From NCBI GenBank assembly GCA_041644975.1, contig JBAZQX010000005.1, positions 13,068 through 77,067 of the forward strand: a DNA stretch of 64,000 bases, given 5' to 3'. The translations under genes were made by a program, and so were the position numbers. Positions 1 through 64,000 of this stretch are shown here, piece by piece. Every line of letters begins with the position of its first letter. Within the stretch, counting starts at the first letter, position 1. The stretch is from Candidatus Doudnabacteria bacterium. GTDB taxonomy: Bacteria; Patescibacteriota; JAQUNI01. The notes beneath the pieces are model-generated. The model worked only from the letters and a program-made list of their open reading frames with translations. It made no database searches and had not been told where the DNA came from.

Positions 1-721
1 CAACAGTGGTGATTTGATTCCAATCCCCTTCAATGCTCACCACATGTCTGCCGCCGGCTAGTTCAATAATTTGATAAATCAAAGTCCGAGTGGGAGCTGT
101 CCAAAGAGGATCGTGCCAGATCTCTAAGAACACCTTCGGTCTTTGGTCATCCGGGAGATTACTGGTTTTTTCTTGAACGACCCTCACCCTTTTATCCAAG
201 ATAACTGTTAAATCCTGGGCTTCTTGAGATTTCCCCGTAAGTTTCCCTAAATTTTTAATTTGGGCTAATAAATCTTCAACGGTTTCCGCTTCCAACACAT
301 AAACTTTAATATCAAGCTCTTCTAGTCTCTCTATGGCTTGTTTTTGCACTCCACTTGTCGTAAAAACCACATCAGGGTTCAAAGAGATAATTTTTTCCAA
401 ATTGGGGGTAGCAAAACCACCAATTTTTTCTTTGGAAGCTACCTTTTCAGGAGGATAGTCGCAATAATCTGTTATTCCCACAATTTCTTTATCCAAACCC
501 AAGGCAAAAAGGATTTCTGTATTTGAAGGAGCTAGTGAAACAATCCTTTGTGGCTTTTGTTCAAGGACAATTTCCTTTCCCCTGGAATCTATGGCGGAAA
601 AAATAGCTTTCGCTGGGCTGGGAATCTCTTTCTGCGGGCTCTCCTGGATCTTCCAAATTACATAGAGAGCCATAAAAATAATTATAACCAAACAAATTGT
701 TAACCAAAAAAACTTTTTCAT
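1..721 (-). CDS. ABC transporter periplasmic substrate-binding protein, BtuF/FhuD-like (cluster A-2); 3' partial, runs off window
   Basis: Minus-strand ORF from ATG at 719-721 reads MKKFFWLTICLVIIIFMALY...RIVSLAPSNTEILFALGL...IVGITDYCDYP. It has a signal/TM anchor and the motif typical of vitamin B12/siderophore binding proteins. It is absent from the ORF track because there is no stop inside the window. Confidence 0.7.
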   Translation of the reverse strand, partial: MKKFFWLTICLVIIIFMALYVIWKIQESPQKEIPSPAKAIFSAIDSRGKEIVLEQKPQRIVSLAPSNTEILFALGLDKEIVGITDYCDYPPEKVASKEKIGGFATPNLEKIISLNPDVVFTTSGVQKQAIERLEELDIKVYVLEAETVEDLLAQIKNLGKLTGKSQEAQDLTVILDKRVRVVQEKTSNLPDDQRPKVFLEIWHDPLWTAPTRTLIYQIIELAGGRHVVSIEGDWNQITTV

Positions 722-807
722 AGATTTATCTTTTTAAATTAATTAATTATAATTGACAGTGAGGGAAAAATGAAAGTTTGCTTTCATTTTGACCGAACGA
801 ACCAATT

Positions 808-1533
808 TCAAGCTTTGCTTATAATTTTGACCTTGTGCAGCTTCTGTTTATTCCTCACTTGCCACTTCTGAATATCTAAAAACCAATGGGGCCAGAAACC
901 TCTCCTCTGAACCGTCCGGCTTTTTGTTATTTCTATCCCCCCTCCTTTGAATAGAGGACCATCAATGACAAAAGTGTGAAATTCTCCATTTTCGCCGCAA
1001 GGGCAGATTTTCCTTTCTTTAAGCTCTTGTAAAAATTGATGATTTATTTCACGACCAATAATATCTTTCTCAAATAATTCTGCTTTGGCACTCACAACCA
1101 CTGCCTTAAAACCCAAATGGATAAACTCTTCAATAATTTCCTCGGGAGATATTTGCCATAGAGGTTCTATTACTTTTATTTTTAAATCCTTACAAACCCT
1201 TTGCACCCAATTTTTATGTTCTGTTAAATAAATATCTCCAAAAACCATTCCTTTGACTTTTTTCGTTTTCAGATGGTTTACTGCCTCTTTAAACTCCTTC
1301 TCATAAAGCTTCATATCAGGACTAACCTTCTTTTGAAACAAAGAGATACCGATCAAATCCGCCTGTAAATTAATTAACTCTCTTTGGATGCCATGAAAAC
1401 AGCATCTTTTATACTTTTCAGAAATAAAATTTAAAAGATATCTTATTTGATAGCCCCTTTCCATTGCTTTATAACAAGCAAGACAGCTATCTTTGCCTCC
1501 ACTCCAGGAAGCAGCTACTTCTAAATTAACCAT
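808..1533 (-). CDS. PP-loop ATP pyrophosphatase, Dph6/MJ0570-like (diphthine-ammonia ligase family)
   Basis: SGGKDS PP-loop at N-terminus and an approximately 240 aa alpha/beta ATPase architecture. The gene is embedded in the cobalamin operon. Confidence 0.65.
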   Translation of the reverse strand: MVNLEVAASWSGGKDSCLACYKAMERGYQIRYLLNFISEKYKRCCFHGIQRELINLQADLIGISLFQKKVSPDMKLYEKEFKEAVNHLKTKKVKGMVFGDIYLTEHKNWVQRVCKDLKIKVIEPLWQISPEEIIEEFIHLGFKAVVVSAKAELFEKDIIGREINHQFLQELKERKICPCGENGEFHTFVIDGPLFKGGGIEITKSRTVQRRGFWPHWFLDIQKWQVRNKQKLHKVKIISKA

Positions 1534-1656
1534 ACCCTATAGAATAACTTTGACATTATTGTGTGGTCAAAGTTTTAAAAATTAGTCTATTTATTTAATA
1601 AAAATTTTCTCTATACCCCATATCACATTTCTTGAAAAACCTTAGTCAAAATTTCT

Positions 1657-2451
1657 CTACGGGGCATACAAACTTAAATTAATAGAATTAATACAATAAA
1701 CGGAGACCAAAAATACTACTTCTATTGTTTCAATAATTGCGCCGTAGGTGTCTCCAGTCATTCCGCTTATCTTTCTATTTATCCATCTACCTAACAAAAT
1801 TAGGACCATAAATACCCCTAACCAAATCACAATTCCCTTTAATTGAAGTAATAAACCTATTAAAATAGCCATAAAGAGAGTAGCCCCAATTAACTCTTTT
1901 TCCCCTACTAATTTAGCAAATGGTTCTCCAATGCCCTTTCCTTTTCTCGCATAAGGATAGATTTTAGCAAGATAGACAACGCCCCACCTTGAAAGAGCTG
2001 GCATCAAAATTAAAACTGGATAACGAACAGCGGGTTGCATCTCATTTAAAAAAGAGAATTTTAGTGACAACAGACAAATAACTGCCAATATACCAAAAGA
2101 TCCTATTTTACTATCTCGCATAATCTCTAATATTCTATTTTTATTCTGGCCAGAGAAGAGACCATCTATTGAATCCATAAAGCCATCTAGATGTAAAGCG
2201 CCGGTAACTATTATTAAGATAATCAATATAAACAGATTAACAATTGCATCAGGAAAAAGAGGTCCGAAGATGAAATCAACCGCTACCAGCAGCAACCCAA
2301 TTAATGCTCCCACCAATGGAAAATAGCTGACGGATTTTGCCAGTTCTTTATCTTGAATCTCCCAGTCTTTACCAACAGGAAGAATAGTCAAAAATTTAAG
2401 GGCAACTAAAAAAGATTTCACCCCATTAGAAATTTTGCTTTTTTGAAACAT
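1657..2451 (-). CDS. cobS: adenosylcobinamide-GDP ribazoletransferase (cobalamin synthase)
   Basis: Polytopic membrane protein with the CobS signature ALHLDGFMDSIDGLFS. Confidence 0.85.
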   Translation of the reverse strand: MFQKSKISNGVKSFLVALKFLTILPVGKDWEIQDKELAKSVSYFPLVGALIGLLLVAVDFIFGPLFPDAIVNLFILIILIIVTGALHLDGFMDSIDGLFSGQNKNRILEIMRDSKIGSFGILAVICLLSLKFSFLNEMQPAVRYPVLILMPALSRWGVVYLAKIYPYARKGKGIGEPFAKLVGEKELIGATLFMAILIGLLLQLKGIVIWLGVFMVLILLGRWINRKISGMTGDTYGAIIETIEVVFLVSVYCINSINLSLYAP

Positions 2452-2497
2452 AGTGATTCAATCTATTGACCCGCTAGAATATAATTTCTAACGGGGT

Positions 2498-3601
2498 TCA
2501 TAATTTTTTAGAAACCGAGGCTTCTTCAAAGGTAGCCATCTCATTTAATATTTTAGTCGCCGCTTCAATAATACCTATCCCCAAGGCCGCACCAGTGCCC
2601 TCACCAAGTCGCAGTTCAAGATCAAATAGGGGTTCAAGTCCCATTTTGTCTAAAATGATTTTATGGCCTCTTTCAACTGAACAGTGGGCGGCAAATAAGT
2701 AATCTTTAACTTGAGGCGCCAAACTGTAAGCTATCAAGCCAGCAGCCCCAACAATAAAACCATCAAGGACTACCGGGAGTTGATGGGCTGCCCCAGCCAA
2801 AATTACCCCAACAAGTCCCCCTATTTCAAAACCGCCAACTTTCGCTAAAGTATCTATAAGGTCTCTTGGGTTAGGTTGATTGATCTCCAGGGCTTGTCTA
2901 ATTACCTCTATTTTGTGCTCAAGTATAGCATCATCAATACCCGTGCCACGGCCAGTGACTTCTCTTACATCGGTGCCAGTGATAGCGGCTGTAATAGCGC
3001 TTGAAGAAGTAGTATTACCTATTCCCATATCGCCTGTGCCAATTATATCTACTCCTCGAGAGAGTTCATCTTCAACCAGCTCCATTCCTGTTTTAATCGA
3101 TTGAATTGCCTGTTCATAACTCATAGCCGGGCCCCTTGCTATATTCTTAGTTCCATAAGCCACCTTTTTATTAACTATTTCTGGGCGGGGTTCTAAATCT
3201 GTGGCCACTCCCATATCTACCACAATAATCCGAGCTCCAACATGCCTGGCTAAAACATTAATACCTGCTCCGCCTCCCGCGAAGTTATAAACCATCTGGG
3301 CAGTTACTTCCACTGGATAAGCGCTCACTCCTTCAGCTACTACTCCATGATCTCCGGCCAGGATAAATATAACCTTTTGTTTAATCACCGGGGTAAGATG
3401 ACCTTTTATCCCTGAAATTCTCTCAGCTATTTCCTCGATTCTTCCTAGGCTACCAAGCGGTTTGGTCAGATTATCTAATCTTTCCCGGGCCTTCTTCATT
3501 ACCTCTTTATTTATTGGTTTAATTTTTGAGATTGTTTCTTTGATACTTCGACACGGCTCAGTATCAACCCTGAGCTTGTCGAATAGGTTGATTCTTTCCA
3601 T
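2498..3601 (-). CDS. cobT: nicotinate-nucleotide--dimethylbenzimidazole phosphoribosyltransferase
   Basis: CobT-like motifs AGDHGV, GIGNTT and DGFIVGAAG; about 350 aa. Overlaps cobU by 38 nt. Confidence 0.85.
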   Translation of the reverse strand: MERINLFDKLRVDTEPCRSIKETISKIKPINKEVMKKARERLDNLTKPLGSLGRIEEIAERISGIKGHLTPVIKQKVIFILAGDHGVVAEGVSAYPVEVTAQMVYNFAGGGAGINVLARHVGARIIVVDMGVATDLEPRPEIVNKKVAYGTKNIARGPAMSYEQAIQSIKTGMELVEDELSRGVDIIGTGDMGIGNTTSSSAITAAITGTDVREVTGRGTGIDDAILEHKIEVIRQALEINQPNPRDLIDTLAKVGGFEIGGLVGVILAGAAHQLPVVLDGFIVGAAGLIAYSLAPQVKDYLFAAHCSVERGHKIILDKMGLEPLFDLELRLGEGTGAALGIGIIEAATKILNEMATFEEASVSKKL

Positions 3602-4109
3602 ATTGTTTTATATTAATCGGGATACCAGCAAACATTACATAAAATTCATCCGATGCCTCAGCAAACATCTGATTTGTCCTACCTAAAACATCGCGATAGT
3701 CTCTGCCGAGTTTAGTTTCTGGGTGAAGACCACACCCCACCTCATTAGAAACTAAAATAACATCGGACTCTGACTCCTTAATAGCCTTAATTATCTTTTT
3801 AATATGATCTAAAATCTGGGTTTCCGGTAAATCCATTAAATAAGAGGTATAAATAGTTAGGCAATCCATCAGAATGACTCCGTTCTTCTCTTGTCTAATC
3901 TTTTTATCTAAATTACTCTTAACTTCTATGGTTTTCCACTCCTTAGGTCTAGTATTTTTATGAATTTTAATTCTTCTCCTCATATCCGAATCCATAGGCG
4001 TAGCAGTAGCTATAAAGGTAACTTTTTTACCTGATTTTTGAGCCAATTCAAGGGCAAAACTACTTTTTCCGGCTCTCACTCCACCTAAAATAAAGATCAG
4101 TTTTCCCAT
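3564..4109 (-). CDS. cobU: bifunctional adenosylcobinamide kinase / adenosylcobinamide-phosphate guanylyltransferase
   Basis: P-loop GGVRAGKSSFA, about 180 aa, typical CobU/CobP size and motifs. Confidence 0.85.
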   Translation of the reverse strand: MGKLIFILGGVRAGKSSFALELAQKSGKKVTFIATATPMDSDMRRRIKIHKNTRPKEWKTIEVKSNLDKKIRQEKNGVILMDCLTIYTSYLMDLPETQILDHIKKIIKAIKESESDVILVSNEVGCGLHPETKLGRDYRDVLGRTNQMFAEASDEFYVMFAGIPINIKQYGKNQPIRQAQG

Positions 4110-4140
4110 AAAGCTTGCCCGACAGTAGAGCTCTGCTCTA

Positions 4141-4734
4141 CTATAGGGTATGATTAATTAAAGAAATTATACTCATGTTCTTATAGATTTCTATTATATT
4201 TATGGCTCCTATATCTTGTTTAATTTGCCACAAATAAGAAGAAGGCAAGTTTAAAAGACTGCAAATTATAATCCTATTTACGCCAGCATGAGAAACAATC
4301 ACCACCGTTCCTTCTTCTTTGGTTAAAATTTGCTCCAATACCTTATTTACCCTGTTTTTGAATTTCCGGAAAGATTCTCCTCCGGGAATTTTTGTATTCA
4401 GAGGATCTAAAAGATATTTTTGCGCTAGATTAGGATATTTTTTTTGAATCTGGTAAAATGTCTTTTCTTTCCAACTGCCAAAATCAAACTCATTAAACCC
4501 TTCCTCTTTCCTGATCTTTAAGCAATACGGTTTAGCAATAACAGTGGCCGTTTGATAAGCCCGTTTTAAACCACTTGAATAAATGGTGGAAATACTTTTA
4601 TTTTTTAAGTAGCCAGAAATGCGTTCGGCTTGTTCCCAACCTTTTCGGTTTAGGGCGACATCAGTCACTCCTAAATATCTTTGTTGCCTGCTCCCTTCAA
4701 CTGCCGTATGTCTTATTAAAATTAACTCAATCAT
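4141..4734 (-). CDS. cobC: histidine phosphatase family protein, probable alpha-ribazole-5'-phosphate phosphatase
   Basis: The N-terminal LIRHTA is an RHG-type phosphohistidine motif. The operon context with cobU/T/S supports a CobC role. Confidence 0.6.
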   Translation of the reverse strand: MIELILIRHTAVEGSRQQRYLGVTDVALNRKGWEQAERISGYLKNKSISTIYSSGLKRAYQTATVIAKPYCLKIRKEEGFNEFDFGSWKEKTFYQIQKKYPNLAQKYLLDPLNTKIPGGESFRKFKNRVNKVLEQILTKEEGTVVIVSHAGVNRIIICSLLNLPSSYLWQIKQDIGAINIIEIYKNMSIISLINHTL

Positions 4735-4744
4735 TTTATTACTT

Positions 4745-4995
4745 TAAAACCCACTCTCTTCGAGTGGGTTTATCTATATTTATAGTATAAATAATACCTT
4801 TCTCTTTAGCTCGAAGAGAAAATAAGTGTGGTCTATAAGAATGCGGGATCAGCGCTCTGGCTTGTCCCAACAGACTTGTTGGGCTTCACAGTTGCGGCAC
4901 AGCGCCTGATTTATACAGGACTTTCCTGACCGACCCAAACTGCAAGTTTGGGCTGCATCTTTTTTTGAACAACGTTCAAGATATAACTTTATAAT
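4745..4995 (-). ncRNA. candidate cobalamin (B12) riboswitch in 5' leader of the cob operon
   Basis: The minus-strand leader contains GCGCUGUGCCGCAACUGUGAAG, close to the conserved GCnGCnCCCGCAACUGUAA core. A hairpin cccaacaagucuguuggg follows, then ACAAGCCAGAGCGCUGAUCCCGC resembling the B12-box AAGCCAGGAnACCUGCC. Upstream is GGUCAGGAAAGUCC resembling GGUGAAAAUCC. A terminator-type hairpin at 4747-4771 lies 13 nt before the cobC start. Confidence 0.4.
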
Positions 4996-5156
4996 ATACC
5001 TTAACTTTATCCCTTGTCAAAAACTACAGTTAAAATAAATATTTGGAATCCTCGATATTATTTCTTACTTCTTTAGATATACACTCCTCTTTTCTTTAAT
5101 CGATCTCTTTCAATGCCGTGCATTACGACCCAAAGGAACCATAACCTGAAATAAAG

Positions 5157-5190
5157 AAACAACCCCATGAAAACCCGGGGTTGTTTTTGA
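5157..5190. terminator. bidirectional hairpin terminator downstream of ABC-2 operon
   Basis: aaacaacccc atgaaaaccc ggggttgttttt. A GC stem with flanking T-runs in both orientations. Confidence 0.5.
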
Positions 5191-5208
5191 TATTAATAGA
5201 TTTCAGGG

Positions 5209-5991
5209 TCAATTTTTCTTGTTAAACGCGATCACGGCGGCGGAGACTAAAACCGCGGAAAAGACGACCAAAAACAATACATTAATATAGATGGGGTGTA
5301 AGATAAGGCGATGGCTAACCTCGGGCGAGATATGGTTATGCAAAAAAATCTGCCGCATTGCGTCCACGCCATAGGTCAAAGGGTTTAAGCGCGATAAAGC
5401 CATCATCCAGCTAGGCACGCTCGTCAGCGGAAAGAAAGCGCCGGAAAGAAAAAACATTGGGAAAACCAAAACTTGCATTAAAAGCCCAAAACTCTCCGTG
5501 GTCTTCATTAAAGAAGCGATAAACAAACCCATCCCCGCCACGGCAAAAGAAAGAAGGAGCATTAAGGAAAAAATCTCGGGAATCATCGCAAGATGCAAAT
5601 CCAGTCCAATAAAAGGAGCAATCACCAATAAAATCAGCCCCTGCAAAACGGCGATGGTCGTCGCCCCTAAAGTTTTGCCAATCGCAATCGCCGTGCGCGA
5701 AACTGGAGCGACCAAAATCTCTTTCAAAAAACCAAATTCCCGATCCCAGACCGTGGAAATGGTGGAAAAAAACGCCACTCCCATCACGCTCATCGCGATA
5801 ATCCCCGGATACATAAACTGGATAAAATCCACGCCGAAATCTCCCCGCGCCAAAGTGCTACTTAAACCCGCGCCAAAGATCACTAAAAACATCAAGGGCT
5901 GGAAAAGAGTGGAAAAAATCCTGGTTTTATCCCGCCAATAGCGGATAATTTCGCGCTGCCAAATTGTAATGATAGGTTGAATAAAATACAT
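5209..5991 (-). CDS. ABC-2 type transporter permease
   Basis: Six TM helices and an N-terminal IWQREIIRYWRDKTRIF motif typical of the ABC-2 family. Confidence 0.8.
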   Translation of the reverse strand: MYFIQPIITIWQREIIRYWRDKTRIFSTLFQPLMFLVIFGAGLSSTLARGDFGVDFIQFMYPGIIAMSVMGVAFFSTISTVWDREFGFLKEILVAPVSRTAIAIGKTLGATTIAVLQGLILLVIAPFIGLDLHLAMIPEIFSLMLLLSFAVAGMGLFIASLMKTTESFGLLMQVLVFPMFFLSGAFFPLTSVPSWMMALSRLNPLTYGVDAMRQIFLHNHISPEVSHRLILHPIYINVLFLVVFSAVLVSAAVIAFNKKN

Positions 5992-6988
5992 AAAAGTTTT
6001 GTTTCAATAGGGCTTTTTTAATGTCTGTGCATTCTCCCGCGAGCGCGCATCCGCTCTTGCGATGATGCTTGCTGCTTCCGAATGGCGCGACCAGTAAGGC
6101 GCAAAAAACATCCTCCAGAGTGGGCTTGCGAAGCGCGATCGCGTCAATCTTAGTCGTGAGTTCATTAAAAAGACGCGGCAAAAATCTTTCGCCGTCTTGC
6201 ACTTCCAGTTGCAAAATATGATCCTTCTCTTTAATCTTGGTTTGATATCGCGCTTGCAGCTCTTCTTTTAATCTTTCTTCATCCCCGCTTTTCATTTCAA
6301 TAATATCGCACCCCACTTTCTTCTTTAAATTGGAAGGCGTGTCTAGAGCCACCAACTTGCCATAATCAATAATCCCGATCCGGTCGCAATATTCCGCTTC
6401 ATTCATATAATGCGTGGTCATAAAAATGGTCATCGCTCGCTCTTCTTTTAATTTCAAAATATATTCCCAAAAATGCGCCCGCGTTTGAGGATCAAGGCCT
6501 ATCGTCGGCTCATCCAAAAAAAGTACTTGCGGATAATGGATTAAACCCCGCGCGATCTCCAAACGGCGCTTCATTCCTCCGGAAAATTTTTTGACGATGT
6601 CTTTGCGGCGATCCCAAAGGTCCACAAGGCGCAATACTTCTTCCATCCGTTTTTTATACTCTTCTTTAGGCACGCCATAAAGCTTAGCGTGAAAACGCAG
6701 ATTCTCTTCGCTGGTCAGATGATCGTCCAGAGAAGGGTCTTGAAAAACAAGCCCTATGGACTTGCGCACCTTGTCCCTCTCCGAGAGAACATTAAAACTA
6801 TTGATATACGCCTTCCCCGTCGTAGGAGTAAGGAGCGTGGAGAGAATATTAATCGTCGTGGACTTGCCCGCGCCATTAGGCCCCAAGAAACCAAAAATCT
6901 CCCCTTTTTGGACATTAAAAGAGAGGGCGTTAACCGCCGTAACCTCGCCGAATCTCTTGGTTAAATTTTGGACTTCAATGATATTCAT
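5927..6988 (-). CDS. ABC transporter ATP-binding protein (with odd approximately 60 aa C-terminal extension overlapping permease start)
   Basis: Walker A GPNGAGKST, signature LSGGMKRRLEIA, Walker B LFLDEPT, H-loop. Confidence 0.8.
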   Translation of the reverse strand: MNIIEVQNLTKRFGEVTAVNALSFNVQKGEIFGFLGPNGAGKSTTINILSTLLTPTTGKAYINSFNVLSERDKVRKSIGLVFQDPSLDDHLTSEENLRFHAKLYGVPKEEYKKRMEEVLRLVDLWDRRKDIVKKFSGGMKRRLEIARGLIHYPQVLFLDEPTIGLDPQTRAHFWEYILKLKEERAMTIFMTTHYMNEAEYCDRIGIIDYGKLVALDTPSNLKKKVGCDIIEMKSGDEERLKEELQARYQTKIKEKDHILQLEVQDGERFLPRLFNELTTKIDAIALRKPTLEDVFCALLVAPFGSSKHHRKSGCALAGECTDIKKALLKQNFYVFYSTYHYNLAARNYPLLAG

Positions 6989-6993
6989 ATTTT

Positions 6994-7026
6994 ACCCCGT
7001 TAGAGAACAAGATTCTCTAACGGGGT
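6994..7026. repeat. palindromic repeat family 2 (ACCCCGTTAGAGAAC...GTTCTCTAACGGGGT), short copy
   Basis: Perfect hairpin; related copies at 7978-8090, 22684-22716 and 46812-46888. Confidence 0.8.
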
Positions 7027-7117
7027 TTACAAATTCTAGTCTGATGTTCTTATTATATACTGCATTGCCAATATTATAAAATCGCTCTTTTTTATGATTT
7101 TTGTTATAATAATCCAT

Positions 7118-7678
7118 ATGAATATTGAGGTGGAAACTAAAATTCAATTAGAGAGTTTAGAAAAAGTGCGCAAAAAATTAAAGACCATTGGAGGTAGTTT
7201 GAAAGAGTCAATGCGCCAAATTGATGAATATTATGTCCCCTGCCACCGCGATTTTTTCTTAAGCCAACCCTGCGTTGAATGGCTCCGCGTGAGGCAAAAT
7301 CCCGACCGCGCGATTTTTGAATACGACAAATCTATTGTCTGCCGCAAAGACAGCGCCCAAAATTATGCTGAAGAATATGAAGTAGAAGTAAAACAACCCG
7401 AGAACCTTAGAAAAATTCTAAAATTTTTGGATTTCAAAAAAATCGTCACTGTTGATAAACAAAGAGAATATTGGCAATGTGAAGATTTCGAAATCGCTTT
7501 GGATCAAGTCAAAAATCTCGGTTTTTTCATAGAAGTAGAAGCACAAGGCAATTTTCTAAATACTAAAATAGCAAGAGCGGGTTGTGCTCGCTTTTTAACC
7601 CAAAAATTAGGAATCAAGGATTGGCAAAAACGGCAGGTTAAAACCGGGTATCCGGTTTTGCTTTTAAAAAAAATGTAA
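7118..7678 (+). CDS. CYTH-domain protein (triphosphate tunnel metalloenzyme / class IV adenylyl cyclase family)
   Basis: The EVETKIQL...E.E beta-strand start and size are typical of CYTH. Start moved to Met 9 of the track ORF. Confidence 0.65.
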   Translation: MNIEVETKIQLESLEKVRKKLKTIGGSLKESMRQIDEYYVPCHRDFFLSQPCVEWLRVRQNPDRAIFEYDKSIVCRKDSAQNYAEEYEVEVKQPENLRKILKFLDFKKIVTVDKQREYWQCEDFEIALDQVKNLGFFIEVEAQGNFLNTKIARAGCARFLTQKLGIKDWQKRQVKTGYPVLLLKKM

Positions 7679-7684
7679 TGATTA

Positions 7685-7715
7685 GTAGAGACGTTATATT
7701 ACAACGTCTCTATAC
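7685..7715. repeat. palindromic repeat family 1 variant (GTAGAGACG-loop-CGTCTCTAC)
   Basis: Hairpin gtagagacgttatattacaacgtctctatac immediately after the CYTH stop. Confidence 0.8.
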
Positions 7716-7725
7716 GAAAATATAT

Positions 7726-8457
7726 ATGATGAATTCTGATCAAAAAACAATTAAAACATACAATAAAATCGCCAAAGAATACGCCGCCCGCGGTTATAGT
7801 AACCCGCTTTTTTGGCACAGGGAATTTAAAATTTTTCAAAAATTGATTTCGGGGAAAAAGATTATAGACATTGGATGTGGGTCGGGCAAAGATGCATTGC
7901 TGTTTATAAAGAACAAATTCGATTATATTGGCATTGATGCCTCTTCCGGATTGCTTCGCGAAGCGCGCAAGTTCATAAACCCCGTTAGAGAACCTCATTC
8001 TCTAAACCCGTCTAGAAATCTATTTCTAACGGGGTCGGCTTTAAAAAATTCTAACCACCAACTAAAGTCGGTGGCTTTCTCTAACGGGGTAAAAAGCGGC
8101 AAATTTATTTTGATGAATTTCTACAAATTAAATTTTCCCCGAAATCATTTTGACGGCTTTTGGGCTGCTGCTTCCCTCCTGCACATCCCCAAACGCCGCG
8201 TCGCCAAGGTCCTTCGCGCCATTAGAAAAATTATTAAACCCCAAGGCGTAGGATTTATCGCCCTCAAAGAAAAAAGACATCTTGACGAAGGCATCATCAA
8301 AGAAAAAAAACACGGCGGGATTGAGCGGTATTTCGCTTTTTACACTAAATCAGAATTCAAAAAAATTTTAGAACAGAACGGATTTGAAATTTTAAAAAAC
8401 CATATTCGTCAAGAAGAAGATACAAATTGGCTTTGCTATTTTGTGAAGAAAATATAA
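7726..8457 (+). CDS. class I SAM-dependent methyltransferase carrying an in-frame repeat-derived insertion
   Basis: Motif I IIDIGCGSGKDA and post-I IGIDAS. A 38 aa insert is encoded by the family-2 palindromic element. Confidence 0.65.
   Translation: MMNSDQKTIKTYNKIAKEYAARGYSNPLFWHREFKIFQKLISGKKIIDIGCGSGKDALLFIKNKFDYIGIDASSGLLREARKFINPVREPHSLNPSRNLFLTGSALKNSNHQLKSVAFSNGVKSGKFILMNFYKLNFPRNHFDGFWAAASLLHIPKRRVAKVLRAIRKIIKPQGVGFIALKEKRHLDEGIIKEKKHGGIERYFAFYTKSEFKKILEQNGFEILKNHIRQEEDTNWLCYFVKKI
7978..8090. repeat. palindromic repeat family 2, long composite copy inside methyltransferase CDS
   Basis: aaccccgttagagaacctcattctctaaacccgtctagaaatctatttctaacgggg...ctttctctaacggggt. Near-identical to 46812-46888. 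Confidence 0.8.
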
Positions 8458-8475
8458 ACTTACACATCTAATCTT

Positions 8476-9186
8476 ATGACCATCAAAAAGAAAACCTGGC
8501 CAGCGTATTTTGAAAAAGTCGCGAGCGGCAAAAAGAAATTTGATTTGCGCTTAGCGGATTTCAAAATCAAAGAAGGTGATATTTTAATCTTGGAAGAATG
8601 GGATCCTAAAACTCAAAAATACACCGGGCGCAAGATTAAAACGCGCGCGACCTATGTCTTGAAAACAAAAGACTTGCCTTTCCATTCAAAAGCAGAAATC
8701 AAAAAATACGGTCTGCAGGTAATTCAAATTGAACTTACTAAAACGCAAAATCTTGCGTCTTCACATCATTATTTCCCCCGCGGCGTAGAAATAGTCAATG
8801 TCGCGATTATCAAAAATAAAAAAGGTGAAATCCTGATTGCCCGCTCGCCCAAATGGTCAAACAAATGGACTCTCCCCGGCGGCCATTTGGAGCCCGACGA
8901 AAATCTCTTAGCTAGCGCGCAAAGAGAGGCGGAAGAAGAAACAGGTCTCAAAGTAAAACCAGTTAAGATCATTGATTTCAATGAGCTTATTAACTCTCCA
9001 GATTTTCACCGTCCCAGCCACTTTGTTTATTATGATTGTCTCTTTGAATTTGTCAGGGGCAAACTGAAATTAGAAAAACACGAATTATCTGAAGCCAAGT
9101 GGGTGCTGCCAGAAAAGGCGTTAAAACTTGACTTAGCTGACGGCTGTCGCAAAAGTATTCAGAATTATCTAAAATTAAAGATATAG
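8476..9186 (+). CDS. ASCH-like (DUF3850) domain fused to NUDIX hydrolase
   Basis: N-terminal WPAYFEKVASGKKKFDLRLADF...GDILIL (DUF3850/ASCH). C-terminal Nudix box GGHLEPDENLLASAQREAEEETGL. Confidence 0.7.
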   Translation: MTIKKKTWPAYFEKVASGKKKFDLRLADFKIKEGDILILEEWDPKTQKYTGRKIKTRATYVLKTKDLPFHSKAEIKKYGLQVIQIELTKTQNLASSHHYFPRGVEIVNVAIIKNKKGEILIARSPKWSNKWTLPGGHLEPDENLLASAQREAEEETGLKVKPVKIIDFNELINSPDFHRPSHFVYYDCLFEFVRGKLKLEKHELSEAKWVLPEKALKLDLADGCRKSIQNYLKLKI

Positions 9187-9213
9187 TAGAGACAGGTTTT
9201 AAACCTGTCTCTA
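9186..9213. repeat. palindromic repeat family 1 (GTAGAGACAGGTTTTAAACCTGTCTCTA)
   Basis: Perfect hairpin. Its first base is the last base of the Nudix stop TAG. Confidence 0.85.
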
Positions 9214-9293
9214 AAACTATTGCCTTTTTATCTTCATAATGTTATAATACAAACATAAGTAGGGTTTTTCTCAAAAGTGGTATTTATAAAGTA

Positions 9294-9319
9294 GTAGAGA
9301 CGTAAAATTTTGCGTCTCT
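9294..9319. repeat. palindromic repeat family 1 variant
   Basis: gtagagacgtaaaattttgcgtctct. Confidence 0.75.
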
Positions 9320-9389
9320 GGAAATAAAAGACCTCAAGTGAGAAGTTAAGTCGTCCTACAAAAATTTAATCAAGCAAAACAATCTCAAA

Positions 9390-9731
9390 ATGGCAAAAAA
9401 ATTATACGTCGGTGGTTTGTCCTACAATACCACTGAGGAAACCTTGAAGGATTTCTTTTCTCAAGCAGGCGCGGTAGAATCAGCGATGATTATCACAGAC
9501 AAAATGTCTGGCCGCTCCAAGGGATTCGGATTCGTGGAAATGGTAAGCGACGAAGACGCGCAGAAAGCGGTTGAAACTTTAAATGGCCAAGAGTTGGACG
9601 GACGCAGCCTAAGAATAGATGAAGCAAGACCAATGAGCGATCGGCCTCGGAGAAGCGGCGGCGGCTTTGGTGGTGGACGCGGAGACGACAGAGGCGGATA
9701 TGGCGGCGGCAACAGAGACCGTGGTTGGTAA
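9390..9731 (+). CDS. RRM-domain RNA-binding protein with RGG/glycine-rich tail
   Basis: RNP-1 KGFGFVEM and RNP-2 LYVGGL. C-terminal GGGFGGGRGDDRGGYGGG. Confidence 0.85.
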   Translation: MAKKLYVGGLSYNTTEETLKDFFSQAGAVESAMIITDKMSGRSKGFGFVEMVSDEDAQKAVETLNGQELDGRSLRIDEARPMSDRPRRSGGGFGGGRGDDRGGYGGGNRDRGW

Positions 9732-9754
9732 TCTATTAGAACTTCAATAAGATA

Positions 9755-9790
9755 AAAAATCTTGTCCCTCGCGAGGGACAAGATTTTTGT
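9755..9790 (+). terminator. rho-independent terminator
   Basis: aaaaatcttgtccctcgcgagggacaagattttt. Perfect GC stem plus T-run. Confidence 0.75.
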
Positions 9791-9812
9791 TACTCCTTCC
9801 CTTTTAATTTTT

Positions 9813-12797
9813 TTATTTATTGCTTAATTTGGCGAATAAAAAAAATAAAGTAATAAACAGCAAGCCCATTAGAAACGGCGCTGATGATGAAATTAAATTC
9901 CGCTTGCCGGGCTTGAATCTTTTCAGTAAAAGAGAATTAGACACAACCGAAACCGAACTCAAAGCCATTGCCAGCCCGGCTAACTCCGGCTTTAAAATGA
10001 GTCCCGCCCAGGCCAACATTCGAGCCGCGATAGGAATACCAACAATATTATAAAACAAGGCGAAAAACATATTCTGCTTGATTTTAGACACTGTCGCGCG
10101 GCTTAAATCAATGGCTGTCAAAACACTTCTCAAATCGTTTTTAACAATAACAATACCGCCGGTTTCCATTGCCACATCAGCGCCCGAACCCATTGCCACG
10201 CCCAAATCCGCCTGCGCTAAGGCCGGAGCGTCATTGATGCCGTCGCCCACAAAAGCGACAGAACGCTTGCGCGGAGAATTTTTAATTTTTTCTCTGTAAT
10301 CTTCAATTCGTTTCCAATCCGTGATTTTTAATGACGACACCTTAACTCCTTTTTGCAAAAGTTCAACAACTATAGCCTTGTGTTGCGGCAAAACTTCGGC
10401 TAAAACATTTTTAATACCCGCTTGCTTGGCTATTGCCTCGGCGGTTCGGCGATTATCACCGGTAATCATAAAGGTTATTAAACCGCGCTTATGCAAGGCG
10501 CTCACCGTGTCTACGGCGCTTTCTTTAATAATGTCCGCCACTGCCACAATACCTAAAATTTCTTTGTCCGTTGACAAAATCATCGTTGTTTTTCCCTGCT
10601 CCTCCAAGCGCCGCGCTTTTCGTTCAATATTTTCCACATTTAACCCGACAACATCGGCCATTAGTTTGCGATTGCCAAAATAATATTTTTGCCCATCAAT
10701 TTCGCCTTCAACACCGTGTCCGGGAATAGCTCTAAAACCAGCCACCTCTTTTATAAGCGCGGATTCTTCTTGCGCGTATTTAACTATAGCTTCAGCCAAT
10801 GGATGCTCGGACATTTTTTCTAAACTGGCGGCTATGCCGAGCGCTTCATCTTCATCGCCAAACCCGATGCCAATTATATCAGTCACTTGGGGTTTGCCCT
10901 GAGTTAAAGTGCCAGTTTTATCAAAAACAATCATCTTTATTTTGCAGGCAGCTTCCAGCGGCTCGCCCCCTTTAATTAAAATCCCTTGCTCCGCTCCCTT
11001 ACCAGTCCCAACCATAATAGCGGTTGGAGTGGCTAATCCCAAGGCGCACGGGCAAGCGATCACAATCACAGCGGTAAAAGCCATCAAAGCAAAAGCCAAG
11101 TTTGAACCAAGCAGAAAAAACCAAACAAGAAAAGTCAAAACAGCGATACCAAGCACAATCGGCACAAAGCGACTGGAAATTTTATCCGCAAACATCTGAA
11201 TAGGCGCTTTGGAACCCTGGGCGTCTTCAATAAACCGGATAATTTGAGCTAAAGCGGTTTCTTTACCCACCCTGGTCGCTCTAAATTCAAAACTGCCGTG
11301 TTTATTCATAGTAGCGCCAATAACAACATCTCCGACATTTTTTTCCACTGGTATGCTTTCCCCGGTAAGCATTGATTCGTCCACTGAAGAATTGCCCTTG
11401 ACAATTTCGCCGTCAACCGGTATTTTTTCGCCAGGCCGAACCAACACTATGTCTCCCTTTACCACCTGCTCAATCGGAATATCTTCCTGCTTGCCGTCAC
11501 GAAAAACGCGGGCGGTTTTTGGCTGAAGGCCCATTAGTTTTTTAATGGCTTCAGAAGTTTTTCCCTTGGCTTTGGCTTCAAGCCATTTGCCCAAAAGCAC
11601 AAATGAAATTAGAAAAGCCGCTGTTTCAAAATATAAATCAGGTATTTTTTCCCCCATCAAACCAATTAAACTGCCCTTAGAAAAAACATAGCTAAGATAA
11701 GCGAACAAACTGTAAAAAAACGCCGCACTTGTACCAATGGCAATCAAACTGTCCATATTGAATGTTTTCATCCGCAAACTACTCCACGTTCCCTTGTAAA
11801 ACCCGAAACCAATAATGAATTGCACAGGTAAAGTCAAAAGCAAAGAAATAATGCCGATGTATGGCATAACCGCCTTGCCCGGCAAGAAAGGCAAAAATTC
11901 CAGAAGCATAAAATAAAACATCGGCAAGCTCAAGCCGAGTCCCCACAAAAACTTCTTCCAATAATTTTTTATTTCTTTAACTCTTCTTATTTTCTCCGCT
12001 TCAGGGTGGTCTGAACGGTATAGTTCCGCTCTATAACCCGCTTTTTTGACAACATCTAACAAAGCGGCTAAATTAGTCAGCGAACTGTCATAAATTACAC
12101 GCGCTCTGGCTGAAGCAAAATTGACATTGGCTGAAATAATCCCCGGCGCTTTCCGCAGGGCCTTTTCTATCAAGCCGGCGCAAGAAGAACAATGCATACC
12201 ATCTATACTTAATTGCGCTTGTTCTTCCTTTTTCTTAGCCGACAATGGAGGTGAAGCAACCGAAACCGCCTGGCTAGGATATAAAACCAAATCAGCGGCA
12301 TCTTGCTCCGAAGGGCCAAGCAAACGAAAAAGTTTGCCTATGTTGACGGAGCGCAAAAGATTATCCGCCAACTGCTCTATGTTTTTTTGGCCCTGTGGAA
12401 CTTCAATTTCTCCTCTGCGCTGGCGCTTGATTTTGCCTTGAAAATTCGGCTGATTGCCGCTATGACCAAAATTACCTTCTGCTTCCGTAGAGGACTCAAG
12501 CCGAATCTTCAAAGGCGAATTGCTGTCAATCTTTTTTTTTAGCCAAATTGAAGTTGATGATTCTCGCTGGATTTCTTTTGGCTCACGGCCTGTTATTTCC
12601 GCTTCGTAGCCGGCCTTCTTAACCGCCTCTATCAGTAAAGCGTCAGAAACATTTTCATCCGCTTTTACCTCTCCTTTACCCAAAGCGTAATCCACTTTGG
12701 CATATTTCACGCCAGTCAAAGAAGACAGTTCAGCCTCTACGAGTTTTTTGCAAGAAGCGCAATGCATGCCATGAATTTTCAGAATAATTTTTTGCAT
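9813..12797 (-). CDS. copA: copper-translocating P1B-type ATPase with two N-terminal HMA domains
   Basis: Two GMHCxSC metal-binding motifs. CPC in TM6, [15 protein letters not shown]. Confidence 0.9.
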
Positions 12798-12849
12798 ATT
12801 ATTACAAAATTATTTTTTAAGAAGGTTAAAATTAAATTTTCATATTTTT

Positions 12850-13722
12850 TTATTGTGATTCCACTACAATCATACCAGAGATCATCCCCATCCAACAACT
12901 AAATTGATATTTTCCTGGTGTTGTTGGGGTGAATTCTTTCACGCTTACTTGACCAGGAGTAAGACTAATCTGGCCGGTAAATAAACCATTGGCAATAATA
13001 GCATTTGTGCAACCGCTTGTACCCGTGTCGGTAATTTCCCATCTTACCGGAATCCCTGCTTTTAGCTTAAAATAATTTGGTTCATACCCCGACGAAGATG
13101 CATCCATCTTGATAATTTGCTTAGTGGGGGTTGGAGGAGGAACGGTCTCTGTTTTTATTCCCCCATTCTGATTATTTGGTATAGAAGGTTGAGGTGGAGA
13201 TTGGGTTGGGTTTCGACCCTGATATTGATCGCCAGCGATTTGATCTTGGTTATTTGTGGTTCCTTTATTTGGTAGTACGACGTTGCCATTATCTATCTGC
13301 GGAGATTTAGGTTGTGCTGGAGGTGTGGAGTAATTAGAATCTTTATTTTGACTTCCTAAGGTTTGATTGTTTTGCAAAGGACAACCAAGTAAATCTTGCA
13401 ATTCTTCAAATGTTCTGTAACCCTCATAAACCTGTCCATTAATGGCAAATGCGGGAACACCTGTAAATTTATGCTTTACAGGGCCAATAGCAGCATTGAT
13501 TTTATTTATTTTAATTCCCAGAGCTTCAATTTTATTAATTGTTCCTTCTCCCTTTACTCTGTTGCACCATTCGCATTGGTTAAGATAATAGAATGTTATT
13601 TCTTTCGTCTTACATTGGGGTGCTGCGTTTAACTGGGAATTTGATTTTTTGGATTTAGTTAAAATCCAAATTCCACCCCCCAAAATTATAATCACTGTAA
13701 AAATTAGAATAATTTTTTTCAT
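12850..13722 (-). CDS. membrane-anchored thioredoxin-like (CxxC) protein with C-terminal cupredoxin-like putative metal-binding domain
   Basis: N-terminal TM. CEWC motif in a glutaredoxin-like segment. Pro/Gln-rich linker. The C-terminal domain YxPNYFKLKAGIPVRWEITDTGTSGCTN...FSCWMGM is duplicated in the gene at 14372-16093. Confidence 0.55.
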   Translation of the reverse strand: MKKIILIFTVIIILGGGIWILTKSKKSNSQLNAAPQCKTKEITFYYLNQCEWCNRVKGEGTINKIEALGIKINKINAAIGPVKHKFTGVPAFAINGQVYEGYRTFEELQDLLGCPLQNNQTLGSQNKDSNYSTPPAQPKSPQIDNGNVVLPNKGTTNNQDQIAGDQYQGRNPTQSPPQPSIPNNQNGGIKTETVPPPTPTKQIIKMDASSSGYEPNYFKLKAGIPVRWEITDTGTSGCTNAIIANGLFTGQISLTPGQVSVKEFTPTTPGKYQFSCWMGMISGMIVVESQ

Positions 13723-13725
13723 TTT

Positions 13726-14235
13726 TTACTTGGTTATGAAATAAAAACTTAAACTAAATATCAAAAGTACTCCAATGGCAATTAGCACTTTCTGGTGCGA
13801 AAGGTAAATTTTTCCTTGATTTCGTTTTCTTAGGAATTTATCCAGATACGGAGCAATTATAAGTAATATACTTCCCAAAATTATTCCGAAAATAATTTTG
13901 TTGATTCCCAAAATAGTATTATAAGCATTAAAAAATTTTGACCAGAATAGAGAAAGGAAAACCATAAGGTAAGAAAATAAGGCAACAACAAATAGTTGCA
14001 ATGGAATTCGTTTATTCCACTTTTTTAGAAAATTATTAATAAGTATCACGCTTGAAAGGGTAAATCCCCCAAGCCAAAGACCGACAATGGTGTCATCCAC
14101 TCCCAGCCAACGGAATAGACCTGTAAAAGCTCCTGTTGCTATTATGCATAATGGGCAAAATGCAAATGCTTTAAGAGGCAGCGATAAAAGCATCAAAACT
14201 GGTAAAACATAAATGACTAAATAGCCTTTCTTCAT
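13726..14235 (-). CDS. small polytopic membrane protein with FCPLC motif
   Basis: Four predicted TM helices; Cys pair in TM1. No family recognised. Confidence 0.5.
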   Translation of the reverse strand: MKKGYLVIYVLPVLMLLSLPLKAFAFCPLCIIATGAFTGLFRWLGVDDTIVGLWLGGFTLSSVILINNFLKKWNKRIPLQLFVVALFSYLMVFLSLFWSKFFNAYNTILGINKIIFGIILGSILLIIAPYLDKFLRKRNQGKIYLSHQKVLIAIGVLLIFSLSFYFITK

Positions 14236-14371
14236 CTTTATTGTTTGCTTAATAATCCGTCAATGGTTTGCCCAAAGGTGTCATATGGCAGGGCTCCGCT
14301 AATTAGCTGGCCATTGATATCGGACATTGGATAGGAACCTTCCTTAGTTATGTCAGTCTTGAACGGCTCTA

Positions 14372-16093
14372 TCATTGCGCTCCACAACTTGTGCCACTCC
14401 CGCCACAACCACATCCCTTAGCTCCAGAAGGAATAATCTGATTATTATCTGTCGCAGAGCCAGGAACAGAAGGTTGTGAATTTACCCCCTGATCCACAAC
14501 CTCAATCACTCCCGATACCATTCCCATCCAGCAACTAAATTTGTATTTCCCGGACTTTGTGGGTGTGAATTCCTTAATGCTTATCTTCCCAGGGGTTAAA
14601 TTAATTTGGCCATCAAATAGACCTCGGGAAATAACGGCATTTGTGCAGCCACTTGTGCCAGTATCTGTGATTTCCCACCTTACGGGCACCCCAGATTTTA
14701 CCTTGAAATAATTTGGTTTATATCCAGAAGAAGACGCATCCATTTTGATAACTTGTTTGCCATTAACCAAAGGTGGTAGTCCGCTATCGCTGCTAGAGGC
14801 ACTCGTAGATTGGGAAGAAGTAGCTTTTACATCACTAAAACTAAAAAATCCCAAGACATTCATTTGGGAATTAATATTATAAAAAGCAAAAAATAAAACC
14901 AAAACACCCGCGACCTTAAGGAACTTTTCTGACCGCCCTGGTTTTTGAAAAAATTTCACGCTTGATAAACCGATGGTTAGTAGCATTGGTAATGTCCCAA
15001 GCGCGAAAAAGAGCATAATTAATCCTCCTTGAATGGGGTTTCCCGATATCAGGGCAATGCTTTGAGCAGTAATAGTGAAACCGCAGGGCAAGAAAAAAGT
15101 AAAAGCTCCCATTAAAAAAGGCATATAACGTCCTTGGAAATTTTTTTCATCAGCCACATATCTGGTGATGAATTTTGGCATTGTAAACTGAAACCTGCGC
15201 AAGGCCTTTACGCCCAACATTTGCAAAGCCAGCACGAACATCATTAAGGAAACTGCTAAGACGAGGACAGAGGTAAATTTGAGCGATAATTGTAATTTAC
15301 TACCCACTGCACCCAGTACTGCGCCTAAAATCGTATAAGAAATGATCCTACCGATATTGAACATCAAATGAGGTCGAAGTTTTGTGAAAAACGAATCCTT
15401 TTCTGAATATGCTTCCAGCCATTGTTTGGACATTGAAAGGACCAAACCGCCTACGAGCGCTGCACAACTTGAGACTCCGGCCAAAATACCGAAAACAAAA
15501 AAAGCAGGCAAAGAAGATGAAGAGTTAATATTAATCAACCCCGATAAGCCTGATTTTTTTAAAATTAGAAAACCGATAATAAGAAGGAGGGCGGCTCCAG
15601 CGATCGTGAAAAAATCTTTTACTTTTGATCCCTTTGCCTCTATGGGTTGGTCAAAAAAAATATAGTTGTCTTTTTGAAAAATTTTATTTAACTTTTCTGC
15701 TGAAGATCTTTCACCGGTATATTTAATAAACACTTGGCCTTTGTTAGTTGACGCTTCTACAGCTTCTATTGAAGGCAAACTTAATAACTTTTTTTCAATC
15801 AAAATTTCACAAGAAGCGCAATGCATTCCTTGAACAAAGTATACGTGTTCCTGACTAGTACTTTTTGCTGAAACAGCAGATTTTTCTCTAATAACATATC
15901 CCAATTTCTGAATTGCTTCAAAAATTTTATCTTGAAAAATTATTGTATCATCAAATTCTACCCGAGTTTCCCCACTTGCCTCATTAATATTGATATCTTT
16001 AACACCTTTTAAGACATCAACTTTTGTTTCAACTAGACTTTTATCATTAGGAGAATGAATACCCTCAATGTGGATTTTTATTGTTTTCAACAT
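14372..16093 (-). CDS. HMA domain - DsbD_2-like membrane domain - cupredoxin-like domain protein with Cys-rich tail
   Basis: GMHCASCEILIEKKL (HMA). TM Cys motifs SSCAALVGG and FLPCGFT (DsbD_2/CcdA-like). C-terminal domain about 85% identical to that of 12850-13722. Tail GCGCGGSGTSCG. Confidence 0.6.
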   Translation of the reverse strand: MLKTIKIHIEGIHSPNDKSLVETKVDVLKGVKDININEASGETRVEFDDTIIFQDKIFEAIQKLGYVIREKSAVSAKSTSQEHVYFVQGMHCASCEILIEKKLLSLPSIEAVEASTNKGQVFIKYTGERSSAEKLNKIFQKDNYIFFDQPIEAKGSKVKDFFTIAGAALLLIIGFLILKKSGLSGLININSSSSLPAFFVFGILAGVSSCAALVGGLVLSMSKQWLEAYSEKDSFFTKLRPHLMFNIGRIISYTILGAVLGAVGSKLQLSLKFTSVLVLAVSLMMFVLALQMLGVKALRRFQFTMPKFITRYVADEKNFQGRYMPFLMGAFTFFLPCGFTITAQSIALISGNPIQGGLIMLFFALGTLPMLLTIGLSSVKFFQKPGRSEKFLKVAGVLVLFFAFYNINSQMNVLGFFSFSDVKATSSQSTSASSSDSGLPPLVNGKQVIKMDASSSGYKPNYFKVKSGVPVRWEITDTGTSGCTNAVISRGLFDGQINLTPGKISIKEFTPTKSGKYKFSCWMGMVSGVIEVVDQGVNSQPSVPGSATDNNQIIPSGAKGCGCGGSGTSCGAQ

Positions 16094-16233
16094 AAAGATT
16101 GATTATTTAAAATTATCTACTACAGAGTATAGTAGGTAATCAAATCTCCGTCAAGAAGGAGTTATCCACAGCCTAAAATATTTCAAAAATATCAAGGGAA
16201 ATAAATTAAAATACCCATTTTTTTAAAAGGGCT

Positions 16234-17274
16234 TCATTCCATTCCTTGGCAAGAATGTTTATCTGAACGATTAGCCATTTTACAAATATTCCCCTCACCC
16301 ATATTGCATTGATTTATCTGGGGCTGGCCGGATGAGCAAGAAAAATTAGCAGGGCTGGTTAAAACAGATGATTTTGAGTGAAGGATAACATTAAAGACAA
16401 AAAAGAATAGAAAAATAAAGGCAATATTTAGAATCAATTTGGGGGTGAAAGTTTTTATCTGCGGCGAATAATCATTATCTGCTAATTTATTTATTCTTTC
16501 GTCTAGGACAGCGCCGAAGAAAGGAACCGCTAACTTATTTTGCAAAATAAGTTGCTTTTGCCACCCCATCACTTTGTACAAAGCTTGGATTAGGGGTATT
16601 TTATTCCGGAAACCATTTGTAGCATATTCGTCAGCCGCCAATTCGGATAAGATTGAATATTGTTTGGATAATGATTTGAGACCAGGTATGAAGAATAGAA
16701 TTTTATTAAGAATTTTAATAAAAAATAATTTAATTGGATCATAAACAGAAAGATGATATTGCTCATGCAATAAAACAGCGGTTAATTCACTTGTGGATAA
16801 TTTCTGTATCAAGGCAGTGGAGATGCAAATTTTTGGTCTGAAAAAATTAAAACAAAAGATAAACGATCCTCGGGTCTTAGTTTCAATAATTTTATTTTCT
16901 AAATTGACAGATTGGGCGACCCTTTTTAATTTGGGTGAGAGGACTAATTTTTTGTTTTTAAGGCTCATTGCGATAAATTGCTTAGTTGCTTTATTTGTTT
17001 TGATAAGGATTGTGATTAAAAAAAACAAGAGCGTTAATATCCCTATTCCCGCAAAAATTAAAGAAGAAAAAATGAAAGGGTGATTTGCGAAAGAGAGATG
17101 ATGAGTGCAGCCGCAACTTGCTTGAAGACGGCCTAGAAAAGACTGCCAAATTAAGAGTAGTTTAGGATAAAGGTTCCATCCCAATATCAAAAAGAGAGCC
17201 AGAAAGGTGAAACCCAAGCCCAAGAATTGATAGAAAATTTTTTTGTTTTTTCTTTGATAATAATGTGTGTCCAC
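16234..17274 (-). CDS. BlaR1/MecR1-like M56 family metallopeptidase signal transducer
   Basis: Polytopic protein with HEQYHLSVYDP (HExxH in the M56 context). C-terminal Cys-rich extracytoplasmic tail CSSGQPQINQCNMGEGNIC...HSC. Confidence 0.65.
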   Translation of the reverse strand: MDTHYYQRKNKKIFYQFLGLGFTFLALFLILGWNLYPKLLLIWQSFLGRLQASCGCTHHLSFANHPFIFSSLIFAGIGILTLLFFLITILIKTNKATKQFIAMSLKNKKLVLSPKLKRVAQSVNLENKIIETKTRGSFIFCFNFFRPKICISTALIQKLSTSELTAVLLHEQYHLSVYDPIKLFFIKILNKILFFIPGLKSLSKQYSILSELAADEYATNGFRNKIPLIQALYKVMGWQKQLILQNKLAVPFFGAVLDERINKLADNDYSPQIKTFTPKLILNIAFIFLFFFVFNVILHSKSSVLTSPANFSCSSGQPQINQCNMGEGNICKMANRSDKHSCQGME

Positions 17275-17280
17275 GGCTTT

Positions 17281-17667
17281 TTATTTTATTTTTTTTAGTT
17301 TAAGCCGCCAATTTTCCAAATTTTTCAAATCGCTTGTCTCTACAACATCAATAAATTGCGCCACAGCCACTTCACCGAAAGATTTAATTAAATCGTTAAT
17401 CGCCCTTCTAGAAACAGAGGCCGCGAAATCATCCCTGTTCTGGCTTGGCCAATAGATATAAGCGCCATCCTGTCCCTGTTTTCGTTTAAGGATTTTTTTA
17501 TTGGATAGCCGTAACATTACAGTCATCACGGTGGTGTAAGCGATCTTTTTCTTTTTTCTTAATTTCTCCACCACTTCCCGAACGGAGACATTGCTATTAG
17601 ACCAGACTATATCCATAATTTCCGCTTCCAACGCACCCAACGACCATTTAAGCTTATTTTTTTTCAT
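17281..17667 (-). CDS. BlaI/MecI/CopY family transcriptional repressor
   Basis: Winged-helix penicillinase-repressor fold of about 128 aa (YTTVMTVMLRLSNKKIL). Immediately upstream of the M56 gene. Confidence 0.8.
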   Translation of the reverse strand: MKKNKLKWSLGALEAEIMDIVWSNSNVSVREVVEKLRKKKKIAYTTVMTVMLRLSNKKILKRKQGQDGAYIYWPSQNRDDFAASVSRRAINDLIKSFGEVAVAQFIDVVETSDLKNLENWRLKLKKIK

Positions 17668-17688
17668 AAATTTGATTATAATAATCTA

Positions 17689-17701
17689 CTACATATTGTA
17701 G
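17689..17701. promoter_or_regulatory. candidate CopY/BlaI operator (CTACA-tat-TGTAG, cop-box-like TACAnnTGTA)
   Basis: Inverted repeat 20 nt upstream of the repressor start codon. Confidence 0.4.
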
Positions 17702-17914
17702 CAAAATTTTTTGAGAGTTGCAAATAGACTATACATATAGGTTACATTATAATCTCAAAGGCTAACTAAATCCGTGTCAAGGGTATCCTTTAAAAATATC
17801 GACAAAAATCAAAATGTATATTAGGATAATAATGCTCTTTTCTAATAGCCATTATAATGTTTAATTTAAATTAGGCTCAAATTGAATTGAACTTATCGAA
17901 AAGGAGAGAGAAAG

Positions 17915-18592
17915 ATGGTTGAAGTTAAAAATGGACTAGGTTATGGTTCTATTGTTCCTGACGGACAAATCGTCTTTTTCAGAGACGAAAGGAAGGGACC
18001 TTTCACCCAAGGCGCAGAATTATTCTGGCCCGAAGAAAAAATAGTATTGCATGATTTGTTGGAAAAGGAAAAAGACAAGCAGAGCGAACCCAAGAAACGC
18101 GTGAAAAATAAGTTAAAGATAATCTGCGTGATTCCCTTAGACTCCGAAGTGTGGTCAATATTAAGCGCGTCGGATTTAGCAGAAAACAAAACAGGTTGGC
18201 AAGATCTCTTTTTGGCAGTCTTGCAAGCTGGGGTGATCTTCGGGATTGACAAAGCGATCGGGTTTTACGGTCGTCACGTTTCAGAAGAAAGATACCAACT
18301 AGGCGATACTGTGAGAGAGGAGGATATTGTCTTTCTGGTTTCTGATATTGACGGCAATGAAGTTCAGATCCTTCTGCCAAATCAAAGTATCCCGAAGGAA
18401 AACTGGTCTATAGCAAGCAGTGTTATTATCCCGGAAAGAGCTATTGAGCTCTTCCAAAATAATATTGGATTACCGATTTCGCAACTACTCCTCTTAATCC
18501 TTCAAATAGGCGAAAATTTCGGATTCGGGGAACAATGCATTTTAAATAGCTACTTTAGAGCCAATAACCCAGTATTAGGACTCGGTTTCTAA
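17915..18592 (+). CDS. hypothetical protein (no recognised domain)
   Basis: 225 aa ORF followed by a hairpin terminator (gactcggtttctaaaatatctgcaccgagtctttttt). Confidence 0.5.
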   Translation: MVEVKNGLGYGSIVPDGQIVFFRDERKGPFTQGAELFWPEEKIVLHDLLEKEKDKQSEPKKRVKNKLKIICVIPLDSEVWSILSASDLAENKTGWQDLFLAVLQAGVIFGIDKAIGFYGRHVSEERYQLGDTVREEDIVFLVSDIDGNEVQILLPNQSIPKENWSIASSVIIPERAIELFQNNIGLPISQLLLLILQIGENFGFGEQCILNSYFRANNPVLGLGF

Positions 18593-18667
18593 AATATCTG
18601 CACCGAGTCTTTTTTATTTTAAAGGGAAATAAAACTAAGCCAAAATACTAGTGATTTTTTGCAAAAA

Positions 18668-19741
18668 TCACTTGATAATCTCTACTAAAATCTCCACCAT
18701 CTTGATTAAATCTTTAATTCTGACTCGTTCTTTTTTAGTATGAGCGTCCCTGACGCCGTTTGCAATTTCTACTGCTTTAATCTGATACTCATTAATAATA
18801 TTTAAATCAGAGGCACCAGTAGAAATAGTGAGTTCAGGAGTAACTCTCATCTTACGCATCGCTTTACAAATTTGTTTAATTAAAGAATCGGAGTGTCGGT
18901 GCTTGTACCCCGCAACCTCTCTAATAATTTTCAACTTATAGCGTGCTTTCTCTTTAACGCATTCATCTTGTGCCACTTTCTTCATTTTCTTTATTAATTG
19001 CTCAAGTTTGACTCTGCTAAAGCTGCGAATATCTCCCTTAAAAATCACTTGCTCGGGAACAATATTCGTCCCTTGCCCGCCGGAAATTAAACCAATATTA
19101 AAAGTTGTTTCCTGATCAATTCTACCAACTACTAACCGACTGATTACTCTGGCTGCGAGTACAATTGCATTGATCCCTTTTTCTGGCTCTGCTCCAGCAT
19201 GAGAGGACTTACCTATAATAGTTAGTTCAAAAGATTTGATGTGCGGCGAAGCGGAAGTAATAATCCCCACTCTTTTTGCTCTATCCATACCAACTGCTTC
19301 CCGTGCTTTTATCTTACGGAAATTAAATTTGCTAATTCCAACCGATCCTCCCTCCTCTCCCGTAGAAAAAACGATTTCCAAAGGTCGACACTTTGAATTA
19401 TTTTCGCAGATTAAATTCAACAGTTCTAAAATTATTGCTACACTGGCTTTATCATCCGCGCCCAAAATATTACCGCCCTCGGAATAAAGATATTCGCCTC
19501 TTTGATAAGGAATAATTCCTCGTCCCGGCTCTACTGTATCTAAATGCGCTTCTAAAAGCAGAGGGCTGCCTCGACCCGGCACGGAAACAAAAATATTACC
19601 CGCCTTATCTTTTGTCGGACGTAAATGCAATTTTCGCAAATAATCCAAAACCTCACGAATCGCTTCATTCTCTTCACCTGTTGGACTATCAATACGAACT
19701 AGCTTAAAAAATATATTACGCAATCTTTTTGAATTTACCAT
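18668..19741 (-). CDS. M20 family metallopeptidase (peptidase T / dipeptidase-like)
   Basis: HLDTV, GADDKASVA and EEGG motifs. Start moved to the internal Met MVNSKRL; the 5' extension looks like translated AT-rich spacer. Confidence 0.7.
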   Translation of the reverse strand: MVNSKRLRNIFFKLVRIDSPTGEENEAIREVLDYLRKLHLRPTKDKAGNIFVSVPGRGSPLLLEAHLDTVEPGRGIIPYQRGEYLYSEGGNILGADDKASVAIILELLNLICENNSKCRPLEIVFSTGEEGGSVGISKFNFRKIKAREAVGMDRAKRVGIITSASPHIKSFELTIIGKSSHAGAEPEKGINAIVLAARVISRLVVGRIDQETTFNIGLISGGQGTNIVPEQVIFKGDIRSFSRVKLEQLIKKMKKVAQDECVKEKARYKLKIIREVAGYKHRHSDSLIKQICKAMRKMRVTPELTISTGASDLNIINEYQIKAVEIANGVRDAHTKKERVRIKDLIKMVEILVEIIK

Positions 19742-19836
19742 GTTACTAAGATAAAATCTAAATATATAAAAATAAATTTTTTCAAAAATAGGGGGATTTG
19801 CTGCCTTAAAAATATGACCCAACAAATCCCCATTTA

Positions 19837-21150
19837 CTAGAAACGGTAACAAAGCTTATCAATTAAAGCCTTTGTCCCGCCAGTTGAAAAAAGAGCTACT
19901 GCTTGGTGAGCAGGATTACGTTTCGTTGCCAATCTTCCATAAAGAGGAGCTAAAAAACTTTTCTCGTGTAAACCTCTCTTGACTAACCCTTCTGCGGCTA
20001 AATCCAGAAGTTTAGACAGGTATGGAACAACCGATCTGCCATCTATCTTAGCGTCAAAGCCGGAAAAGATGGCGTTTTCTCTTAATGCCCGCCAGTCCTG
20101 CCAGGAAAACTGACCAACAATCTCTCGTTCTACCTCATCAATCACTTCTGCGATACCAAGCGTAAAAGCATCTACTGCTATGTTTTCTTGCTGGGGCTGA
20201 GTACAACAAGGACGCACCTCTATGGTGCCATAAAGTGTGCGCGGCCGTGCGCAAGGCCAGAAAGTGCCTTCGTGTAAACGATAATGCTTCTCAAAAGAAC
20301 CTAAACCACCATTGTTAGATAGGTATTGCCCAAAATTTACTCCAGGGGCAAAATATTCACCTTTTCCATCTTGACTAACTAATAGTGTAAGGTTGCAGAC
20401 GTATGCCAGAAAGTGGATTATGTCTCGAAACCGTTCATACGGAACACCCACTCTACCGCCGTTAGAAAAACTCCAATGGTCCTCCCTCACTGCTAGTCGA
20501 CCCTTCTCATCAATACCCCCTGACCAAACAGACGAATTAGCACACAAAATAATCATTAACCCAGCTAAAGCATTATATACATTCGTAAACTGGACAACCT
20601 CCGCCTGCGTAATATCAACGTGAGTTTGATGAGCCGCGGTTATCGTTACATTATTAATACTTTCTGGATAATTTGTGCGCACGACTTCGTGCCGCCTTTT
20701 CTTAACCCAATAAAGATCACTAGGAGCAGCACAAGGTTGAATGCCATAACCGAGCACCAGCCCACCATGCCTATAAATGACTTTGCAAATATAGCGCATG
20801 CAATCATTAAAGGCTCCTACTACCTTCCATAAATCTGGGAGAGGAGGAAGGCCAATTTCTAAAGTACAATAACCTGCATCGGTCGTAATATTTACGCCGT
20901 CTTTCTCAACCCCCAAGACCACATCAGAATAACAATCATCATAATAAGGCTTCCATCCTCCTTGGACTAAAACAGGGAAAATACTCCGCACATCAAAAGG
21001 TTGACCGTCTTGATCAATAACCGGAAACTCGCGCTCCACACCAATCCATCTTCCTCCTCGCTTCAGTTCCACAGGGAATTTGCTAAGATAATTTTCCGCT
21101 AAAAAATTTAAATCCAACATTCTTATCTCTCCTTTTTTTAAAATGTTCAT
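19837..21150 (-). CDS. carboxylate-amine ligase, glutamate-cysteine ligase family 2 (GCS2/YbdK-like)
   Basis: GVEREFPV start and overall GCS2 pattern; about 437 aa. Confidence 0.65.
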   Translation of the reverse strand: MNILKKGEIRMLDLNFLAENYLSKFPVELKRGGRWIGVEREFPVIDQDGQPFDVRSIFPVLVQGGWKPYYDDCYSDVVLGVEKDGVNITTDAGYCTLEIGLPPLPDLWKVVGAFNDCMRYICKVIYRHGGLVLGYGIQPCAAPSDLYWVKKRRHEVVRTNYPESINNVTITAAHQTHVDITQAEVVQFTNVYNALAGLMIILCANSSVWSGGIDEKGRLAVREDHWSFSNGGRVGVPYERFRDIIHFLAYVCNLTLLVSQDGKGEYFAPGVNFGQYLSNNGGLGSFEKHYRLHEGTFWPCARPRTLYGTIEVRPCCTQPQQENIAVDAFTLGIAEVIDEVEREIVGQFSWQDWRALRENAIFSGFDAKIDGRSVVPYLSKLLDLAAEGLVKRGLHEKSFLAPLYGRLATKRNPAHQAVALFSTGGTKALIDKLCYRF

Positions 21151-21237
21151 TTTACCAAACTAACCTACCGAAACCCTGCAAACATTATCAAATTCAAAGA
21201 ACAAAAAAACCGGCTTAGTTAGCCGGTCTAGTTTCTA

Positions 21238-21268
21238 GTGTAAGACAGGTTTTAAACCTGTCTCTACT
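21238..21268. repeat. palindromic repeat family 1
   Basis: gtgtaagacaggttttaaacctgtctctac. Confidence 0.8.
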
Positions 21269-21405
21269 AAAAATCAGACCGGCGAAAGTCGGTTATAAAA
21301 CCAAAAACCAAAAAAGAAATTATTTTGTGAAATATTATTTTCCATAACTCTTAAGAAGCATTATAACTCACCATAAAATATTGTCAAGGACTTCTTTAAA
21401 TGAAA

Positions 21406-21563
21406 CTCCACGGGCTTAGCCTACTCCGCCGAAGTGGTCTTCGGCTGCGAAGGCCGGACACCCGTGGCATCTCTTTATAATAAAATTTCGTGGAGCGCCC
21501 ACCTGCTCACAAGCCTGCCCACCAGTCCGCCAAAGGCGGGCAGGCTTTCTGGTGCGTTGGGTC
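21406..21563. repeat. GC-rich structured intergenic element, copy 1 (candidate ncRNA)
   Basis: Shares the modules ctccacgg, gcttagcctactccgc, ttcggctgcgaaggccgg.cacccgtgg, catctctttataata..atttcg.ggagc and ctttctggtg.gttggg with 27181-27341, in a different order. Multiple nested GC stems. Confidence 0.45.
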
Positions 21564-21687
21564 AAATCTTGATATTGATTTTTTTTCTAACCCAAAAATC
21601 ATCCTGCAAAAACAGTAAGACATTGCCCGACCCCGGATCAACCATAAAAGATATACTCACCATAAGCCCACCCTTTATTTATTTTTT

Positions 21688-21762
21688 CTAGCGTTTTCCT
21701 TTGCGCGCAGTTTTCTTCTTCGTGACTTTGCGCTTCTTTATAGCTTTCTTTTTTTTTGCCAT
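21688..21762 (-). CDS. 24-aa highly basic small ORF (MAKKKKAIKKRKVTKKKTARKGKR) with strong SD
   Basis: GGAGGTGA lies 6 nt before the ATG. Below the ORF-track size cutoff. Confidence 0.3.
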   Translation of the reverse strand: MAKKKKAIKKRKVTKKKTARKGKR

Positions 21763-22131
21763 TTGCGATCACCTCCCTTCTTATTATTTTTTATCTTTGC
21801 GACAAAAAATAAAAAAATAATTTTAATCAAAAGGATTTCTTTCTTCAAAAACTTCTCCTCAAAAATTTTCTCTTTCTCGCCAAAATTTTTTCTGAAACCC
21901 GCCAAAGTTTTTTTTAAAAAAATTTAGGCGGGAAATTAAAAAAACTTTGGCAGGCTTTTTTCTTTTTATTTTCATTTCCTCCTTTGATGTATTTATTATA
22001 CAACAAAAAAAAAGTTTTTAAAATAAAAAATTGTGGATAAACTATAAAAATCAAAAATGTAAAAATCAAAAAACAAAATGAAAATGTAAAATGAAAAAAT
22101 TTTTTAATTAAATAAAAACCCGAAGAAAAAA

Positions 22132-22353
22132 TTATTCTCCGGGCGCGCAAGAAGAACATACCGTGGCGGCATATTGCTTTAAACCGTCCACATGTAAAGA
22201 ACTATTGTTCTGCACTACCGGATCGCTGCATACCTGATTAATAATCTTCTCAATGGATCTCCGAAATTCTTCTGCTGTCATTTCTCCTATGTGCAAAGAA
22301 CGCAATGCTTCGCCAATCTGCGTACGATACGATTCCAGGGGATCTTTAGACAT
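22132..22353 (-). CDS. small Cys-containing protein/peptide (73 aa) with strong SD
   Basis: GGAGGA 9 nt upstream of the ATG. Helical N-terminus; C-terminal CSDPVVQNNSSLHVDGLKQYAATVCSSCAPGE. Confidence 0.4.
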   Translation of the reverse strand: MSKDPLESYRTQIGEALRSLHIGEMTAEEFRRSIEKIINQVCSDPVVQNNSSLHVDGLKQYAATVCSSCAPGE

Positions 22354-22624
22354 CAACCCATTTCCTCCTTTCTATTTGTTAGACTATTCCGGAAAATGAA
22401 CAAAATAAAACTGGTCTTGTTTTTCAAGACCAACTAGTTTCACGATTAATTTGTGTTTCCACATCACAAAACTAGCCGGTCCAGAAAATCGGATTTAATG
22501 GTGCGGATATATTTTTGGAATTTGAGGTTATTCATACCTTTAATAGTCTAGTTAAAATAAAAATATTTGTCAAACAAAACTGTGGATAAAACATAAAGTG
22601 TGAAATACAACTGAAAAAAAATAA

Positions 22625-22675
22625 AAAAGGCAGGTTCGCAAAAAGAAAAAAATTCTTTTTTGGTGAACCTGCCCA
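22625..22675 (-). terminator. long hairpin plus T-run downstream of LeuA-dimer-domain gene
   Basis: ggcaggttc...gaacctgcc stem with a T-run on the minus strand. Confidence 0.45.
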
Positions 22676-22683
22676 GAGTAGCA

Positions 22684-22716
22684 AACCCCGTTAGAGAACG
22701 AAGTTCTTTAACGTGG
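22684..22716. repeat. palindromic repeat family 2, short copy
   Basis: aaaccccgttagagaacgaagttctttaacgtgg. Confidence 0.7.
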
Positions 22717-22807
22717 CGAATCACCTGCTATCCCAATTATGCGGGATAACTGCTCGGGTACACTAGGTACCGCGAAGAGGATCGCTCTTTGTGAGCTTTG
22801 ATGATTG

Positions 22808-23239
22808 CTACTTAGAAGGGGTAATAGTGGACACTGCTTTTATCACCTGTTGCAGTTGGCCGGGAATCCTTTTCCCCTGTGGGAATATTTTTTGATTTTT
22901 ATTCCCATTAAGATTATTAACAGCGGCAAGATAGGCCTTGGTGCTTGCTTCTACAATATCTTTGCTTGTGCCACGACCAATGCTTTTCCCGCCGTTGACT
23001 GCGATATGTATAACCGCTTCCGCCATCATATCCCTACCTTTCATTAAAACCTTTAAAGAACACTCAATAAACTTAGCATTAATATCCGTCATCTTATTTA
23101 CCGCTTTAAACACCGCATCCAACAGATTATCCCCACAACAAGCTGCTTCCTTTAACACCTCATCTCCATTCTTTAAACCCAGTACAACAACTGGTGTTTG
23201 AGTTCCGGCAAGGACCTGCAGATACTCCAAAGAGTACAT
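22808..23239 (-). CDS. stand-alone LeuA allosteric/dimerisation (LeuA_dimer) domain protein
   Basis: TQTPVVVLGL...DAVFKAVNKMTD...GRGTSKDIVEASTKAYLAAVNNL matches the C-terminal regulatory domain of 2-isopropylmalate synthase. Start placed at MYSLEY, preceded by taggaggtataat. Confidence 0.6.
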   Translation of the reverse strand: MYSLEYLQVLAGTQTPVVVLGLKNGDEVLKEAACCGDNLLDAVFKAVNKMTDINAKFIECSLKVLMKGRDMMAEAVIHIAVNGGKSIGRGTSKDIVEASTKAYLAAVNNLNGNKNQKIFPQGKRIPGQLQQVIKAVSTITPSK

Positions 23240-23557
23240 ATTATACCTCCTATCACAAAATTTGATTAAGTAAAGAACCAAAAAAACAAAAACAAAAAAC
23301 TAGCCTTTCCCGGGCTAGATTTCTATTTTCTAATATTTGAAACCTTGAAAAAACCTAGCCCGCGAGTGGCAGCAACAAAACGCCCACCAACAATAAGGCT
23401 AGGTTTGAAATATTAAATTTTGCAAATGAATTTGGCATATTGACTAATTTAATTTTAGCAAACCCCAAATATCTGTCAAGACATTAAAAAAAAATGGCTC
23501 TTGATATCAATTACTTTGAATCAAGAGCCTAAGGTATCCGCTACATCTGTAGCGAAT

Positions 23558-24496
23558 TTATCGTCGTAACAGAGAACTCCAGTTCACATGGGTATAAAAA
23601 TCATCATGGTCTTCCTGGTCGCGATCGTCTCGGTTGCGACTATTATTTTGAACAATCTTTGAATAAGATCCCCCAGAACGGTTAATACTTTTTTGAATCC
23701 TATAGGCGGGCGGATCTTTCCGGAATACTCGTGTATTCTGTGGATTGCCGAGTTTAAAGTAACCGGTTTGAGCAAGATACTTCGCTGCTCGCTCAATTTG
23801 ATCAAACTTTGCCTCTTCGCCAATCCTACTAAGATATTCCTTAAACCCATTCATATTACATTCCTGAGAATAAGAGGCATAAGTAATAACAAGTCCTTTA
23901 TACTTCTCATCAAGCCCTACCATTGTTAGCGCTTGATTTATCGCTTCGCAAGAATTCCCTGTTAGCGCTTGACCTCCTGTTGCCTTGAAATAGTCTCTTA
24001 GTGTCGTTCCCGATCTTTGCGTCCTCACTATATTTGCTGTGCCAGATGAACCGGATGTACGTGCAATTTGATTTTTCCGCCTGACCTCTTGTATCTTGGC
24101 ATATACCGCGGCATCATTATATCTCTTCGCAAGATTATATTGTCCTTTTTCTAGAGCTTCCTGTTTTTTGGCAAAAAGGTCTTGCACTTTGGTAAGAGCC
24201 AAAAGCGATGTTTCAGTCGAATCAAGGCGTTTGTTTGCCTGCACAATGCTTGTTTCAAGACCTTTATTGAGAAGGCTTCGGCTATCCACATCTTTTTTGG
24301 CAGAATCAGCCATTTCTTTAATGGCTTTTTGCATCTCTATCTTCTCGGCTTTTAACTTGGCAATCTCTACTTCCAACTGAGCATCCTTTGCCTTTAAGGC
24401 CACTAGCTCAGCGTCGCTGATGCTTACCGCCTGAGCTTGGGCAGATAGCGTCAACGCTAAAACTATAATCAGCATAAACACAGTCCACTTTTTCAT
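23558..24496 (-). CDS. secreted coiled-coil protein with Cys-containing C-terminal domain
   Basis: Signal peptide MKKWTVFMLIIVLALTLSAQAQA, heptad-rich region, then an approximately 150 aa globular region. Confidence 0.5.
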   Translation of the reverse strand: MKKWTVFMLIIVLALTLSAQAQAVSISDAELVALKAKDAQLEVEIAKLKAEKIEMQKAIKEMADSAKKDVDSRSLLNKGLETSIVQANKRLDSTETSLLALTKVQDLFAKKQEALEKGQYNLAKRYNDAAVYAKIQEVRRKNQIARTSGSSGTANIVRTQRSGTTLRDYFKATGGQALTGNSCEAINQALTMVGLDEKYKGLVITYASYSQECNMNGFKEYLSRIGEEAKFDQIERAAKYLAQTGYFKLGNPQNTRVFRKDPPAYRIQKSINRSGGSYSKIVQNNSRNRDDRDQEDHDDFYTHVNWSSLLRR

Positions 24497-24497
24497 T

Positions 24498-25031
24498 TCA
24501 TTTACCTCCATTCAGCTTTTTGAGAATTTCGTTAATCTCTTTTGATTGATTCTCCACAGCTTTGGCATAACCATTTACACTTGACCAATAATCCACGACG
24601 GGTTCGGCCACAGGTGCTTCTCCTGTGGCGCTAACAAAAGAGTCGCTTTCAACAGTAACTTCCTGTTCATCTTGAGTTGCGGTTTCCGTTGCAATTTCAT
24701 CGTCCTGTTCCGCCTCACCACTATAATGTTTTGCTGTCTTCCGAATAGGTTTCGGACGCTCGGACACAACGGTTTCTTCATAAGAAGTTTGTTGTTGCGC
24801 CGCCGGCTTTATAGTTGATTGTGCGGTTGTTGCCAGTGCGGCTGATTGTGTGGCAGGTTTCGCAATCACATTTGACCTTTCATCCTCAGTGTATTGATTG
24901 AAAAAATGCCATCCTACAAGCGCCAAAATGACAAGCGCCACAACAATGATTACCACGCCCGGTACGCCACGAAGCCAAATGAGCCAATCAAGTCGGTACG
25001 GCGAGCCGTCTAAAATGTTCTTTCCTTTCAT
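24498..25031 (-). CDS. single-pass membrane protein with acidic C-terminal region
   Basis: N-terminal TM; acidic, disordered C-terminus. Abuts its neighbours. Confidence 0.5.
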   Translation of the reverse strand: MKGKNILDGSPYRLDWLIWLRGVPGVVIIVVALVILALVGWHFFNQYTEDERSNVIAKPATQSAALATTAQSTIKPAAQQQTSYEETVVSERPKPIRKTAKHYSGEAEQDDEIATETATQDEQEVTVESDSFVSATGEAPVAEPVVDYWSSVNGYAKAVENQSKEINEILKKLNGGK

Positions 25032-26203
25032 TTCGTTTCCTCCTTTTTGTTTTCTTTTTCGTCCAGTATTTTCCCTTCTCCTTCTATAACAGTTTCAGGT
25101 TTCCCTTGTCCCCCCGTTAAGGTGCTAACAAATCTCTCAATGCTCGTCGCTTTTAATCCCCTAATCTCTCCTTCCATTATGCCCGTTTGGCGAGAACCAA
25201 GTATTGAAAGGAATTCTTCATAAATTTTCAATTCTTTTCCGCGTTGAGCTATCTCCAATTGCAATTCTTTTCCGCGTTGAGCTATCTCCAATTCCGCCAG
25301 TTTCGTCTTAAGCTCAAATACCATTTCAGGGAACGCTGCCATTTGCCCAGCGTCAGTAGCCAATATTTCCGCCAACGCCTTAAGCGCGATGTTTTTGGCT
25401 TCTGCTATTTTTGCTTCAAGCGGTATTTGTTTTTGCATTCTCTCAAATCCAAGCTCCATCCTATCTCTTTCTTGCTTCAATTCAAACTCGCCTTGTTTCT
25501 GTGCTTTCTCAAACCCAAGTTGCATCTTGCCTCGTTCTTGTTCCCATTCAAACTCGTTGCGGGTGCCTTGAGCTTCCAAGGTATGCGCCAGTTGCGCCCT
25601 CTCCGCCACCCTACCAAGTTCATCTTTCTCCTGTTTTTCAAACCAAATAGCGATTTCTTTCTCCTCGGGCTGTATCTCCTCGCTAATTGTTAAATCATCC
25701 ACTGCAAAACAAGATTGGGTCCTCGCTAATATTGTGGTCAATCTCTCTTTGGCGTCTTTAAGAAATATTCCGTTTACTGTTTTAATCTCTCGCCAAGTAT
25801 ATGCAAGAATCCCATCTCGGAGAGCGGATGAAACAGAACTGACCAACAAGGACTCTTCTGTTTGAGCATTAACAACTATTCTTTTAATACTTTCTTCGCT
25901 ATCATTCACCTTTGCCTGCGCGTTGACAATGCCTATTAAGGCAATGCCGTCTTTTGTACTCACAGTGCCTTTCAGTGGTACAGAAATTTGCTTGGGTGTC
26001 ATATCCACAAAAGCAATTCCATCGCACTGACCTCTACGAGCACGTTTAGAAGGTATAGTATAATATTCCCCTTTCTCTACCTGGGGTAGCACCCTAATCG
26101 GATTACCATCATTACTAACAGTAACAGCCCGTAACTGGGCTGTTGGAATAACAGGTTCCAACCATTTCGCTTCCCTTAAAAAAACCCACCTATCATCAGC
26201 CAT
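25028..26203 (-). CDS. SPFH/flotillin-like protein with repetitive coiled-coil C-terminus
   Basis: N-terminal approximately 200 aa resembles a band-7/SPFH domain. C-terminal Glu/Ala/Lys/Gln-rich repeats, including a perfect 33-bp tandem duplication at 25229-25294. Confidence 0.45.
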   Translation of the reverse strand: MADDRWVFLREAKWLEPVIPTAQLRAVTVSNDGNPIRVLPQVEKGEYYTIPSKRARRGQCDGIAFVDMTPKQISVPLKGTVSTKDGIALIGIVNAQAKVNDSEESIKRIVVNAQTEESLLVSSVSSALRDGILAYTWREIKTVNGIFLKDAKERLTTILARTQSCFAVDDLTISEEIQPEEKEIAIWFEKQEKDELGRVAERAQLAHTLEAQGTRNEFEWEQERGKMQLGFEKAQKQGEFELKQERDRMELGFERMQKQIPLEAKIAEAKNIALKALAEILATDAGQMAAFPEMVFELKTKLAELEIAQRGKELQLEIAQRGKELKIYEEFLSILGSRQTGIMEGEIRGLKATSIERFVSTLTGGQGKPETVIEGEGKILDEKENKKEETK

Positions 26204-26500
26204 CCCTAATCACTCCTTCCCTTCCTGAAAGTATATTTCAGATTTTACCACGGTTCCTATATTTATCACTTTAATAAACCTAAGTTCATTTAAACAAACA
26301 AATCAACAACCTCATCACTGAAACACTATATAACTAAACTAAGTTGACAAAGACCCTAGTGAAAAAACAACCCTATAAACCTTAAAATCTTATTGAGTTA
26401 TATATATCACCTTTTGACAAAACAGTCAAGAATTAGCTAAAAAAGCGGGGCTTTATTTCCGCTTCTATATCTCTATATTCCATTTATATATTAGATGAGA

Positions 26501-27118
26501 TCACGCAAACATCACATCATCCTCTGCTCGCTTATAATCAAGGATTTCTTCGGGTGCAAACCAGTGTTCAATTTCATGCGCCGCTTCGGCGGGATCGCCC
26601 GAAGCGTGAACGATGTTGTGGATTGCCCGCTGGTCAATGTTCGCCGCTGTGTTGGTATCAATAGAATAGTCGCCGCGGATTGTTCCCGGCTGGGCTAAAA
26701 TCGGTAAAGTATGACCCACTAATTTTCGCACCGTGGAAATGGCGTGCATCCCTTTTAAAATCATCGCCACCACTGGCGCCATAGACAAATAACTCACATT
26801 CCATTTCTGGACAAGTTTGCCGATCTCCAAAGAATCATCGGTGCCCATTTTTTCTTTGACATTCATCCCATACTCTTTAAAGGCGTCAATCGTTTTTTGA
26901 CCCATCCCGCGGAGCCATTCTTCCGAGCCTGAATAATGCTTTTCCACATGCTCTCTTGTTGGCCAAACCATCTTCAGGGCAATGACTTTGAGCCCCCGCT
27001 TTTCAAAGCGGGAAATAATCTCGCCGACTAAGCCCCGCACTACGGCATCGGGTTTAACAATCACGACCGTGCGCTCTTGGCTCGGATGATCAGCGCTAAT
27101 CTTATTTTTCTCTTCCAT
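26501..27118 (-). CDS. ndk: nucleoside diphosphate kinase (with insertion)
   Basis: TVVIVKPDAV and NIVHASG (active-site His). Confidence 0.8.
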   Translation of the reverse strand: MEEKNKISADHPSQERTVVIVKPDAVVRGLVGEIISRFEKRGLKVIALKMVWPTREHVEKHYSGSEEWLRGMGQKTIDAFKEYGMNVKEKMGTDDSLEIGKLVQKWNVSYLSMAPVVAMILKGMHAISTVRKLVGHTLPILAQPGTIRGDYSIDTNTAANIDQRAIHNIVHASGDPAEAAHEIEHWFAPEEILDYKRAEDDVMFA

Positions 27119-27180
27119 AATTTTAGAAAATTTAATAATTCATCTTTTTAAATTCTAGCATAAAAACTACGAAAAGTGAA

Positions 27181-27341
27181 GCTCCACGGACTCACGCCCG
27201 TGGCATCTCTTTATAATAGGATTTCGCGGAGCAAAACCCCTCACCAGAAAGCCACCATTCATCCACGGGTTTAGCCTACTCCGCTTAAAGCAGCCTTCGG
27301 CTGCGAAGGCCGGGCACCCGTGGCTTTCTGGTGAGTTGGGC
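27181..27341. repeat. GC-rich structured intergenic element, copy 2 (candidate ncRNA)
   Basis: Same modules as 21406-21563, permuted. Includes the 9+ bp stem accagaaag/ctttctggt and the UUCG tetraloop hairpin gcagccttcggctgc. Flanked by the direct repeat AATAATTCATC. Confidence 0.45.
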
Positions 27342-27720
27342 AAAATAAAAAAAATTAGAGGGTATTATGAACGAATAATTCATCCCCTCTCTATCTAGCC
27401 ATCTTATAGCCTACTTCCTAATCTCTATGGTTTTGACCATCCACAAAACCATATCCCCGAAAAATTTTACGGATTGATTAGGACACTTGTTATAGATGGC
27501 GAGTGCTAGAAGCCGCGGCAGCAACAGCGATGGTATTACCGCGCCCACGACCAACAAGAGGACTAACATTCTACCACCCCCAATACTAAGACACTAATGA
27601 ATAACCGGTCGAATTATACTTGTATTATAAAGTGTAAAATTTAATAAATCAATAATTATATTAATTTTAAATTTTAAATCAAATCTTAATTTTTAATTTT
27701 AAAACAGTCGAGTTTTAAAA

Positions 27721-28545
27721 TTAATACTTGATATCTCCTCTTTCATCTGTCCTCAAAATTTGAATCCCTAAATCCTGAAGCCTCTTTAAGGCAGCCTCGT
27801 TCGGGTGACCATATGTATTCTTGCCCACAGAGATAATCGCGGCTTGCGGTTCAACGGCTTTCAAAAAATTTTCGCTCGTGGAATTCTTTGAGCCATGATG
27901 CCCTACTTTTAAAACATCGGATTTGAGATATACATTATTAGAAATCAACTCCGCTTCCTCATCTAATCCCGCGTCGCCCATAAGGAGATATTCCTTCTCT
28001 CCGCGCGCTAAACGGCAAACAATGGAAGTATTGTTCAAATCTTTCACCTTTTTATCCTGTAAATTTTCCAAAGGAAACAAAAAATCAAGATGAGTGTTAT
28101 TGGCGAGCATAATATGCTCGCCATAGCGCGGAAATGAAACCGCAATATTTTTCTTGGCGATAATCTCTTTAAATCTTTTGTAATATTCTTCGTCGCTTTC
28201 CACGCCATTATAAATTACTCTGTCCACTTTGTACCTTTCTAAAACTTCTATCAAGCCTCCCAAATGGTCTCTATTCGGGTGCGTAAGGATAACCGCGTCT
28301 AATGAACGGTCAAAGAACGGCATTATTTCACCAAGTTTACTTAAAACCGTCTTCCCTTCGCCCCCGTCAATTAAGATTTGATGCTGTTCTTCATCTTCAA
28401 TAAAAATACTATCTCCCTGTCCCACATCGTAAAAAATGACCCGAAACTTGGGTGGCTTTCCCCCTTCCCAAACCGCCCACCAACCAAGTATAGTAAGCAC
28501 AACTAAAAGTCCTAGAATATAATATTTATATCTTTGGAAAAACAT
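27721..28545 (-). CDS. ComEC C-terminal MBL-fold (metallo-beta-lactamase) domain protein
   Basis: HxHxDH (THPNRDHLGG) and GHHGS motifs. Encoded separately from the ComEC channel domain. Confidence 0.75.
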   Translation of the reverse strand: MFFQRYKYYILGLLVVLTILGWWAVWEGGKPPKFRVIFYDVGQGDSIFIEDEEQHQILIDGGEGKTVLSKLGEIMPFFDRSLDAVILTHPNRDHLGGLIEVLERYKVDRVIYNGVESDEEYYKRFKEIIAKKNIAVSFPRYGEHIMLANNTHLDFLFPLENLQDKKVKDLNNTSIVCRLARGEKEYLLMGDAGLDEEAELISNNVYLKSDVLKVGHHGSKNSTSENFLKAVEPQAAIISVGKNTYGHPNEAALKRLQDLGIQILRTDERGDIKY

Positions 28546-28554
28546 TTGAAAATA

Positions 28555-28701
28555 GAATTAGGAATAATGAATCCCCGCACCAAGCCCCCGCTAACGCTCG
28601 GCTGGTACAGGGCAAGCAAGAATCAGGAATGAGCCCCTCCGAAACCTCTCCCCCTACAAAGGGGAGGAACTCCCTGATTCATAATTCCTGCTTCCTAATT
28701 C
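28555..28701. repeat. GC-rich core (28574-28672) flanked by inverted repeats GAATTAGGAATAATGAATC / GATTCATAATTCCTGCTTCCTAATTC
   Basis: Inverted repeats are visible. Internal hairpin ctcccc ctacaaa ggggag. Shares the 9-mer ccccgcacc with element 30204-30302. Confidence 0.6.
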
Positions 28702-30190
28702 CAATCTTATTATACCACACCAAAAACCCCGCCAAAACTAAATAATAAACGACCACCATCCACCATTGCATCTTTAACTCCAAAAAGCTATAAGGGATTT
28801 GAGCTAGATAATCACTAACTTTAAGAATCAAGGTTAGAAACGGCCAAATAAGCCAACTAAACATCCAGCCTAAAAGCCAATAAACAAAACCTAAAATAAT
28901 ACCGCAGAAGCCTAAAATTGTAATAAAGGGAACAAAGGGAACAATCAAAACATTAGCAATCGGAGAAATTAACGAAAGCTTGCTAAAATGAAACATCAAT
29001 AAAGGCAAAGTGGCAACTTGGGCGGCAAGGGTAAGCAAAATAATATTTTTAATAAAGCCAAGCTCTGGTAATTTCGCAAACCATTTTATAAAAATTGGAT
29101 AAATATAGACAAGGCCTAAAATCGCCGCGAAGGAAAGCTGGAAGCCGACATCATAAGGCAATAGTTTTGGATTAATGACAAGTATCGCTGCTGCGGCAAA
29201 AACAATCGCGTTGGCGGAATAATTCAGGCGACCCAAACGTTGCGCCAATAAAAACAGAAATCCCATTACCCCCGCTCTTACCGCGGAAGCGGGCGCGCCG
29301 ACCAAGATGACATATAAAATTAAAAATAAAACCGCGAAATAAAAAGCATGCTTCCGCCATAAACCTAAGGTTAAAAGAACGGACATCACTATTGTAGAAA
29401 TTAGAGTAATGTTAAAACCGGAAACAGCGATGATATGAGTTATGCCCACGCGAGAAAAATCATCCAAAACTTTTTTCGGAAAATTACCTCGCGAGCCCAA
29501 GGTTAATCCGGCTAATAATGATGCTTGCGGTTCTGGTAAAATTTTGCTAATCACATTACTGGTTTCTGCTTTCAATTTCAAAATGACCGCGTAAATAAAA
29601 TTGCCGTTACGAGAAGACAACAATTGCACTCCCCCCTCCCTGGGATAGCAAACCGAATAAATACCAAAAAGACTTAAATAATTTTTGTAAGAAAAATCTT
29701 CTTCCGCCTTGGGAGTTTGTAATTTGCAAGTGATTTTTAGTTTATCCCCATAATGGTATTGAGGATAATTTGGAACTGTTACCAGCGTCTTGCCTTGATA
29801 ATTACCCGCAGCTTTAACTGTGAGCTTTGTATTTGTATCCCGCGCATCTGGCTCTTTATTGACTATGCCCAAAAAACTCATTTCCCCCTGATCGTTATAA
29901 TAAGCAATGTGCGCGGCGTTAATTTCGGGCGCGCTCATCTCAAAGCGCCATACGCCCAAAACAAAAAATAGGATCGCAAGTCCTATTATTTTCGCCAGTT
30001 TTTCAGACCAGAAAACGCTGGTGATAATTATTCCCAAAACTACCAAACCAATTAACGTGACACGCCTTATGTCTCCGCTCAAATCCTGTATTAGCCCACC
30101 AACAAATACGCCTCCGATGATACTTAAACAAAAAGTCAAAAATATAGTGGATTTACTAATTACAATGTTGATATAAAAAATTAACGCCAA
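28679..30190 (-). CDS. comEC: ComEC/Rec2 DNA internalisation channel (DUF4131 + competence domain), split from its MBL domain; probable TTG start
   Basis: Polytopic protein with the competence-domain motif ASAVRAGVMGFLFLLAQ. Confidence 0.75.
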   Translation of the reverse strand: MALIFYINIVISKSTIFLTFCLSIIGGVFVGGLIQDLSGDIRRVTLIGLVVLGIIITSVFWSEKLAKIIGLAILFFVLGVWRFEMSAPEINAAHIAYYNDQGEMSFLGIVNKEPDARDTNTKLTVKAAGNYQGKTLVTVPNYPQYHYGDKLKITCKLQTPKAEEDFSYKNYLSLFGIYSVCYPREGGVQLLSSRNGNFIYAVILKLKAETSNVISKILPEPQASLLAGLTLGSRGNFPKKVLDDFSRVGITHIIAVSGFNITLISTIVMSVLLTLGLWRKHAFYFAVLFLILYVILVGAPASAVRAGVMGFLFLLAQRLGRLNYSANAIVFAAAAILVINPKLLPYDVGFQLSFAAILGLVYIYPIFIKWFAKLPELGFIKNIILLTLAAQVATLPLLMFHFSKLSLISPIANVLIVPFVPFITILGFCGIILGFVYWLLGWMFSWLIWPFLTLILKVSDYLAQIPYSFLELKMQWWMVVVYYLVLAGFLVWYNKIGIRKQEL

Positions 30191-30203
30191 AATCTAAACA
30201 AAA

Positions 30204-30302
30204 TTCATAATTCCTGCCTGCCCGCCGACCTGTCCGCAGAAGTCCGCCTTTGGCGGACGAAGGAGGAAGCCTTGGCATAGGCGGACCTGCCCCGCACCGA
30301 AT
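30204..30302. repeat. GC-rich structured element upstream of comEC
   Basis: attcataattcctgc, then gtccgc...gcggac and ccgcctttggcgg hairpins, ending in ccccgcacc. Confidence 0.5.
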
Positions 30303-32792
30303 TTATTCTGGTGACGGGGCTTCCATTTCAGGCTGAAGCTGCTCCAGAGTCTTCGCTTCCACTTCCGCGCGCTCCCTGCCGTATTTCAAGCGCGATAAAT
30401 TTTTTATTTTTCGCGCCAAATCGCGGTCAGGCTTTTGCTCGGGCGATAAGGTCTGCATACTAAAAGCTTTGGAAGGCGTATTATTGATAGTAAGTTTCAG
30501 ATAGGTTTGGAATTGGCCAAGATTGATTAAATCATGGGCGGAAAAAACCGGCTCGGTTTGTTTTTCCACAAACTCGGCGTCATTGGGTCCGATCCGAAAA
30601 GAAGCAAGACTGCCGACATTGCCAAAAACCGCGTCGCGAATCTGTTCCGGAAGCTGGGCGATATATTGATTGGCGAGAGTTAAATTCAGGCGGTATTTGC
30701 GGGCTTCGGACAAAATCGTCATAATACTGTCCGTAGTGAAATTTTGGAACTCATCAATATAAAGATAAAAATCGCGCCGCTCTTCCTCGGGGATATCCAC
30801 CCGCCCCATTGCCGCCATCTGGATTTTAGAAACAATAATCAAACCGAGAAGCGAAGAATTGATCTCGCCGGTTTTGCCTTTAGACAGATTAACGAGCAAA
30901 ATTTTGCCGGAGTCCATAATCTCGCGGAGATTGAAGGCGGAGCGCTGCTGGCCGATAATATTGCGCATCATTGTGTTCTCCACAAACTGCCCGATCTTGG
31001 AAATCAAATAGCCCAACATCTCGGATTTATGAAAATCCGTGGTCTTCGCCATTTCCTTCTCCCAAAAATCGCGCACCACCGTATCCGTCACTTTCGCGAT
31101 CTTGTATTTTTGATATTCCGGATCAGTGAACATCCGCGGAATCTCGGTAATCGTCCCAGGATTTTCCGGATCCGCCATCAAGGTCAGCATCACATTGCGC
31201 ATATTATGCTCAAACATCGGGCCCACAATCTCCGGTGGAAAAAGCTTATGGAAAATGGCAATCATCTCAGAGACGACAAAGTCCTTCTGTTCGGGCGTAT
31301 TATATTCCAGCATATTAAGCCCCAAGGGGCGGTCAATATCTCCCGGGTCAAAAAGCACGACCTCTTCCGCTCTGTTTCTCGGTATAAGGCCTAATAATTC
31401 TTCAATAAGTTCGCCATGGGGATCCACCACGCAAACGCCCTCGCCACTTTGCAAATCCTGCGCCACCATATTTTTAAGCAAAGTGGTTTTGCCCGTCCCG
31501 GTCTGACCAATAACATACAAATGACGGCGCCGATCTTCTCTTTGAATCCGCACCAGTCTCTCCACGCCCCGAAAAACATTCTTGCCAATCACAATCCCTT
31601 CTTGAGGCAGATTGGCGGGCGCCTCGCCCTTCTTGGCAGTAAGCCATTTCACTTCCGGCGTTTCGGTGTAAGCCGTAGGCAAATGGAAAATGCTCGCCAG
31701 CTCCTCGGTGTTTAAAATACTCGCTTTTTCCTCATCAAAAAAACGAAAATTAAAATTGGTAATCGTTTTTTTGGCGCTCCACTTTTTATTTTTATCCGGC
31801 TTGAAACTATTATATTCGGGATAAGTAAACTGCTGAAAAGCGTTGATTAAATTGGACAATTTAATCTCGGCTTGCTCGCGCGTGGGACTCGCGGCCGCCA
31901 GACGAATATTGGTCCGAAAAGCGACCTTGTTCGCTTTCTCTTCCAAAAGCTTTACCGTTTCCTGCTGCAGGGGGGTTAAGGAAGGCGGCGCTTCAATCTG
32001 CTTTTCCCCTTCCACTTCCGGCGCTCTTTTCTTCTTCTCGGCTCCTTGAACCGCTGTCATCACCACCTCGCCGGCAAAATGCGCCATCTTGCCTGCCACG
32101 CTCTTCGCGCCCACCGCCTCCGCGGTTTTCACGCCCTGCTGAATCTTGCGCGCCGCGGAAAGACCCTTGGTCTGCCAGCCTTTGGGAGCGGGACGAATCA
32201 TCACCTCTATACCCCCTCCTTCTTGATCTCCCATCTTGCTCAAAGCGTTAGCAAGAGCCGAGAGAGGGTCATTTTCCAAATATTTATAAGTTTTAATTGG
32301 AAAAACATTTTCGCGCGACAAAACCATATTCGTCGCGAGCACCACGCTCTCGGGAGTATAAAAATTGTATTCCTTCACCTCTTCCAGTTCGGCTTTGGGA
32401 TAAGCCGCCTGGATTTGTTTTTCCACGAGCCCCACCAAATTATTCGGACAGCAAACGTAAAAACTTGTTTCATTATGATGCGCCACAATTTCCAAAGAAA
32501 CAAAATCTTTTTCCTCCCAAAGCTTGGCTTTTTTCACACGATTGAGTTGCGCGAAGCCGGCGAATACCTGCTCCGCCACCGCGATCAACTCCTTCTCTTC
32601 CTGTTTTTCCTCTTTCTCCCCCTTGCCGATTTCTTTCGGCACCCGAATTGAAAACAAAGTTGTTTGGAAAGCCTTAGGCACCTTGGATTTCTTGCGCTGG
32701 TTTAAAATCAAAAAATAAGCAATCAAGATAAGCAATAAAATAAAAAGTATCCCACATAAAAGATAGATGATGGAAAGATTAGTTTCATTCAT
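30303..32792 (-). CDS. TrwB/TraD/VirD4-like coupling-protein-family ATPase (FtsK/HerA superfamily) with N-terminal TM and approximately 400 aa extra domain
   Basis: Walker A GQTGTGKT followed by VVDPHGE (TrwB: GATGTGKS...VDPNGD). YIDEFQNF Walker-B region and LTLANQ. Confidence 0.65.
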   Translation of the reverse strand: MNETNLSIIYLLCGILFILLLILIAYFLILNQRKKSKVPKAFQTTLFSIRVPKEIGKGEKEEKQEEKELIAVAEQVFAGFAQLNRVKKAKLWEEKDFVSLEIVAHHNETSFYVCCPNNLVGLVEKQIQAAYPKAELEEVKEYNFYTPESVVLATNMVLSRENVFPIKTYKYLENDPLSALANALSKMGDQEGGGIEVMIRPAPKGWQTKGLSAARKIQQGVKTAEAVGAKSVAGKMAHFAGEVVMTAVQGAEKKKRAPEVEGEKQIEAPPSLTPLQQETVKLLEEKANKVAFRTNIRLAAASPTREQAEIKLSNLINAFQQFTYPEYNSFKPDKNKKWSAKKTITNFNFRFFDEEKASILNTEELASIFHLPTAYTETPEVKWLTAKKGEAPANLPQEGIVIGKNVFRGVERLVRIQREDRRRHLYVIGQTGTGKTTLLKNMVAQDLQSGEGVCVVDPHGELIEELLGLIPRNRAEEVVLFDPGDIDRPLGLNMLEYNTPEQKDFVVSEMIAIFHKLFPPEIVGPMFEHNMRNVMLTLMADPENPGTITEIPRMFTDPEYQKYKIAKVTDTVVRDFWEKEMAKTTDFHKSEMLGYLISKIGQFVENTMMRNIIGQQRSAFNLREIMDSGKILLVNLSKGKTGEINSSLLGLIIVSKIQMAAMGRVDIPEEERRDFYLYIDEFQNFTTDSIMTILSEARKYRLNLTLANQYIAQLPEQIRDAVFGNVGSLASFRIGPNDAEFVEKQTEPVFSAHDLINLGQFQTYLKLTINNTPSKAFSMQTLSPEQKPDRDLARKIKNLSRLKYGRERAEVEAKTLEQLQPEMEAPSPE

Positions 32793-32804
32793 AAAGACAG
32801 CATA

Positions 32805-33267
32805 AATTATAACTTATAACTTATAACTTGTAACTCAAGACTTCTGAAAAATTTGAGTTACGACGGGTGATGGATTTTAAGTTTTGAAATTATCCCCCAA
32901 AGCATTGCTCCTATTTTTTCAGCCAGATTGATTAATTCACAATATCGCTCTTTATTTAAATATTGCCTGTGATGAGAAAAATAGATAAGATACTTACTTT
33001 CTTTTAATGATCCATATGAAATTTCTAAAAAGTTCCTTAAAGTATTTCTGCTCTGTCGGGCATAACCTTCTATGTAATTCAAAATCACAGACAAAGCCGC
33101 TCTCCGTAATTGCGATATTAAACCAAATTGCTCTATCTTAGGGAAATCTTGAGTATAATCATAAACTTTATTTGCATAAACATCCATAAACTTCTTTAAT
33201 TCCTGATGAAATTGATTTGTCCGTTCCATTCTCTCTTGGGTTATAAGTTACAAGTTATAAGTTACAC
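32805..33267. mobile_element. four-helix-bundle gene cassette bounded by inverted repeats (TTATAACTTATAACTTGTAACTCAAG ... TTATAAGTTACAAGTTATAAGTTACAC)
   Basis: Left arm 32805-32840 and right arm 33241-33267 are reverse complements flanking the single gene 32858-33229. Confidence 0.5.
32858..33229 (-). CDS. four-helix-bundle protein (23S rRNA intervening-sequence protein family, TIGR02436-like)
   Basis: LISQLRRAALSVILNYIEGYARQS, a match to the 23S rRNA intervening-sequence four-helix-bundle family. Confidence 0.7.
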   Translation of the reverse strand: MERTNQFHQELKKFMDVYANKVYDYTQDFPKIEQFGLISQLRRAALSVILNYIEGYARQSRNTLRNFLEISYGSLKESKYLIYFSHHRQYLNKERYCELINLAEKIGAMLWGIISKLKIHHPS

Positions 33268-33272
33268 GATTT

Positions 33273-33932
33273 TCACGCCGCTTTCTTTTCTTCACGACCT
33301 TGGCTTAGAACATCTTTTTGGGCATAGGGATCCAAACGTTGTAATTGTTTAAATCTTCGCACTTCAACCTGCGCTTTCTTTTCCGCGCTTATTGCTTCTT
33401 TCTGCTCTGCGACCGCTTCCCGCGCTTCTTGCGTTAAGTCTTTTGCCGCTTCTTCCGCCTTGCCTGCCGCGATTTGCGTTTGCCGCGCCGCTTCTATGCC
33501 CTGTGGCCTTCCTTTCTCTATTCTTTCCGCGGATAATTCCGCTTTTGCGGCAGTTTTTCCACTCTCCTTTTCAATTTCTTCCTGCGTGCCTTGGACTGCT
33601 TCCCGCGCCATTTCCAATTTTTCCGCGGCGGCATTTTGTTCCTCTAAAGCGTGGCGCGCCTTTTCCCTTTGAATGGTTACTAAAGGATGCTCTGTGGGCG
33701 TAGCTTGCGCCTCCTCTGGAGACGGAGGAGGAGATATTATTTCCTTTTTCTCTGATAATTGTTCTGGTTTTATCTCGGATGGACTCTGGGGTTCAACTGC
33801 GCCCTCCCCAGCTATTTTTTGCCCCTCAAGAGCTTGTTTTTTCAATCTCTGTTCACTAACTTCTTGCAAAGTTTGGGGTGGAGTAGGAAGAGTAGATGTT
33901 TTATCCTGATTTGGGTTTTGATTTAAAGGCAT
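33273..33932 (-). CDS. low-complexity Glu/Ala/Lys/Pro-rich coiled-coil protein
   Basis: No TM helix; compositionally biased. Confidence 0.45.
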   Translation of the reverse strand: MPLNQNPNQDKTSTLPTPPQTLQEVSEQRLKKQALEGQKIAGEGAVEPQSPSEIKPEQLSEKKEIISPPPSPEEAQATPTEHPLVTIQREKARHALEEQNAAAEKLEMAREAVQGTQEEIEKESGKTAAKAELSAERIEKGRPQGIEAARQTQIAAGKAEEAAKDLTQEAREAVAEQKEAISAEKKAQVEVRRFKQLQRLDPYAQKDVLSQGREEKKAA

Positions 33933-33983
33933 AAAAATGAAATTTAATGACTTAATTTCATTATAACATTTTTTAAAAAATAT

Positions 33984-34012
33984 GTAGAGACATCAAAATT
34001 TCGTGTCTCTGC
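33984..34012. repeat. palindromic repeat family 1 variant
   Basis: gtagagacatcaaaatttcgtgtctctgc. Confidence 0.75.
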
Positions 34013-34040
34013 TCACTAAGACATCGCAAACCAGTCCCTC

Positions 34041-34262
34041 CTATTTTTGAATCCGAACAACTTTATTCCTTCCCCTTTCCCCCCGGCTGATCTGTATGTA
34101 ACTTTTGGCAACTCCAGAATAATCCGCCAGAATCTTGATTAGGGCTTTATTCGCCTTACCTTCCACTGCTGGCGCGGTTAAATAAATCTTAAAACAACCG
34201 TCTGAAAGAACGGTTATTTTATTCTGCTTGGCGTTAGGAATAACTTTGCAGGAAATGGTCAT
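34041..34262 (-). CDS. DUF167 (YggU/UPF0235) family protein
   Basis: 73 aa with VEGKANKALIKILA...GERGRNKVV. Confidence 0.65.
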   Translation of the reverse strand: MTISCKVIPNAKQNKITVLSDGCFKIYLTAPAVEGKANKALIKILADYSGVAKSYIQISRGERGRNKVVRIQK

Positions 34263-34401
34263 AAAAATTCTTTAATAACCCTAAGCTCTTGCCAACTTTA
34301 AAATTAATCAAACAAGCGCCTCCTATTCCAAGTTTTCTTACTATTTTATTCCGTCCGCTTTCAGCAGGACGAAGTTAGCTTCCAGCGTGACGCAGTCCGC
34401 T

Positions 34402-34741
34402 TTAATCCACAGGCACAACTCTTTTGCCTTGAATCATAAAGTCTATGATCACTTTGCCGTGGTCGCCAAGACCTGTCCACTCGTCGTCGTTATCCCAGGA
34501 ATACTGCGCCCAGGTCTCATTGCATTTCCCGCCACGAACAAGATAATTCATCCGAATTCGTTTATTTTTTGGCAGCTTGCTTAAGGGAATGTTTGCGACA
34601 TAGCCTTGATTCGACCAATCCATTTTCCAAGTATAATTCCAGCGATCAGGGTCGCCGGTAATCACGACCGTTTCGCCGCGTCGGGGCTGCGGAATAAAAA
34701 CCCAGCACAAAAATCCCCGCACACATAATTAGCTTTTTCAT
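34402..34741 (-). pseudogene. secreted small protein apparently split by a frameshift between signal peptide and mature domain
   Basis: ATG at 34741 gives MKKLIMCAGIFVLGFYSAAPTR and then stops. The main ORF (GTG start) continues in the +1 frame from RRGETVVITGDPDRW. Confidence 0.35.
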
Positions 34742-34813
34742 AGATTTTTTGAATCTGTTTTTTTGAATTTTAGAGATTAGTCTCATAATATTCTTGGTTT
34801 AAGATTTTTAAAA

Positions 34814-36478
34814 TTAATTCCGCGGCTGACTGGATAAATTAATTCTTGCGCTCTTTTGCGTTAGAAATAAGCGCGCTAATCTTAATTCTTGATAAGAAAA
34901 ATCTTTGCCTAATATTTCACGCACCGGCTTTAAATACATCTCCCCAGTTTGTTGGAAAGCAATCTTGATAATTTCAAAACGGCTCTCCGGCAATTTTAAA
35001 TAATCTAAGCTCATTTCCTTAATTTTATTATTTTGCGCTAGCTTTTCTAAATGACTCACAATAGTCTCTTGTTTCAAACCGCGTCTTGAAGCAATCTCTT
35101 CCAACGACAATCTTTCCACCACCAACATTCTGGTTTTCTCGTAAGTTGAAAGATGGTCTTTATTCTCTTTTTTAATATCCTCTTCAATCTCATCATCTTT
35201 CAATTTCATCCTTTGGTTTATTTCTTCCCTTAAAGAAACCATCACCTCTTGCGACATCTGCCTTAAATTTTTATCCAAGCTTAAAACTTCCTTATTCACT
35301 TGAAGCGCTAGATCATTAATCCCTAACAATTTGAGGCAGTCAAAAGATCGCACCCGCGAAAGAGCGACATAGCCCATCCCTTCTACAAAAGATTTGGAAA
35401 GGTCAACCTCTGCCGCGTCTAAGGTCATACCTTGGCTTTTATGCACCGTGATTGCCCAGGCCAAGCGCAAGGGCAATTGATAAATTGCCGCTCTTTCCCT
35501 CCCATCTTCTTCAATGGTCCAACTCGCCGGCAAGGCAATTACTATTTTACCTGCGCAAGTTTTAATGATCGGAAACTTATGTTCATCAAAGCCAATTATT
35601 TTCCCCAACGTTCCATTCACATATCCCTTCTCAAAATTATTTTTCACAAACATCACTTTCGCGCCCTTTTTTAGTCTTAACCGCTCCGGCGCGAGGCACC
35701 CTATTTGCAAAGCTTGCACTAACTTTTTCGGACCACTTCCCCGCATTGAATAGGCAAACTCCTTCCCCGGAATCTTGGCTAACTCCATATTATTAATCAC
35801 GTCCACATCCGCGTTATGAGTATAAAGCTTGGGCGGCGATAAAGAAAAAACTGTTTTTCCAAGCTGCTTGCTGGATAATATTTTATGCGATTCTTTTAAA
35901 TTATTATCACGAATATGTCCGAGCAAAGAAAGAAGGTCAACGTCCTTGTGGCGATGTTGTTCTTCCAAATAGCAAACCTTAATGTCCATCCTTGGCCAGA
36001 CATCGGATTCCGTAATGAATTTAGCGGCTTTTCCCCTATTTTGCACAGGCGGCAACTGAAAAAAATCGCCCGAACAAATAACCTGCATACCGCCAAAAGG
36101 TTCATCATTCTCTTTGAACACCCGACAAATTTGATCTACCAAATCAAATTGAAAGCCATGCAGCATTGAAATCTCATCAATAATCAAAATTTCTGTTTTG
36201 CGAAAATGCTTAATTAAATATGGTCTTCTCAAAAGATCCTCCAAATCCCTTTCACCTAATTTTTCTTTAATGCCCAAGCCAGACCAAGAATGAATAGTAA
36301 CGCCATTCATATGGGTAGCGGCAATCCCAGTGGAAGCGGTAACCGCAACGCTCTTCCCGTGTTTTTTTAAATATTGGATAAATTGATTCAATAAAAAAGT
36401 CTTGCCTGACCCCGGCGGCCCGGTCAACAGCGCGTTGTAGCCTAATTTTAAGATCGCGATCGCTTCTGCTTGAATCAT
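34814..36478 (-). CDS. PIF1/RecD-family 5'-3' DNA helicase with C-terminal HTH domain
   Basis: Walker A GPPGSGKT, IIDEISM (Walker B), QLPPV motif. The C-terminal approximately 100 aa is HTH-like. Confidence 0.75.
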   Translation of the reverse strand: MIQAEAIAILKLGYNALLTGPPGSGKTFLLNQFIQYLKKHGKSVAVTASTGIAATHMNGVTIHSWSGLGIKEKLGERDLEDLLRRPYLIKHFRKTEILIIDEISMLHGFQFDLVDQICRVFKENDEPFGGMQVICSGDFFQLPPVQNRGKAAKFITESDVWPRMDIKVCYLEEQHRHKDVDLLSLLGHIRDNNLKESHKILSSKQLGKTVFSLSPPKLYTHNADVDVINNMELAKIPGKEFAYSMRGSGPKKLVQALQIGCLAPERLRLKKGAKVMFVKNNFEKGYVNGTLGKIIGFDEHKFPIIKTCAGKIVIALPASWTIEEDGRERAAIYQLPLRLAWAITVHKSQGMTLDAAEVDLSKSFVEGMGYVALSRVRSFDCLKLLGINDLALQVNKEVLSLDKNLRQMSQEVMVSLREEINQRMKLKDDEIEEDIKKENKDHLSTYEKTRMLVVERLSLEEIASRRGLKQETIVSHLEKLAQNNKIKEMSLDYLKLPESRFEIIKIAFQQTGEMYLKPVREILGKDFSYQELRLARLFLTQKSARINLSSQPRN

Positions 36479-36634
36479 AAATAGAGATCAAATTTAAAAG
36501 TATCTTCTCTGTTGACCTGATCAATTTCTTGAGATGTAAATTTTATTTCTTTTTCTGGCATAAATTTTGAAAATTGCGGTAGGGAACAAAAATTTTCGTT
36601 CCCTGCCATTTTAACACAAAAAAAATTTACCGTC

Positions 36635-37063
36635 TTACCCCGTGGACCCGAAACCCCCTCGGGAATGATTTTGCGTCTTTTCTACTTCCTCCCATTCCCC
36701 TCTTTCAATCTTCACAAAAATCCCTTGGGCAATGCGGTCGCCGACCGCAACGCGCGCTTCTTTGTCCGTGAAATTATACACTTGCACGCGGATTTCATCT
36801 TCCGCCCCGCAATAATCTTGGTCAATAATCCCCGCGCCGTTAATTAACATTAAACCTTCTTTTACTGGTGTTGAGGAACGAGCAATGAGCATCAACATAT
36901 ATCCCGGCGGAGTTTTAACAATGATATTCGCGGGAATGCGCACGATTTCCTTGGGTTTCACAACCACGCTCTCGCGGCAAATCAAATCAAAACCCACGGA
37001 GCCAGAGGTTTCGTATTTAGGCAAAGGCAAAGATTGATCTACTCGTTTGATTTGAATTTTCAT
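36635..37063 (-). CDS. dut: dUTP diphosphatase
   Basis: GAGIIDQDY and C-terminal GGFGSTG. Confidence 0.85.
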   Translation of the reverse strand: MKIQIKRVDQSLPLPKYETSGSVGFDLICRESVVVKPKEIVRIPANIIVKTPPGYMLMLIARSSTPVKEGLMLINGAGIIDQDYCGAEDEIRVQVYNFTDKEARVAVGDRIAQGIFVKIERGEWEEVEKTQNHSRGGFGSTG

Positions 37064-37149
37064 AAACCACTTTTCGTCATTGCGAGGAAAGCCGGCCTTA
37101 AAGACGGCTGACGAAGCAATCTCATTAAATTATAAGGTTGACGATAAAT

Positions 37150-37851
37150 TTATATCCCTCTAATTTCCACTTTTTTCACATACTTTTCCGCGATCTTTTG
37201 GAAATTACGAATCACACTCTCCCTATAAACTTTTCTCTCTGGATCGGGCGCTAATGTTTTGAGGGGCTGATATTGCTGGAGCGCGTATTTTTCCGCGCCG
37301 GCGATAACCTTGACCATTTCCTCTAAATTATCCTTGCGCACAAGAGGCGGGAAAAGAGTAGTCCGAAATTCATAATGAAACCCATCTGGCTTTTTCGCTC
37401 GTAGCAGAAAAGCGGCGCTCTCTTTGATCCGCGCAAGTTCTACAGCCGGCTGCACTTTTGGATAATCCTGCCAGCTGGTTTTTAAATCCATCGCCGCGTA
37501 ATCCACAAACTTTTCTTGGATCAATTTTTTCAACATAACAGGATCGGAACCATTAGTATCTAGTTTAATCAGATAGCCTAAATCCTTCACTCGCGAAATA
37601 AAGCGAGGCAAATCCGCCTGCAGGGTCGGCTCGCCGCCGGTAATCACCAATGCTTCCAATTTGCCTTTTCTTTTGCCCAAAAACTTTAACACTTCCGTCT
37701 CGGTAAAAACGGGCAAACTGGAATCCTCTCTTACTAATTCAGGATTATAACAAAAAGCGCACCGGAGGGTACAGCCTGATGTGAAAATAATCGCCGCAAT
37801 CTTTCCCGGATAATCAAGAAGAGAAAATTTCTGAAAACCGCGGATTTGCAT
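37150..37851 (-). CDS. nrdG: anaerobic ribonucleoside-triphosphate reductase activating protein (radical SAM)
   Basis: CTLRCAFCYN cluster plus GGEP. Confidence 0.85.
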   Translation of the reverse strand: MQIRGFQKFSLLDYPGKIAAIIFTSGCTLRCAFCYNPELVREDSSLPVFTETEVLKFLGKRKGKLEALVITGGEPTLQADLPRFISRVKDLGYLIKLDTNGSDPVMLKKLIQEKFVDYAAMDLKTSWQDYPKVQPAVELARIKESAAFLLRAKKPDGFHYEFRTTLFPPLVRKDNLEEMVKVIAGAEKYALQQYQPLKTLAPDPERKVYRESVIRNFQKIAEKYVKKVEIRGI

Positions 37852-38247
37852 AAAAATAGTAACTAGTAACTCGTAGTTGGTAATTAAGACGAACCACCCT
37901 TCGGGCGAGATATTACTATTTACTAATTACTGATTACTTCTCTAACCCTTCACCTTTAGCTAAAGATGAAGGGTCTAATGCCTTATTATATTCCTTCCGA
38001 TCATGAAACTCCTCCTGCTTGCCGTCATTCCACTGTTTCACCGGCCGCAGATAACCAACAACGCGCGAATAAACCTCGCATTTTGTGCGTTGTAATTCTA
38101 AATTTTGTCTTGTCTGATTCATTTTATTTTCCTTACTTAAAAAATTATTTTTCATTTTTGATTGTCTCGCTTCGCGAGATCTCGCGAAGCGATGATGATT
38201 TTTCCTGCCCGCTGTGCTCTTAGCAAAGCATGGCGGGCGGGCACTTT

Positions 38248-41200
38248 TTATTTGTCTGGCTTCGCCAGATCTTGACGAACTGTGTAGCCGATTTCCGCGT
38301 CGCACTTAGGACAATATTCATGCTCGCCGGCGATATAGCCGTGCTTGGGACAGATGCTGAAGGTCGGCGTCAGGGTAAAATAGGGAAGGTGATAGCGGTG
38401 GCAAACCTTTTTAACTAAGCTTTTGACGGCAGTAATATTGGGCAGCCGTTCGCCAATAAAGCCGTGTAATACCGTGCCACCCGTGTAAAGACTCTGCAGG
38501 TCGTCCTGACAATCCAAGGCTTCAAATAAATCATCACTAAAGTTAACGGGAAGATGAGTGGAATTCGTGTAATACGGCTTTGCCCCTGCCTGATAAGCTC
38601 TTTCATTCGCCACAATAATTTTAGGATATTTTTCTTTGTCATATTTGGCGAAATTATAGCTTGTGCCTTCGGCCGGCGTCGCCTCTAAATTATACAATTG
38701 ATTCTCTTCGTTCTGATAATCCATCAGCCTTTCCCGCATAAAAACTAAAGTTTCCTTGGCAAACTTATGACCCTTATTTGTAGAGAGACTCGTTTTAAGA
38801 AGATTAAGGCAGGCTTCATTCATCCCCAAAAGACCAATGGTGTTAAAATGATTGCGCCAGTATTCACCAAAAGATTCTTTAATTTTGTCTAAGTAATGAC
38901 GGCAGTAGGGATAAAGACCTCCTTCGGTGAATTGCTCTAAAGCCTCTCTTTTCACCTGCAGACTTTTGCGCGCAACCGCCATTATTTTCCCCAAACGTTT
39001 AAAGAAATCTTCTTTATCTTTGGCTATATAGCCCAAGCGCGGCATATTGATCGTGACTACCCCGATAGAGCCCGTAAGCGGGTTCGCGCCAAAGAGTCCG
39101 CCGCCTCTCTTACGAAGCTCTCGGTTATCCAGGCGCAAACGACAACACATGCTGCGCGCGTCATCCGGACTCATATCAGAATTGACAAAGTTGGCAAAAT
39201 ACGGGACGCCATATTTAGCGGTCACTTCCCACAAGGGATTCCACTCGCGTTTCCCCCATTGAAAATCGCGGGTGATATTAATTGTGGGAATAGGAAAAGA
39301 AAAAACACGTCCCTTGGCATCGCCTTCAAGCATAGTTTCGCCAAAGGCGCGATTAAAAAAATCCATTTCTTTCTGGAATCGGCCATAAGTTTCATCTTTA
39401 AGCTTTCCACCAATTACCACAGGTTCATTTTTAATATTGGCAGGAATAGTTAAATCTAGTGTAATATTGGTAAAAGGCGTGTTGCCCGTAATAAATACTT
39501 TGCCTTTGCGCCGCGCGATCACGGTTTCATTTTCGGTATGCACTGACCAAATTACTCCATGATAATTGACTTTTTTTACCCGCGCGATATAAGTCTCGGG
39601 ATGCTTAATTATTCTCAAAACATAAATATCCTTCTGGCCAATGGTTGGCTTGCGCGTCATTACTGTAAAGCCATAACCGGCCTGGACCAGTATTATTTGC
39701 AACTGATCCAAAAGATCCAAATCCGTGGTCGCAATTTTACAGCCTTCAAAACCGTCGGCTTTAAGGTAAGTGTCTAAAAATAATCTCGCTTGCCGCTCAC
39801 TCAAATCCTGCAAGCAGGCAGGAATAAAATGTATATTCTCTTTCGTACCAAACCACTTATGAATCACTCTGGAACTTTCCGCATCCATTCTCATTCTTTG
39901 CACCTCACCCCCCAAACTTGCAGTCAAATATTCACTATAATGCAGCTTGAAATGTTTTAATAAATTAATAATTTCATTGTAATTCGCTCTATTTTGAAAC
40001 TTGGATTGATAAATGCTCACACGATAACAGCATCTGCGTTTTCCTGGCCGCTCGATTGAACCTTCACTGATCACCCAAGCTAAAAGTTGAATCTGATCAT
40101 CACTAACCTTCGCATCAAGGTTTGCGTTCTTTCCCGCGACAGGAATAATAAATGGCGACTTAAGTTTTAATATTGCTTCAATCGGCTCTAAAACATAGCC
40201 TCCATTACTAAACAATTTTCTTACTACCCTGTGCCCATGTGAAATTAATTGATCCTGTATTCTATTCTTTAAGTTGTACATTACGCCCTGGTATTGTCTT
40301 TTAAAAACCGAAGTAACCTTTTTTTCTTCTAGTTGGCTGTTTTTCAAATTGAAAGTTTTAATCTCATCGCCGGCTTTCACTTCACTATAGCCTCGCCAAC
40401 CTTCGCTGGTCAAAATCTCTGTGTCCCCTGAAAGACATTGAAAACCTACCCGCGTCGGCACATTCATATTAAACAAAAATTCCTGCAGGCACTGTTTAAT
40501 ATCCCCATAACTTAAATCATCATAGCGGATAAAAGGGGCAAGATAAGTATCAAAATTAGAGAAAGCCACTGCCCCTGCGATTTCGCCCTGCACGGTGTAA
40601 AAGAAATTAACAATCTGACCCAAGGCTGCGCGCAGGTGCTTGGGCGGGTGAGATTCAATCTTGCCGGAAACCCCGCCAAAACCGCGCATCAAAAGATCGC
40701 GTAAATCCCAGCCCGTGCAGTAAGCGGACAAAAGCTGAAGATCATGAATATGAAAATCCCGATTTAGATGCGCGTCCCGCACTTCCGGAGGATAAATCTT
40801 ATGCAACCAATAATGGGAGGAAACCGAGGACGCGACATGATTATTCAGTCCTTGCAGTGAAAAAGTCATATTGCTGTTTTCGCGGACGCGCCAATCCACC
40901 TGTGATAGATAGCCCTCCATTAGTTCGTCGGAGTCAATAAATTTCCGCAAATCCCTTAGTCTCGCGTGTTGATCGCGATAAAGAATATAGGCCTTCGCCG
41001 TCTTCGCGTGTCCTTCTTCAATCAAAACCTTTTCCACCAAATCTTGGATTTGCTCCACGGATGGGATAGTATGGCCATCAAATTTTTCATTTAAAAGGAT
41101 AACTACCTTGGCGGCTAATTGTCTGGCGAGTGCCCTATTCCGCCCCCCCACCGCTTGCGCCGCCTTAAAAATAGCCGTCGCGACTTTTTCTGGTTCAAAA

Positions 41201-41256
41201 GGAACAATCCTGCCATCCCGCTTCTTGATTTCCCTGACCTGTTTTGTTTTTGCCAT
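38248..41256 (-). CDS. nrdD: anaerobic ribonucleoside-triphosphate reductase with N-terminal ATP-cone and an internal LAGLIDADG intein
   Basis: N-terminal ATP-cone; NrdD catalytic regions. A 319 aa insertion begins CLSGDTEI and ends ITGN|T. Confidence 0.9.
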   Translation of the reverse strand: MAKTKQVREIKKRDGRIVPFEPEKVATAIFKAAQAVGGRNRALARQLAAKVVILLNEKFDGHTIPSVEQIQDLVEKVLIEEGHAKTAKAYILYRDQHARLRDLRKFIDSDELMEGYLSQVDWRVRENSNMTFSLQGLNNHVASSVSSHYWLHKIYPPEVRDAHLNRDFHIHDLQLLSAYCTGWDLRDLLMRGFGGVSGKIESHPPKHLRAALGQIVNFFYTVQGEIAGAVAFSNFDTYLAPFIRYDDLSYGDIKQCLQEFLFNMNVPTRVGFQCLSGDTEILTSEGWRGYSEVKAGDEIKTFNLKNSQLEEKKVTSVFKRQYQGVMYNLKNRIQDQLISHGHRVVRKLFSNGGYVLEPIEAILKLKSPFIIPVAGKNANLDAKVSDDQIQLLAWVISEGSIERPGKRRCCYRVSIYQSKFQNRANYNEIINLLKHFKLHYSEYLTASLGGEVQRMRMDAESSRVIHKWFGTKENIHFIPACLQDLSERQARLFLDTYLKADGFEGCKIATTDLDLLDQLQIILVQAGYGFTVMTRKPTIGQKDIYVLRIIKHPETYIARVKKVNYHGVIWSVHTENETVIARRKGKVFITGNTPFTNITLDLTIPANIKNEPVVIGGKLKDETYGRFQKEMDFFNRAFGETMLEGDAKGRVFSFPIPTINITRDFQWGKREWNPLWEVTAKYGVPYFANFVNSDMSPDDARSMCCRLRLDNRELRKRGGGLFGANPLTGSIGVVTINMPRLGYIAKDKEDFFKRLGKIMAVARKSLQVKREALEQFTEGGLYPYCRHYLDKIKESFGEYWRNHFNTIGLLGMNEACLNLLKTSLSTNKGHKFAKETLVFMRERLMDYQNEENQLYNLEATPAEGTSYNFAKYDKEKYPKIIVANERAYQAGAKPYYTNSTHLPVNFSDDLFEALDCQDDLQSLYTGGTVLHGFIGERLPNITAVKSLVKKVCHRYHLPYFTLTPTFSICPKHGYIAGEHEYCPKCDAEIGYTVRQDLAKPDK
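39481..40437 (-). mobile_element. intein (319 aa) with LAGLIDADG homing-endonuclease domain inside nrdD
   Basis: Block A CLSGDTEI. LAGLIDADG-type LLAWVISEGS and LFLDTYLKADGF. C-terminal ...ITGN followed by the +1 Thr. Confidence 0.75.
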
Positions 41257-41270
41257 TTTGGATTATTTAG

Positions 41271-41325
41271 TGTGTCGCTTCATCGAGCGACACACTTTAG
41301 GGTTTCGCTCATAAGCGGACACCCT
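41271..41325. repeat. pair of GC hairpins between nrdR and nrdD (gtgtcgcttcatcgagcgacac; gcggacaccctttggagtgtccgc)
   Basis: The first hairpin shares the core GTCGCTTCATCGAGCGAC with 46588-46612. Confidence 0.6.
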
Positions 41326-41372
41326 TTGGAGTGTCCGCTTTAATAGACGGGCTACCCTTTAGATTTTAATTT

Positions 41373-41849
41373 CTATTTTGGGCGGCAAATCTGTCTTTTG
41401 AGATCCGTAAATGCGCTTAGCTCTTGCGCAAAACTTTCTACATCTTTAAAAGACTTGTAGACCGAGGCAAAACGGATATAGGCTACCTCGTCCAACTTTT
41501 TCAATTCCTTCATCACCAATTCGCCGATTAAACGGCTCCCTATTTCTCTTTTTCTGTCCTCGCGAATCTTTTGCTCAATGCGGGAAAGCATCTTCAAGAT
41601 CGTCTCCTCGGCAATAGGACGTTTTTCGCAAGCGCGTCGGATACCTCGTTCTAATTTGGTGCGGTCATAGAGCTCACGCCGACCATCTTTTTTAATGACA
41701 TAAAAATTCAATAATTCCACTTCTTCATAGGTGGAAAAGCGGGAGCGGCATCTCGGGCATTCGCGGCGACGCCGAATGATAAAACCATCGTTCGCGCTCC
41801 TGGAATCCAGTACCTTGGTCTCGCTGGCGTGGCAATGGGGGCATTTCAT
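41373..41849 (-). CDS. nrdR: transcriptional repressor NrdR
   Basis: Zinc ribbon CPHC...CPRC plus ATP-cone. Confidence 0.9.
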   Translation of the reverse strand: MKCPHCHASETKVLDSRSANDGFIIRRRRECPRCRSRFSTYEEVELLNFYVIKKDGRRELYDRTKLERGIRRACEKRPIAEETILKMLSRIEQKIREDRKREIGSRLIGELVMKELKKLDEVAYIRFASVYKSFKDVESFAQELSAFTDLKRQICRPK

Positions 41850-41916
41850 ATATGTAGGTCAAATGTTCCTTTATATTTAGGAAAATGAAATCAATTAAGA
41901 AACTATTTTATATTGA

Positions 41917-42924
41917 CTACGCGGAACTTTCCGCTTTGTCCGTTCTTAAACTTTCTTTTTTCAAACATGGTTCTTTATCTAAATCTATTTCACTATCCCC
42001 AACTTTTAATTTCTTTCTTTGCACCCACACAAAACCCTTATCTGGCGTTATTACTGCAACATCAACTGGACCCCCAACTCCGGGCATATCTCCTGGATCA
42101 AAAGCAACACCATCAGAAAAACGTTGAATTGCGGAGGTAGTTTGAATCATTAAAACACAAAAATCAATTGCATCCTGTAAAGTCATTGTTCCCCATTGAA
42201 TAACATATTCTAGACTACGAAGTTGTTTAGTGAGTTCTTCCTTCCCGATCCTCTCACTTGCCTCGCTGACAAATTTCAAATTGCCGATTCTACCATCAAA
42301 GCCTAAAACAATCCTCGTCACTACGTCTATTTGTCCAATCCACGAAGCGCCATACTCTTTACCCTTTTCTAAACTATCTCTTTTCTTTTGGATTTCACCG
42401 GGGATATAGCAGGCATAAACTTCATGCGATCCATCTTTATTATAGCCAGCGATAAGAAGATTAATGGCGTCAATGCCGCCAATACCATCTTTCAAATTGC
42501 CTTGTGGATCCCGAAATTTAAATTTAACTAAATGTTGTTCTTGCTTTATTTCTATTATTTCACACCCTTGTTGCTTCAGATCATTCTTGATTTTCTCTGG
42601 CAGTTTCTCAAATTCTTCCCGCCACTTGTATTTTTTATTAAATAAATAATGTAACTTTTCCGCCATCTCTTTCACATCTATATTTTCTAAATCAGTCTCT
42701 CGTTTGAATTGCTCAATAAATTTACTTACATTTTTCGGCACGCCATCTTCGGGTAAAAAAGCGATTCCGGTAATTGCTACACCAACCCTACTATTCAGTT
42801 GGAAAAGCTTAGAAGCATTATCACTCCCGATCCGCGCCATTCCTTTCATGTTCCGAAAAGACTGTCGACTATCCGCCGCCAGGACAATACCTTCTGGAGT
42901 TGTTGTGTTGATTGCTAGAGACAT
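41917..42924 (-). CDS. proteasome beta-subunit-like Ntn hydrolase with approximately 100 aa internal insertion
   Basis: MSLAIN propeptide then TTTPEGIVLAADSRQS (Thr1 and GxxxAxDxR). Later GIAF and AGYNKDG...Y..IPG blocks. Confidence 0.5.
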   Translation of the reverse strand: MSLAINTTTPEGIVLAADSRQSFRNMKGMARIGSDNASKLFQLNSRVGVAITGIAFLPEDGVPKNVSKFIEQFKRETDLENIDVKEMAEKLHYLFNKKYKWREEFEKLPEKIKNDLKQQGCEIIEIKQEQHLVKFKFRDPQGNLKDGIGGIDAINLLIAGYNKDGSHEVYACYIPGEIQKKRDSLEKGKEYGASWIGQIDVVTRIVLGFDGRIGNLKFVSEASERIGKEELTKQLRSLEYVIQWGTMTLQDAIDFCVLMIQTTSAIQRFSDGVAFDPGDMPGVGGPVDVAVITPDKGFVWVQRKKLKVGDSEIDLDKEPCLKKESLRTDKAESSA

Positions 42925-42976
42925 GAAATTATTTTTAAACTTTTAAGTTTATAATAGACTATCATACAATGTCGAT

Positions 42977-43771
42977 TTAAGTAAAATTGTCCCAATTTTT
43001 TCCTAGTCTTAATATCTTAACCGCTCTCTTCAGGATTTCTTCGGATATAGATCTATTTGTCAGAATAAATAATTTTTTAGCTGATTGAAGCATCTTTCCT
43101 TCTGTAATGAGCCCTCTATAAACCATTATTGGCAGGAAATGAAAAAGATGATAAATAGTTATACCATTATATTCAAGATCAATCCCCAAATTTTTATATT
43201 CCTCCGTAACGGCATAGCAACCCACGCTCCCTATAGCACTAACCGTCGCAGCTAACCAAAAATCACCCAAATGATTGTGGTAATCTGCTACATGACCTGA
43301 CCAGGAACTTTGAGCTCGCCAGTTTTCAAAAACGAGGGAAGTAGTATCATGACTCCTATTTGGAGTCCCATGAAATAATGGGTTGCCGATTTCATTAAAT
43401 GATGCAGTAGTATTATATTGATCTGAGCCGTTTACGAAGGAGTAACTAACAACGAGATCTTCACCAATATTGATAGTGCCATTAGATCCTTTAATTTGAG
43501 GGGTAATATATGGGTAATTCATATCAACATTTTTAATCATAAAAGCAATATCATCTGATTTAATATAAGGTCTAATTTCCCTATTGTAGACTTCAAAAGA
43601 AGCACACCAATCAGGACAGATAAAATTCAATTCCTTAATTATCCCTAATTCGCATGCAAAGGTGGTAGGATTAGAATCCATTATACATTCTCTTTTCTCA
43701 TCATTCAATGCTATCACTTTTTCCACAAAATCTTCCGATAGATCCCTTGAGTCTTTCATCTTTTGTATCAT
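42977..43771 (-). CDS. hypothetical protein
   Basis: 264 aa; no recognised motifs. Confidence 0.45.
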   Translation of the reverse strand: MIQKMKDSRDLSEDFVEKVIALNDEKRECIMDSNPTTFACELGIIKELNFICPDWCASFEVYNREIRPYIKSDDIAFMIKNVDMNYPYITPQIKGSNGTINIGEDLVVSYSFVNGSDQYNTTASFNEIGNPLFHGTPNRSHDTTSLVFENWRAQSSWSGHVADYHNHLGDFWLAATVSAIGSVGCYAVTEEYKNLGIDLEYNGITIYHLFHFLPIMVYRGLITEGKMLQSAKKLFILTNRSISEEILKRAVKILRLGKNWDNFT

Positions 43772-44030
43772 CTTTTTATTTTAATTAAAATCTCCAGAGA
43801 ACCAAATCTTGTATTATGCGACCTAAGTATACCACAATCCATTGTGCTTGAGATGTGGATAACTCCTCTATTGCTCCATTGTTCTATTGTTCAATTGCTA
43901 CTTTATATTACTTGATTTAGACCTAACAATGGAACAATGAAACAATCAAACAATGATTAGTTTTTAAAATCAGAATAGCAAAAAACAAGCTATTCTAAAA
44001 GCTTGTCCTAAAAACACTATCACAAAATTT

Positions 44031-45146
44031 TTACCTTCCCATCTTCTTCCGGATGAAAGCAGGGATATCCAATTCGTCCTCGTTGCTCGTTTCTTCTTCC
44101 TCTTTCTCCGCTTCTTTAGTCTTGACCTCTAAGGCTTCTTCTGGGAGCTCGGCGCTAAAAATGTCTTCCTCTTCTTTCTTTCCTTCCTCCCTCTTTTTCC
44201 CCTCAAAGCCCGTGGCAATTACGGTGATTTTGAGTTCTCCTTCCACTTCAGGATCAATCACCGCGCCGAAAATAATTTTCGCCTCTGGCGACACTTTTTC
44301 CGTGATCACCTTAGCGGCTTCGTCAATTTCATACATTCCTAAATCCGACCCGCCAGTCACATTAAAGAGAACCCCTTTCGCCCCGTCAATAGAAAGCTCC
44401 AGAAGAGGACTGGAAATCGCCGCTTTAGCGGCCTCCCTGGCTCGCCCTTCACCGCTCGCACGACCGATACCCATTAAAGCAGAACCGGCGTCACGCATAA
44501 TTGCTTTCACGTCGGCAAAGTCCACGTTGACAATACCAGGGACGACAATCAAATCGGAAATGCCCTGCACGCCTTGGCGCAAAACATCATCCACAATTTC
44601 AAAAGCCTCTAAGAGTGAGGTGGATTTATCAATAACTTGTAAAAGACGATCATTGGGAATTGTAATCAGCGTATCCACTTCTTTCGCTAAAGACACTAAG
44701 CCTTGTTCCGCGATATTCCGCCGCGCTAAACCTTCAAAATTGAAGGGTTTCGTAATCACGCCAATCGTAAGCACTCCCGCCTCTCGCGCCAGGTTGGCGA
44801 TCACGGGACTCGCGCCCGTACCCGTCCCGCCGCCTAAACCACAGGTGATAAAAACCATATCCGCGCCTTTCAATGCCTTAGCGATTTCATCGCGGCCCTC
44901 TTCTGCCGCCTGCCGGCCGATTTCGGGGTCCATTCCGGCTCCCAATCCCTTAGTGATATTTTTACCAACGTGAATCCGCGTTTGAGCGCTGCTTTTCTGT
45001 AATGCTTGGGCATCAGTGTTAATGGCGATAAATTCCACACCCTTAATATCCGAAGCGATCATCCGATTAATCGCATTCCCTCCTGAACCGCCAACGCCTA
45101 CTACCTTTAACCGCGCAAAGGTTTCTAAATCTGGTTTAATCTCCAT
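44031..45146 (-). CDS. ftsZ: cell division GTPase FtsZ
   Basis: Tubulin signature [13 protein letters not shown]. Confidence 0.92.
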
Positions 45147-45149
45147 AAA

Positions 45150-45225
45150 ATTCTTATAACGTGTAACTTAAAACTTGTAACTCAAGTAAATTCTCCCTTG
45201 TGTTACACGTTACAAGTTACAGGTT
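45150..45225. repeat. apparently empty copy of the TTGTAACT-type inverted-repeat pair (as flanks the four-helix-bundle cassette)
   Basis: cttataacgtgtaacttaaaacttgtaactcaag ... cttgtgttacacgttacaagttacagg with only a short spacer. Confidence 0.5.
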
Positions 45226-45290
45226 TCCAAAGTTCAAGTTATTATAGATGATTCTTTTCTTTATGGCAATACCTCTTGCCTAAAATTATC

Positions 45291-46535
45291 TTACGGTAAA
45301 AAATTCTTAAACCAACGTTTCATTCTGTCCATGCCGCTGTTCAATTTGGTTAAACCTTCACGGTTGAACTCAAAGGAAAACCTATTTCCCTCTCCCAACC
45401 CCCAATGAATTAGACCTGTGGCGGTGGCAAAAACAGGATCATCCACCTTATCCACAGATATTGAAAGCCCCATCGGAAAACCAATCTGCGCCGGGAGACG
45501 CAGAATTTCCTTAGCTAAATCAACCACCCCCGGCAACTTCGCGCCGCCGCCCACAAGCACCGCTCCTGCGGGCAACTGCGCGCTACGGCCAATTTTATGT
45601 AATTCTTTGTCAATCATCTTAAAAATTTCTTCACCACGGGCTTCAATAATCTCTGCAACTTCGCGTCTTGAAATCACTCCTTTCTCCTTCTTCACGACTT
45701 TCGCAAGGTCAATCTCTTCTTGTTTATCAATCTCGTGAGGCAAACAAGACCCATATTCAATCTTCACCCGTTCCGCCGTATCCATAGAAGTACGCAGTCC
45801 AATCGCCAAATCTGAACTAATATGCTCCCCGCCCACTGGCAGGGCCCCACCGGAAAGAAGCCCGCCCTCTTCATAAACGCTAAAACTTGTGCTTCCTCCT
45901 CCAAGGTCAATCAGCACGACGCCCAAATCACGTTGACGTTTTTCAAGTACCGACCAAGCGGAAGCCAAAGGCGCAAAAACTAATCCCGCAACATCCACCC
46001 CCGTGCGCTCCACGCAGCGCGTCAGATTATTAAGCAGGGAAGACGAAGTTTCCACGATGGTCGTCACCGCTTCCAAACGGACGCCGTTCATCCCTACGGG
46101 ATCTTTAATGCCGCCTTCATCATCCACGATAAAATCCCGCGGCAGGATATGCAAAATCTCCCGATTAGAAGAAATACTTACCGCGGAAGCGGCTTCAATC
46201 ACGCGGGAAACATCGTTTTTTGAAATCTCGCCGTCCGCCCTTGAAATCGCGATCACCCCACGAGACTCAAGATATGATATCTGCGCGCCGCCCACCGAGA
46301 CATAAGCCCGTCCCACTGGTGAACCCGCCATTCTCTCCGCTTTCTCTAAGGCGGAAGAAATACTCGTGACGATTTCTTCGGCGTCCACGATGGCACCCTT
46401 TCTGATCCCGAAAGAAGGAGACTCGCCAATTCCCAAAATACGGGGCTTGTCTTCTAAACCCCCTCTTTCTACAATAATCACCCGAATATTCGCCGAACCC
46501 AGGTCAATACCCGAAATAATTTCTTGTTTGGACAT
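45291..46535 (-). CDS. ftsA: cell division protein FtsA
   Basis: Actin-fold motifs GIDLGS and LIDLGGGSTS. Start placed at MSKQEII. Confidence 0.88.
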   Translation of the reverse strand: MSKQEIISGIDLGSANIRVIIVERGGLEDKPRILGIGESPSFGIRKGAIVDAEEIVTSISSALEKAERMAGSPVGRAYVSVGGAQISYLESRGVIAISRADGEISKNDVSRVIEAASAVSISSNREILHILPRDFIVDDEGGIKDPVGMNGVRLEAVTTIVETSSSLLNNLTRCVERTGVDVAGLVFAPLASAWSVLEKRQRDLGVVLIDLGGGSTSFSVYEEGGLLSGGALPVGGEHISSDLAIGLRTSMDTAERVKIEYGSCLPHEIDKQEEIDLAKVVKKEKGVISRREVAEIIEARGEEIFKMIDKELHKIGRSAQLPAGAVLVGGGAKLPGVVDLAKEILRLPAQIGFPMGLSISVDKVDDPVFATATGLIHWGLGEGNRFSFEFNREGLTKLNSGMDRMKRWFKNFLP

Positions 46536-46587
46536 AAATAAAATCAAAATGTAAAAATCAAAAATTGCTCCGTTGCTTCTTAAGGAT

Positions 46588-46612
46588 GTCGCTTCATCGA
46601 GCGACATCCTTA
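46588..46612. repeat. hairpin gatgtcgcttcatcgagcgacatc
   Basis: Same core as the hairpin at 41271. Confidence 0.6.
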
Positions 46613-46811
46613 AAGATCACTTTGTGAAAAGTCGCTTACGCTCCAAAGGCCTTAAGCCACGGCATACCCTGAATGCCCGCCTTCCAAAATTCATCCGTCT
46701 AGAATCCACTAAAGGCAGAAGAAGAATAGATCTTATACAGCGGATAAGGTCAGCAACAAAATGTCCCAAAGGGATCGCTTCGCGAAAAATGCAAAATTTT
46801 CAAAAGGTATA

Positions 46812-46888
46812 AACCCCGTTAGAGAACCTCGTTCTCTGACCCCGTTTAGAAATTTATTTGTAACGGGATGAACTTTCTCTAACGGGGT
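46812..46888. repeat. palindromic repeat family 2, 77-nt copy
   Basis: aaaccccgttagagaacctcgttctctgaccccgtttagaaatttatttgtaacggg...ctttctctaacggggtaaaa. Confidence 0.8.
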
Positions 46889-46928
46889 AAAATTATAAAA
46901 TTCTTTTTTTATCTTTTAAAAAATTTCT

Positions 46929-47288
46929 TCAGACGTAAGGACGAAAAATAAGGTAAACAGTCACCAACCAAGCTAGGAAAGCCAATAAAACAGCACCAGA
47001 CATCATATCCTTAATCACTTCGGCATAGGGATGGACACGGGGTTTTAAAATATCCACTATCTTTTCTAAAATCGTATTCAAAACTTCTAGGACTAAACCA
47101 GCAATGAGAGTTAAAATTAAAATCACCTTACTATTCAAAGCTACCTTATAGTATATCATAAAAAAAATAACAACAAAACTCAAAAAGACGGCAATCCGAA
47201 AATTTTGCTCCTCCCGAAAAGTGATGTAAATACCTCTAAAGGCACAACGAAAACTATACAATAGTTTTTTGAAATTTATAAACCGCAT
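46929..47288 (-). CDS. dgkA: diacylglycerol/undecaprenol kinase family protein
   Basis: Three TM helices; EVLNT...VHPYAEVIKDMMSGAVLLA. Confidence 0.75.
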   Translation of the reverse strand: MRFINFKKLLYSFRCAFRGIYITFREEQNFRIAVFLSFVVIFFMIYYKVALNSKVILILTLIAGLVLEVLNTILEKIVDILKPRVHPYAEVIKDMMSGAVLLAFLAWLVTVYLIFRPYV

Positions 47289-47322
47289 TCCTTGCTATGG
47301 TTTAAATAATATACTCTTCCTT

Positions 47323-47748
47323 TTAAAAAGCGTCCTTTATGGATTTGAAAATTTTGTCTTGCTCTTTGAACATTTTGATTTTATCCTCTTTTACTCTATC
47401 ATTATACCCTAAAATATGCAGAAGCCCATGAATAAAAAGAATGGATAGTTCCTGCTTTAAAGAATGTCCCATCTCCTTTGCCTGTAAGCGCGCTTGTTCT
47501 ACGGAAATAAAAATTTCAGCAATTTGATTACCATCGGGCTTCCCCAAATTAAAAGATAAAACATCCGTAGACCTCGCCTCGCGACGATATTCCCGGTTGA
47601 GCCGGCGGATTCTGGCATTGTCCACTAAGACCAAGCTAATTTCAAAATTCCTTAAGGCGGTTTGGAGATGAACTAATCTTTTAACAATACTGTGAAAGAA
47701 ATTTTTTTTTACCTTAGAGCGGGTAAGGTTTCTAAAATCAAAAATCAT
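47323..47748 (-). CDS. ybeY: rRNA maturation endoribonuclease YbeY
   Basis: HGLLHILGYND zinc motif. Confidence 0.85.
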   Translation of the reverse strand: MIFDFRNLTRSKVKKNFFHSIVKRLVHLQTALRNFEISLVLVDNARIRRLNREYRREARSTDVLSFNLGKPDGNQIAEIFISVEQARLQAKEMGHSLKQELSILFIHGLLHILGYNDRVKEDKIKMFKEQDKIFKSIKDAF

Positions 47749-47840
47749 TAAGATGTCTTTATCCCCACGCTAACTTTCTGATGGATATAAAATATATCCG
47801 GCAGGATCAATAATGCCTCTCTAAAAGAAGCAAACATTTA

Positions 47841-49025
47841 TTACTCTCCCACTTTTACCTTATAAAGATGATCCTCTGCGCCATCCGCTAAATCTTCCGG
47901 GTCGTTATCCCCTTCAATGGCAACCGTAAATTCATAACTTCGCAGGGACAATTTTTGATACTGATAACTATATCTTGATGCCAAGGGGTCCTCCGGAACC
48001 TTAATAACGTAATCAGGGGAAAGGTCGGTTAAATTATCGGGGAAAAACCCATTGTCATCATAATATAACTCCAAGGCCACTTCTAAAGCTTCCAAATCAT
48101 TTTTGCGAATTTTATCCCTCTCCGCGGGAGTCGTTGTCGCTCCTTGTTGCTGCTCTTCAGGCGTAGGTTCTAATTTTGCTTGTCGCCCACGGGCAGGGTC
48201 ATAACCTTTCTCCACTTCCGTCCCATCATTATAAGAATCGCCGTCCGTGTCCGATAGGAAAGGATTGGTTGTGTAATAATACTCCTGGCTATTATCTAAA
48301 CCGTCTCCATCCGGATCTTGATGAGCATCCCCGGGATCCAAAGGATTTAAATTATTTTGTTTTTCCCAACCATCCGGTAACCCGTCTTGATCCGAGTCTG
48401 CCTCTTTCAAATTAGTGCCTAAAGCTTCTTCCTCTTGATCGGTTAATCCATCACTATCGGAATCCTGATTGGGGGAAGGTGGCGGAGTGACGGGCAGATC
48501 AGGTTGTTCCAAGGGGACAGTCTCCTCTCCCTCTGATGTATCGGGATTCTCTGGAAGCACTGGCGTAATAGCGGGAGAAGTATCCGGCTCTGCGGAAGGA
48601 TTTTGAAACCAATTAAAATATACAAAAACACCTCCCGCGCCCAACACTAAAATAATCAAAATAATAGCAAGCTTCTTAGAAAAAACTTGTCTTTTCTGAG
48701 GCGCTGCCGCCACTGGTGATAGGGTAGAGGCGACAGGGCTTAATTCTGAAGGATTCCGCGCACCTCCTGTCCCGCGATACTCCGAGGGCATTACTTTACT
48801 CTCCTGCTCTGAAGAGGCAAAAAAATCCTTCCTTCCTGCCACGCCAGAGGATCCCTCTTCTGGAGAAAAAATCTCCCCTAACCCTTCCCGAGGCTCACTA
48901 AAAATGGGATTGCTGTTTTCCCCTCTCACTTCGGCAAGAGGGTTAGCTCCATTATTATTTACTTGGAAGGGAGGAGTGTTGTTGTCTTCTGGAAGAGGCA
49001 GATTATTGGGTGGTGGTGCGGGCAT
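47841..49025 (-). CDS. membrane-anchored Pro-rich protein with thrombospondin-type-3-like calcium-binding repeats
   Basis: TM LAIILIILVLGAGGVFVYF. Four D-x-D-x-DG-x-x-D repeats (DSDGDGLTDQEE, DSDQDGLPDGWE, DPDGDGLDNSQE, DTDGDSYNDGTE). Confidence 0.55.
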   Translation of the reverse strand: MPAPPPNNLPLPEDNNTPPFQVNNNGANPLAEVRGENSNPIFSEPREGLGEIFSPEEGSSGVAGRKDFFASSEQESKVMPSEYRGTGGARNPSELSPVASTLSPVAAAPQKRQVFSKKLAIILIILVLGAGGVFVYFNWFQNPSAEPDTSPAITPVLPENPDTSEGEETVPLEQPDLPVTPPPSPNQDSDSDGLTDQEEEALGTNLKEADSDQDGLPDGWEKQNNLNPLDPGDAHQDPDGDGLDNSQEYYYTTNPFLSDTDGDSYNDGTEVEKGYDPARGRQAKLEPTPEEQQQGATTTPAERDKIRKNDLEALEVALELYYDDNGFFPDNLTDLSPDYVIKVPEDPLASRYSYQYQKLSLRSYEFTVAIEGDNDPEDLADGAEDHLYKVKVGE

Positions 49026-49207
49026 AATAAGAATACAAAATGTAGAATGTAAAAATGATGCTTTATGTCATCCTTAAGCGGAACTTAAGTGAAACAAAGG
49101 ATCCCGTTTTTAGCTAACCCGACCGATGGATTCTTCGCTTCGCTCAAGAACAACGTTTCGCGTCAATTTTAATCTTTCATTTTGCGTTTGATATTTGTTT
49201 TTTGGAT

Positions 49208-49666
49208 TTATTCTTTATTTGCGCTTAATAAATCTCCGACTATCTTGCTTGCGAGCGCTCCATCCGCCCTGCCTTCTAAACGCGGCATCAAGGTACCCAT
49301 TACCTTTCCCGTATCGCGCGGAGAAGCGGCTTTAAGCTCTTTAATCACGCCCGCCGCGATCTTTTCTATTTCTTCCCGCGTCATCGACAGCGGCAAATAA
49401 CTTTCAATTAACTCAATCGCTCTCTGCTCCTCTTCTTCTTTCTCCATCCGCCCTGCTTTATGCCACTCCTCTTGCGACTCTTTGCGTTGCTTTAACTCTC
49501 TGCGCAACACTCCCAAGACATCATCTTCGGAAAGGCTCTCGCGCCTCTTTTTTATCTCTTCATTTTTTAAAGCGGATCTCAAAATACTTAACACAGAGGT
49601 CATCTCCCGATCTCTCTTCTTTAAAGCTTGTTTAAAATTAGAATCAATTTTTTCTAAAACAACCAT
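49208..49666 (-). CDS. GatB/YqeY domain protein
   Basis: Typical YqeY pattern; sits downstream of rpsU. Confidence 0.8.
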   Translation of the reverse strand: MVVLEKIDSNFKQALKKRDREMTSVLSILRSALKNEEIKKRRESLSEDDVLGVLRRELKQRKESQEEWHKAGRMEKEEEEQRAIELIESYLPLSMTREEIEKIAAGVIKELKAASPRDTGKVMGTLMPRLEGRADGALASKIVGDLLSANKE

Positions 49667-49675
49667 AAAGATTAC

Positions 49676-49918
49676 TTATCTTTGATACATATTCCGATCA
49701 AAGGTGGGAAGCTTGCCGATCTTTCTTAAATATTCCTTTTCTTTAACGATCTGCGCCCTCCGTTTCGCGCTTTCCCTGATTTGCTGCTTGCTTTTGGGAG
49801 GGTCAAAAAATCGTGCTTTCCTCGCCTCTACTAAAATACCGCTCTGCTGCACTTTGCGATTAAATCTGCGCAAAAGGCTCGCCAGAGACTCGGATTCTTT
49901 CTTTGTAACTTCAACCAC
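49676..49918 (-). CDS. rpsU: 30S ribosomal protein S21
   Basis: LRRFNRKVQQSGILVEARKARFF...KRRAQ. Basic, about 80 aa. Confidence 0.8.
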   Translation of the reverse strand: MVEVTKKESESLASLLRRFNRKVQQSGILVEARKARFFDPPKSKQQIRESAKRRAQIVKEKEYLRKIGKLPTFDRNMYQR

Positions 49919-50002
49919 AATATATTCACCTCCTTGGTGAGATTAAAAAATTAGATTCACAGTGAATTCGGTCATAATCATAGCACAAAAGAAATATACT
50001 CG

Positions 50003-50338
50003 TCAAACTTCGGACACTTTCTCTTCCGCCTTCCAGCCACCTAACAAATGGAGATGCAAATGAGAAACCCGCTGGAGCTGACCTCCATTAAAAATAAGTT
50101 TGTAACCATCGCTAATTCCTTGATCCCGCGCCAACTCCTTCGCCTTCCAAACTAACTTCCCGATTAAAGCAATATCCCCCTCTCCCAAAGCCTGGAGCGA
50201 TTCTAGGTGTTTCTTAGGCACAAACAAGATATGCACCGGCGCTTTAGGATTAATATCGGAAAAGGCGACCATATCTTGATCCTGGAACATAATCTCCGCT
50301 TTTTGTTTACCCACGGCGATATCGCAAAAAATGCACAT
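50003..50338 (-). CDS. HIT (histidine triad) family hydrolase
   Basis: N-terminal CIFC; HLHLHLLGG triad. Confidence 0.85.
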   Translation of the reverse strand: MCIFCDIAVGKQKAEIMFQDQDMVAFSDINPKAPVHILFVPKKHLESLQALGEGDIALIGKLVWKAKELARDQGISDGYKLIFNGGQLQRVSHLHLHLLGGWKAEEKVSEV

Positions 50339-50482
50339 GGAAATAATTTTAAATTCTAAATTTTCAATTTTAATTCAATTTTAAAATCCTAATTTTAAAT
50401 TTTAAAACCAAGGGAAAGAAGAAAGGGTTTTAAAATTAAAAAATTTAAAATTTGGATTTGATTTAAAATTTAGAATTTAAAA

Positions 50483-51835
50483 TTATTTCTTCCTCATCTT
50501 CGCCAGCCTCTTCTTTACCTCGCTGACGATTTTATCTCTGTTAATAAGTTCCTGCACTCCCGTTTCCATATCGCGTAAAAGAATTGTTTTCTCTAAAGCT
50601 TCTTTCTGACCTAGAATTAAAGTGACTTTAACACCCAGCCGGTCCGCTACTTTGAGTTGAGACTTAAGGCTCCCTCGCGAAAAGGATTCCGAAACAATAA
50701 TGCCGTTTTGGCGAAACTCTTCAAAGAGCACCAAAGCTTTCCTTTTGGCAAGTTCCCCGAGTTGCGCCAGAAAGACGTAGATTTTACGCGAGCGAGGAGG
50801 CTCAATTTTACTTTCCATAAGTTGCATGATAATTCGTTCCATACCGCAGGAGAAACCCACAGCCGGCGTTAATTCGCCTCCTAAATCTTCCACCAAATTA
50901 TCATAACGTCCGCCGCCGCCCAAAGCGATTTGTTTTCCTTCTTCCTGCCCCTCTGCCTTCCCGGGCCAAATTTCAAAAACCGTCTTGGTATAATAATCCA
51001 AGCCTCTTACTAATTTAGAAGTCAAACTGTAGACAATCTCTAATTCATCAAGCTGTTCTAAAACTTCTTTTAGGTGGTCATGGCATTCCTCGCACAGAGA
51101 ATCAATCAAAGCCGGGGCATTATTAGCTAGCCTCTGACATTTTTCCTCTTTACAATCTAAAAGCCGCAAGGGATTGGTTTTGAGCCGTCTCTTACAATGG
51201 GCGCAAAGTCGGGAGGTTTGCCCCTGATAATAACTTAACAAAGTCTCTTTATATGCTGGCCGGCAGGCCACGCAACCTACACTGTTGATTTTAATATTGA
51301 AACTGGACAATCCCAAAGCTTTTAAGATATTACTGGCGACTAAAATCATTTGAGCATCCGAGGTAGGCGAAGCTGACCCTAAAATCTCAAAACCAAATTG
51401 ATGGAACTCCCTAAAACGTCCTTTCTGGGGCTGGTCATACCGAAACATAGGACCAAAATAATAAAGCTTCAACGGTTGAGGCTTATTCACAAGTCCATTT
51501 TCAATGTAGGCGCGGGCGATCCCCGCCGTGTTTTCCGGCCGCAGAGAAATACTGTCTCCTCCCTTATCCTTGAAAGTGAACATCTCCTTCTCCACAATAT
51601 CCGTTCCGCTTCCCACTCCCCGCACAAAAATATTTGTGTCTTCAATAATTGGCGTGTCAATACGGCTAAAACCATATTCAAATGCTATCTTTCTCACCGT
51701 GTCCCGCATAAAATCCCAATAAGGCTGATCATCAGGTAAGATATCTTTTGTTCCTTTAACCGCCCGAAATAAAACTCTGCGACGCAAAGGGAGGGGTTCA
51801 TCTTCGCTCAAATTTTGTTTCTTAAATCGTGGCAT
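50483..51835 (-). CDS. hisS: histidine--tRNA ligase
   Basis: Class II aaRS motifs and a HisRS anticodon-binding C-terminus. Confidence 0.9.
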   Translation of the reverse strand: MPRFKKQNLSEDEPLPLRRRVLFRAVKGTKDILPDDQPYWDFMRDTVRKIAFEYGFSRIDTPIIEDTNIFVRGVGSGTDIVEKEMFTFKDKGGDSISLRPENTAGIARAYIENGLVNKPQPLKLYYFGPMFRYDQPQKGRFREFHQFGFEILGSASPTSDAQMILVASNILKALGLSSFNIKINSVGCVACRPAYKETLLSYYQGQTSRLCAHCKRRLKTNPLRLLDCKEEKCQRLANNAPALIDSLCEECHDHLKEVLEQLDELEIVYSLTSKLVRGLDYYTKTVFEIWPGKAEGQEEGKQIALGGGGRYDNLVEDLGGELTPAVGFSCGMERIIMQLMESKIEPPRSRKIYVFLAQLGELAKRKALVLFEEFRQNGIIVSESFSRGSLKSQLKVADRLGVKVTLILGQKEALEKTILLRDMETGVQELINRDKIVSEVKKRLAKMRKK

Positions 51836-51920
51836 AGATTAAATTTCAAATTTTTAAATCTTCAATAACAAATTTGATTTAATATTTATTTAAAGTTTGA
51901 AAATTAATTCATTGAAAACT

Positions 51921-52514
51921 TTATTCCAAGTCTTGCGCAAATATAGGGACATCAAATTTCGTCATCCTGTTGAAAGGCCAGGCTCTAATCCACGCGCGGC
52001 CGATGATATTTTTGGCAGGAACAGCGCCAAAAATACGCGAATCGGAACTCCCGGGCCGGTTATCCCCTAAAACAAAATACTCATCATTCCCTAAAACTAT
52101 ATTCACCTCGCCGGGAGTGGAACGAAGAGAATAAAGATATTTTTTCTCATCCAAAACAAAACCCTGGGGATAACGCCAGTTGAAAATCATTACTCTGCCA
52201 CCTGAAACCACCACCCTCTCCTCGGGTAGTCCGACGATTCTTTTGATGTAATATTGGGAGGGATCGTGGGGATAACGAAAGACCGCCACTTCCCCGCGAC
52301 GGGGCTTGCCTAAATTATAGCTGATTTCATCAATGATTAAATATTCACCGTCTTCAAAATTCGGCTCCATTGAAGCTCCCTTCACGAAAAATGGCTGAAT
52401 CAAAAAATAGCGGATAGGAATCACAATCGCCAAAGAGACCACTACCACTTTCACTATTTCCCAAACAAAACGACCCATCTTTTCCAAAATATTTGTTTCT
52501 TGGCTGTTATTCAT
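51921..52514 (-). CDS. lepB: signal peptidase I
   Basis: GASMEPNF (Ser box) and VLGDNRPGSSDSRIFG. Start placed at MNNSQE. Confidence 0.8.
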   Translation of the reverse strand: MNNSQETNILEKMGRFVWEIVKVVVVSLAIVIPIRYFLIQPFFVKGASMEPNFEDGEYLIIDEISYNLGKPRRGEVAVFRYPHDPSQYYIKRIVGLPEERVVVSGGRVMIFNWRYPQGFVLDEKKYLYSLRSTPGEVNIVLGNDEYFVLGDNRPGSSDSRIFGAVPAKNIIGRAWIRAWPFNRMTKFDVPIFAQDLE

Positions 52515-52757
52515 AAACTTGGATGAATAATATATGTGGATTATAACACAACACCAACCCTTCAGGCAATAATTGACTTTCGCTATCCACATCTTGTATA
52601 ATTGAAACATCGCAATATAGCGGTTTTATTATATATGTATAATTATTACTCAAAAGACCGGGAGAAAGAACAAAACATTCTCTCTCAAGGCCATCTGCCA
52701 AGCTCTGTGGATAACGATCTCACCCCCTCGTCAGAAGTACCCCCCTATCATAGGGAA

Positions 52758-54161
52758 ATGCCGGAAACAAAGAGGAGGTCTTTTAAATATTGGGGTAAAA
52801 AAACAGCTTTAATTTTTGGAATATTGCTGGTGATTGGGGGAATCTTTTTTGCTTATAAAATTTTTTCCGCCGGAGACAAAGTATTTTTAGGAAAAAAAGA
52901 TCACTCCCTTATTACCCAAATTAAAAAGTTAATTTTACCGGAAAAGAACACGCCGGAAATAGAAACAAAGGAGAGAATTAACATCCTCTTAATCGGCATC
53001 CGCGGCACGGAGCAAAATAAAGATCAAGGAGGAGGTATCTATCTTGCCGACACCATCATTGTTTTAAGTATAAAACCAACAACGAAAGAGGTGGCGATGC
53101 TGTCCATTCCTCGCGATCTCTGGGTCAATCTTGATAACTACGGAGAGGCTAAAATCAACGCCGCTTACGCTTACGGTTTACGCGATGATCCAAAAGAAGG
53201 GGGAGCGCGTCTTCTTACGAGCGCCGTGGAAAAAGTCACGGGCCTTCCTTTGGATTATTATGTGATCATTGATTTTGCCGGCTTTGAAAAAGCGCTTGAT
53301 ATTATGGGCGGCATTGATGTTAATGTGGAACAAAATTTTACTGATTACTTTTACCCCGCCTGGAATTACGAATACCAGACAATTTCTTTTTCCGCCGGAC
53401 CGCAACATATGAACGGAGATAGGGCGCTTAAATTCGTCCGCAGTCGTCATGGGGGAAATGGTGAAGGCTCGGACTTTGCCCGAGCGCGCCGCCAGCAAAA
53501 AGTATTGGTGGCGGCAAAAGATAAAATCTTTTCCTTAAGCACGATTTTAAATCCTCTTAAAATCACAGGCCTGATTGACTCTATGGGCAATCATATATTG
53601 ACGAATTTGGAACTTTCGGAAGCGCGCGAACTCATTCAGATCACTCGGAAAGTAAATCCCGATCAAATCGCGAATCGCGTCTTAGAGAATGGCAACGGGG
53701 GGTTGCTTGTTGCTACTACCAGTAAAGGAGGCGCCTCTATTTTAGTGCCCGCTGCGGGCGATTTCTCCGAAATCCAAAAGCTTGCCCAAAATATTTTTAG
53801 TCCCGAACCAGGCGACAGCGAAAGCGAAGCAGTAAAACCGAAACAGAAAATAGAGGAAAAAACTAAAGTGCAGGTCAGAAACGGCACCACTACTGAAGGC
53901 CTCGCGGGCAAAGCGGCGGTGGAATTGCAAGAAGAAGGCTATGAAATTGTGGGTATTTTTAACGCGGACTCCCAAGACTATGACAAAACCGTCATTTTTG
54001 ATTACACGGAAGGCAAACAAGAAAAAGCATTGGAGAAGTTAAGAACAAAATTTGACGCCAATGTCGCCGCCGGCCGCAGTTTTTTCCTAGAGCAATCACC
54101 CGACGGCCGCGGGGCTGACGCGGATTTCGTCATCGTTTTAGGGAAAGACCAAAAACTATAG
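52758..54161 (+). CDS. LytR-CpsA-Psr (LCP) family protein with C-terminal LytR_C domain
   Basis: TM then LLIGIRGTEQN...ADTIIVLSI...LSIPRDLWV. Start placed at MPETKRR. Confidence 0.75.
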   Translation: MPETKRRSFKYWGKKTALIFGILLVIGGIFFAYKIFSAGDKVFLGKKDHSLITQIKKLILPEKNTPEIETKERINILLIGIRGTEQNKDQGGGIYLADTIIVLSIKPTTKEVAMLSIPRDLWVNLDNYGEAKINAAYAYGLRDDPKEGGARLLTSAVEKVTGLPLDYYVIIDFAGFEKALDIMGGIDVNVEQNFTDYFYPAWNYEYQTISFSAGPQHMNGDRALKFVRSRHGGNGEGSDFARARRQQKVLVAAKDKIFSLSTILNPLKITGLIDSMGNHILTNLELSEARELIQITRKVNPDQIANRVLENGNGGLLVATTSKGGASILVPAAGDFSEIQKLAQNIFSPEPGDSESEAVKPKQKIEEKTKVQVRNGTTTEGLAGKAAVELQEEGYEIVGIFNADSQDYDKTVIFDYTEGKQEKALEKLRTKFDANVAAGRSFFLEQSPDGRGADADFVIVLGKDQKL

Positions 54162-54258
54162 AATAGGGAGGCATGAATCATGAATAAGGAATAAGGAGAG
54201 TAAAATAATTGCAAAATTCCTAATTCATGATTCCTAATTCACGATTCATCAAGAATTT

Positions 54259-54780
54259 ATGCTCCTCATCATCGGCCTAGGCAATCCCGGTAAACAATAT
54301 CAAAGAACGCGACACAATGTCGGTTTTTTTGTGGTAGAAAAATTGCGCGAGAATTTAAAGCTTCCGGAATTTAATTTGGAAAAAAAATTTAAAGCAGAAA
54401 TTACTAAAGGAAAAAATTTAATTTTGGCTAAACCCCAGACATTTATGAACAACTCCGGCGAGGCTGTTTCCCTCCTTTATAATTTTTATAAAACAGATCC
54501 CCCACATCTCTTAGTCGCGCATGACGACCTTGATATTCTCCTCGGCGAATACCGCATTCAGCAAAATAAAAGTTCCGCCGGACACAAAGGCGTGCAATCC
54601 ATTATTGAGGCTCTCGGCACGCAGGATTTTAACCGCTTAAGAATCGGGATTAAAACCGAAATGCTGGAAAAAATTCCCGCCGAGGACTTTGTCTTGCAAA
54701 AATTTTCACCAGAAGAAAAAGAAATCATTTTTAAGACAATAAAAAAAGCCTTGGCAGAAATCTTGCCAAAGCTATTGTGA
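54259..54780 (+). CDS. pth: peptidyl-tRNA hydrolase
   Basis: IIGLGNPG...RHNVGF. Confidence 0.9.
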   Translation: MLLIIGLGNPGKQYQRTRHNVGFFVVEKLRENLKLPEFNLEKKFKAEITKGKNLILAKPQTFMNNSGEAVSLLYNFYKTDPPHLLVAHDDLDILLGEYRIQQNKSSAGHKGVQSIIEALGTQDFNRLRIGIKTEMLEKIPAEDFVLQKFSPEEKEIIFKTIKKALAEILPKLL

Positions 54781-54971
54781 TGTTTTAATGCTTACTGTGG
54801 CTCCAGCATTCTCTAGTTGCCTTTTCCAATTTTGTACTTGATTCTTATCTTCAGTGGAATCAATAAAGGCGGAAAGACTTTTCAGCTTTGTCTCTCGCCG
54901 TGACTCGCGTCACACTGGCAATATTCCAGATGACCTCTGCCACAGATTCAATATTATCACTATCGGCAATG

Positions 54972-55124
54972 TCAGACTGAGTATGTAATCTTTGTCTGTT
55001 TAGAAACAGAAACATTTGTTTCTCTTTTCTGCGATATCCTCTGGATAATCTTTGGTTTCTTGCCTAAAGTACCGTTTGCCCCTTGGTATCTATTCTTTTT
55101 CTTCCTTCTGGCATTATTGGACAT
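54972..55124 (-). CDS. possible 50-aa basic small protein (MSNNARRKKKNRYQGANGTLGKK...) with strong SD
   Basis: GAAGGAGGTG 5 nt upstream of the ATG. Lies in an otherwise unannotated 660-bp region. Confidence 0.25.
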   Translation of the reverse strand: MSNNARRKKKNRYQGANGTLGKKPKIIQRISQKRETNVSVSKQTKITYSV

Positions 55125-55443
55125 TGTGCACCTCCTTCAAAAGAACAATCGATGATTTAACGCTTTTATTTTACACCATTTCAAATTCAAAATACACCGC
55201 ATCTTTCTTCTCCCTTATCCCACTTGCAAGTCTAGAGCCGCAAAAACCATAAAGGTTTTGGACCTTAAGTTAACAGCTACTTGTAGAAGACCTAAGGAGG
55301 GATTGGCTCCTACTTTCGCCACTTGCAAATGGGGTAGCAGAGAAGAATATTGCTTCATTAATAAATTTCTGCTTCCGTTAAATAATGAAACAATGGAACA
55401 ATGAAAAAGGTGAGACATTAAAATTTAGCATAAGGTATTACCT

Positions 55444-58400
55444 TTGTCAACGAGAAAAATGACAAAAATTGAATATTGGACTGGCGTGCCGCAAACGGCT
55501 AAACCTTATGTCATCGCCACCTCCCCCCTTACGCGAAAAGGGGCTGTTTTGCTATGCACTAAAAATCCGAAAACTTGGCTTACCCAAATCCAATTTTGGC
55601 AAAAAAATCTAAATGCGGTAGAGGCAGGTTTAAAACCTGTCTCCGCAATCCTGGAATCAAACGCTGATGTTTTAATAAAAAATTATCCAGTCTTCTCCCG
55701 CCTCAAGGATAAAGAACCGATGTTGGTTTTAGCGCAAACGGAAATCCTCGCTCAAAAATTTCCCTCGCCAAAAGAATTAGAATCCAAAAGCTTGCGGCTG
55801 ACAGCAGGACAGACTCTCAACTTGCCCAAACTGATCGGTTTTCTTTTATCCGCCCATTACCAAAAAGAAAGAGCTGCTCATTCTCCAGGCGCCTTTGCCA
55901 AGCGCGGAGGGATTATTGATATTTTTCCTCTTTTGAAAGACCATCTCATTCGCTTAGAATTATTTGGCAATAAACTGGAAAGCATAAAGATTATCAATAA
56001 CAATAAAATAATTGAACAACCGAACAATGTTACCATCCCGCCTTTAAAAGTCGCGAATCCAACGGGTACTATTTTAGACTGGCTGCCATCTCTTGTTACC
56101 ATCATTCTGGACGAACCCGAACCCGAATCAAAAGAAAGGCTGAAAAAATTTCCTTTGATTGTTTTTGAAGCCTTCCCTTGCGCAGGGCCCGAAAATGTAG
56201 TCCGATTCAGCTTTCAAAATCCTCCCCTAGCCTTGGGTAATCTTCAAACATTAAACAACACTCTCCAACAATTCAGAAAAAAAAAGTATCAAATCTTTAT
56301 CGCCAGCAAGAAATTGCCTGCTATAGAGACAGGTTTTGAACCTGTCTCCGCAATGATAACCCCTTTCTCACTTTCCGCCGGTTTCCAAAATCAAAAAGCA
56401 AAAATTATTGTCTTCACGGATACGGAAATCTTCGGTTTCCGCAAGCAAAAGCGCCGCGAACGTCGTTTTCAAATGGACGCTGAACCTCTGAACGCCCTCA
56501 CGCCCGGAATGTATATCGTGCATATTGACCACGGTATCGGCAGGTTTGCTGGAATGGTTCAAAAAGAGATTGACCACCTCGTAAGAGAATATTTTTGCTT
56601 AGAATACGCTTATAGCGATAAGCTTTTTCTGCCTATTGATCAGGCGGATAAAATCACGCGCTATATTGGGCGGGAAAATCCCGTCATCCACCGCTTGCAT
56701 GGCGGCATTTGGTACCAAATCAAAAAACAAGTTCAGGTTGACGCTAAAAAAATAGCCGCGGAACTTTTAAAAATTCAAGCATCACGCCAAACTGAAAAAG
56801 GGTTTATTTTTACGCCTGACACTCCCCGCCAAAGCACGCTGGAAGCGTCCTTCCCCTACTCCGAGACGCAAGACCAGGAGAAAGCAATTTGCGAGGTAAA
56901 GGCTGATATGGAAAGCGCTCGCCCGATGGACCGTTTAATCTGCGGCGATGTGGGTTTCGGCAAAACCGAAGTCGCCATCCGCGCCGCCTTTAAGGCGTGT
57001 GAAAATAAAAAGCAGGTCGCGCTCCTCGCGCCCACCACCATCCTCGCCCAGCAACACTTTGATACTTTTAAAGAAAGATTGCAATCATTGAATGTGAGGA
57101 TTGGTCTCCTGTCGCGCTTCCAATCCAAAAAGCGCCAAAAACAAACCTTAAAAGATTTAAAACGAGGAAAAATAGACATTGTTATCGGCACCCATCGTCT
57201 CCTCTCTCGCGATGTTTATTTTTTTAATCTAGGTTTGATTATTATTGATGAGGAACAACGTTTTGGCGTGCGCCATAAGGAAAAATTAAAATCGTTGCGA
57301 CCTAACCTTGATATTCTCACCCTTTCCGCGACGCCTATCCCGCGCACCCTGAACTTTACTCTTTCTGGCCTCCGCGATATAAGCAGTATTCAAACCGCGC
57401 CCGCCGGCCGCAAAGCAATCAAGACCTATGTGCATATTGCCGAAAACAAACTCATCCGGAAAGCGATTCGCCGAGAGCTTGAAAGAGAAGGACAAGTGTA
57501 TTATCTTTATAATAAAGTGGAGACGATTCTGCCTTTCGCGAAAAAAATCCAAAAACTTGTTCCCGAAGCCAAAATCGACGTCGCCCACGGTCAGATGAAT
57601 GAACGCGATTTAACCCGCGTAATGCGCCAATTTGATGAAGGAAAAATCCAAATTCTGATCGCCACCACCATTATTGAAAACGGGTTGGACCTCCCGAACG
57701 TGAATACGCTCATTGTGGATAATGCGCCGCAATTCGGCCTCTCCCAGCTCTATCAAATCCGCGGCCGCATTGGCCGAGGAATACGCCAAGCTTACGCCTA
57801 TTTTTTCTATCACCAAGAAAAGCTTCCAGCAGCCGCGAGCAAAAGATTAGAGGCGCTCCTTTCCATGCAGGAACTCGGCTCGGGATTTAACATCGCGATG
57901 CGCGATCTGGAAATCCGAGGATCGGGCAATATCTTGGGTCGTGAACAATCAGGAGATGTCAATTCTATTGGATTATATTTGTACACCAAGCTTCTCGCCC
58001 AAGCAATTCAAGAATTCAAAACCGGCAAGGTTCCTGAACCAATTTTGGAAGTCTCTATTGATCTTCCTCTTCCGGCGCGTTTACCTCAACCTTTCATTCC
58101 CGCCGAGAAAAAACGGCTTTCCCTTTACCACCAACTAAGCGGCATTAATACTTTTGCCGATCTTCGCTGTATCAAACATAAAATTGAAAAAACGTATGGT
58201 CCCTTACCAAAGGAAGTTAGAAACCTCTTCAAGATTCTGAAAATAAAAATTCTCGCCCGTGCCGCAAGAATAAAAGCTATTGATACAATCAAGGTTTGGG
58301 GAATTGATGGCAAGTCCAGACAACGAATAATCTTAGACTTTGCAGAAAAAATGGATTGGGATAAAGTAGACGAACTTTTAAAACATAATCCACATTGGAT

Positions 58401-58497
58401 CATTGGCGAAAATAAAATAAAGATTGATTTTGAGGATTTAGGGGAAAAATGGGTTTGCGAATTAAAAGAGAGTTTAAAAATATTAAAAAGGCAGTAG
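55444..58497 (+). CDS. mfd: transcription-repair coupling factor
   Basis: Helicase motifs GDVGFGKTEVAIRAAF, DEEQRFG, SATPIPRT and QxxGRxGR. C-terminal TRCF domain. Contains two in-frame palindromic-repeat copies. Confidence 0.9.
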   Translation: MSTRKMTKIEYWTGVPQTAKPYVIATSPLTRKGAVLLCTKNPKTWLTQIQFWQKNLNAVEAGLKPVSAILESNADVLIKNYPVFSRLKDKEPMLVLAQTEILAQKFPSPKELESKSLRLTAGQTLNLPKLIGFLLSAHYQKERAAHSPGAFAKRGGIIDIFPLLKDHLIRLELFGNKLESIKIINNNKIIEQPNNVTIPPLKVANPTGTILDWLPSLVTIILDEPEPESKERLKKFPLIVFEAFPCAGPENVVRFSFQNPPLALGNLQTLNNTLQQFRKKKYQIFIASKKLPAIETGFEPVSAMITPFSLSAGFQNQKAKIIVFTDTEIFGFRKQKRRERRFQMDAEPLNALTPGMYIVHIDHGIGRFAGMVQKEIDHLVREYFCLEYAYSDKLFLPIDQADKITRYIGRENPVIHRLHGGIWYQIKKQVQVDAKKIAAELLKIQASRQTEKGFIFTPDTPRQSTLEASFPYSETQDQEKAICEVKADMESARPMDRLICGDVGFGKTEVAIRAAFKACENKKQVALLAPTTILAQQHFDTFKERLQSLNVRIGLLSRFQSKKRQKQTLKDLKRGKIDIVIGTHRLLSRDVYFFNLGLIIIDEEQRFGVRHKEKLKSLRPNLDILTLSATPIPRTLNFTLSGLRDISSIQTAPAGRKAIKTYVHIAENKLIRKAIRRELEREGQVYYLYNKVETILPFAKKIQKLVPEAKIDVAHGQMNERDLTRVMRQFDEGKIQILIATTIIENGLDLPNVNTLIVDNAPQFGLSQLYQIRGRIGRGIRQAYAYFFYHQEKLPAAASKRLEALLSMQELGSGFNIAMRDLEIRGSGNILGREQSGDVNSIGLYLYTKLLAQAIQEFKTGKVPEPILEVSIDLPLPARLPQPFIPAEKKRLSLYHQLSGINTFADLRCIKHKIEKTYGPLPKEVRNLFKILKIKILARAARIKAIDTIKVWGIDGKSRQRIILDFAEKMDWDKVDELLKHNPHWIIGENKIKIDFEDLGEKWVCELKESLKILKRQ
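55618..55646. repeat. palindromic repeat family 1 copy inside mfd CDS, in frame (encodes VEAGLKPVSA)
   Basis: gtagaggcaggtttaaaacctgtctccgc. Confidence 0.8.
56322..56351. repeat. palindromic repeat family 1 copy inside mfd CDS, in frame (encodes IETGFEPVSA)
   Basis: tatagagacaggttttgaacctgtctccgc. Confidence 0.8.
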
Positions 58498-58523
58498 AAA
58501 CAGGTTTAAAAATCTGTCTCTAC
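58494..58523. repeat. palindromic repeat family 1 overlapping the mfd stop codon
   Basis: gtagaaacaggtttaaaaatctgtctctac. The TAG of the repeat is the mfd stop. Confidence 0.8.
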
Positions 58524-58628
58524 ATCTACAATGCGGCAGATATTTTTTTAAATAAGTTATGTGGCTTTATGTTGAAAAAAAATCTAAAAAATTTTTAACT
58601 TTTAATTTTAAATTTTTAATTTATTTAC

Positions 58629-58988
58629 ATGGGCATTCAAGTTGAATTTAACCCCGACCTTGCTTTAAGAAATATTTCTGAATACAAAAAAGGCAATCGC
58701 AAACGCGAAGAATGCATCCCTCCAAATCTTCAGGTAAAAAAAATCTATTCCTTTCTCAAAAAAGGTCAAAGAAATTATTGGCTTTTCGGTGAAATCCCGC
58801 TTATCGAGACCAAGGGCGATGAGGTTCTCTCCCGCCCTAAAGCAAGTATTATTATTCTGAAAGCCACCCATTTTTTAAAAAATGGCGAGGTCTACACTAA
58901 AGGGAAATATAAAGTCACCGCGGTATTTCAGGATAATGAAATACATTTTGAAGGACTAAATAAACTAAACAAGAAAAAAATAAAATGA
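58629..58988 (+). CDS. hypothetical protein, 4-nt overlap with dprA
   Basis: 119 aa, basic, no recognised domain. Looks translationally coupled to dprA (ATGA overlap). Confidence 0.45.
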   Translation: MGIQVEFNPDLALRNISEYKKGNRKREECIPPNLQVKKIYSFLKKGQRNYWLFGEIPLIETKGDEVLSRPKASIIILKATHFLKNGEVYTKGKYKVTAVFQDNEIHFEGLNKLNKKKIK

Positions 58989-60079
58989 CCACTGACGCGA
59001 GATACTACCACGCCTTCAATTTGATTCCCAACATCGGGCCATTAAAGTTTAAAAAGCTTATTGCTTATTTTTCGGATTTAGAAAAAGCCTGGTTCGCGCC
59101 CTGCGCGGAAATCATCAGAAGCGGCATTTCGGAGGAAGTGAGCCAAAGAATCTGCGCGGAACGCCAGCGCATCAATCCTGAAACGGAATGGCAAAAATTA
59201 ACAGCGCAGGGGCTTCAAGCCATCACCATTCAAGATAAGGATTATCCCCCTCTCCTCAAAGAAACTTATGACCCGCCGGCAATCTTGTATCTGCGTGGTC
59301 AAATTACAAATCCCAACCAAACCTCTTTAAGCGTAGTCGGCACGCGCAAACCCACATCTTACGGCCGAGAAGTAACATTTCAACTGGTAGGTCTGCTTGT
59401 CCAAGCCCAAATCACCATCGTTTCCGGATTGGCTTTGGGCATTGACGCCCTTAGCCACCAAGCCTGTTTGAATTTTGGCGGCTACACCATTGCGGTTTTG
59501 GGCGGAGGCGTAGACGATCCTTCAATTTATCCACGGGCGAATTGGCAGCTTGCCCAAAACATTATCCAAAAAGGCGGCGCTCTGGTCTCCGAATACCCGC
59601 CCGGCACCAAACCGTTAAAACAAAACTTTCCGCAACGCAACCGCATTATCTCTGGTCTCTCTAAAGGAGCTCTGATTATTGAAGCAGGCGAAAAAAGCGG
59701 CACTTTAATTACCGCGCGCGCCGCTTTAGAACAAAACCGCGAAGTCTTCGCCGTGCCCGGCTCCATTTATAACCCTTGTTCGCGCGGGACTAATTACTTG
59801 ATTAAAATAGGCGCTAAACTGGTAACGAATATCCAAGATATTTTAGAAGAATTGAATTTAAGTGTCTTACAGGAAATCCCGAGAAATCAAAAAATCACCC
59901 CCGATAATCCCGAAGAAGCTTTGGTACTGCAACATCTTTCCGGCGAGCCAATTTACATTGACGAATTAGCCAAAAAAACAAAACTCGCGCCGGCTAAGAT
60001 ATCCACAACATTGACAATCTTAGAAATGAAAGGTATTGTTCGCAATATTGGAAGCGCGAATTATGTGATAGCAAGGTAA
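58985..60079 (+). CDS. dprA: DNA processing protein DprA (Smf)
   Basis: Rossmann-like DprA core VVGTRKPTSYG...GLALGIDA...AVLGGG...VPGS. Confidence 0.85.
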   Translation: MTTDARYYHAFNLIPNIGPLKFKKLIAYFSDLEKAWFAPCAEIIRSGISEEVSQRICAERQRINPETEWQKLTAQGLQAITIQDKDYPPLLKETYDPPAILYLRGQITNPNQTSLSVVGTRKPTSYGREVTFQLVGLLVQAQITIVSGLALGIDALSHQACLNFGGYTIAVLGGGVDDPSIYPRANWQLAQNIIQKGGALVSEYPPGTKPLKQNFPQRNRIISGLSKGALIIEAGEKSGTLITARAALEQNREVFAVPGSIYNPCSRGTNYLIKIGAKLVTNIQDILEELNLSVLQEIPRNQKITPDNPEEALVLQHLSGEPIYIDELAKKTKLAPAKISTTLTILEMKGIVRNIGSANYVIAR

Positions 60080-60217
60080 ATTTTAAATTCTAAATTTTAA
60101 ATCAAATCCAAATTTGAATTTCTTAATTTTAAAACTTTTTTTTCTTTGTCTTAAAATTTAAAATTCAAGCATTTAAAATTGATTTAAAATTAAAAATTTA
60201 GAATTTAAAATTATTAT

Positions 60218-62461
60218 ATGAGGAACCTCGTCATCGTTGAATCTCCCACCAAAGCGAACACAATTTCGCGTTTCTTGGGTCCGGGGTATAAAGTAGAGTC
60301 CTCGTATGGTCATATCCGCGATTTACCCCAAAAAAAACTTGGCGTGAATACGCGTAAAAATTTTGAACCCGAATATGTGATCGTGCCTCGTGCGAAGAAA
60401 ATAGTCAAAAAACTCAAAGACCTCGCTGACCGAGCAAACAAGGTGTATCTCGCCACTGATGAAGATCGGGAAGGCGAAGCGATTGCTTGGCACTTAAAAA
60501 AAGCTCTGGGATTGAAAGAAAAAAATACCCAAAGAATCGCTTTTCACGAAATTACCAAAGGAGCGATTCTTTCCGCCCTGAAAAAACCTCGCGAGATTAA
60601 CCTCGCTCTCGTTGACGCGCAACAGGCGCGGCGGATTTTGGACCGCCTCGTCGGTTACAAACTTTCCCCCTTCTTGTGGCGCAAGGTGGCAAGAGGTCTT
60701 TCCGCGGGCAGAGTGCAATCCGTGACCGTGCGCCTTGTTTGCGAACGAGAAAAAGAAATTCAAAAGTTTAAGCCGCAAGAATACTGGACAATTATCGCTT
60801 CGTTGCTGAAAAAGAATCCGCGCGCGGAAGAGCAAGCTTTAGATAAAAGCGGGCAGGAATTTAAAGCGACATTAATACGAAACGGTGAAACAATCATCCC
60901 TAGATTAGGTATCAATACCAAAAAGGAAGCGGATAAAATTTTGCAAGATTTAAAAAATGCCGTCTATAAAGTAGCGAACATCACCAAAAAAGAAATCCGG
61001 AGAAAACCGTTCGCGCCTTTTACCACTTCCACTCTCCAGCAAGCGGCGGCTCAACATTTTGGCTTTTCAACAAAGTTCACTATGCGGCTCGCCCAAACGC
61101 TTTATGAAGGAGTTAAAATTGGCGAAAAAGAAGCGACGGGCTTAATCACCTATATGCGCACGGATTCCACCAATCTGGCAATGAAAGCGGTAAAAGAAAT
61201 CCGTAAGGTAATTGAAAAAAAACTCGGGGCGTCTTATCTGCCTCAAAAACCTTGTTTTTATAAAACCAAAACAAAATCTGCCCAAGAAGCGCACGAGGCG
61301 ATCCGACCCACGATTCCAAGCCTCCAACCGGAAAAAATCAAAGACTACCTAGACCCGCGCCAATATAAACTTTATGAATTGATTTGGAAACGCGCCATCG
61401 CCTGTCAAACGAAAGAAGCGGTTATTGACGCTACGACCGTGGATATTCAGGCAAAAAAATATTTGTTTCGGGCTACGGGGGCGGTAATTAAGTTTGATGG
61501 CTTCTTAAAAATCTATCCTGCCTCCGCCGCTGAAACTTACCTGCCCAAGCTGGAAGAAAACGAAATTCTTAGCCTATCCCGATTGACATCGGATCAGCAC
61601 TTTACCGAACCGCCGGCGCGCTACAACGAAGCGACACTCGTCCGCGCCTTGGAAAAATACGGCATTGGCCGTCCCTCCACATACGCGCCAATCATCTCCA
61701 CGATTCAGGACCGCGGCTATGTAAAAAAAATTGAAAAAAAATTTCACCCCCAAGAAATCGGCGTCGTGGTCAATGACCTTCTGGTGAAACATTTCCCTAA
61801 AATTGTGGATATTCATTTTACCGCCAAGATTGAAGATGAACTGGACGAAATTGCGAATCAAAAAAAAGAATGGGTGCCGGTGGTGCGGGAAGTCTATAAT
61901 CCCTTTATCAAAAATTTAAAAACCAAAGAAATGGAAATCTCCAAAAAAGAAATCACCGAGCAAAAAACCGACAAAAAATGCCCTGACTGCGGCAAGGCGA
62001 TGGTGGTGAAGCTCGGACGTTTTGGAAAATTTTTGGCTTGCACTGGTTATCCGGAGTGCAAACACACCGAGCCCTTAGGAGAGGAGAAAATTTTAGCGAA
62101 GGGACTTGCTGGCGGAAAATGCGAAAAGTGCGGTAAGGAAATGGTGATGCGCCAAGGACGCTTTGGACCTTTCCTCGCTTGTTCGGGTTACCCTGAATGC
62201 AAAAACATTAAACCCATTGTAAAAAAAACTGGTGTTTCCTGCCCCAAATGCGAAAAAGGTGAAATTATTGAAAAAAGAAGTAAAAGGGGGAGAACCTTCT
62301 ATGCCTGCAACCAGTACCCGAAATGCGAGTTTGCCCTCTGGAACAAACCCACCGGCAAAAAATGCCCCGAATGTGACAGTTTGCTTGTCTTTGGCAAGGA
62401 AAGCACCGCGGTCTGCAGCAACAAAGAATGTAAACACACCGAAAGCCAGGAAAAAGAATAA
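60218..62461 (+). CDS. topA: DNA topoisomerase I with three to four C-terminal zinc ribbons
   Basis: TOPRIM LVIVESP..DEDREGE. Active-site region GLITYMRTDS. C4 ribbons. Confidence 0.92.
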   Translation: MRNLVIVESPTKANTISRFLGPGYKVESSYGHIRDLPQKKLGVNTRKNFEPEYVIVPRAKKIVKKLKDLADRANKVYLATDEDREGEAIAWHLKKALGLKEKNTQRIAFHEITKGAILSALKKPREINLALVDAQQARRILDRLVGYKLSPFLWRKVARGLSAGRVQSVTVRLVCEREKEIQKFKPQEYWTIIASLLKKNPRAEEQALDKSGQEFKATLIRNGETIIPRLGINTKKEADKILQDLKNAVYKVANITKKEIRRKPFAPFTTSTLQQAAAQHFGFSTKFTMRLAQTLYEGVKIGEKEATGLITYMRTDSTNLAMKAVKEIRKVIEKKLGASYLPQKPCFYKTKTKSAQEAHEAIRPTIPSLQPEKIKDYLDPRQYKLYELIWKRAIACQTKEAVIDATTVDIQAKKYLFRATGAVIKFDGFLKIYPASAAETYLPKLEENEILSLSRLTSDQHFTEPPARYNEATLVRALEKYGIGRPSTYAPIISTIQDRGYVKKIEKKFHPQEIGVVVNDLLVKHFPKIVDIHFTAKIEDELDEIANQKKEWVPVVREVYNPFIKNLKTKEMEISKKEITEQKTDKKCPDCGKAMVVKLGRFGKFLACTGYPECKHTEPLGEEKILAKGLAGGKCEKCGKEMVMRQGRFGPFLACSGYPECKNIKPIVKKTGVSCPKCEKGEIIEKRSKRGRTFYACNQYPKCEFALWNKPTGKKCPECDSLLVFGKESTAVCSNKECKHTESQEKE

Positions 62462-62534
62462 ATTTTTACTGTGAAAATCTCTGGAATAATCTGCCAGGGA
62501 TTTTTATAATTAAAAAAACCTAGATTAAGATATA

Positions 62535-62560
62535 CAAAAAAATCCTCATCTGGAGGATTT
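62535..62560. terminator. bidirectional hairpin terminator between topA and parB
   Basis: aatcctcatctggaggattttc. Confidence 0.55.
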
Positions 62561-62585
62561 TCATTGGCTCTATAACTTCCTCTAA

Positions 62586-63431
62586 TTATTTTACTTTGTC
62601 AAGAATCCCCTCCAATTCCTCATCGGAATAAAATTCAATAGTGATCCTTCCCACTCTGCCATCGCGGGAAACTTTAACCCGCGTGCCCAAAGCCTCTTGC
62701 AAAAGTTCTTCCGCTTCCACCAAGCTTGGGTCTTTGGCTTTAATCTCACGAAGATGCCTTTTCACCGTCACTTTTTTTAAAATCTCTTCGGTTTTGCGCA
62801 CGGACAAACTATCTTGAACAATCTTTTTATACAGCCCTAGTTGTTTCTCGGGATTAGCAAGACCTAAAATTAGTTTAGCGTGACCTTCCGAAATCTTTTC
62901 TTCTTTGATTCCTTTTTGAATTTCTATGGGTAAGTCTAAAAGCCGCAGAATATTCGTAATCGTGCTTCTATTCTTCCCCACTCTTTTTGCAACCTCGTTC
63001 TGGACTAAACCAAATTTCTGAATCAAAGACCGATAACCTTCCGCTTCTTCAATGGGGTTTAAATCTTCGCGCTGCACATTTTCAATAATACTCATCTCTA
63101 GATTATCGCTTTCTTTGCCCGCGTGGATCGCTACCGGCACCCTCTTTAATCCCGCAAGGCGCGCCGCTTCCAGACGCCGCTGTCCCGCGATGAGTTCATA
63201 GTTCCCGTTAATAATCAAAGGCTGCAGGATGCCGTGGGCTTTAATGGAACTTGCGAGCTCCAAAAGTTTCTCCTGGTTAATCTCCTTGCGCGGCTGATTC
63301 GGGTTGGGCTTAATTTCCGAAATCAGAACCTCATCGGCTCGCACTTCCGTTTTTGAATTCTGGACTGATTTTCTGATAGAAATATTAGGGATTAAAGCAG
63401 AGAGTCCCCTGCCTAGACCAATGTGGGGCAT
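62586..63431 (-). CDS. parB: chromosome partitioning protein ParB/Spo0J
   Basis: GLGRGLSALI, LIAGQRRLEAARLAGL and a HTH. Confidence 0.85.
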   Translation of the reverse strand: MPHIGLGRGLSALIPNISIRKSVQNSKTEVRADEVLISEIKPNPNQPRKEINQEKLLELASSIKAHGILQPLIINGNYELIAGQRRLEAARLAGLKRVPVAIHAGKESDNLEMSIIENVQREDLNPIEEAEGYRSLIQKFGLVQNEVAKRVGKNRSTITNILRLLDLPIEIQKGIKEEKISEGHAKLILGLANPEKQLGLYKKIVQDSLSVRKTEEILKKVTVKRHLREIKAKDPSLVEAEELLQEALGTRVKVSRDGRVGRITIEFYSDEELEGILDKVK

Positions 63432-63472
63432 AATTTTATATGGAATCAAAAATTATAGATTAGGTGAAGATT

Positions 63473-64000
63473 TTAATTCATGATTCCTGATTCATTATTC
63501 AAACTAATTATTTCTTGCGCCAGATGTTTGTATGCTCGCGCGCCCTTGCAGAGAGGTTCATAATTTAAAATTGCCTGACCAAAGCTCGGCGCTTCAGCCA
63601 GCCGCACGTTTCTTGGAACAATGGTTTCAAATACTTTGCCGGGAAAATTTCTCTGCACCTCGCGCACCACGTCATTGGCAATGCGTGTTTTTTTGTCCCG
63701 CATCGTAAGCACCACTCCCAAAATATTCAAACTGGGATTCAAATTCTTCTGCACTAAATCAATAGTGTATAAAAGTTGGGAAAGTCCTTCTAGGGCATAA
63801 TACTCGCACTGCACGGGAATAACGACGCTGTCCGCCGCCGTGAGCGCGTTCACGGTCAAAATTCCCAAAGAAGGCGGCGAGTCAATCATCACGTAATCAT
63901 AATCCCCTTTAAGCGGGGTTAAAACTTTTTTCAATAAAAATTCTCGGTCAGGCAAGCTGACCAATTCTACAGCCGCGCCGGCCAAATCCGGCGAAGCTGG
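63473..64000 (-). CDS. parA: chromosome partitioning ATPase ParA/Soj (5' end beyond window)
   Basis: MIDSPPSLGILTVNAL and the C-terminal ParA pattern. The Walker A region lies outside the window. Confidence 0.85.
   Translation of the reverse strand, partial: PASPDLAGAAVELVSLPDREFLLKKVLTPLKGDYDYVMIDSPPSLGILTVNALTAADSVVIPVQCEYYALEGLSQLLYTIDLVQKNLNPSLNILGVVLTMRDKKTRIANDVVREVQRNFPGKVFETIVPRNVRLAEAPSFGQAILNYEPLCKGARAYKHLAQEIISLNNESGIMN

What the first reader, a model, noticed from the sequence alone, without database searches (positions are those of the whole stretch)
27181..27341. GC-rich structured element family, copy 2, flanked by AATAATTCATC direct repeats
This is the permuted homologue of 21406-21563. 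It contains a long closing stem (tcaccagaaagccac ... gtggctttctggtga) enclosing nested hairpins, including a UUCG tetraloop, an architecture typical of stable RNAs. It is flanked on both sides by AATAATTCATC, which could be target-site-duplication-like. So it may be a small non-autonomous mobile element that is also transcribed.
Basis: seen in the sequence. Interest (0 to 1): 0.6.

Follow-up and report, generated by a model that had tools for sequence, protein, structure and literature searches.

The report
Small hairpin-rich mobile DNA insertion
This 164-base GC-rich stretch is a recent, clean insertion of a small gene-less mobile DNA element from a previously undescribed family in ultra-small (Patescibacteria) bacteria, one that also sits in frame inside essential genes, much like the palindromic elements of Rickettsia.

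Summary
The sequence features are real, but the proposed target-site duplication is not. Window 27177-27340 (copy 2) and 21401-21561 (copy 1) are two members of one element family.

Evidence for mobility:
- Copy 2 is absent, with base-precise boundaries and no duplication, from the same site in about ten related genomes.
- Copy 1 is absent from the closest relative but present in a more distant one.
- AATAATTCATC lies 33-43 bases outside the true ends and is already present in empty sites.
- A metagenome scan and covariance models found 13 more insertion sites in Patescibacteria contigs. Three are in frame inside genes (lepA, nrdG, a TrwB-like gene).

Structure and target:
- Members share a four-helix fold supported by compensatory changes.
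- Each has two mutually similar hairpins, one near each end, in direct orientation.
- They prefer AAAG|TAAA sites.
- The "permutation" is a roughly 47-base hairpin extension that sits on the left hairpin in copy 1 and the right hairpin in copy 2.

There was no match in Rfam, plasmids, phages or the literature searched. The best reading is a non-autonomous selfish element. It is probably moved as single-stranded DNA by a tyrosine HUH transposase (IS200/IS605-like), but no transposase is linked to it. Whether it is transcribed was not tested.

The parts
27177..27340 (+). Copy 2, the whole element (164 nt; a 1-nt G ambiguity at the junction). It is inserted between ...CGAAAAG and CAAAAT...
   Evidence: Absent with exact boundaries in L061, L063, L102 and L094-L101. 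Matches the family covariance models at 78.6 and 72.8 bits.
27181..27232 (+). Domain A. Helix P1 is GCUCC (27181-27185) paired with GGAGC (27228-27232). It encloses hairpin P2 (CACGG 27185-27189 / CCGUG 27198-27202) and a single-stranded CU/AU-rich joiner (27203-27227). The joiner overlaps the 21-mer CCGTGGCATCTCTTTATAATA that is shared exactly with copy 1.
   Evidence: Fold. P1 and P2 are supported by compensatory changes across the family.
27237..27255 (+). 5' strand of the long closing helix P3 (CCC-CUCACCAGAAAGCCAC).
   Evidence: Pairs with 27320-27340. Across the family P3 is 100% paired, with 4 pairs changed on both sides. These include G-C to U-A in this copy.
27253..27264 (+). Conserved unpaired motif CACCAUUCAUCC, immediately 5' of hairpin P4.
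   Evidence: Invariant or nearly invariant in all full-length family members.
27264..27323 (+). Hairpin P4 (CCACGGG...CCCGUGG). It carries the roughly 47-nt extension that sits on P2 in copy 1, and includes the GCAGCC-UUC-GGCUGC tip.
   Evidence: BLAST finds 63 nt at 87% identity to 21407-21468. The stem is the same as that of P2 in this copy and the same as P2 and P4 of L071.
27320..27340 (+). 3' strand of P3 and the right terminus, GUGGCUUUCUGGUGAGUUGGG.
   Evidence: This is the most conserved block of the family. It was the pattern that retrieved the metagenome members.
21401..21561 (+). Copy 1 of the same family (161-162 nt), inserted between ...CTTTAA(A) and TCAAAT...
   Evidence: Absent with exact boundaries in L061. 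An orthologous copy with different hairpin caps is present in L102. Covariance model score 71 bits.
30217..30320 (-). Probable degenerate third relative. This GC-rich segment replaces 26 nt at the 3' end of the TrwB/DUF87-like gene. It shares GCCTGCCCGCC and TTTGGCGGAC with the cap of copy 1 and has a GGAAGCCCCG...CGGGGC start.
   Evidence: It is not detected by the covariance models, so the assignment is tentative.
27134..27144 (+). Left AATAATTCATC. This is flanking host sequence, not part of the element.
   Evidence: Identical in the empty sites of L061, L063 and L102.
27374..27384 (+). Right AATAATTCATC. This is host sequence inside the terminator-like hairpin of the upstream minus-strand gene.
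   Evidence: Present as AAAAATTCATC in the empty site of L061. The hairpin GAGAGGGG...CCCTCT followed by a T-run was read on the minus strand.
27152..27180 (-). Promoter-like site for ndk, TTCACT-17-(TG)TAGAAT. Its -35 hexamer is built from the last 4 bases of the element (TTCA on the minus strand) plus 2 flank bases.
   Evidence: The empty sites have TTTGCT at this position. Any effect on expression is inferred, not shown.

Best explanation
**What it is.** Window 27177-27340 is a recently inserted copy of a small (126-164 nt), gene-less, GC-rich selfish mobile DNA element. The family lives in Patescibacteria (candidate phyla radiation) genomes.

**Shown here.**
- The element enters, and apparently also leaves, DNA with base precision and makes no target-site duplication.
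- It prefers AT-rich sites of the form AAAG|TAAA.
- It lands in intergenic spacers and, when its length is a multiple of three, in frame inside genes.
- It keeps a four-helix single-strand fold. P1 and P3 bring the two termini together, and P2 and P4 are two similar hairpins near the two ends, in direct orientation.

**Inferred mechanism (about 35-40% likely on its own).** The element is mobilised in trans as single-stranded DNA by a tyrosine HUH transposase. This would be the 'peel-and-paste' route of IS200/IS605 elements and their protein-less derivatives (PATEs). The two end-proximal hairpins would be the transposase binding sites, and the conserved flank tetranucleotide would be the target motif.

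**At this locus.** Copy 2 sits between the terminator of the upstream minus-strand gene and the ndk promoter, and it rebuilds that promoter's -35 box. No host function is implied.
For: **Gain and loss at orthologous sites**
- Copy 2 is missing, with adjacent flanks joined exactly, in L061 and L063 (92-95% identical relatives), in L102, and in L094-L101. It is present only in the window and in L064.
- Copy 1 is missing in L061 (L061 positions 4609/4610 are adjacent). It is present at the same site in the more distant L102, with different hairpin caps.

**A multi-copy family with unrelated flanks**
- Eleven metagenome sites were retrieved with the right-end pattern.
- Two divergent copies were found in L076 and one in L102 by covariance model.

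**In-frame copies inside genes**
- lepA in L070, between the G domain and domain II.
- nrdG in L077/L091, as an exact 42-residue insertion into a protein that is 229 aa in nearly all of the 120 listed homologues.
- The 3' end of a TrwB-like gene in L076.

**No duplication and a biased target**
- Flank positions -3 to -1 are A, A, G in 10-11 of 13 sites. Position +1 is T in 11 of 14 sites and positions +2 to +4 are A in 8-13 of 14.

**Conserved fold**
- 94.9% of cells are paired and 16 of 33 pairs change on both sides. None of 500 shuffles reached this, and slid controls gave 37-48%.
- The covariance model built on this fold scores the divergent copies higher than the RNAalifold-structure model (54.6 and 48.9 against 34.8 and 33.9 bits).

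**Similarity of P2 and P4**
- The two hairpins are alike within an element and differ between subfamilies. In L071 they read CCACGAC-UUUACA-GUCGUGG and CCACGGC-UUCACA-GCCGUGG. In Ga0265296 and L088 they are of the CCGCC...GGCGG type. In window copy 2 both are CCACGG(G)...CCCGUGG.
- IS608 has subterminal hairpins 19 nt and 10 nt from its cleavage sites and makes no duplication (PMC3201880). Here the distances are 17 nt and 7 nt.
- Protein-less IS200/IS605 derivatives (PATEs) are documented (PMC10055086).

**Signs of a selfish element**
- Hairpins in many copies are decaying, with 11 A-C mismatches in P4. This is expected for selfish DNA, not for a host RNA.
- One host contig carries a Y1 HUH gene (Pfam Y1_Tnp 28.4 bits, cut-off 23).
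Against: - No transposase has been linked to the family. None is encoded in the 64-kb window. No full-length element with the same ends was found.
- The one Y1 gene seen (L090) is flanked by its own, different palindromes (GAAGTCCGACTTC) and is RAYT-like.
- The IS608 rule that four bases 5' of each hairpin pair with the cleavage site is only partly satisfied. Two of three canonical pairs fit if the minus strand is the active strand. This is my reading of the sequences against PMC3201880.
- Both flanks are conserved, whereas IS200/IS605 elements need only the 5' motif.
- The active strand is unresolved. G-U against A-C counts favour the plus strand in P3 (3:0) and the minus strand in P2/P4 (15:9).
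- The long-range helices P1 and P3 and the invariant unpaired motif CACCAUUCAUCC have no known role in IS200/IS605 ends.
- Orientation relative to neighbouring genes is not consistent across copies.
Confidence: 0.7

Rival explanations
1. The element is an IS200/IS605-type PATE whose conserved fold is an omega-RNA-like guide-RNA scaffold. The plus-strand RNA would end at GGUGCGUUGGG and read into the flank as a guide. A TnpB or IscB nuclease encoded elsewhere would use it to restore excised copies.
For: - PATEs 'often encode omega RNAs' that must be used in trans (PMC10055086).
- The fold is conserved with compensatory changes, and P3 has only G-U departures on the plus strand.
- The 3' strand of P3 abuts the flank directly.
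- The 5' flank motif AAAG could serve as a transposon-adjacent motif.
Against: - No tnpB or iscB is present in any held locus.
- There is no Rfam match to any described RNA.
- With the plus strand as the active strand, the left hairpin lies only 7 nt from the cleavage site.
- P2 and P4 are decaying in many copies.
Confidence: 0.1
2. The element is a host-serving structured RNA. It would be either a small RNA gene or a cis-regulatory leader for ndk and the GCS2-like gene, and it happens to be duplicated.
For: - It is GC-rich in an AT-rich genome and folds strongly.
- Its structure is conserved.
- Both window copies lie just upstream, in the minus sense, of promoter-like sites.
Against: - It is absent from the same sites in relatives that are 92-95% identical and keep intact genes and promoters.
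- It is found inside coding sequences of unrelated genes, and its neighbours differ at every site.
- No promoter plus terminator of its own was found.
- It lies upstream of, not within, the predicted ndk transcript.
- There is no Rfam match.
Confidence: 0.06
3. The element is removed at the RNA level. It would be a very small self-splicing intron, or one otherwise excised or bypassed, that spreads by reverse splicing or retrohoming, so that insertions in genes are harmless.
For: - Helices P1 and P3 bring the two element boundaries together, separated only by a 4-nt purine linker.
- All four copies inside genes are in the sense orientation.
- Unpaired motifs are invariant.
- Gain and loss are seamless.
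Against: - At 126 nt it is far below the size of any known self-splicing intron.
- It has no group I or group II hallmarks. The 5' flank ends in G rather than U, there is no GUGYG...AY, and there is no Rfam intron match.
- Copies inside genes are all multiples of three in length and open in the host frame. This is required only if they are translated.
- No reverse transcriptase is nearby.
- Several intergenic copies are antisense to their neighbours.
Confidence: 0.05
4. The element is a classical MITE. It would be a deletion derivative of a DDE-transposase insertion sequence, with terminal inverted repeats and AATAATTCATC as its target-site duplication.
For: It is small, lacks an ORF, occurs in multiple copies, and has a flanking 11-mer direct repeat.
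Against: - The 11-mer is present in empty sites and lies 33-43 nt outside the boundaries.
- There is no duplication at any of 14 sites.
- The termini TGGAGCC... and ...GCGTTGGG are not inverted repeats.
Confidence: 0.02
5. The element is not actively mobile. The presence/absence pattern would reflect homologous recombination among strains that exchange intergenic alleles, or deletion between microhomologies, of an old repeated sequence.
For: - These bacteria carry competence genes (ComEC, DprA).
- The region 23.5-26.5 kb is replaced wholesale between strains.
- Hairpin caps differ between orthologous copies.
Against: - The boundaries are identical to the family termini at two independent loci, with no flanking microhomology.
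- Fifteen sites share the same termini and the same AAAG|TAAA context.
- There are exact 42- and 43-codon insertions in conserved genes.
Confidence: 0.05

Closest known systems
Rickettsia palindromic elements (RPEs)
   Same: Both are roughly 100-150-nt elements with no ORF that are rich in hairpins and live in a small AT-rich genome. Both are scattered in intergenic DNA and inserted in frame inside protein-coding genes. Neither has an identified transposase. The RPE description rests on established knowledge; PMC1779305 and PMC10969869 were retrieved by the search but were not read.
   Different: The host phylum is different and I recognise no sequence relationship (no direct sequence comparison with RPEs was run). 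This family is not a simple palindrome. It has two domains, asymmetric termini, two direct-repeat hairpins and a defined AAAG|TAAA target. Clean empty sites are documented here.
IS200/IS605 insertion sequences and their protein-less derivatives (PATEs)
   Same: Both lack a target-site duplication and terminal inverted repeats. Both have asymmetric ends with a similar hairpin near each end in direct orientation (17 and 7 nt from the ends here; 19 and 10 nt in IS608, PMC3201880). Both have a conserved tetranucleotide next to one end and excise seamlessly. Non-autonomous gene-less versions are known (PMC10055086).
   Different: No tnpA, tnpB or parent element is linked to this family. Guide-to-cleavage-site pairing is only partly satisfied. 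Both flanks are conserved. Long-range helices and invariant unpaired motifs are additional. At 126 nt the element is much smaller than the PATEs first described in Haloquadratum (size from my recollection of PMC3119063, which was listed but not read).
REP / REPIN elements mobilised by RAYT (TnpA-REP)
   Same: Both are GC-rich extragenic hairpins with no duplication, thought to be moved by a domesticated Y1 HUH protein (PMC8266576, from its abstract). A RAYT-like gene exists in one carrier contig.
   Different: REPs are 20-40 nt and REPINs are inverted doublets. The hairpins here are direct repeats within a 126-nt unit. The RAYT-like gene has its own distinct palindromes. REPs are extragenic, whereas this family also sits inside genes.
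Mitochondrial GC clusters and 'byp' elements of yeasts
   Same: Both are short GC-rich structured insertions that spread in very AT-rich genomes, including into coding regions. This comparison rests on established knowledge only and was not tested.
   Different: Those elements are eukaryotic organellar sequences, much shorter, and in the byp case skipped by ribosomes. Nothing here indicates translational bypassing.

Membership tests
MITE (DDE-type miniature inverted-repeat element) | Terminal inverted repeats | tested here: not met
   The termini TG(G/A)AGC(C/T)CC... and ...CUGGUGCGUUGGG are not reverse complements of each other.
MITE (DDE-type miniature inverted-repeat element) | Target-site duplication flanking each copy | tested here: not met
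   Alignments of filled against empty sites show no duplicated base. The flanks of 14 sites differ left from right.
MITE (DDE-type miniature inverted-repeat element) | Small, non-coding, multi-copy | tested here: met
   The elements are 126-164 nt and 15 sites are known. No consistent ORF exists, because frames differ between copies.
IS200/IS605-derived non-autonomous element (PATE) | Insertion and excision without duplication or loss of bases | tested here: met
IS200/IS605-derived non-autonomous element (PATE) | Similar subterminal hairpins at both ends, on the same strand | tested here: met
   P2 and P4 resemble each other within an element and co-vary between subfamilies. In window copy 1 the two differ.
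IS200/IS605-derived non-autonomous element (PATE) | Conserved tetranucleotide target motif 5' of the left end | tested here: inconclusive
   AAAG on the plus strand and TTTA on the minus strand are both conserved. Which one is the 5' motif depends on the unresolved active strand.
IS200/IS605-derived non-autonomous element (PATE) | Guide bases 5' of each hairpin pair with the cleavage sites | tested here: inconclusive
   With the minus strand active, the guide is AAAG (the IS608 left guide, as I recall it) against TTTA at the left end, and GGUG or GAKG against TCCA or TTCA at the right end. Two of three canonical pairs fit. This is a reading against PMC3201880.
IS200/IS605-derived non-autonomous element (PATE) | Ends shared with a tnpA- or tnpB-bearing element in the same genome | not testable with these tools
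   Only contig fragments are held, and collection scans for DNA patterns are exhausted. No such gene is present in 0.3 Mb of held loci.
RPE-like in-frame selfish DNA | Copies inserted in frame within conserved protein-coding genes | tested here: met
   lepA; nrdG, 229 aa plus 42 aa; TrwB-like gene, 43 codons.
RPE-like in-frame selfish DNA | Sequence homology to Rickettsia RPE families | not tested
   No RPE sequences were available for comparison. Nothing in plasmid or phage collections matches.
REP / REPIN (RAYT-mobilised) | 20-40-nt palindrome units, as inverted doublets, flanking a RAYT gene | tested here: not met
   The hairpins are direct repeats within a 126-nt unit. The RAYT-like gene in L090 is flanked by a different palindrome.
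Any described RNA family (Rfam 15) | Covariance-model match at or near the gathering score | tested here: not met
   No gathering-level match in the window. Nothing relevant at E up to 10 on the two window copies or up to 5 on five metagenome members.
Group I / group II self-splicing introns | Conserved core (P3-P8 with U before the 5' splice site; or GUGYG...AY with domain V) | tested here: not met
   The element is 126 nt and its 5' flank ends in G. The termini are UGGAGC...UUGGG. There is no Rfam intron match.

The most novel reading that the evidence does not exclude
The conserved four-helix fold, which brings the two insertion boundaries together, would be an RNA machine rather than a DNA transposition signal. 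The element would be a 126-nt mobile intron-like ribozyme (or an RNA that is otherwise excised). It would remove itself from lepA, nrdG and other mRNAs and spread by reverse splicing. That would make it by far the smallest self-splicing element known.
Probability: 0.05. Interest if true: 0.95.

Novelty: new member of a known kind. Interest (0 to 1): 0.5.

Why it matters
- Patescibacteria have tiny, streamlined genomes and are thought to carry few mobile elements. This family shows that they host an active, very compact selfish element.
- The element inserts with base precision and can sit inside essential genes without destroying them, as the RPEs do in Rickettsia. The way RPEs move has not been established.
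- Clean filled and empty site pairs, a defined target (AAAG|TAAA) and a covarying fold make the transposition mechanism directly testable.
- If the mechanism is HUH-type, this would be one of the smallest single-strand transposons and a natural minimal substrate.
- In practice, such insertions shift gene lengths, create spurious ORFs and can mimic structured non-coding RNAs in GC-rich-intergenic-region screens of AT-rich genomes.

Tried and rejected
**Searches that found nothing useful**
- Rfam at gathering and permissive thresholds gave nothing relevant. No tRNA or tmRNA was found.
- Exact-pattern scans with the shared AU-rich block (16-, 18- and 21-mers) gave only chance hits or none in the viral, genome and metagenome collections.
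- The hairpin-extension pattern and the right-end pattern gave only chance hits in viral contigs.
- Searching the protein database with spurious ORFs of the element found nothing for the window copy. It found only the two already-known contigs for the canonical copy.
- BLAST of a canonical copy against plasmids and phages gave no match.
- A regular-expression search for Y1 transposase motifs in all held loci found none.

**Ideas rejected**
- A small peptide gene starting at the A/GTG at the left end was rejected. The start base is flank in copy 2, and the frames diverge after six codons.
- The RNAalifold consensus (three local hairpins plus CCAAC/GUUGG) was rejected in favour of the P1/P3 fold. 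The latter is kept through compensatory changes in the divergent subfamily and scores it about 20 bits higher.
- Orientation bias relative to replication or to neighbouring genes was inconsistent between contigs.
- G-U against A-C counts did not resolve the active strand.
- Literature searches found no description of such elements in Patescibacteria.

Full report
**1. The observation**

The segment exists and is not chance.
- Window 27178-27345 folds at -70.7 kcal/mol (z = -4.7 against dinucleotide shuffles) on the plus strand, and about as well on the minus strand.
- It shares exact blocks with 21403-21563: CCGTGGCATCTCTTTATAATA, CTTCGGCTGCGAAGGCCGG and TTAGCCTACTCCGC. Chance expectation is 0 to 0.3. 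Only these two copies occur in the window.
- AATAATTCATC occurs at 27134 and 27374.
- The 'UUCG tetraloop' is not one. The register is GCAGCC-UUC-GGCUGC.

**2. Host and setting**

- Neighbouring genes are ordinary chromosomal genes: ndk, a metallo-beta-lactamase-fold protein, ComEC, FtsZ/FtsA, HisRS, DprA and ParB. No transposase or reverse transcriptase is present.
- NCBI names identical proteins as 'Candidatus Doudnabacteria bacterium' and 'Patescibacteria group bacterium'.
- The window is about 40% GC and the element about 57-60% GC.

**3. Empty sites**

Looking up the Ndk protein retrieved the source contig and relatives.
- In L061 (GCA_028717685.1, 90-95% identical DNA) and L063, both copies are missing with exact boundaries.
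 - Copy 2: the empty site reads ...CAAAAAG|CAAAAT... and the filled site reads ...CGAAAAG|TGAAGCTCC...GAGTTGGG|CAAAAT...
 - Copy 1: the empty site reads ...CTCTTTAA|TCAAATC... and the filled site reads ...TTTAA(A)|TGAAACTCC...GCGTTGGG|TCAAATC....
- No base is duplicated.
- The AATAATTCATC repeats are present in the empty site and lie 33-43 nt outside the junctions, so they are not a target-site duplication.
- Nine more related contigs (L094-L102) also lack copy 2. Only the window and L064 carry it, so it is a recent gain.
- Copy 1 is present at the same site in L102, with both hairpin caps replaced by other sequence. Yet it is absent from L061, which is the closer relative in three of the four flanking regions compared and about equal in ndk. 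This implies either a seamless loss or a repeated hit on the same site.

**4. The family**

- Patterns from the AU-rich block found nothing in the collections.
- The right-end pattern GGCTTTCTGGTGMGTTGGG retrieved eleven genuine members from metagenomes (ten distinct insertion sites). Six come from JGI 3300028032, which appears to be the sample that yielded the window's ENA assembly. One comes from a 0.1-um groundwater fraction.
- Covariance models added two divergent copies in L076 and the L102 copy.
- Canonical members are 126-129 nt. Their layout is: TG(G/A)AGC, helix P1, hairpin P2, a variable CU-rich joiner, P1', a purine linker, (A)CCCCGCACCGAAAGCC, a variable stretch, CACCAUUCAUCC, hairpin P4, and GGCUUUCUGGUGCGUUGGG.
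- The fold P1+P2 / P3+P4 is kept by compensatory changes.
 - 94.9% of cells are paired and 16 of 33 pairs change on both sides. None of 500 shuffles reached this, and slid controls gave 37-48%. The alignment was fitted to the model, which is a caveat.
 - P3 alone changes G-C to U-A in window copy 2, and changes A-U to G-C and G-C to A-U in the L076 subfamily.
 - A competing RNAalifold fold is not conserved in the divergent copies.

**5. What the 'permutation' is**

- P2 and P4 are versions of the same hairpin.
 - L071 has CCACGAC-UUUACA-GUCGUGG and CCACGGC-UUCACA-GCCGUGG.
 - Ga0265296 and L088 have CCGCCGAC-GGGA-GUCGGCGG and CCGCCAGC-AGGA-GCUGGCGG.
 - In window copy 2 both stems are CCACGG(G)/CCCGUGG.
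- The roughly 47-nt extension sits on P2 in copy 1 and on P4 in copy 2. L102 carries yet other caps. The L076 subfamily has a comparable extension (CCACGGGCAAGCC...) on domain A.
- Hairpin tips are therefore the fast-changing part, and the two window copies are co-linear apart from them.

**6. Where copies land**

- Flanks are biased to AAAG|element|TAAA.
- Three copies are inside genes, in frame and in the sense orientation.
 - lepA, between the G domain and domain II.
 - nrdG, where the protein is 271 aa against 229 aa in nearly all of the 120 listed homologues. The alignment shows one exact 42-residue insertion.
 - The 3' end of a TrwB-like gene, 43 codons.
- The window's own TrwB/DUF87-like gene ends in a GC-rich segment (30217-30320) that shares pieces with copy 1 and is probably a decayed relative.
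- The 126-nt subfamily is open in two or three plus-strand frames, against about 0.35 expected per frame. This is only suggestive, because the copies are related.
- Intergenic copies have no consistent orientation.

**7. Mechanism**

*Shown:* precise gain, apparent precise loss, no duplication, no terminal inverted repeats, target bias, and a conserved single-strand fold with twin direct hairpins near the ends.

*Inferred:*
- These are the hallmarks of IS200/IS605 single-strand 'peel-and-paste' transposition. In IS608, TnpA binds subterminal hairpins 19 and 10 nt from the cleavage sites and inserts 3' of a tetranucleotide without gain or loss of bases (PMC3201880). Here the distances are 17 and 7 nt if the minus strand is the active strand.
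- Protein-less derivatives (PATEs) exist and are moved in trans (PMC10055086).
- One carrier contig encodes a Y1 HUH protein. It looks like a RAYT with its own palindromes, so it shows only that such enzymes occur in these genomes.

*Weak points:*
- No linked transposase has been found.
- The fit to the IS608 guide rule is only partial.
- Both flanks are conserved.
- The active strand is unresolved.
- Helices P1 and P3 and the invariant CACCAUUCAUCC are unexplained.

I put the selfish mobile element reading at about 0.85, and the HUH route at about 0.35-0.4 by itself.

**8. Rivals**

- *Host RNA (small RNA or riboswitch).* This is contradicted by absence in near-identical relatives, by presence inside unrelated coding sequences, by decaying hairpins, and by location upstream of the ndk promoter rather than in its transcript.
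- *Classical MITE.* This is refuted by the empty sites.
- *Intron-like RNA element.* This is not excluded, since the ends are brought together and the genic copies are all sense. It is unlikely at 126 nt with no intron hallmarks, and genic copies are multiples of three and open in frame.
- *Omega-RNA-bearing PATE.* This is possible but no TnpB was seen.

**9. Local consequences (inferred)**

- Copy 2 lies directly after the T-run of the terminator-like hairpin of the upstream minus-strand gene.
- Its last four bases (TTCA on the minus strand) form part of a TTCACT-17-TGnTAGAAT promoter-like site for ndk. Empty sites have TTTGCT.
- Copy 1 ends 15 nt upstream of a perfect TTGACA-16-TATAAT on the minus strand.

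**10. Verdict**

- The mobility idea is right, for reasons other than those given.
- The target-site duplication is wrong.
- Transcription is untested.
- The family appears undescribed: no match in Rfam, plasmids, phages or the literature searched.
- It belongs to a known kind of thing, namely small hairpin-rich non-autonomous selfish elements of the RPE and PATE sort.

Noticed in passing
window 30217-30320 (minus-strand sense): A GC-rich segment of about 100 nt replaces 26 nt of L061 at the 3' end of the TrwB/DUF87-like gene and changes its C-terminus. It shares GCCTGCCCGCC and TTTGGCGGAC with the cap of copy 1. It is probably a decayed family member. L076 has a family copy at the 3' end of a comparable TrwB-like gene.
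   Followed up: partly
window 28574-28617: A 44-nt GC-rich insertion (CCCGCACCAAGCCCCCGCTAACGCTCGGCTGGTACAGGGCAAGC) relative to L061, between the metallo-beta-lactamase-fold gene and ComEC. It shares CCCCGCACC with the 30.2-kb segment.
   Followed up: partly
window 34269-34861: A 593-nt insertion relative to L061. It contains a minus-strand ORF that appears to encode a small signal-peptide-bearing protein. The flanks are otherwise 93-94% identical.
   Followed up: no
window 7687, 9188, 9296, 33986 (and a variant at 21238): A recurrent palindrome, AGAGAC-N-GTCTCT, often written GTAGAGAC...GTCTCTAC, where 0 are expected by chance. The copies at 9188 and 21238 share AGACAGGTTTTAAACCTGTCTCT. It looks like a REP-like or terminator-like repeat family.
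   Followed up: partly
window 21200-21387, minus strand: A perfect sigma-70-type promoter (TTGACA-16-TATAAT at 21387-21360) is followed by about 150 nt of hairpins and a terminator-like hairpin with a T-run (21229-21207). This lies upstream of the GCS2-like gene and could be a small RNA or a leader/attenuator. It is conserved in L061 and L102.
   Followed up: no
window 37078-37121; L061 (reverse complement) about 11040-11165: A palindromic element with the motif CATTGCGAGGA...GACGAAGCAATC. L061 carries a longer related insertion upstream of its metallo-beta-lactamase-fold gene that the window lacks. This is a second, unrelated small insertion family in these genomes.
   Followed up: partly
L090 6092-6754 (minus); same gene at L093 7643-8305: A 221-aa Y1 HUH protein. 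It scores 28.4 bits on Pfam Y1_Tnp, and its best NCBIfam match is REP-associated tyrosine transposase, below the cut-off. It is flanked by the palindrome TTGAAGTCCGACTTCAA, and two more copies lie inside its own coding sequence. The same palindrome occurs in L076 and L089.
   Followed up: partly
L102 about 4130-4140 (the empty site of copy 2): The empty site reads AAAAG-TGAAAT, whereas the window flanks and L061 read AAAAG-CAAAAT. The two changed bases equal the first two bases of the element (TG). This may be an excision footprint or a coincidence.
   Followed up: no
window 23480-26504: A block of three genes (an SPFH/Band-7-like protein and two proteins with no Pfam match) is replaced by unrelated genes in L061, L094 and L102. 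This is a strain-variable island between conserved flanks.
   Followed up: no
window 28677-28690 and 30203-30216: The 14-mer ATTCATAATTCCTG is repeated on both sides of ComEC. Each copy lies next to one of the GC-rich insertions, and the sequence resembles the AATAATTCATC motif. Its significance is unknown.
   Followed up: no

Follow-up and report, generated by a model that had tools for sequence, protein, structure and literature searches.

Inverted tandem heptamer arrays around a four-helix-bundle gene and at gene-less hairpins in a Candidatus Doudnabacteria genome

The origin, mobility and function of the intervening sequences (IVS) of rRNA, and of the open reading frame (ORF) conserved in them, have been in question since the early 1990s. 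The locus described here raises that question outside rRNA. In the window, by which we mean the whole stretch of 64,000 nucleotides of a Candidatus Doudnabacteria contig that was analysed, a gene of the IVS-associated four-helix-bundle family lies between inverted repeats among protein-coding genes, and a similar repeat pair without a gene occupies the spacer of ftsA and ftsZ. What kind of unit is this, how widely does it occur, and is it a mobile element, a possession of the host or an accident of sequence?

The bracketed gene and its protein

The encoded protein matches both the PF05635 23S_rRNA_IVP profile (E 1.5e-27, 96.3 bits, cut-off 33.8) and TIGR02436 (E 3e-28, score 98.2, cut-off 24), which bears out the initial annotation of a TIGR02436-like gene. 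In sense order the cassette is made up as follows.

33240..33267, reverse strand: cassette 5' arm, four heptamers, sense GTGTAAC TTATAAC TTGTAAC TTATAAC
33230..33239, reverse strand: cassette leader CCAAGAGAGA, between the 5' arm and the ATG
32858..33229, reverse strand: four-helix-bundle protein gene, 123 aa, PF05635/TIGR02436, motif R43-x3-S47-x3-N51-x2-E54
32835..32857, reverse strand: cassette trailer, after the stop codon; ends TCTTGA, inner inverted-repeat partner of the leader
32807..32834, reverse strand: cassette 3' arm, sense GTTACAA GTTATAA GTTATAA GTTATAA

On the forward strand the four tandem heptamers of each arm read TTRTAAC (32807-32834) and GTTAYAA (33240-33267). The arms are complementary at 90% over 31 nt (32810-32840 / 33234-33264) with a perfect core of 19 nt (32817-32835 / 33246-33264); flanking inverted repeats had therefore been recognised correctly at the outset, but their description as perfect over 27-36 nt was an overstatement. 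The 5' arm starts 5 nt past the stop codon of the upstream gene (33273-33932). Within the bracket, CAAG in the leader and CTTG in the trailer are complementary and form an inner inverted repeat, and the purine run of the leader is the sole candidate ribosome-binding site of the gene. The whole cassette folds closed on its terminal stem (MFE -108.6 kcal/mol, z -2.9). A motif of two units, TTRTAACTTRTAAC, sought with up to two mismatches, has 15 matches against 1.76 expected, a number that none of 100 shuffles reached, and 13 of the 15 fall at the cassette and ftsA-ftsZ loci. The tandem 7-mer make-up of the arms and its family-wide validity did not figure in the initial annotation.

The helix-2 motif of the family, reported as GxxRxxxSxxxNxxE (PMC3936711), is present as R-x3-S-x3-N-x2-E (QLRRAALSVILNYIEG); across 37 sequences R43, N51 and E54 never vary, and the conservation of S47 is 90% or more. 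An AF2 model (pLDDT 93.9) has four helices, and its best Foldseek matches are 2GSC (XCC0516; TM 0.85, rmsd 0.9 Å) and 2RLD (BT_0352; TM 0.8). Both crystal entries hold five chains, which suggests, as the only indication available, that the family is pentameric. A Pfam search of the protein returned PF05635 and a weak PF22296 bAvd match only, with no transposase, nuclease, recombinase or Y1/HUH (IS200/IS605-like) domain. Beside the gene lie a 219-aa gene without annotation, a VirD4-like gene, DUF167 and PIF1. No match was obtained by exact-sequence look-up, in the phage genomes searched or with the PADLOC defence models.

The structural matches that follow, to Avd (4DWL) and to the ribonucleoprotein of a diversity-generating retroelement (DGR; 8UB7), both at a TM of about 0.75, raise the possibility that the protein is the accessory variability determinant (Avd) of such an element. 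Avd shares the four-helix-bundle fold and is a pentameric adaptor binding nucleic acid and reverse transcriptase, and two Avd profiles respond weakly to the protein. Their scores remain below cut-off, however (NCBIfam DivGenRetAVD 32.8 against 80, bAvd 36.5 against 40), and unlike Avd systems the locus has no reverse transcriptase and no template/variable repeat pair nearby. We regard this identification as scarcely tenable; DGR membership of the gene was rejected on the sub-cut-off scores and the lack of a reverse transcriptase among its neighbours.

The likeness to 23S rRNA IVS is closer. As in Coxiella burnetii (S23p) and Leptospira, a PF05635 protein is combined with a terminal inverted repeat closing the unit into a long stem, with ORF-adjacent tandem heptamers of strain-variable copy number and with sporadic presence among relatives. 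The window's cassette thus meets the IVS criterion of stem-closing terminal repeats. It does not meet that of insertion in a 23S rRNA helix (25 or 45): Rfam and tRNA scans of the window found no rRNA, no other Rfam family and no tRNA, and, unlike an rRNA-borne IVS, the copy lies between two protein-coding operon genes, where RNase III excision is undemonstrated. Nor can it be maintained that the family is typically found inside 23S rRNA, as had been stated, since most of its members are located outside rRNA. The TIGR02436 'four helix bundle protein' family numbers thousands of copies in CPR and cyanobacteria, often between cas genes.

Gene-less hairpins

The second repeat pair, which the initial annotation had proposed as a cognate pair in empty or solo form, lies in the spacer of ftsA (45291-46607) and ftsZ (44031-45146).

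45241..45269, reverse strand: promoter-like TTGCCA-17-TATAAT (11/12), just upstream of the solo hairpin
45197..45225, reverse strand: solo copy 5' arm, sense ..CCTGTAAC TTGTAAC GTGTAAC ACAAG
45154..45196, reverse strand: solo copy loop and 3' arm; loop GGGAGAATTTA, arm CTTGA GTTACAA GTTTTAA GTTACAC GTTATAA

Its arms (45158-45186 / 45197-45225) are 29 nt long, 83% complementary and 10 nt apart, and the hairpin folds at -25 kcal/mol (z -3.5). It is colinear with the cassette minus the ORF, with 30/36 positions identical in its 5' part and 27/30 in its 3' part, and it keeps the cassette leader, CAAGRGAGAAT, and trailer, CTTGAGTTACA; the pair is a solo form, as proposed. To judge by sequence alone, the loop is a remnant of the cassette leader. 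A conserved terminator unrelated to the cassette would have refuted this kinship; the hairpin is homologous to the cassette ends, and no terminator-like site was found at either locus. The ftsZ ATG stands 7 nt beyond the 3' arm, and transcripts starting from the promoter-like sequence, if it is used, would carry the hairpin in the ftsZ 5' leader.

At least five further solo array hairpins, built of other units, bring the tally of the window to one cassette and at least six solo hairpins.

37857..37939, no strand assigned: solo hairpin of TAGTAAC-type heptamers, 4 + 4 units, 27-nt GC-rich loop; spacer of an nrdD C-terminal fragment and nrdG
43866..43952, no strand assigned: solo hairpin of octamers, NNATTGYT x4 / NNAACAAT x4, 23-nt loop; downstream of ftsZ
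50345..50484, no strand assigned: long solo hairpin of AATTTTA-type heptamers, loop CCAAGGGAAAGAAGAAAGGG; spacer of hisS and a HIT-family gene
54170..54252, no strand assigned: solo hairpin of CATGAAT/TAAGGAA heptamers and their complements; stops a few nt before the pth start codon (54259)
60078..60213, no strand assigned: solo hairpin of AAATTTT-type heptamers; fills the dprA-topA spacer

Single, direct-only arms occur in addition at 55378 and 63474. In a relative (L168) a full four-helix-bundle cassette stands immediately after ftsZ, at the position of the window's solo hairpin 43866-43952. Over 399 kb of unselected ftsZ loci, 17 solo hairpins were counted against one cassette; the solo hairpins were found with an inverted-repeat-first detector, stricter array detectors having overlooked many cassettes.

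This excess, seen both at the ftsZ loci and in the window, invites the explanation that the hairpins came first and belong to the host. Heptamer hairpins would then punctuate operons, serving RNA processing, transcript stabilisation or control of downstream translation, and the four-helix-bundle gene would be a passenger preferring hairpin loops, as at the tips of rRNA helices. Solo hairpins do fill stop-to-start spacers of housekeeping genes, in seven relatives the ftsA-ftsZ spacer contains array hairpins whose sequences are unrelated, the promoter-like site puts the window's hairpin in the ftsZ leader, and in Beggiatoaceae TAACTGA arrays lie directly upstream of start codons (PMC4679880). 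However, even relatives that are 94% identical do not share the hairpins at orthologous sites, and many relatives lack them altogether, a pattern that does not suit an element required for regulation; moreover, the ftsA-ftsZ hairpin keeps the cassette's own leader and trailer. Host ownership appears to us improbable.

The bracket in other genomes and in 23S rRNA

A search for inverted repeats beside four-helix-bundle genes elsewhere put the proposal of a stem-bounded cassette on a broad footing, such flanks accompanying these genes almost everywhere examined, within CPR and beyond. The best tandem period was 7 or 8 on both flanks at 94% of the 79 loci with CPR homologues; among 237 positional controls the figure was 3%. 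The inverted-repeat score exceeded the 95th percentile of controls at 68 of the 79. Cognate arms pair more strongly than arms taken from different loci (-45.0 against -32.8 kcal/mol, p 2e-8). Without gaps, the helix formed between flanks is 28 nt long at the median, and 69/80 loci reach 20 nt or more, compared with 16/120 controls; this measure replaced RNAduplex base-pair counts, which were uninformative because long gapped duplexes form in controls too. The unit sequences vary among loci, yet the two arms of each locus remain complementary. A purine-rich 5' arm, tried as a rule, holds for GC-rich and for CATGAAA-type units and fails for TAAC-type ones. A search for other cargo genes bracketed by arrays gave no convincing case: at one locus (L010) a 42-nt array inverted repeat lies within an ORF, and neighbouring hairpins are involved in the remaining long-range pairs.

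Alternatively, the arrays might be mere slippage of simple sequence in AT-rich spacers, without meaning, or else an intrinsic terminator or promoter of the ordinary kind. They do vary in copy number as slippage-prone repeats do, and TTRTAAC x4 resembles a sigma-70 promoter through its periodicity, a promoter-like GTTACA-17-TATAAT lying inside the cassette 3' arm. Against this stand arms that are complementary across loci with unrelated units and an arrangement specific to PF05635 genes; promoter mimicry is inapplicable to GC-rich or CATGAAA-type units, and a terminator reading lacks a terminator-like site. Terminator and promoter were rejected as general explanations of the arrays, and the whole proposal, already disfavoured, is very unlikely.

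Outside CPR, the same design surrounds members of the gene family in cyanobacteria, plasmids included: Calothrix (GGGTGTA), Nostoc (GGGAACA and TCAGGAG), Anabaena (GGTGACA, positioned between cas6 and cas4) and Stanieria. The Gemmatirosa gene is flanked by octamers and a gene on a viral contig is bracketed by GTAGTCT units, while Xanthomonas XCC0516 lies between accB and accC within GGGAATC-type arms complementary unit by unit. The Azospirillum copy, with AGAGGAC-type arrays, is inside LSU rRNA (Rfam 2520 bits) and is a true 23S rRNA IVS. Within 23S rRNA, the heptamer stem does not belong to the native helix of the rRNA, a further point against hairpins owned by the host.

In Coxiella, the 28-bp terminal stem of the IVS is cleaved by RNase III, tandem GACAGAT heptamers of variable number precede the S23p ORF, and the functionality and origin of the IVS were called unclear (PMC4990558). 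The IVS descriptions that we found contain neither a general rule of inverted heptamer arrays nor a population of ORF-less array hairpins. In the open-access papers to which the literature search was confined, only the direct heptamers of Coxiella came near a general gene-array rule; notes in family databases remain possible.

The arrays further resemble orphan heptamer repeats, which are likewise intergenic and tandem, often form convergent inverted pairs, lie between co-directional genes and vary in length among close relatives. Cyanobacterial STRR repeats are also orphan heptamers; a link of these, or of TAACTGA, to the cassette arrays would be conjecture. Others are Xanthomonas GGGAATC and Nostoc GGGGAYT (PMC4692102) and the TAACTGA repeats of Beggiatoaceae, cyanobacteria and Bacteroidetes (PMC4679880); both papers treat them as G-quadruplex or regulatory motifs, without a link to a four-helix-bundle gene. 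The unit flanking XCC0516 is the published orphan GGGAATC, of which the Xanthomonas genome is reported to contain 186 arrays, 70 as convergent pairs (PMC4692102).

Mobility and possible mechanism

In all 54 cases with co-directional neighbours the cassette has their orientation (baseline 107/121, Fisher p 0.006), and it fills the stop-to-start spacer, with median gaps of 44 nt on the upstream and 39 nt on the downstream side. The window and L081, its closest relative, possess the cassette, which is absent at the orthologous p219/virD4-like junction of four relatives (VirD4 identity 90, 80, 78 and 76%), in agreement with the mobility suggested in the initial annotation. In these four (L175 to L178) the place of the cassette is taken by a direct TAGTAAC array, a solo hairpin of octamers or a different small element, or else the junction is empty. 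The direct-only TAGTAAC array is at the virD4 site of L176, and TAGTAAC recurs at 37857 in the window; ATTGTT octamers are shared by position 43866 of the window and the virD4 site of L177. The arrays themselves turn over. Strains with identical protein differ in the type and number of 3' arm units, and the arrays in orthologous spacers are not the same in the window and in L081. In L081, which has three TTRTAAC sites, homogenisation has turned the 3' arm into GTTACAC units, with only about 5 positions in 7 of each unit pairing with the 5' arm, so that perfect pairing is not strictly maintained.

Do the repeats act as RNA or as DNA? Arm mismatches bear no RNA-strand signature, with 114 G:U on the sense strand against 135 A:C, and the duplex energies of sense and antisense do not differ (p 0.21); a DNA-level role is therefore equally compatible with these data. 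The element could then be mobile DNA of REPIN/RAYT or MITE type, its inverted arrays serving as terminal repeats (hairpin or cruciform on single-stranded DNA), the four-helix-bundle protein forming part of the copying or moving machinery and the RNA stem being a by-product. The layout is that of REPIN/RAYT (Bertels and Rainey 2011, PMC3116915), with a single gene flanked by inverted short repeats and many intergenic gene-less doublets behaving as non-autonomous copies, and the window's cassette with its cognate ftsA-ftsZ doublet meets this criterion, as does its excess of solo hairpins. XCC0516 amid the convergent GGGAATC pairs of Xanthomonas (PMC4692102) fits as well, as do the TAGTAAC and ATTGTT families recurring at differing sites in the window, L176 and L177. 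The solo copies also resemble MITEs and other non-autonomous transposons in keeping both termini of the full element and in being dispersed in spacers.

The differences are nevertheless substantial. RAYT is a Y1/HUH transposase, whereas the window's protein is a four-helix bundle of some 120 aa without a recognised catalytic domain, be it transposase, nuclease or recombinase; REPIN is a conserved REP palindrome, whereas the cassette arms are tandem 7-8-nt arrays whose units are, within one genome, far more diverse than REP families. Unlike MITEs, the cassette has arrays rather than unique inverted repeats at its termini, and neither a transposase nor a target-site duplication was found: comparison with the empty site of L178 showed no obvious direct repeat, although the spacers have diverged too far to be mapped base by base. 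That the cassette is strictly co-oriented with host transcription (54/54) would be unexpected of a purely DNA-level element, and rRNA-borne members are demonstrably RNA-processed (Coxiella, PMC4990558). An element acting as DNA alone thus seems to us unlikely, without being negligible.

We favour, with a probability of about 0.6, the reading of the unit at about 32793-33280 as a promoter-less selfish cassette of IVS type, inserted between two operon genes and accompanied by non-autonomous ORF-less copies. Its layout would be: upstream stop, 5' array of three to five heptamers, short leader, gene of IVP/Avd fold, trailer, complementary 3' array, downstream start. The invariable co-orientation and the spacers completely filled by arrays lead us to infer that the cassette is transcribed solely by read-through from the host operon, no transcript data existing for this organism. 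The arrays, whose complementarity is observed across loci with differing units, are inferred to pair in the transcript into a stem of about 22-45 bp. By analogy with rRNA-borne members, in which cleavage is experimental fact, RNase III may cut this stem and free the cassette mRNA, although the presence of rnc was not checked; such a cut would leave the host RNAs functional, and the insertion would be tolerated. The element would spread to and disappear from intergenic spacers by an enzymology that is unknown, the presence and absence being observed, and the arrays would change fast by unit gain, loss and homogenisation, a turnover directly visible among relatives. ORF-less copies such as the ftsA-ftsZ hairpin would be non-autonomous derivatives, as their homology to the cassette ends indicates.

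The weakest step, and an inferred one, concerns the protein, a close structural relative of the pentameric XCC0516 and of Avd, the RNA-binding factor of DGRs; it is proposed as a trans-acting factor that binds the arrays. Between protein distance and unit distance there is only a weak correlation (r 0.15, p 0.026), and this, together with the diversity of units even within the window, argues against simple sequence-specific recognition. The bracket in several phyla and the gene-less hairpins point to a largely undescribed family of small mobile elements. That IVP proteins and tandem heptamer or octamer arrays constitute a widespread two-component mobile system, with a trans-acting protein, autonomous ORF-bearing elements and non-autonomous hairpins, is a tentative extension for which the case remains incomplete. 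If true, the protein would bind, protect or propagate the arrays, a function would be assigned to the very large family of 'four helix bundle proteins' now without one, and a common origin would follow for 23S rRNA IVS, the Xanthomonas GGGAATC orphan repeats and possibly the cyanobacterial and Beggiatoaceae heptamers.

Together with the comparisons, the window shows the ORF-bearing IVS to be one instance of a general cassette that is defined by inverted tandem 7-8-nt arrays, resides mainly in operon spacers and leaves many gene-less hairpins. Three mutually uncited literatures are thereby joined, those on IVS biology, on the TIGR02436 family and on unexplained heptamers (Xanthomonas, perhaps Nostoc and Beggiatoa). 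Xanthomonas offers a tractable system, with the structure of XCC0516 solved, its accB/accC location and about 180 published arrays of the GGGAATC unit. For annotation, inverted repeats in CPR spacers are explained in large part by the cassette family, and array hairpins there should not be taken for terminators.

The cassette and its protein

The gene at the centre of the cassette and its neighbours are the following.

32858-33229, minus strand: four-helix-bundle gene, 123 aa, matching PF05635 (23S_rRNA_IVP, E 1.5e-27) and TIGR02436 ('four helix bundle protein', E 3e-28)
Upstream neighbour, same direction: unannotated gene of 219 aa (p219)
Downstream neighbour, same direction: VirD4/TrwB-like ATPase gene

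The protein is a member of the PF05635/TIGR02436 family and satisfies every defining feature that could be tested. An AlphaFold model computed from 37 homologues (pLDDT 93.9) consists of four long helices. Its top structural matches are Xanthomonas XCC0516 (2GSC, TM 0.85, rmsd 0.9 Å) and BT_0352 (2RLD), followed at a TM of about 0.75 by Avd, the accessory protein of diversity-generating retroelements (DGRs), and by the DGR ribonucleoprotein. The Avd matches in profile searches stayed under the family cut-offs, and an identification of the element as a DGR was rejected on that ground. By its homologues and its synteny, the window belongs to the Patescibacteria (CPR), close to 'Candidatus Torokbacteria'.

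The initial annotation described perfect inverted repeats of about 27-36 nt around this gene. Inverted repeats do flank it, but as arms of 31 nt with 90% complementarity and a perfect core of 19 nt. Each arm is composed of four tandem heptamers. In the gene's sense, the 5' arm reads GTGTAAC TTATAAC TTGTAAC TTATAAC, with the leader CCAAGAGAGA and then the ATG behind it; after the stop codon, a trailer ending in TCTTGA precedes the 3' arm, GTTACAA GTTATAA GTTATAA GTTATAA, and the ATG of the downstream gene lies 14 nt past it. The predicted fold closes on the terminal stem (z -2.9). Coding genes lie on either side, and Rfam and tRNA scans of the window detected neither rRNA nor tRNA nor any further Rfam family; the notion of a stem-bounded unit in protein-coding territory was borne out. 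A motif of two units matches the window 15 times (1.76 expected), 13 of these at the cassette and in the ftsA-ftsZ spacer.

Arrays around four-helix-bundle genes elsewhere

The family was sampled as 80 homologous loci from species-representative genomes, nearly all of the candidate phyla radiation (CPR), 79 of them usable for the period test; 237 pseudo-genes of equal length placed elsewhere within the same loci served as controls. Both flanks had 7 or 8 as their best tandem period in 94% of the 79 loci and in 3% of controls, so that an absence of such repeats from four-helix-bundle genes elsewhere, which would have counted against the original proposal, can be set aside. The inverted-repeat score between flanks exceeded the control 95th percentile in 68/79 loci. 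Arms carry a median of about four units and form an ungapped helix of median 28 nt, with a length of 20 nt or more in 69/80 loci versus 16/120 controls. The architecture is specific to this family, arrays bracketing genes of other families essentially never in the CPR loci surveyed.

Unit sequences diverge between loci (CATGAAA, CATGTAA, CTTATAA, CGTGAAG, CTCATAT, with octamers in seven loci), yet both arms of any one locus match each other. Cognate arm duplexes are stabler than those of arms from different loci (-45.0 versus -32.8 kcal/mol, p 2e-8); this is covariation between entire arms.

Co-orientation with the host operon is strict. Between co-directional neighbours, the four-helix-bundle gene runs in their direction in 54/54 cases (p 1e-16 against random orientation), compared with 107/121 for ordinary middle genes of the same loci (Fisher p 0.006). 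The arrays fill the spacers, with median gaps of 44 nt to the upstream and 39 nt to the downstream gene, leaving a dedicated promoter no room. Most simply, the cassette would lack a promoter and be transcribed by read-through from the host operon, an inference under which both arms would lie on one transcript.

The same design is found beyond CPR.

Four-helix-bundle loci outside CPR and their array units
Calothrix plasmid: GGGTGTA / CTACACC
Nostoc plasmids: GGGAACA / TGTTCCC; TCAGGAG
Anabaena sp. 90, between cas6 and cas4: GGTGACA / TGTCACC
Stanieria plasmid: CAGAAGG-type
Gemmatirosa plasmid: octamers
Viral contig (IMG/VR): GTAGTCT / AGACTAC
Azospirillum lipoferum plasmid, within a gene for LSU rRNA (2520 bits in Rfam): AGAGGAC GGATGAC AGAGGAC GGAGGAC ... 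GTCCTCT GTCTTCT GTCATCC GTCTTCT

The Azospirillum element is an intervening sequence (IVS) of rRNA. In Coxiella, RNase III cuts the 28-bp terminal stem of the IVS; GACAGAT heptamers, two or three in tandem, stand immediately 5' of the S23p start, and the 5' cleavage site lies at the first of them (Warrier et al., PMC4990558). The design is identical to that of these rRNA-borne IVSs, so that the window cassette is built like an ORF-bearing IVS placed in an mRNA context.

Orthologues of XCC0516, located with the sequence recovered from the PDB alignment, lie between accB and accC in X. campestris and a Stenotrophomonas. GGGAATC GGGAGTG GAGAATC GGGAATC stands 5' of the gene and (C)ATTCCC (C)ATTCTC (G)ACTCCC (T)ATTCCC 3' of it, complementary unit by unit, variant units included, and the accC ATG follows directly. 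The GGGAATC heptamer occurs at 186 sites in Xcc, with 70 cases as convergent inverted pairs, and was assigned no function and no associated gene (Rehm et al., PMC4692102). No paper linking it to XCC0516, or stating a general gene-array rule for PF05635 genes, was found in the open-access literature, which is not proof of novelty.

Solo hairpins and array turnover

A cognate repeat pair with a 16-nt spacer had been noted between ftsZ and ftsA. The pair is present, with 10 nt between its arms: CCTGTAAC TTGTAAC GTGTAAC ... GTTACAA GTTTTAA GTTACAC GTTATAA (fold -25 kcal/mol, z -3.5). It is homologous to the cassette ends, aligning colinearly with the cassette minus its ORF (5' arm and leader 30/36 identical, CAAGGGAGAAT versus CAAGAGAGAAT; trailer and 3' arm 27/30, CTTGAGTTACAAGTT...), and its interpretation as a solo form is thereby supported. 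A conserved terminator, which would have spoken against this, is not what we observe: the window hairpin has no terminator features, and relatives have unrelated array hairpins in this spacer in several cases and none in most. A strong promoter-like TTGCCA-17-TATAAT just upstream would place the hairpin in the ftsZ leader. In the closest relative, L081, this hairpin recurs with a loop longer by 63 nt, a GC-rich mini-hairpin being part of the extra sequence.

At least five further gene-less array hairpins each fill a spacer between housekeeping genes of the window.

37857-37939: solo array hairpin
43866-43952: solo array hairpin, octamers
50345-50484: solo array hairpin
54170-54252: solo array hairpin
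60078-60213: solo array hairpin

Among loci centred on ftsZ in 80 further CPR genomes (399 kb in all), 17 solo array hairpins were counted versus one four-helix-bundle cassette; that cassette (L168) sits directly 3' of ftsZ, the position of the window's octamer hairpin. A 'host hairpins first' scenario is one of the two main rivals to be weighed with these counts and with the homology of the solo form to the cassette ends.

The proposed mobility is supported by presence and absence at one orthologous site.

Content of the p219/virD4-like junction (VirD4 identity)
Window and L081-L083 (~97%): full cassette
L175 (90%): another insert, small and GC-rich
L176 (80%): direct array ACGTAAC TAGTAAC TAGTAAT CAGTAAC TAGTA that continues into the ATG
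L177 (78%): solo inverted octamer hairpin, ATTGTT-type
L178 (76%): nothing but a 25-nt spacer

Units of the TAGTAAC and ATTGTT families also stand at 37857 and 43866 of the window, so that both families are dispersed. Units also turn over rapidly: with identical protein and 5' arm, the 3' arm is GTTACAC x3 + GTTACGC in L081 and L083, GTTACAC GTTATAA GTTACAC GTTATAA GTTACGC in L082 and GTTACAA GTTATAA x3 in the window. Over about 17 kb of synteny with L081 (~94% nucleotide identity), array content differs at several spacers: 3' of ftsZ, octamers in the window versus AAAATNN heptamers in L081; downstream of ndk, a TTRTAAC arm with leader-like TCAAGGAAGAGAGG in L081 alone; between comEC and MBL, an array that a 44-nt GC-rich insert interrupts in the window.

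Several further features were noted. GC-rich mini-hairpins (such as CCCCCCACCTTTTGAAAAAGGTGGGGG and CCACCCTTCGGGCG), in an otherwise AT-rich genome, sit within array-hairpin loops or interrupt an array (window ~28573-28616 and 37885-37911; L081 1421-1500; L175 2009-2075, with the 11-bp direct repeat AGGGAATCAGC on either side); a second, still smaller mobile element that targets array hairpins is one possible reading. Two single unpaired arrays (55378-55408 and 63474-63501), one of octamers upstream of mfd, the other TTCATGA-type at the parA 3' end beside the parA-parB spacer, may be half-elements or direct-array forms as in L176. In L010, a 42-nt heptamer-array inverted repeat (1849-1890 and 2474-2515, interior 583 nt) lies inside a 332-aa ORF and is translated as ETRNxKPETQ-like repeated peptides, so that in-frame arrays within coding sequence may also be maintained. 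Beside the octamer hairpin, a ~2 kb indel between ftsZ and nrdR comprises two genes (264 and 335 aa; 41917-43771, minus strand) that match no Pfam family; L081 lacks them and has a 201-nt spacer. A DnaA-box-like TTATCCACA (TGTGGATAA on the plus strand) at ~43855-43863, directly adjoining the array hairpin 3' of ftsZ, is kept in L081 (~2800) and is met again close to ftsZ elsewhere in CPR (ftsA-ftsZ spacers of L093, L097 and L099). NrdD (38248-41256, minus strand) has 1002 aa versus 675 aa in syntenic L081, and its Pfam NRDD match falls into two parts, suggestive of a ~330-aa insertion that may be an intein; the extreme C-terminus of NrdD is on a separate small ORF (37934-38305, minus strand), likewise in L081.

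Mechanism and classification

RNase III needs a stem of about 20 bp, and the array stems are longer. The arms would form a stem in RNA that RNase III would cut, as is established for the rRNA members and inferred for the window cassette; the protein may act in trans on the arrays, as suggested by the Avd/XCC0516 fold and the Xanthomonas picture. An exclusively RNA-level reading is opposed by four observations: G:U mismatches in the arms are not in excess of A:C (114 versus 135), sense and antisense duplex energies show no difference, the L081 arms pair imperfectly and direct-only arrays occur. The other main rival, a DNA-level mechanism, would resemble REPIN/RAYT systems, which are alike in layout and unlike in enzymology. 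The element works like an IVS, as far as cleavage can be inferred, and differs in lying outside rRNA, so that the defining site is not met. That IVP (PF05635) proteins and heptamer arrays constitute a general two-component mobile system is a tentative reading, to which we give roughly one chance in three; it would bring IVSs and the Xanthomonas GGGAATC repeat, possibly other orphan heptamer repeats too, into a common frame. On the 7-8-nt length of the units we can only speculate: three units of 7-8 nt equal about two turns of an A-form helix, a tandem design would let stems outlast unit gain or loss through pairing in another register, and arms of 4-5 units would fit a pentameric ring.

Four-helix-bundle cassettes recur in CPR type-IV-secretion or competence-like clusters beside VirD4-like and PrgI-like genes (window 30303-32792; L004, L005, L010, L016), which could be chance or a preference for such operons. 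Within the 3' arm (32806-32834, minus strand), just upstream of the VirD4-like gene, a sigma-70-like GTTACA-17-TATAAT (10/12) arises from TTRTAAC x4 because three units span 21 nt; AT-rich arrays could be an incidental supply of promoters.

Follow-up and report, generated by a model that had tools for sequence, protein, structure and literature searches.

GTAG-tagged REP palindromes in frame within the mfd gene of a Patescibacteria genome

GTAG-tagged REPs, the occurrence of REPs in DNA-repair genes and the donation of TAG stop codons by the GTAG end have all been described previously (Di Nocera 2013, PMC3733652). The same study treats RPE-4 and RPE-6 as CGTC-tagged REPs without an associated transposase, and RPE-1 as a longer insertion. 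Double-foot REPs, as well as REPs lying in frame inside tnpA_REP, are likewise established (Quentin 2018, PMC6006769), with TnpA_REP subclass 2.4 being frequent in Cyanobacteria and Bacteroidetes but sporadic in other groups. The main text of the first of these papers contains no 'mfd', and its list of phyla for GTAG/CGTC repeats no CPR; the main text of the second contains neither 'Parcubacteria' nor 'candidate phyla' (PMC3733652, PMC6006769), and among the top literature matches for REP or RAYT in Patescibacteria/CPR we found no paper on the pairing. Here we describe REPs in frame within mfd in a window of 64,000 nucleotides (the whole stretch of DNA analyzed) from a member of the Patescibacteria. 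The initial annotation had regarded this as a new instance in a CPR-like genome; it is indeed a new example for the Patescibacteria (CPR), but of a phenomenon already published for other bacteria.

The palindrome GTAGAGACAGGTTTnAAACCTGTCTCTAC has two in-frame copies inside mfd, at 55618 and 56323 (Table 1). A 27-nt pattern allowed at most 3 mismatches matches four loci in the window, namely these two, 9186 and 21241, and gives 0 matches in 100 shuffles; no window copy of the repeat is expected by chance. A degenerate copy begins at 58494, and variants at 7685, 9294 and 33984 have the base GTAGAGAC...GTCTCT as in the canonical copies, combined with a different hairpin top that is itself palindromic. 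All eight positions at which a hairpin family had been annotated hold the described repeat. A census of GTAG-plus-hairpin sites counts 8 for the window, whereas 30 Markov shuffles average 1.5, and GTAG hairpins in the 64 kb total 9. Hairpins are predicted for all copies, with energies of -12 to -19 kcal/mol and z-scores of -4.3 to -6.2. The 5' end is GTAG in every window copy, except for one ATAG and one GTGT; the CTAC end is kept in the 58494 copy, the 21241 copy has an intact GTAG on one strand, and the CTAC ends of the remaining copies have decayed.

Two window copies abut stop codons; the 9186 copy shares one base with that of the NUDIX gene lying upstream, and the mfd stop TAG (58495-58497) is the TAG within the GTAG of the 58494 element. 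The 7685 copy falls within the longest possible methyltransferase ORF, yet upstream of a later ATG-ATG, while the 21241 copy is flanked by a sigma-70 promoter match (12/12) on one side and a terminator-like hairpin on the other. A scan of the whole window against Rfam at gathering thresholds and for tRNAs produced no match.

Table 1. Features of the window, in order of position.
Feature	Position	Strand	Basis or context
REP variant GTAGAGACGTTATATTACAACGTCTCTAT	7685..7713		between CYTH and methyltransferase genes
Methyltransferase-NUDIX junction, RayT site in sister genomes, RayT absent here	8458..8475		window has only 18 nt there
Canonical REP copy GTAGAGACAGGTTTTAAACCTGTCTCTAA	9186..9214		abuts NUDIX gene stop codon
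REP variant GTAGAGACGTAAAATTTTGCGTCTCTGG	9294..9321		upstream of RRM-protein gene
Canonical REP copy (GTAGAGACAGGTTTAAAACCTGTCTTACA on - strand)	21241..21269		in conserved leader upstream of GCS2-family gene
REP variant GTAGAGACATCAAAATTTCGTGTCTCTGC	33984..34012		intergenic
Other-type GTAG-tagged hairpin GTAGGGAACAAAAATTTTCGTTCCCTGC	36579..36606		intergenic; absent from the initial annotation
mfd (transcription-repair coupling factor), 1012 aa, carries two in-frame REP copies	55459..58497	+	Pfam, structure match
Intragenic REP copy 1, GTAGAGGCAGGTTTAAAACCTGTCTCCGCA, encodes VEAGLKPVSA (aa 54-63)	55618..55647	+	sequence, frame, hairpin
Intragenic REP copy 2, ATAGAGACAGGTTTTGAACCTGTCTCCGCA, encodes IETGFEPVSA (aa 289-298)	56323..56352	+	sequence, frame, hairpin
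Degenerate REP copy GTAGAAACAGGTTTAAAAATCTGTCTCTAC	58494..58523		its GTAG supplies mfd TAG stop (58495-58497)

The product of the host gene matches the E. coli Mfd structures with an E-value of 1.5e-185 and contains the Pfam domains UvrB_inter, CarD_TRCF_RID, DEAD, Helicase_C and TRCF, all above cut-offs; the UvrB-homology module, the RID, the superfamily-2 translocase and the TRCF C-terminal domain are thus all present. Counted from the ATG, the two intragenic copies begin 159 and 864 nt into the gene, each at the first base of a codon, and add their two peptides in the same frame, just as had been claimed. In an AlphaFold2 model, which is shallow (20 sequences, pTM 0.41), both segments are coil with local dips in confidence: DSSP assigns coil to aa 51-61 and 289-298, and the pLDDT is 56 for copy 1 and 63-66 for copy 2, against 85-89 in the neighboring blocks. 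The model places both copies in low-confidence surface loops, the first within the N-terminal UvrB-homology module and the second in the linker before the RNA-polymerase-interaction domain. The earlier suggestion that this part of Mfd is insertion-tolerant is borne out at two sites, which accept about 10 extra residues.

A scan of species-representative genomes recovered more than 116 loci in many phyla, with the element present in Planctomycetota/Brocadiaceae, Leptospiraceae, Desulfatiglandales, Nitrospirota, Ignavibacteria, Bacteroidota, Gammaproteobacteria, Goldiibacteriota and several CPR groups. The element spans 29 nt and is perfectly palindromic, GTAG-AGACAGGTTT-n-AAACCTGTCT-CTAC. GTAG stands on the left in 90 of the 112 cross-phylum matches and at least one of the two ends is found in 104, whereas 64/112 display the double foot, with GTAG at one end and CTAC at the opposite end; outside these ends, which form the boundaries of the element, the sequence is unrelated between matches. 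Judged by its sequence, the repeat belongs to the GTAG-tagged double-foot REPs of the RayT/TnpA_REP system: it is a 29-nt stem-loop (REPs span 20-40 bp) with a terminal GTAG, dispersed in multiple, mostly intergenic copies near the 3' ends of ORFs. CRISPR repeats, attC sites and head-to-head type IIS sites (GAGAC/GTCTC) were also considered and dropped, the copies being single, dispersed and GTAG/CTAC-ended. A full-text literature search with the peptide and DNA consensus returned only unrelated primer matches.

Several copies lie at the 3' ends of genes, which could suggest ordinary intrinsic terminators or regulatory hairpins arisen de novo rather than a dispersed family, and a few genome-scan matches that lack GTAG/CTAC are A-run/T-run terminator hairpins (L008, L021, L078, L112). 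However, the GC-rich hairpin with a T-run is not seen, there being no T-run after the stem in any of the eight window copies; moreover, two copies lie inside an ORF of essential length, and the identical 29-mer, GTAG/CTAC ends included, is found again in numerous phyla as well as within RayT genes. The terminator reading is contradicted by these observations and is very improbable.

The three frames of the palindrome read VETGLKPVS, a TAG stop and RDRFxTCLY. Across phyla the VETGLKPVS frame is used in 17 of 18 copies inside long ORFs, with UvrA, Fmt, NadC, AroA and PheT among the hosts. The sharing of a frame by the two mfd copies is hence less remarkable, because one frame holds the TAG and nearly all intragenic copies use the VETGLKPVS frame. 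Inserted by itself, a 29-nt element would put the downstream codons out of frame, so the total length gained must in some way have been made divisible by three.

Across phyla the largest protein cluster adjoining the element is Y1_Tnp, and the element also lies in frame inside Y1_Tnp. The peptide E[TA]G[LFY]KP[VA]S occurs in the loop after the HuH motif in 104 of the best 120 homologues, several of its bearers being labelled RayT or coming from CPR genomes. A REP inside the RayT ORF was seen at L049, L099, L111, L033 and L129, and copies flank RayT genes at L024 and L049; we dropped the REP inside RayT as a new feature, since it is already in Quentin 2018 (PMC6006769). Two sister genomes have RayT directly upstream of the NUDIX orthologue, i.e. 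in the locus of the window's REP cluster (7.1-9.4 kb). In L129 the gene is intact (9460-9996; Pfam Y1_Tnp 28.1 bits, cut-off 23; best NCBIfam match REP_Tyr_transpos), with a perfect internal REP copy and another copy 720 nt downstream, whereas in L127 it is a pseudogene with an in-frame stop (9409-9993). Against NCBIfam REP_Tyr_transpos the RayT score of 62 bits falls short of the cut-off of 80 bits. A tblastn search with RayT proteins detected no RayT or Y1 transposase in the window or in 81.6 kb of its 134-kb contig, its matches being to the REP-encoded peptide only.

Both mfd copies are orthologous in L006 (Mfd 89% identity) and L001 (78%). By alignment, three or more lineages have the insertions, down to an Mfd identity of 78%, and they are not private to the window genome. 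In Mfd orthologues at or below 65% identity the motif is absent, with site 2 opposite a gap and site 1 opposite unrelated sequence of variable length; a decayed site 1 remnant is seen at 63-65% identity, and P0006 retains such a remnant as ATCGAAACC..AAACCTGAC. The original proposal of lineage-specific insertions at loop positions stands, corrected in that the window genome is not their only bearer. These alignments also bear on the idea that the palindromy is a coincidence of coding for conserved Mfd residues. It has nothing in its favor beyond the open reading frame; unrelated Mfd proteins have no homologous residues at either position, the segments are absent from orthologues at or below 65% identity and from the solved Mfd structures, no matches are expected by chance, and the same DNA is also intergenic and in unrelated genes. 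Coincidental coding is thereby refuted, and we give it next to no probability.

Among the other copies, that at 9186 is ancestral, with a perfect orthologue in L129 and a half-deleted one in L127. The 7685 and 9294 copies have orthologues in L127, with an unrelated hairpin at the position of the latter in L129, and the 21241 copy is also in L127. The 58494 copy is not present at the mfd 3' end of L006 or L001, and this flank is rearranged in both. A search for clean filled-versus-empty pairs at 58494, 9186, 21241 and the mfd sites gave no empty site for any copy. In protein alignments the two mfd regions, like the UvrA site in L064, belong to loops too variable for the exact size of the inserted unit to be read from them.

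The copies in the window genome are probably fossils rather than active elements, and the family now immobile there, because the cognate transposase gene is missing at the locus where sister genomes have one. If the family were instead still mobile, it would be driven by a RayT outside the 81.6 kb, and the 58494 copy would be a recent insertion. The absence of this copy from both relatives, the prevalence of RayT homologues among CPR genomes and the size of the genome portion examined (only about 82 kb) speak for such mobility. However, the 58494 copy is itself degenerate, and with the 3' flank rearranged its loss in the relatives is equally possible; furthermore, the syntenic locus has no RayT in the window and, in the relative with 89% Mfd identity, a RayT pseudogene, and the 9186, 7685, 9294 and 21241 copies are common to relatives. 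We therefore consider ongoing mobility unlikely.

The mfd copies themselves are most likely old, tolerated insertions. In the history that we favor with considerable confidence, two REP copies would have inserted in mfd in an ancestor of the window's Patescibacteria clade, probably through RayT; we know of no in vivo demonstration that RayT transposes REPs. They would have survived owing to the one always-open reading frame (V-E-T-G-L/F-K-P-V-S-T) and to the location of both in surface loops, and would then have been inherited vertically with slow decay, persisting as presumably neutral, now fossil, decorations of Mfd, while a third copy at the 3' end gives the gene its stop codon.

In the window as in L006, the two mfd copies have the derived tail CCGC in place of CTAC, a pattern that simple independent decay does not predict. 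The predicted hairpin of copy 1 (-18.6 kcal/mol) contains one G-U pair and is extended outward by a further stem, UGCGG/CCGCA, and that of copy 2 has -16.0 kcal/mol; stems of this strength may point to selection on the hairpin. Such selection could preserve a role in mfd mRNA or DNA, be it a processing, pausing or stability signal or a protein-binding site. Both stems are stable despite divergence, copy 1 with its G-U pair and outer stem; the identical CTAC-to-CCGC change affected both copies in two lineages, and REPs elsewhere are reported as RNA elements (PMC3733652). Nevertheless, identity within the elements (0.73-0.93) is barely above that of the surrounding gene (0.73-0.86, first 1000 alignment columns), site 2 of L006 has acquired pair-breaking changes, and orthologues at or below 65% identity function without the copies. 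A selected role for the hairpins is on balance improbable, and neutral decay of ancestral insertions remains our preferred account.

It is conceivable, although rather doubtful, that the mfd copies are fossils of a phylum-crossing REP-RayT unit, in which the REP inside the transposase ORF serves as the master that gives rise to the genomic copies and keeps them uniform. This would explain why the 29-mer is identical from Planctomycetota to CPR, why the internal copies are perfect although the RayT proteins are only 40-60% identical, and why copies are near-consensus where RayT is intact (L129/L001) and more decayed where it has become a pseudogene (L127/L006) or is deleted (the window). The recurrence of nucleotide excision repair hosts (mfd, uvrA in L064, and uvrA/uvrB in the literature) may also be due to biased insertion and not only to tolerance.

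These observations document REPs in small Patescibacteria genomes with the RayT partner in three states, intact, pseudogene and deleted, and add mfd to the DNA-repair genes known to carry in-frame REPs. The two Mfd positions that tolerate about 10 extra residues could help protein engineering. In annotation, VETG[LF]KPVS[TA] is to be read as a signature of REP-derived coding sequence and not as a conserved protein motif.

The initial annotation had compared the mfd copies to the Rickettsia palindromic elements (RPEs). As in RPEs, palindromic repeats are in frame in housekeeping genes and add short peptides without destroying the protein, here with two copies at modelled coil loops of Mfd; this in-frame colonisation of coding sequence holds, as does the kinship implied by the classing of RPE-4 and RPE-6 as REPs. 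Unlike RPEs, the window element is 29 nt long and RayT-associated, and its ends are GTAG/CTAC, with no CGTC tag. Closer are the GTAG REPs (PMC3733652), which are also short stem-loops with a terminal GTAG, lie mostly just downstream of ORFs, donate TAG stops, are associated with RAYT genes and have in-frame intragenic copies, notably in DNA-repair genes and sometimes twice per gene (uvrA, uvrB). The window element differs from them in mirroring GTAG with CTAC, in the palindromy of the whole 29-mer and its AT-rich stems, and in its host gene, mfd, and host genome, Patescibacteria/CPR. In E. coli, too, GTAG plus a hairpin is the type of substrate on which a Y1 HUH enzyme acts, and REPs can persist when the RayT gene is lost (PMC3479197, PMC8266576); however, the REPs of E. 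coli are GC-rich and imperfect, with bulges, carry a tag at only one end and mostly form pairs in BIMEs, whereas those of the window are solitary, symmetrical and rich in AT. The double-foot REPs of TnpA_REP subclass 2.4 (PMC6006769) share with our element the 5' GT[AG]G and 3' C[TC]AC ends and the REP within RayT, here in L129, L111, L099, L049 and about 100 database homologues; the profiles against which RayT was scored are Pfam Y1_Tnp and NCBIfam REP_Tyr_transpos.

The palindromic repeat family reported in the initial annotation, with two in-frame copies in mfd, is borne out at the positions in the table: both mfd copies begin at codon boundaries, and the palindrome had no match in any shuffle of the window sequence. 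A census of sites combining GTAG with a hairpin counted 8 in the window, where about 1.5 would be expected, and added a site at 36579, which may represent a further REP (short GTAG-tagged hairpin repeat) subfamily in this genome. A stable hairpin is predicted by folding for every window copy. The copies at 7685, 9186, 9294 and 21241 are shared with one or both of two related loci (L127 and L129), indicating that the family is old in this clade.

REP copies and host genes in the window and in loci from other genomes
Feature	Position	Strand	Remarks
mfd	55459..58497	+	1012-aa Mfd, full domain set
REP in mfd, site 1	55618	+	GTAGAGGCAGGTTTAAAACCTGTCTCCGCA, read as VEAGLKPVSA; begins at codon boundary
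REP in mfd, site 2	56323	+	ATAGAGACAGGTTTTGAACCTGTCTCCGCA, read as IETGFEPVSA; begins at codon boundary
Same palindrome as mfd copies	9186 and 21241		
Degenerate REP copy	58494		
REP variants	7685, 9294, 33984		Base GTAGAGAC...GTCTCT kept; hairpin tops differ, each palindromic too
GTAG-tagged hairpin, other sequence type	36579-36606		GTAGGGAACAAAAATTTTCGTTCCCTGC; between Pif1-like helicase gene and next gene
UvrA, Planctomycetota	L064 5883		29-mer in frame as VETG[LF]KPVST
Fmt, Patescibacteria	L010 5309		29-mer in frame as VETG[LF]KPVST
NadC, AroA, PheT, GvpL/F, unrelated genomes	L016 1148, L070 3657, L114 3804, L106 4246		29-mer in frame as VETG[LF]KPVST

A scan for the core AGACAGGTTTnnAACCTGTCT in one genome per bacterial species recovered at least 116 loci, and the matches listed include anammox Planctomycetota, Leptospiraceae, Desulfatiglandales, Nitrospirota, Ignavibacteria, Bacteroidota, Gammaproteobacteria, Goldiibacteriota and several CPR groups. 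Among the matches listed, the core has GTAG to its left together with CTAC to its right in 64 of 112 and at least one of the two in 104 of 112, and the flanks beyond these ends are unrelated save for a weak A/T preference. These ends define the unit as a perfect palindrome of 29 nt, GTAGAGACAGGTTT-n-AAACCTGTCTCTAC. It fits the description of GTAG-tagged REPs (Di Nocera et al. 2013, PMC3733652) and, more closely, that of double-foot REPs, which have 5' GT[AG]G and 3' C[TC]AC and are tied to TnpA_REP subclass 2.4 (Quentin et al. 2018, PMC6006769).

When ORFs within 400 nt of the element were clustered across phyla, in the loci of the listed matches, the largest cluster was a protein of ~180-200 aa matching Pfam Y1_Tnp, the type of the REP transposase RayT (TnpA_REP). 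The element lies in frame within these Y1_Tnp genes, reading VETGLKPVST in a loop after the HuH motif. This peptide is present in 104 of the best 120 database homologues, from a search seeded by shared 5-mers and biased accordingly towards peptide-bearing proteins; many have two to four tandem or partial copies, and several either bear a RayT annotation or belong to Patescibacteria, Parcubacteria, Falkowbacteria or Peribacteria. An exhaustive HMMER search free of the 5-mer bias, with a CPR RayT bearing a divergent peptide as query, gave 429 cluster representatives at E <= 1e-30, whose loops hold variants on the same theme (VGAGFKPAPT, VGDGFKPSPT, VGNGLKPFPT) or other-frame readings of such hairpins; across these and VETGLKPVST the peptide varies with G+C content. 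In-frame REP peptides were seen in RayT homologues of many phyla, at loci L111, L099, L049, L033 and L129 and in proteins P0121-P0385, and compensatory changes (GAGACGCCTTTAAAAGGCGTCTC) have preserved the hairpin of the internal copy in L024. A REP within the RayT gene is not new, having been described in frame inside tnpA_REP of subclass 2.4 (Quentin et al. 2018, PMC6006769).

The REP cluster at 7.1-9.4 kb of the window has the gene order CYTH, REP, methyltransferase, NUDIX, REP, REP, RRM protein. In L129, where NUDIX is 84% identical, an intact 178-aa RayT lies directly upstream of NUDIX (9460-9996), with PNHVHGI and YDHIIRN motifs, a Pfam Y1_Tnp score of 28.1 bits (cut-off 23) and a perfect 29-mer inside; a second perfect copy follows the NUDIX stop. 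The same position in L127, from a Patescibacteria MAG (NUDIX 89% identical), holds a RayT pseudogene (9409-9993) with an in-frame stop in place of a conserved Trp and an internal REP of the GTTGCAATGCAAC subfamily, reading RRDVAMQRLY. The window has only 18 nt between methyltransferase and NUDIX (8458-8475) and no RayT there, nor was one found elsewhere in the window or in 81.6 kb of its contig. The RayTs of L129 and L127 are only ~50% identical, although the genes around them share 84-89% identity with those of the window.

The proposal that the mfd segments are lineage-specific insertions holds, though they are not private to this genome. Mfd orthologues of 65% identity or less lack the copies and have no homologous residues at these positions, site 2 there being a gap and site 1 unrelated sequence, but L006 (Mfd 89% identical) and L001 (78%) carry both copies at the orthologous sites, in each case with lineage-specific substitutions. 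A recognisable remnant of site 1 occurs ~60 codons into the mfd of P0006, an orthologue encoded in L131 (63-65% identical), as ATCGAAACC..AAACCTGAC (IETKPD); on its sequence this looks like a decayed copy minus GGTTTG, and because P0006 seems to keep such a copy, the insertion at site 1 may predate the 78% clade. Identity inside the elements (0.73-0.93) exceeds only slightly the 0.73-0.86 of the N-terminal gene region around them. The anticipated loop positions agree with an AlphaFold2 model of Mfd (20 sequences, mean pLDDT 74), in which residues 54-63 form coil between helix 37-50 and strand 62-65 (pLDDT of the 10-residue block 56) and residues 289-298 are likewise coil (63-66), against 85-89 in the blocks neighbouring both. 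Site 2 lies ~50 residues ahead of the RNA-polymerase-interaction domain. The window Mfd, at 1012 aa, is short: its HMMER alignment to E. coli Mfd starts at residue 307 (E. coli residue 432), and that to 6m6a_M, a chain of 978 aa, at residue 317 (chain residue 290), so that the counterpart of E. coli D3 seems reduced or absent in this protein; site 2 would lie in the remnant of the D3-corresponding linker.

Both mfd copies end in CCGC(A) and not in the consensus CTAC(A), in the window (55641-55647, 56346-56352) as in L006 (1434-1440, 2139-2145), the same two substitutions thus occurring at two sites 700 nt apart; the L001 copies retain CTACA. In folding, the CCGC tail of site 1 pairs with an upstream GCGG (UGCGG), lengthening the stem. 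Judged from these sequences, the two copies could have come to share the tail by gene conversion, or the hairpin could be under selection.

The two mfd copies share a frame because the second frame of the palindrome contains TAG and the first reads VETG(L/F)KPVS; the third reads RDRFxTCLY. Counting copies in all loci listed, 18 of 129 lie inside long ORFs, 17 of them in the first frame, and likely independent intragenic events favor it by ~12 to 1. As this excess goes beyond what open frames alone would give (p ~0.007, a rough binomial estimate), it suggests that the Gly/Pro-containing peptide is better tolerated. The intragenic hosts include UvrA, Fmt (in a Patescibacteria MAG), NadC, AroA, PheT and GvpL/F; UvrA is a second nucleotide-excision-repair host, in which the REP forms a loop insertion of ~8 residues relative to solved UvrA. 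With TAG in the closed frame of the palindrome, the 58494 copy supplies the stop codon of mfd, as known for GTAG REPs (Di Nocera et al. 2013, PMC3733652). It is absent in L006 and L001, where the 3' flanks are rearranged, so that either gain in the window or loss in these two may account for it.

The best-supported reading is that a hairpin element was mobilised on single-stranded DNA by a RayT-type enzyme, as its family would imply, that two ancient insertions entered tolerant loops of mfd, and that vertical inheritance with slow decay followed, RayT staying intact in one sister lineage, becoming a pseudogene in another and being deleted in the window. No empty insertion site was found, and since 29 nt is not a multiple of three the 29-mer does not fix the exact inserted unit.

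The 21241 copy is the middle of three hairpins in the 240 nt 5' of a GCS2-family gene (window 21150-21390, minus strand; L127 19001-19270), which are ~95% identical between the window and L127, above coding DNA. This stretch has a perfect sigma-70 promoter match (TTGACA-16-TATAAT, 21387-21360), ends in a terminator-like stem with T-run (21229-21207) and resembles either a leader/attenuator or a ~140-nt small RNA; Rfam gave sub-threshold matches only (Trp_leader, E 0.009). Beyond the window start, on the same contig, a reverse-transcriptase gene (weak RVT_1 match, ~420 aa) precedes two large ORFs of 568 and 411 aa lacking Pfam matches (L123 14100-19230), an arrangement conserved in L127 (890-5907), the MAG of Patescibacteria, that may represent a retron, DGR or defence-type RT module. 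Window ORFs 1657-4734 (L123 6800-9877) match CobU, CobS, DBI_PRT phosphoribosyltransferase and histidine phosphatase and are followed just past the window start by a periplasmic-binding/FecCD/ABC transporter set (L123 10813-13857); together they appear cobalamin-salvage-like, to our knowledge unexpected for a Patescibacteria genome. Past the window end, just beyond parAB, lie a LAGLIDADG-like ORF and an rve-family IS transposase pair (L125 14383-16934).

The likeness to Rickettsia palindromic elements first proposed survives as behavior but not as identity: the window element acts RPE-like and RPE-4 and RPE-6 have been classed as REPs (Di Nocera et al., PMC3733652), but its tag is GTAG instead of CGTC and RPE identity was dropped. 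Every main feature of the mfd case is already in the literature: REPs tagged with GTAG, in-frame REPs within genes, concentrated in those for repair, two insertions in a single gene, TAG stops supplied by the element, loss of the REPtron (RayT with its REPs), double-foot REPs and REPs inside tnpA_REP. No paper pairing REP or RAYT with Patescibacteria was found in the library searched. What is new against these known systems is mfd as host gene, Patescibacteria as host group and the three-state RayT series at one syntenic locus.
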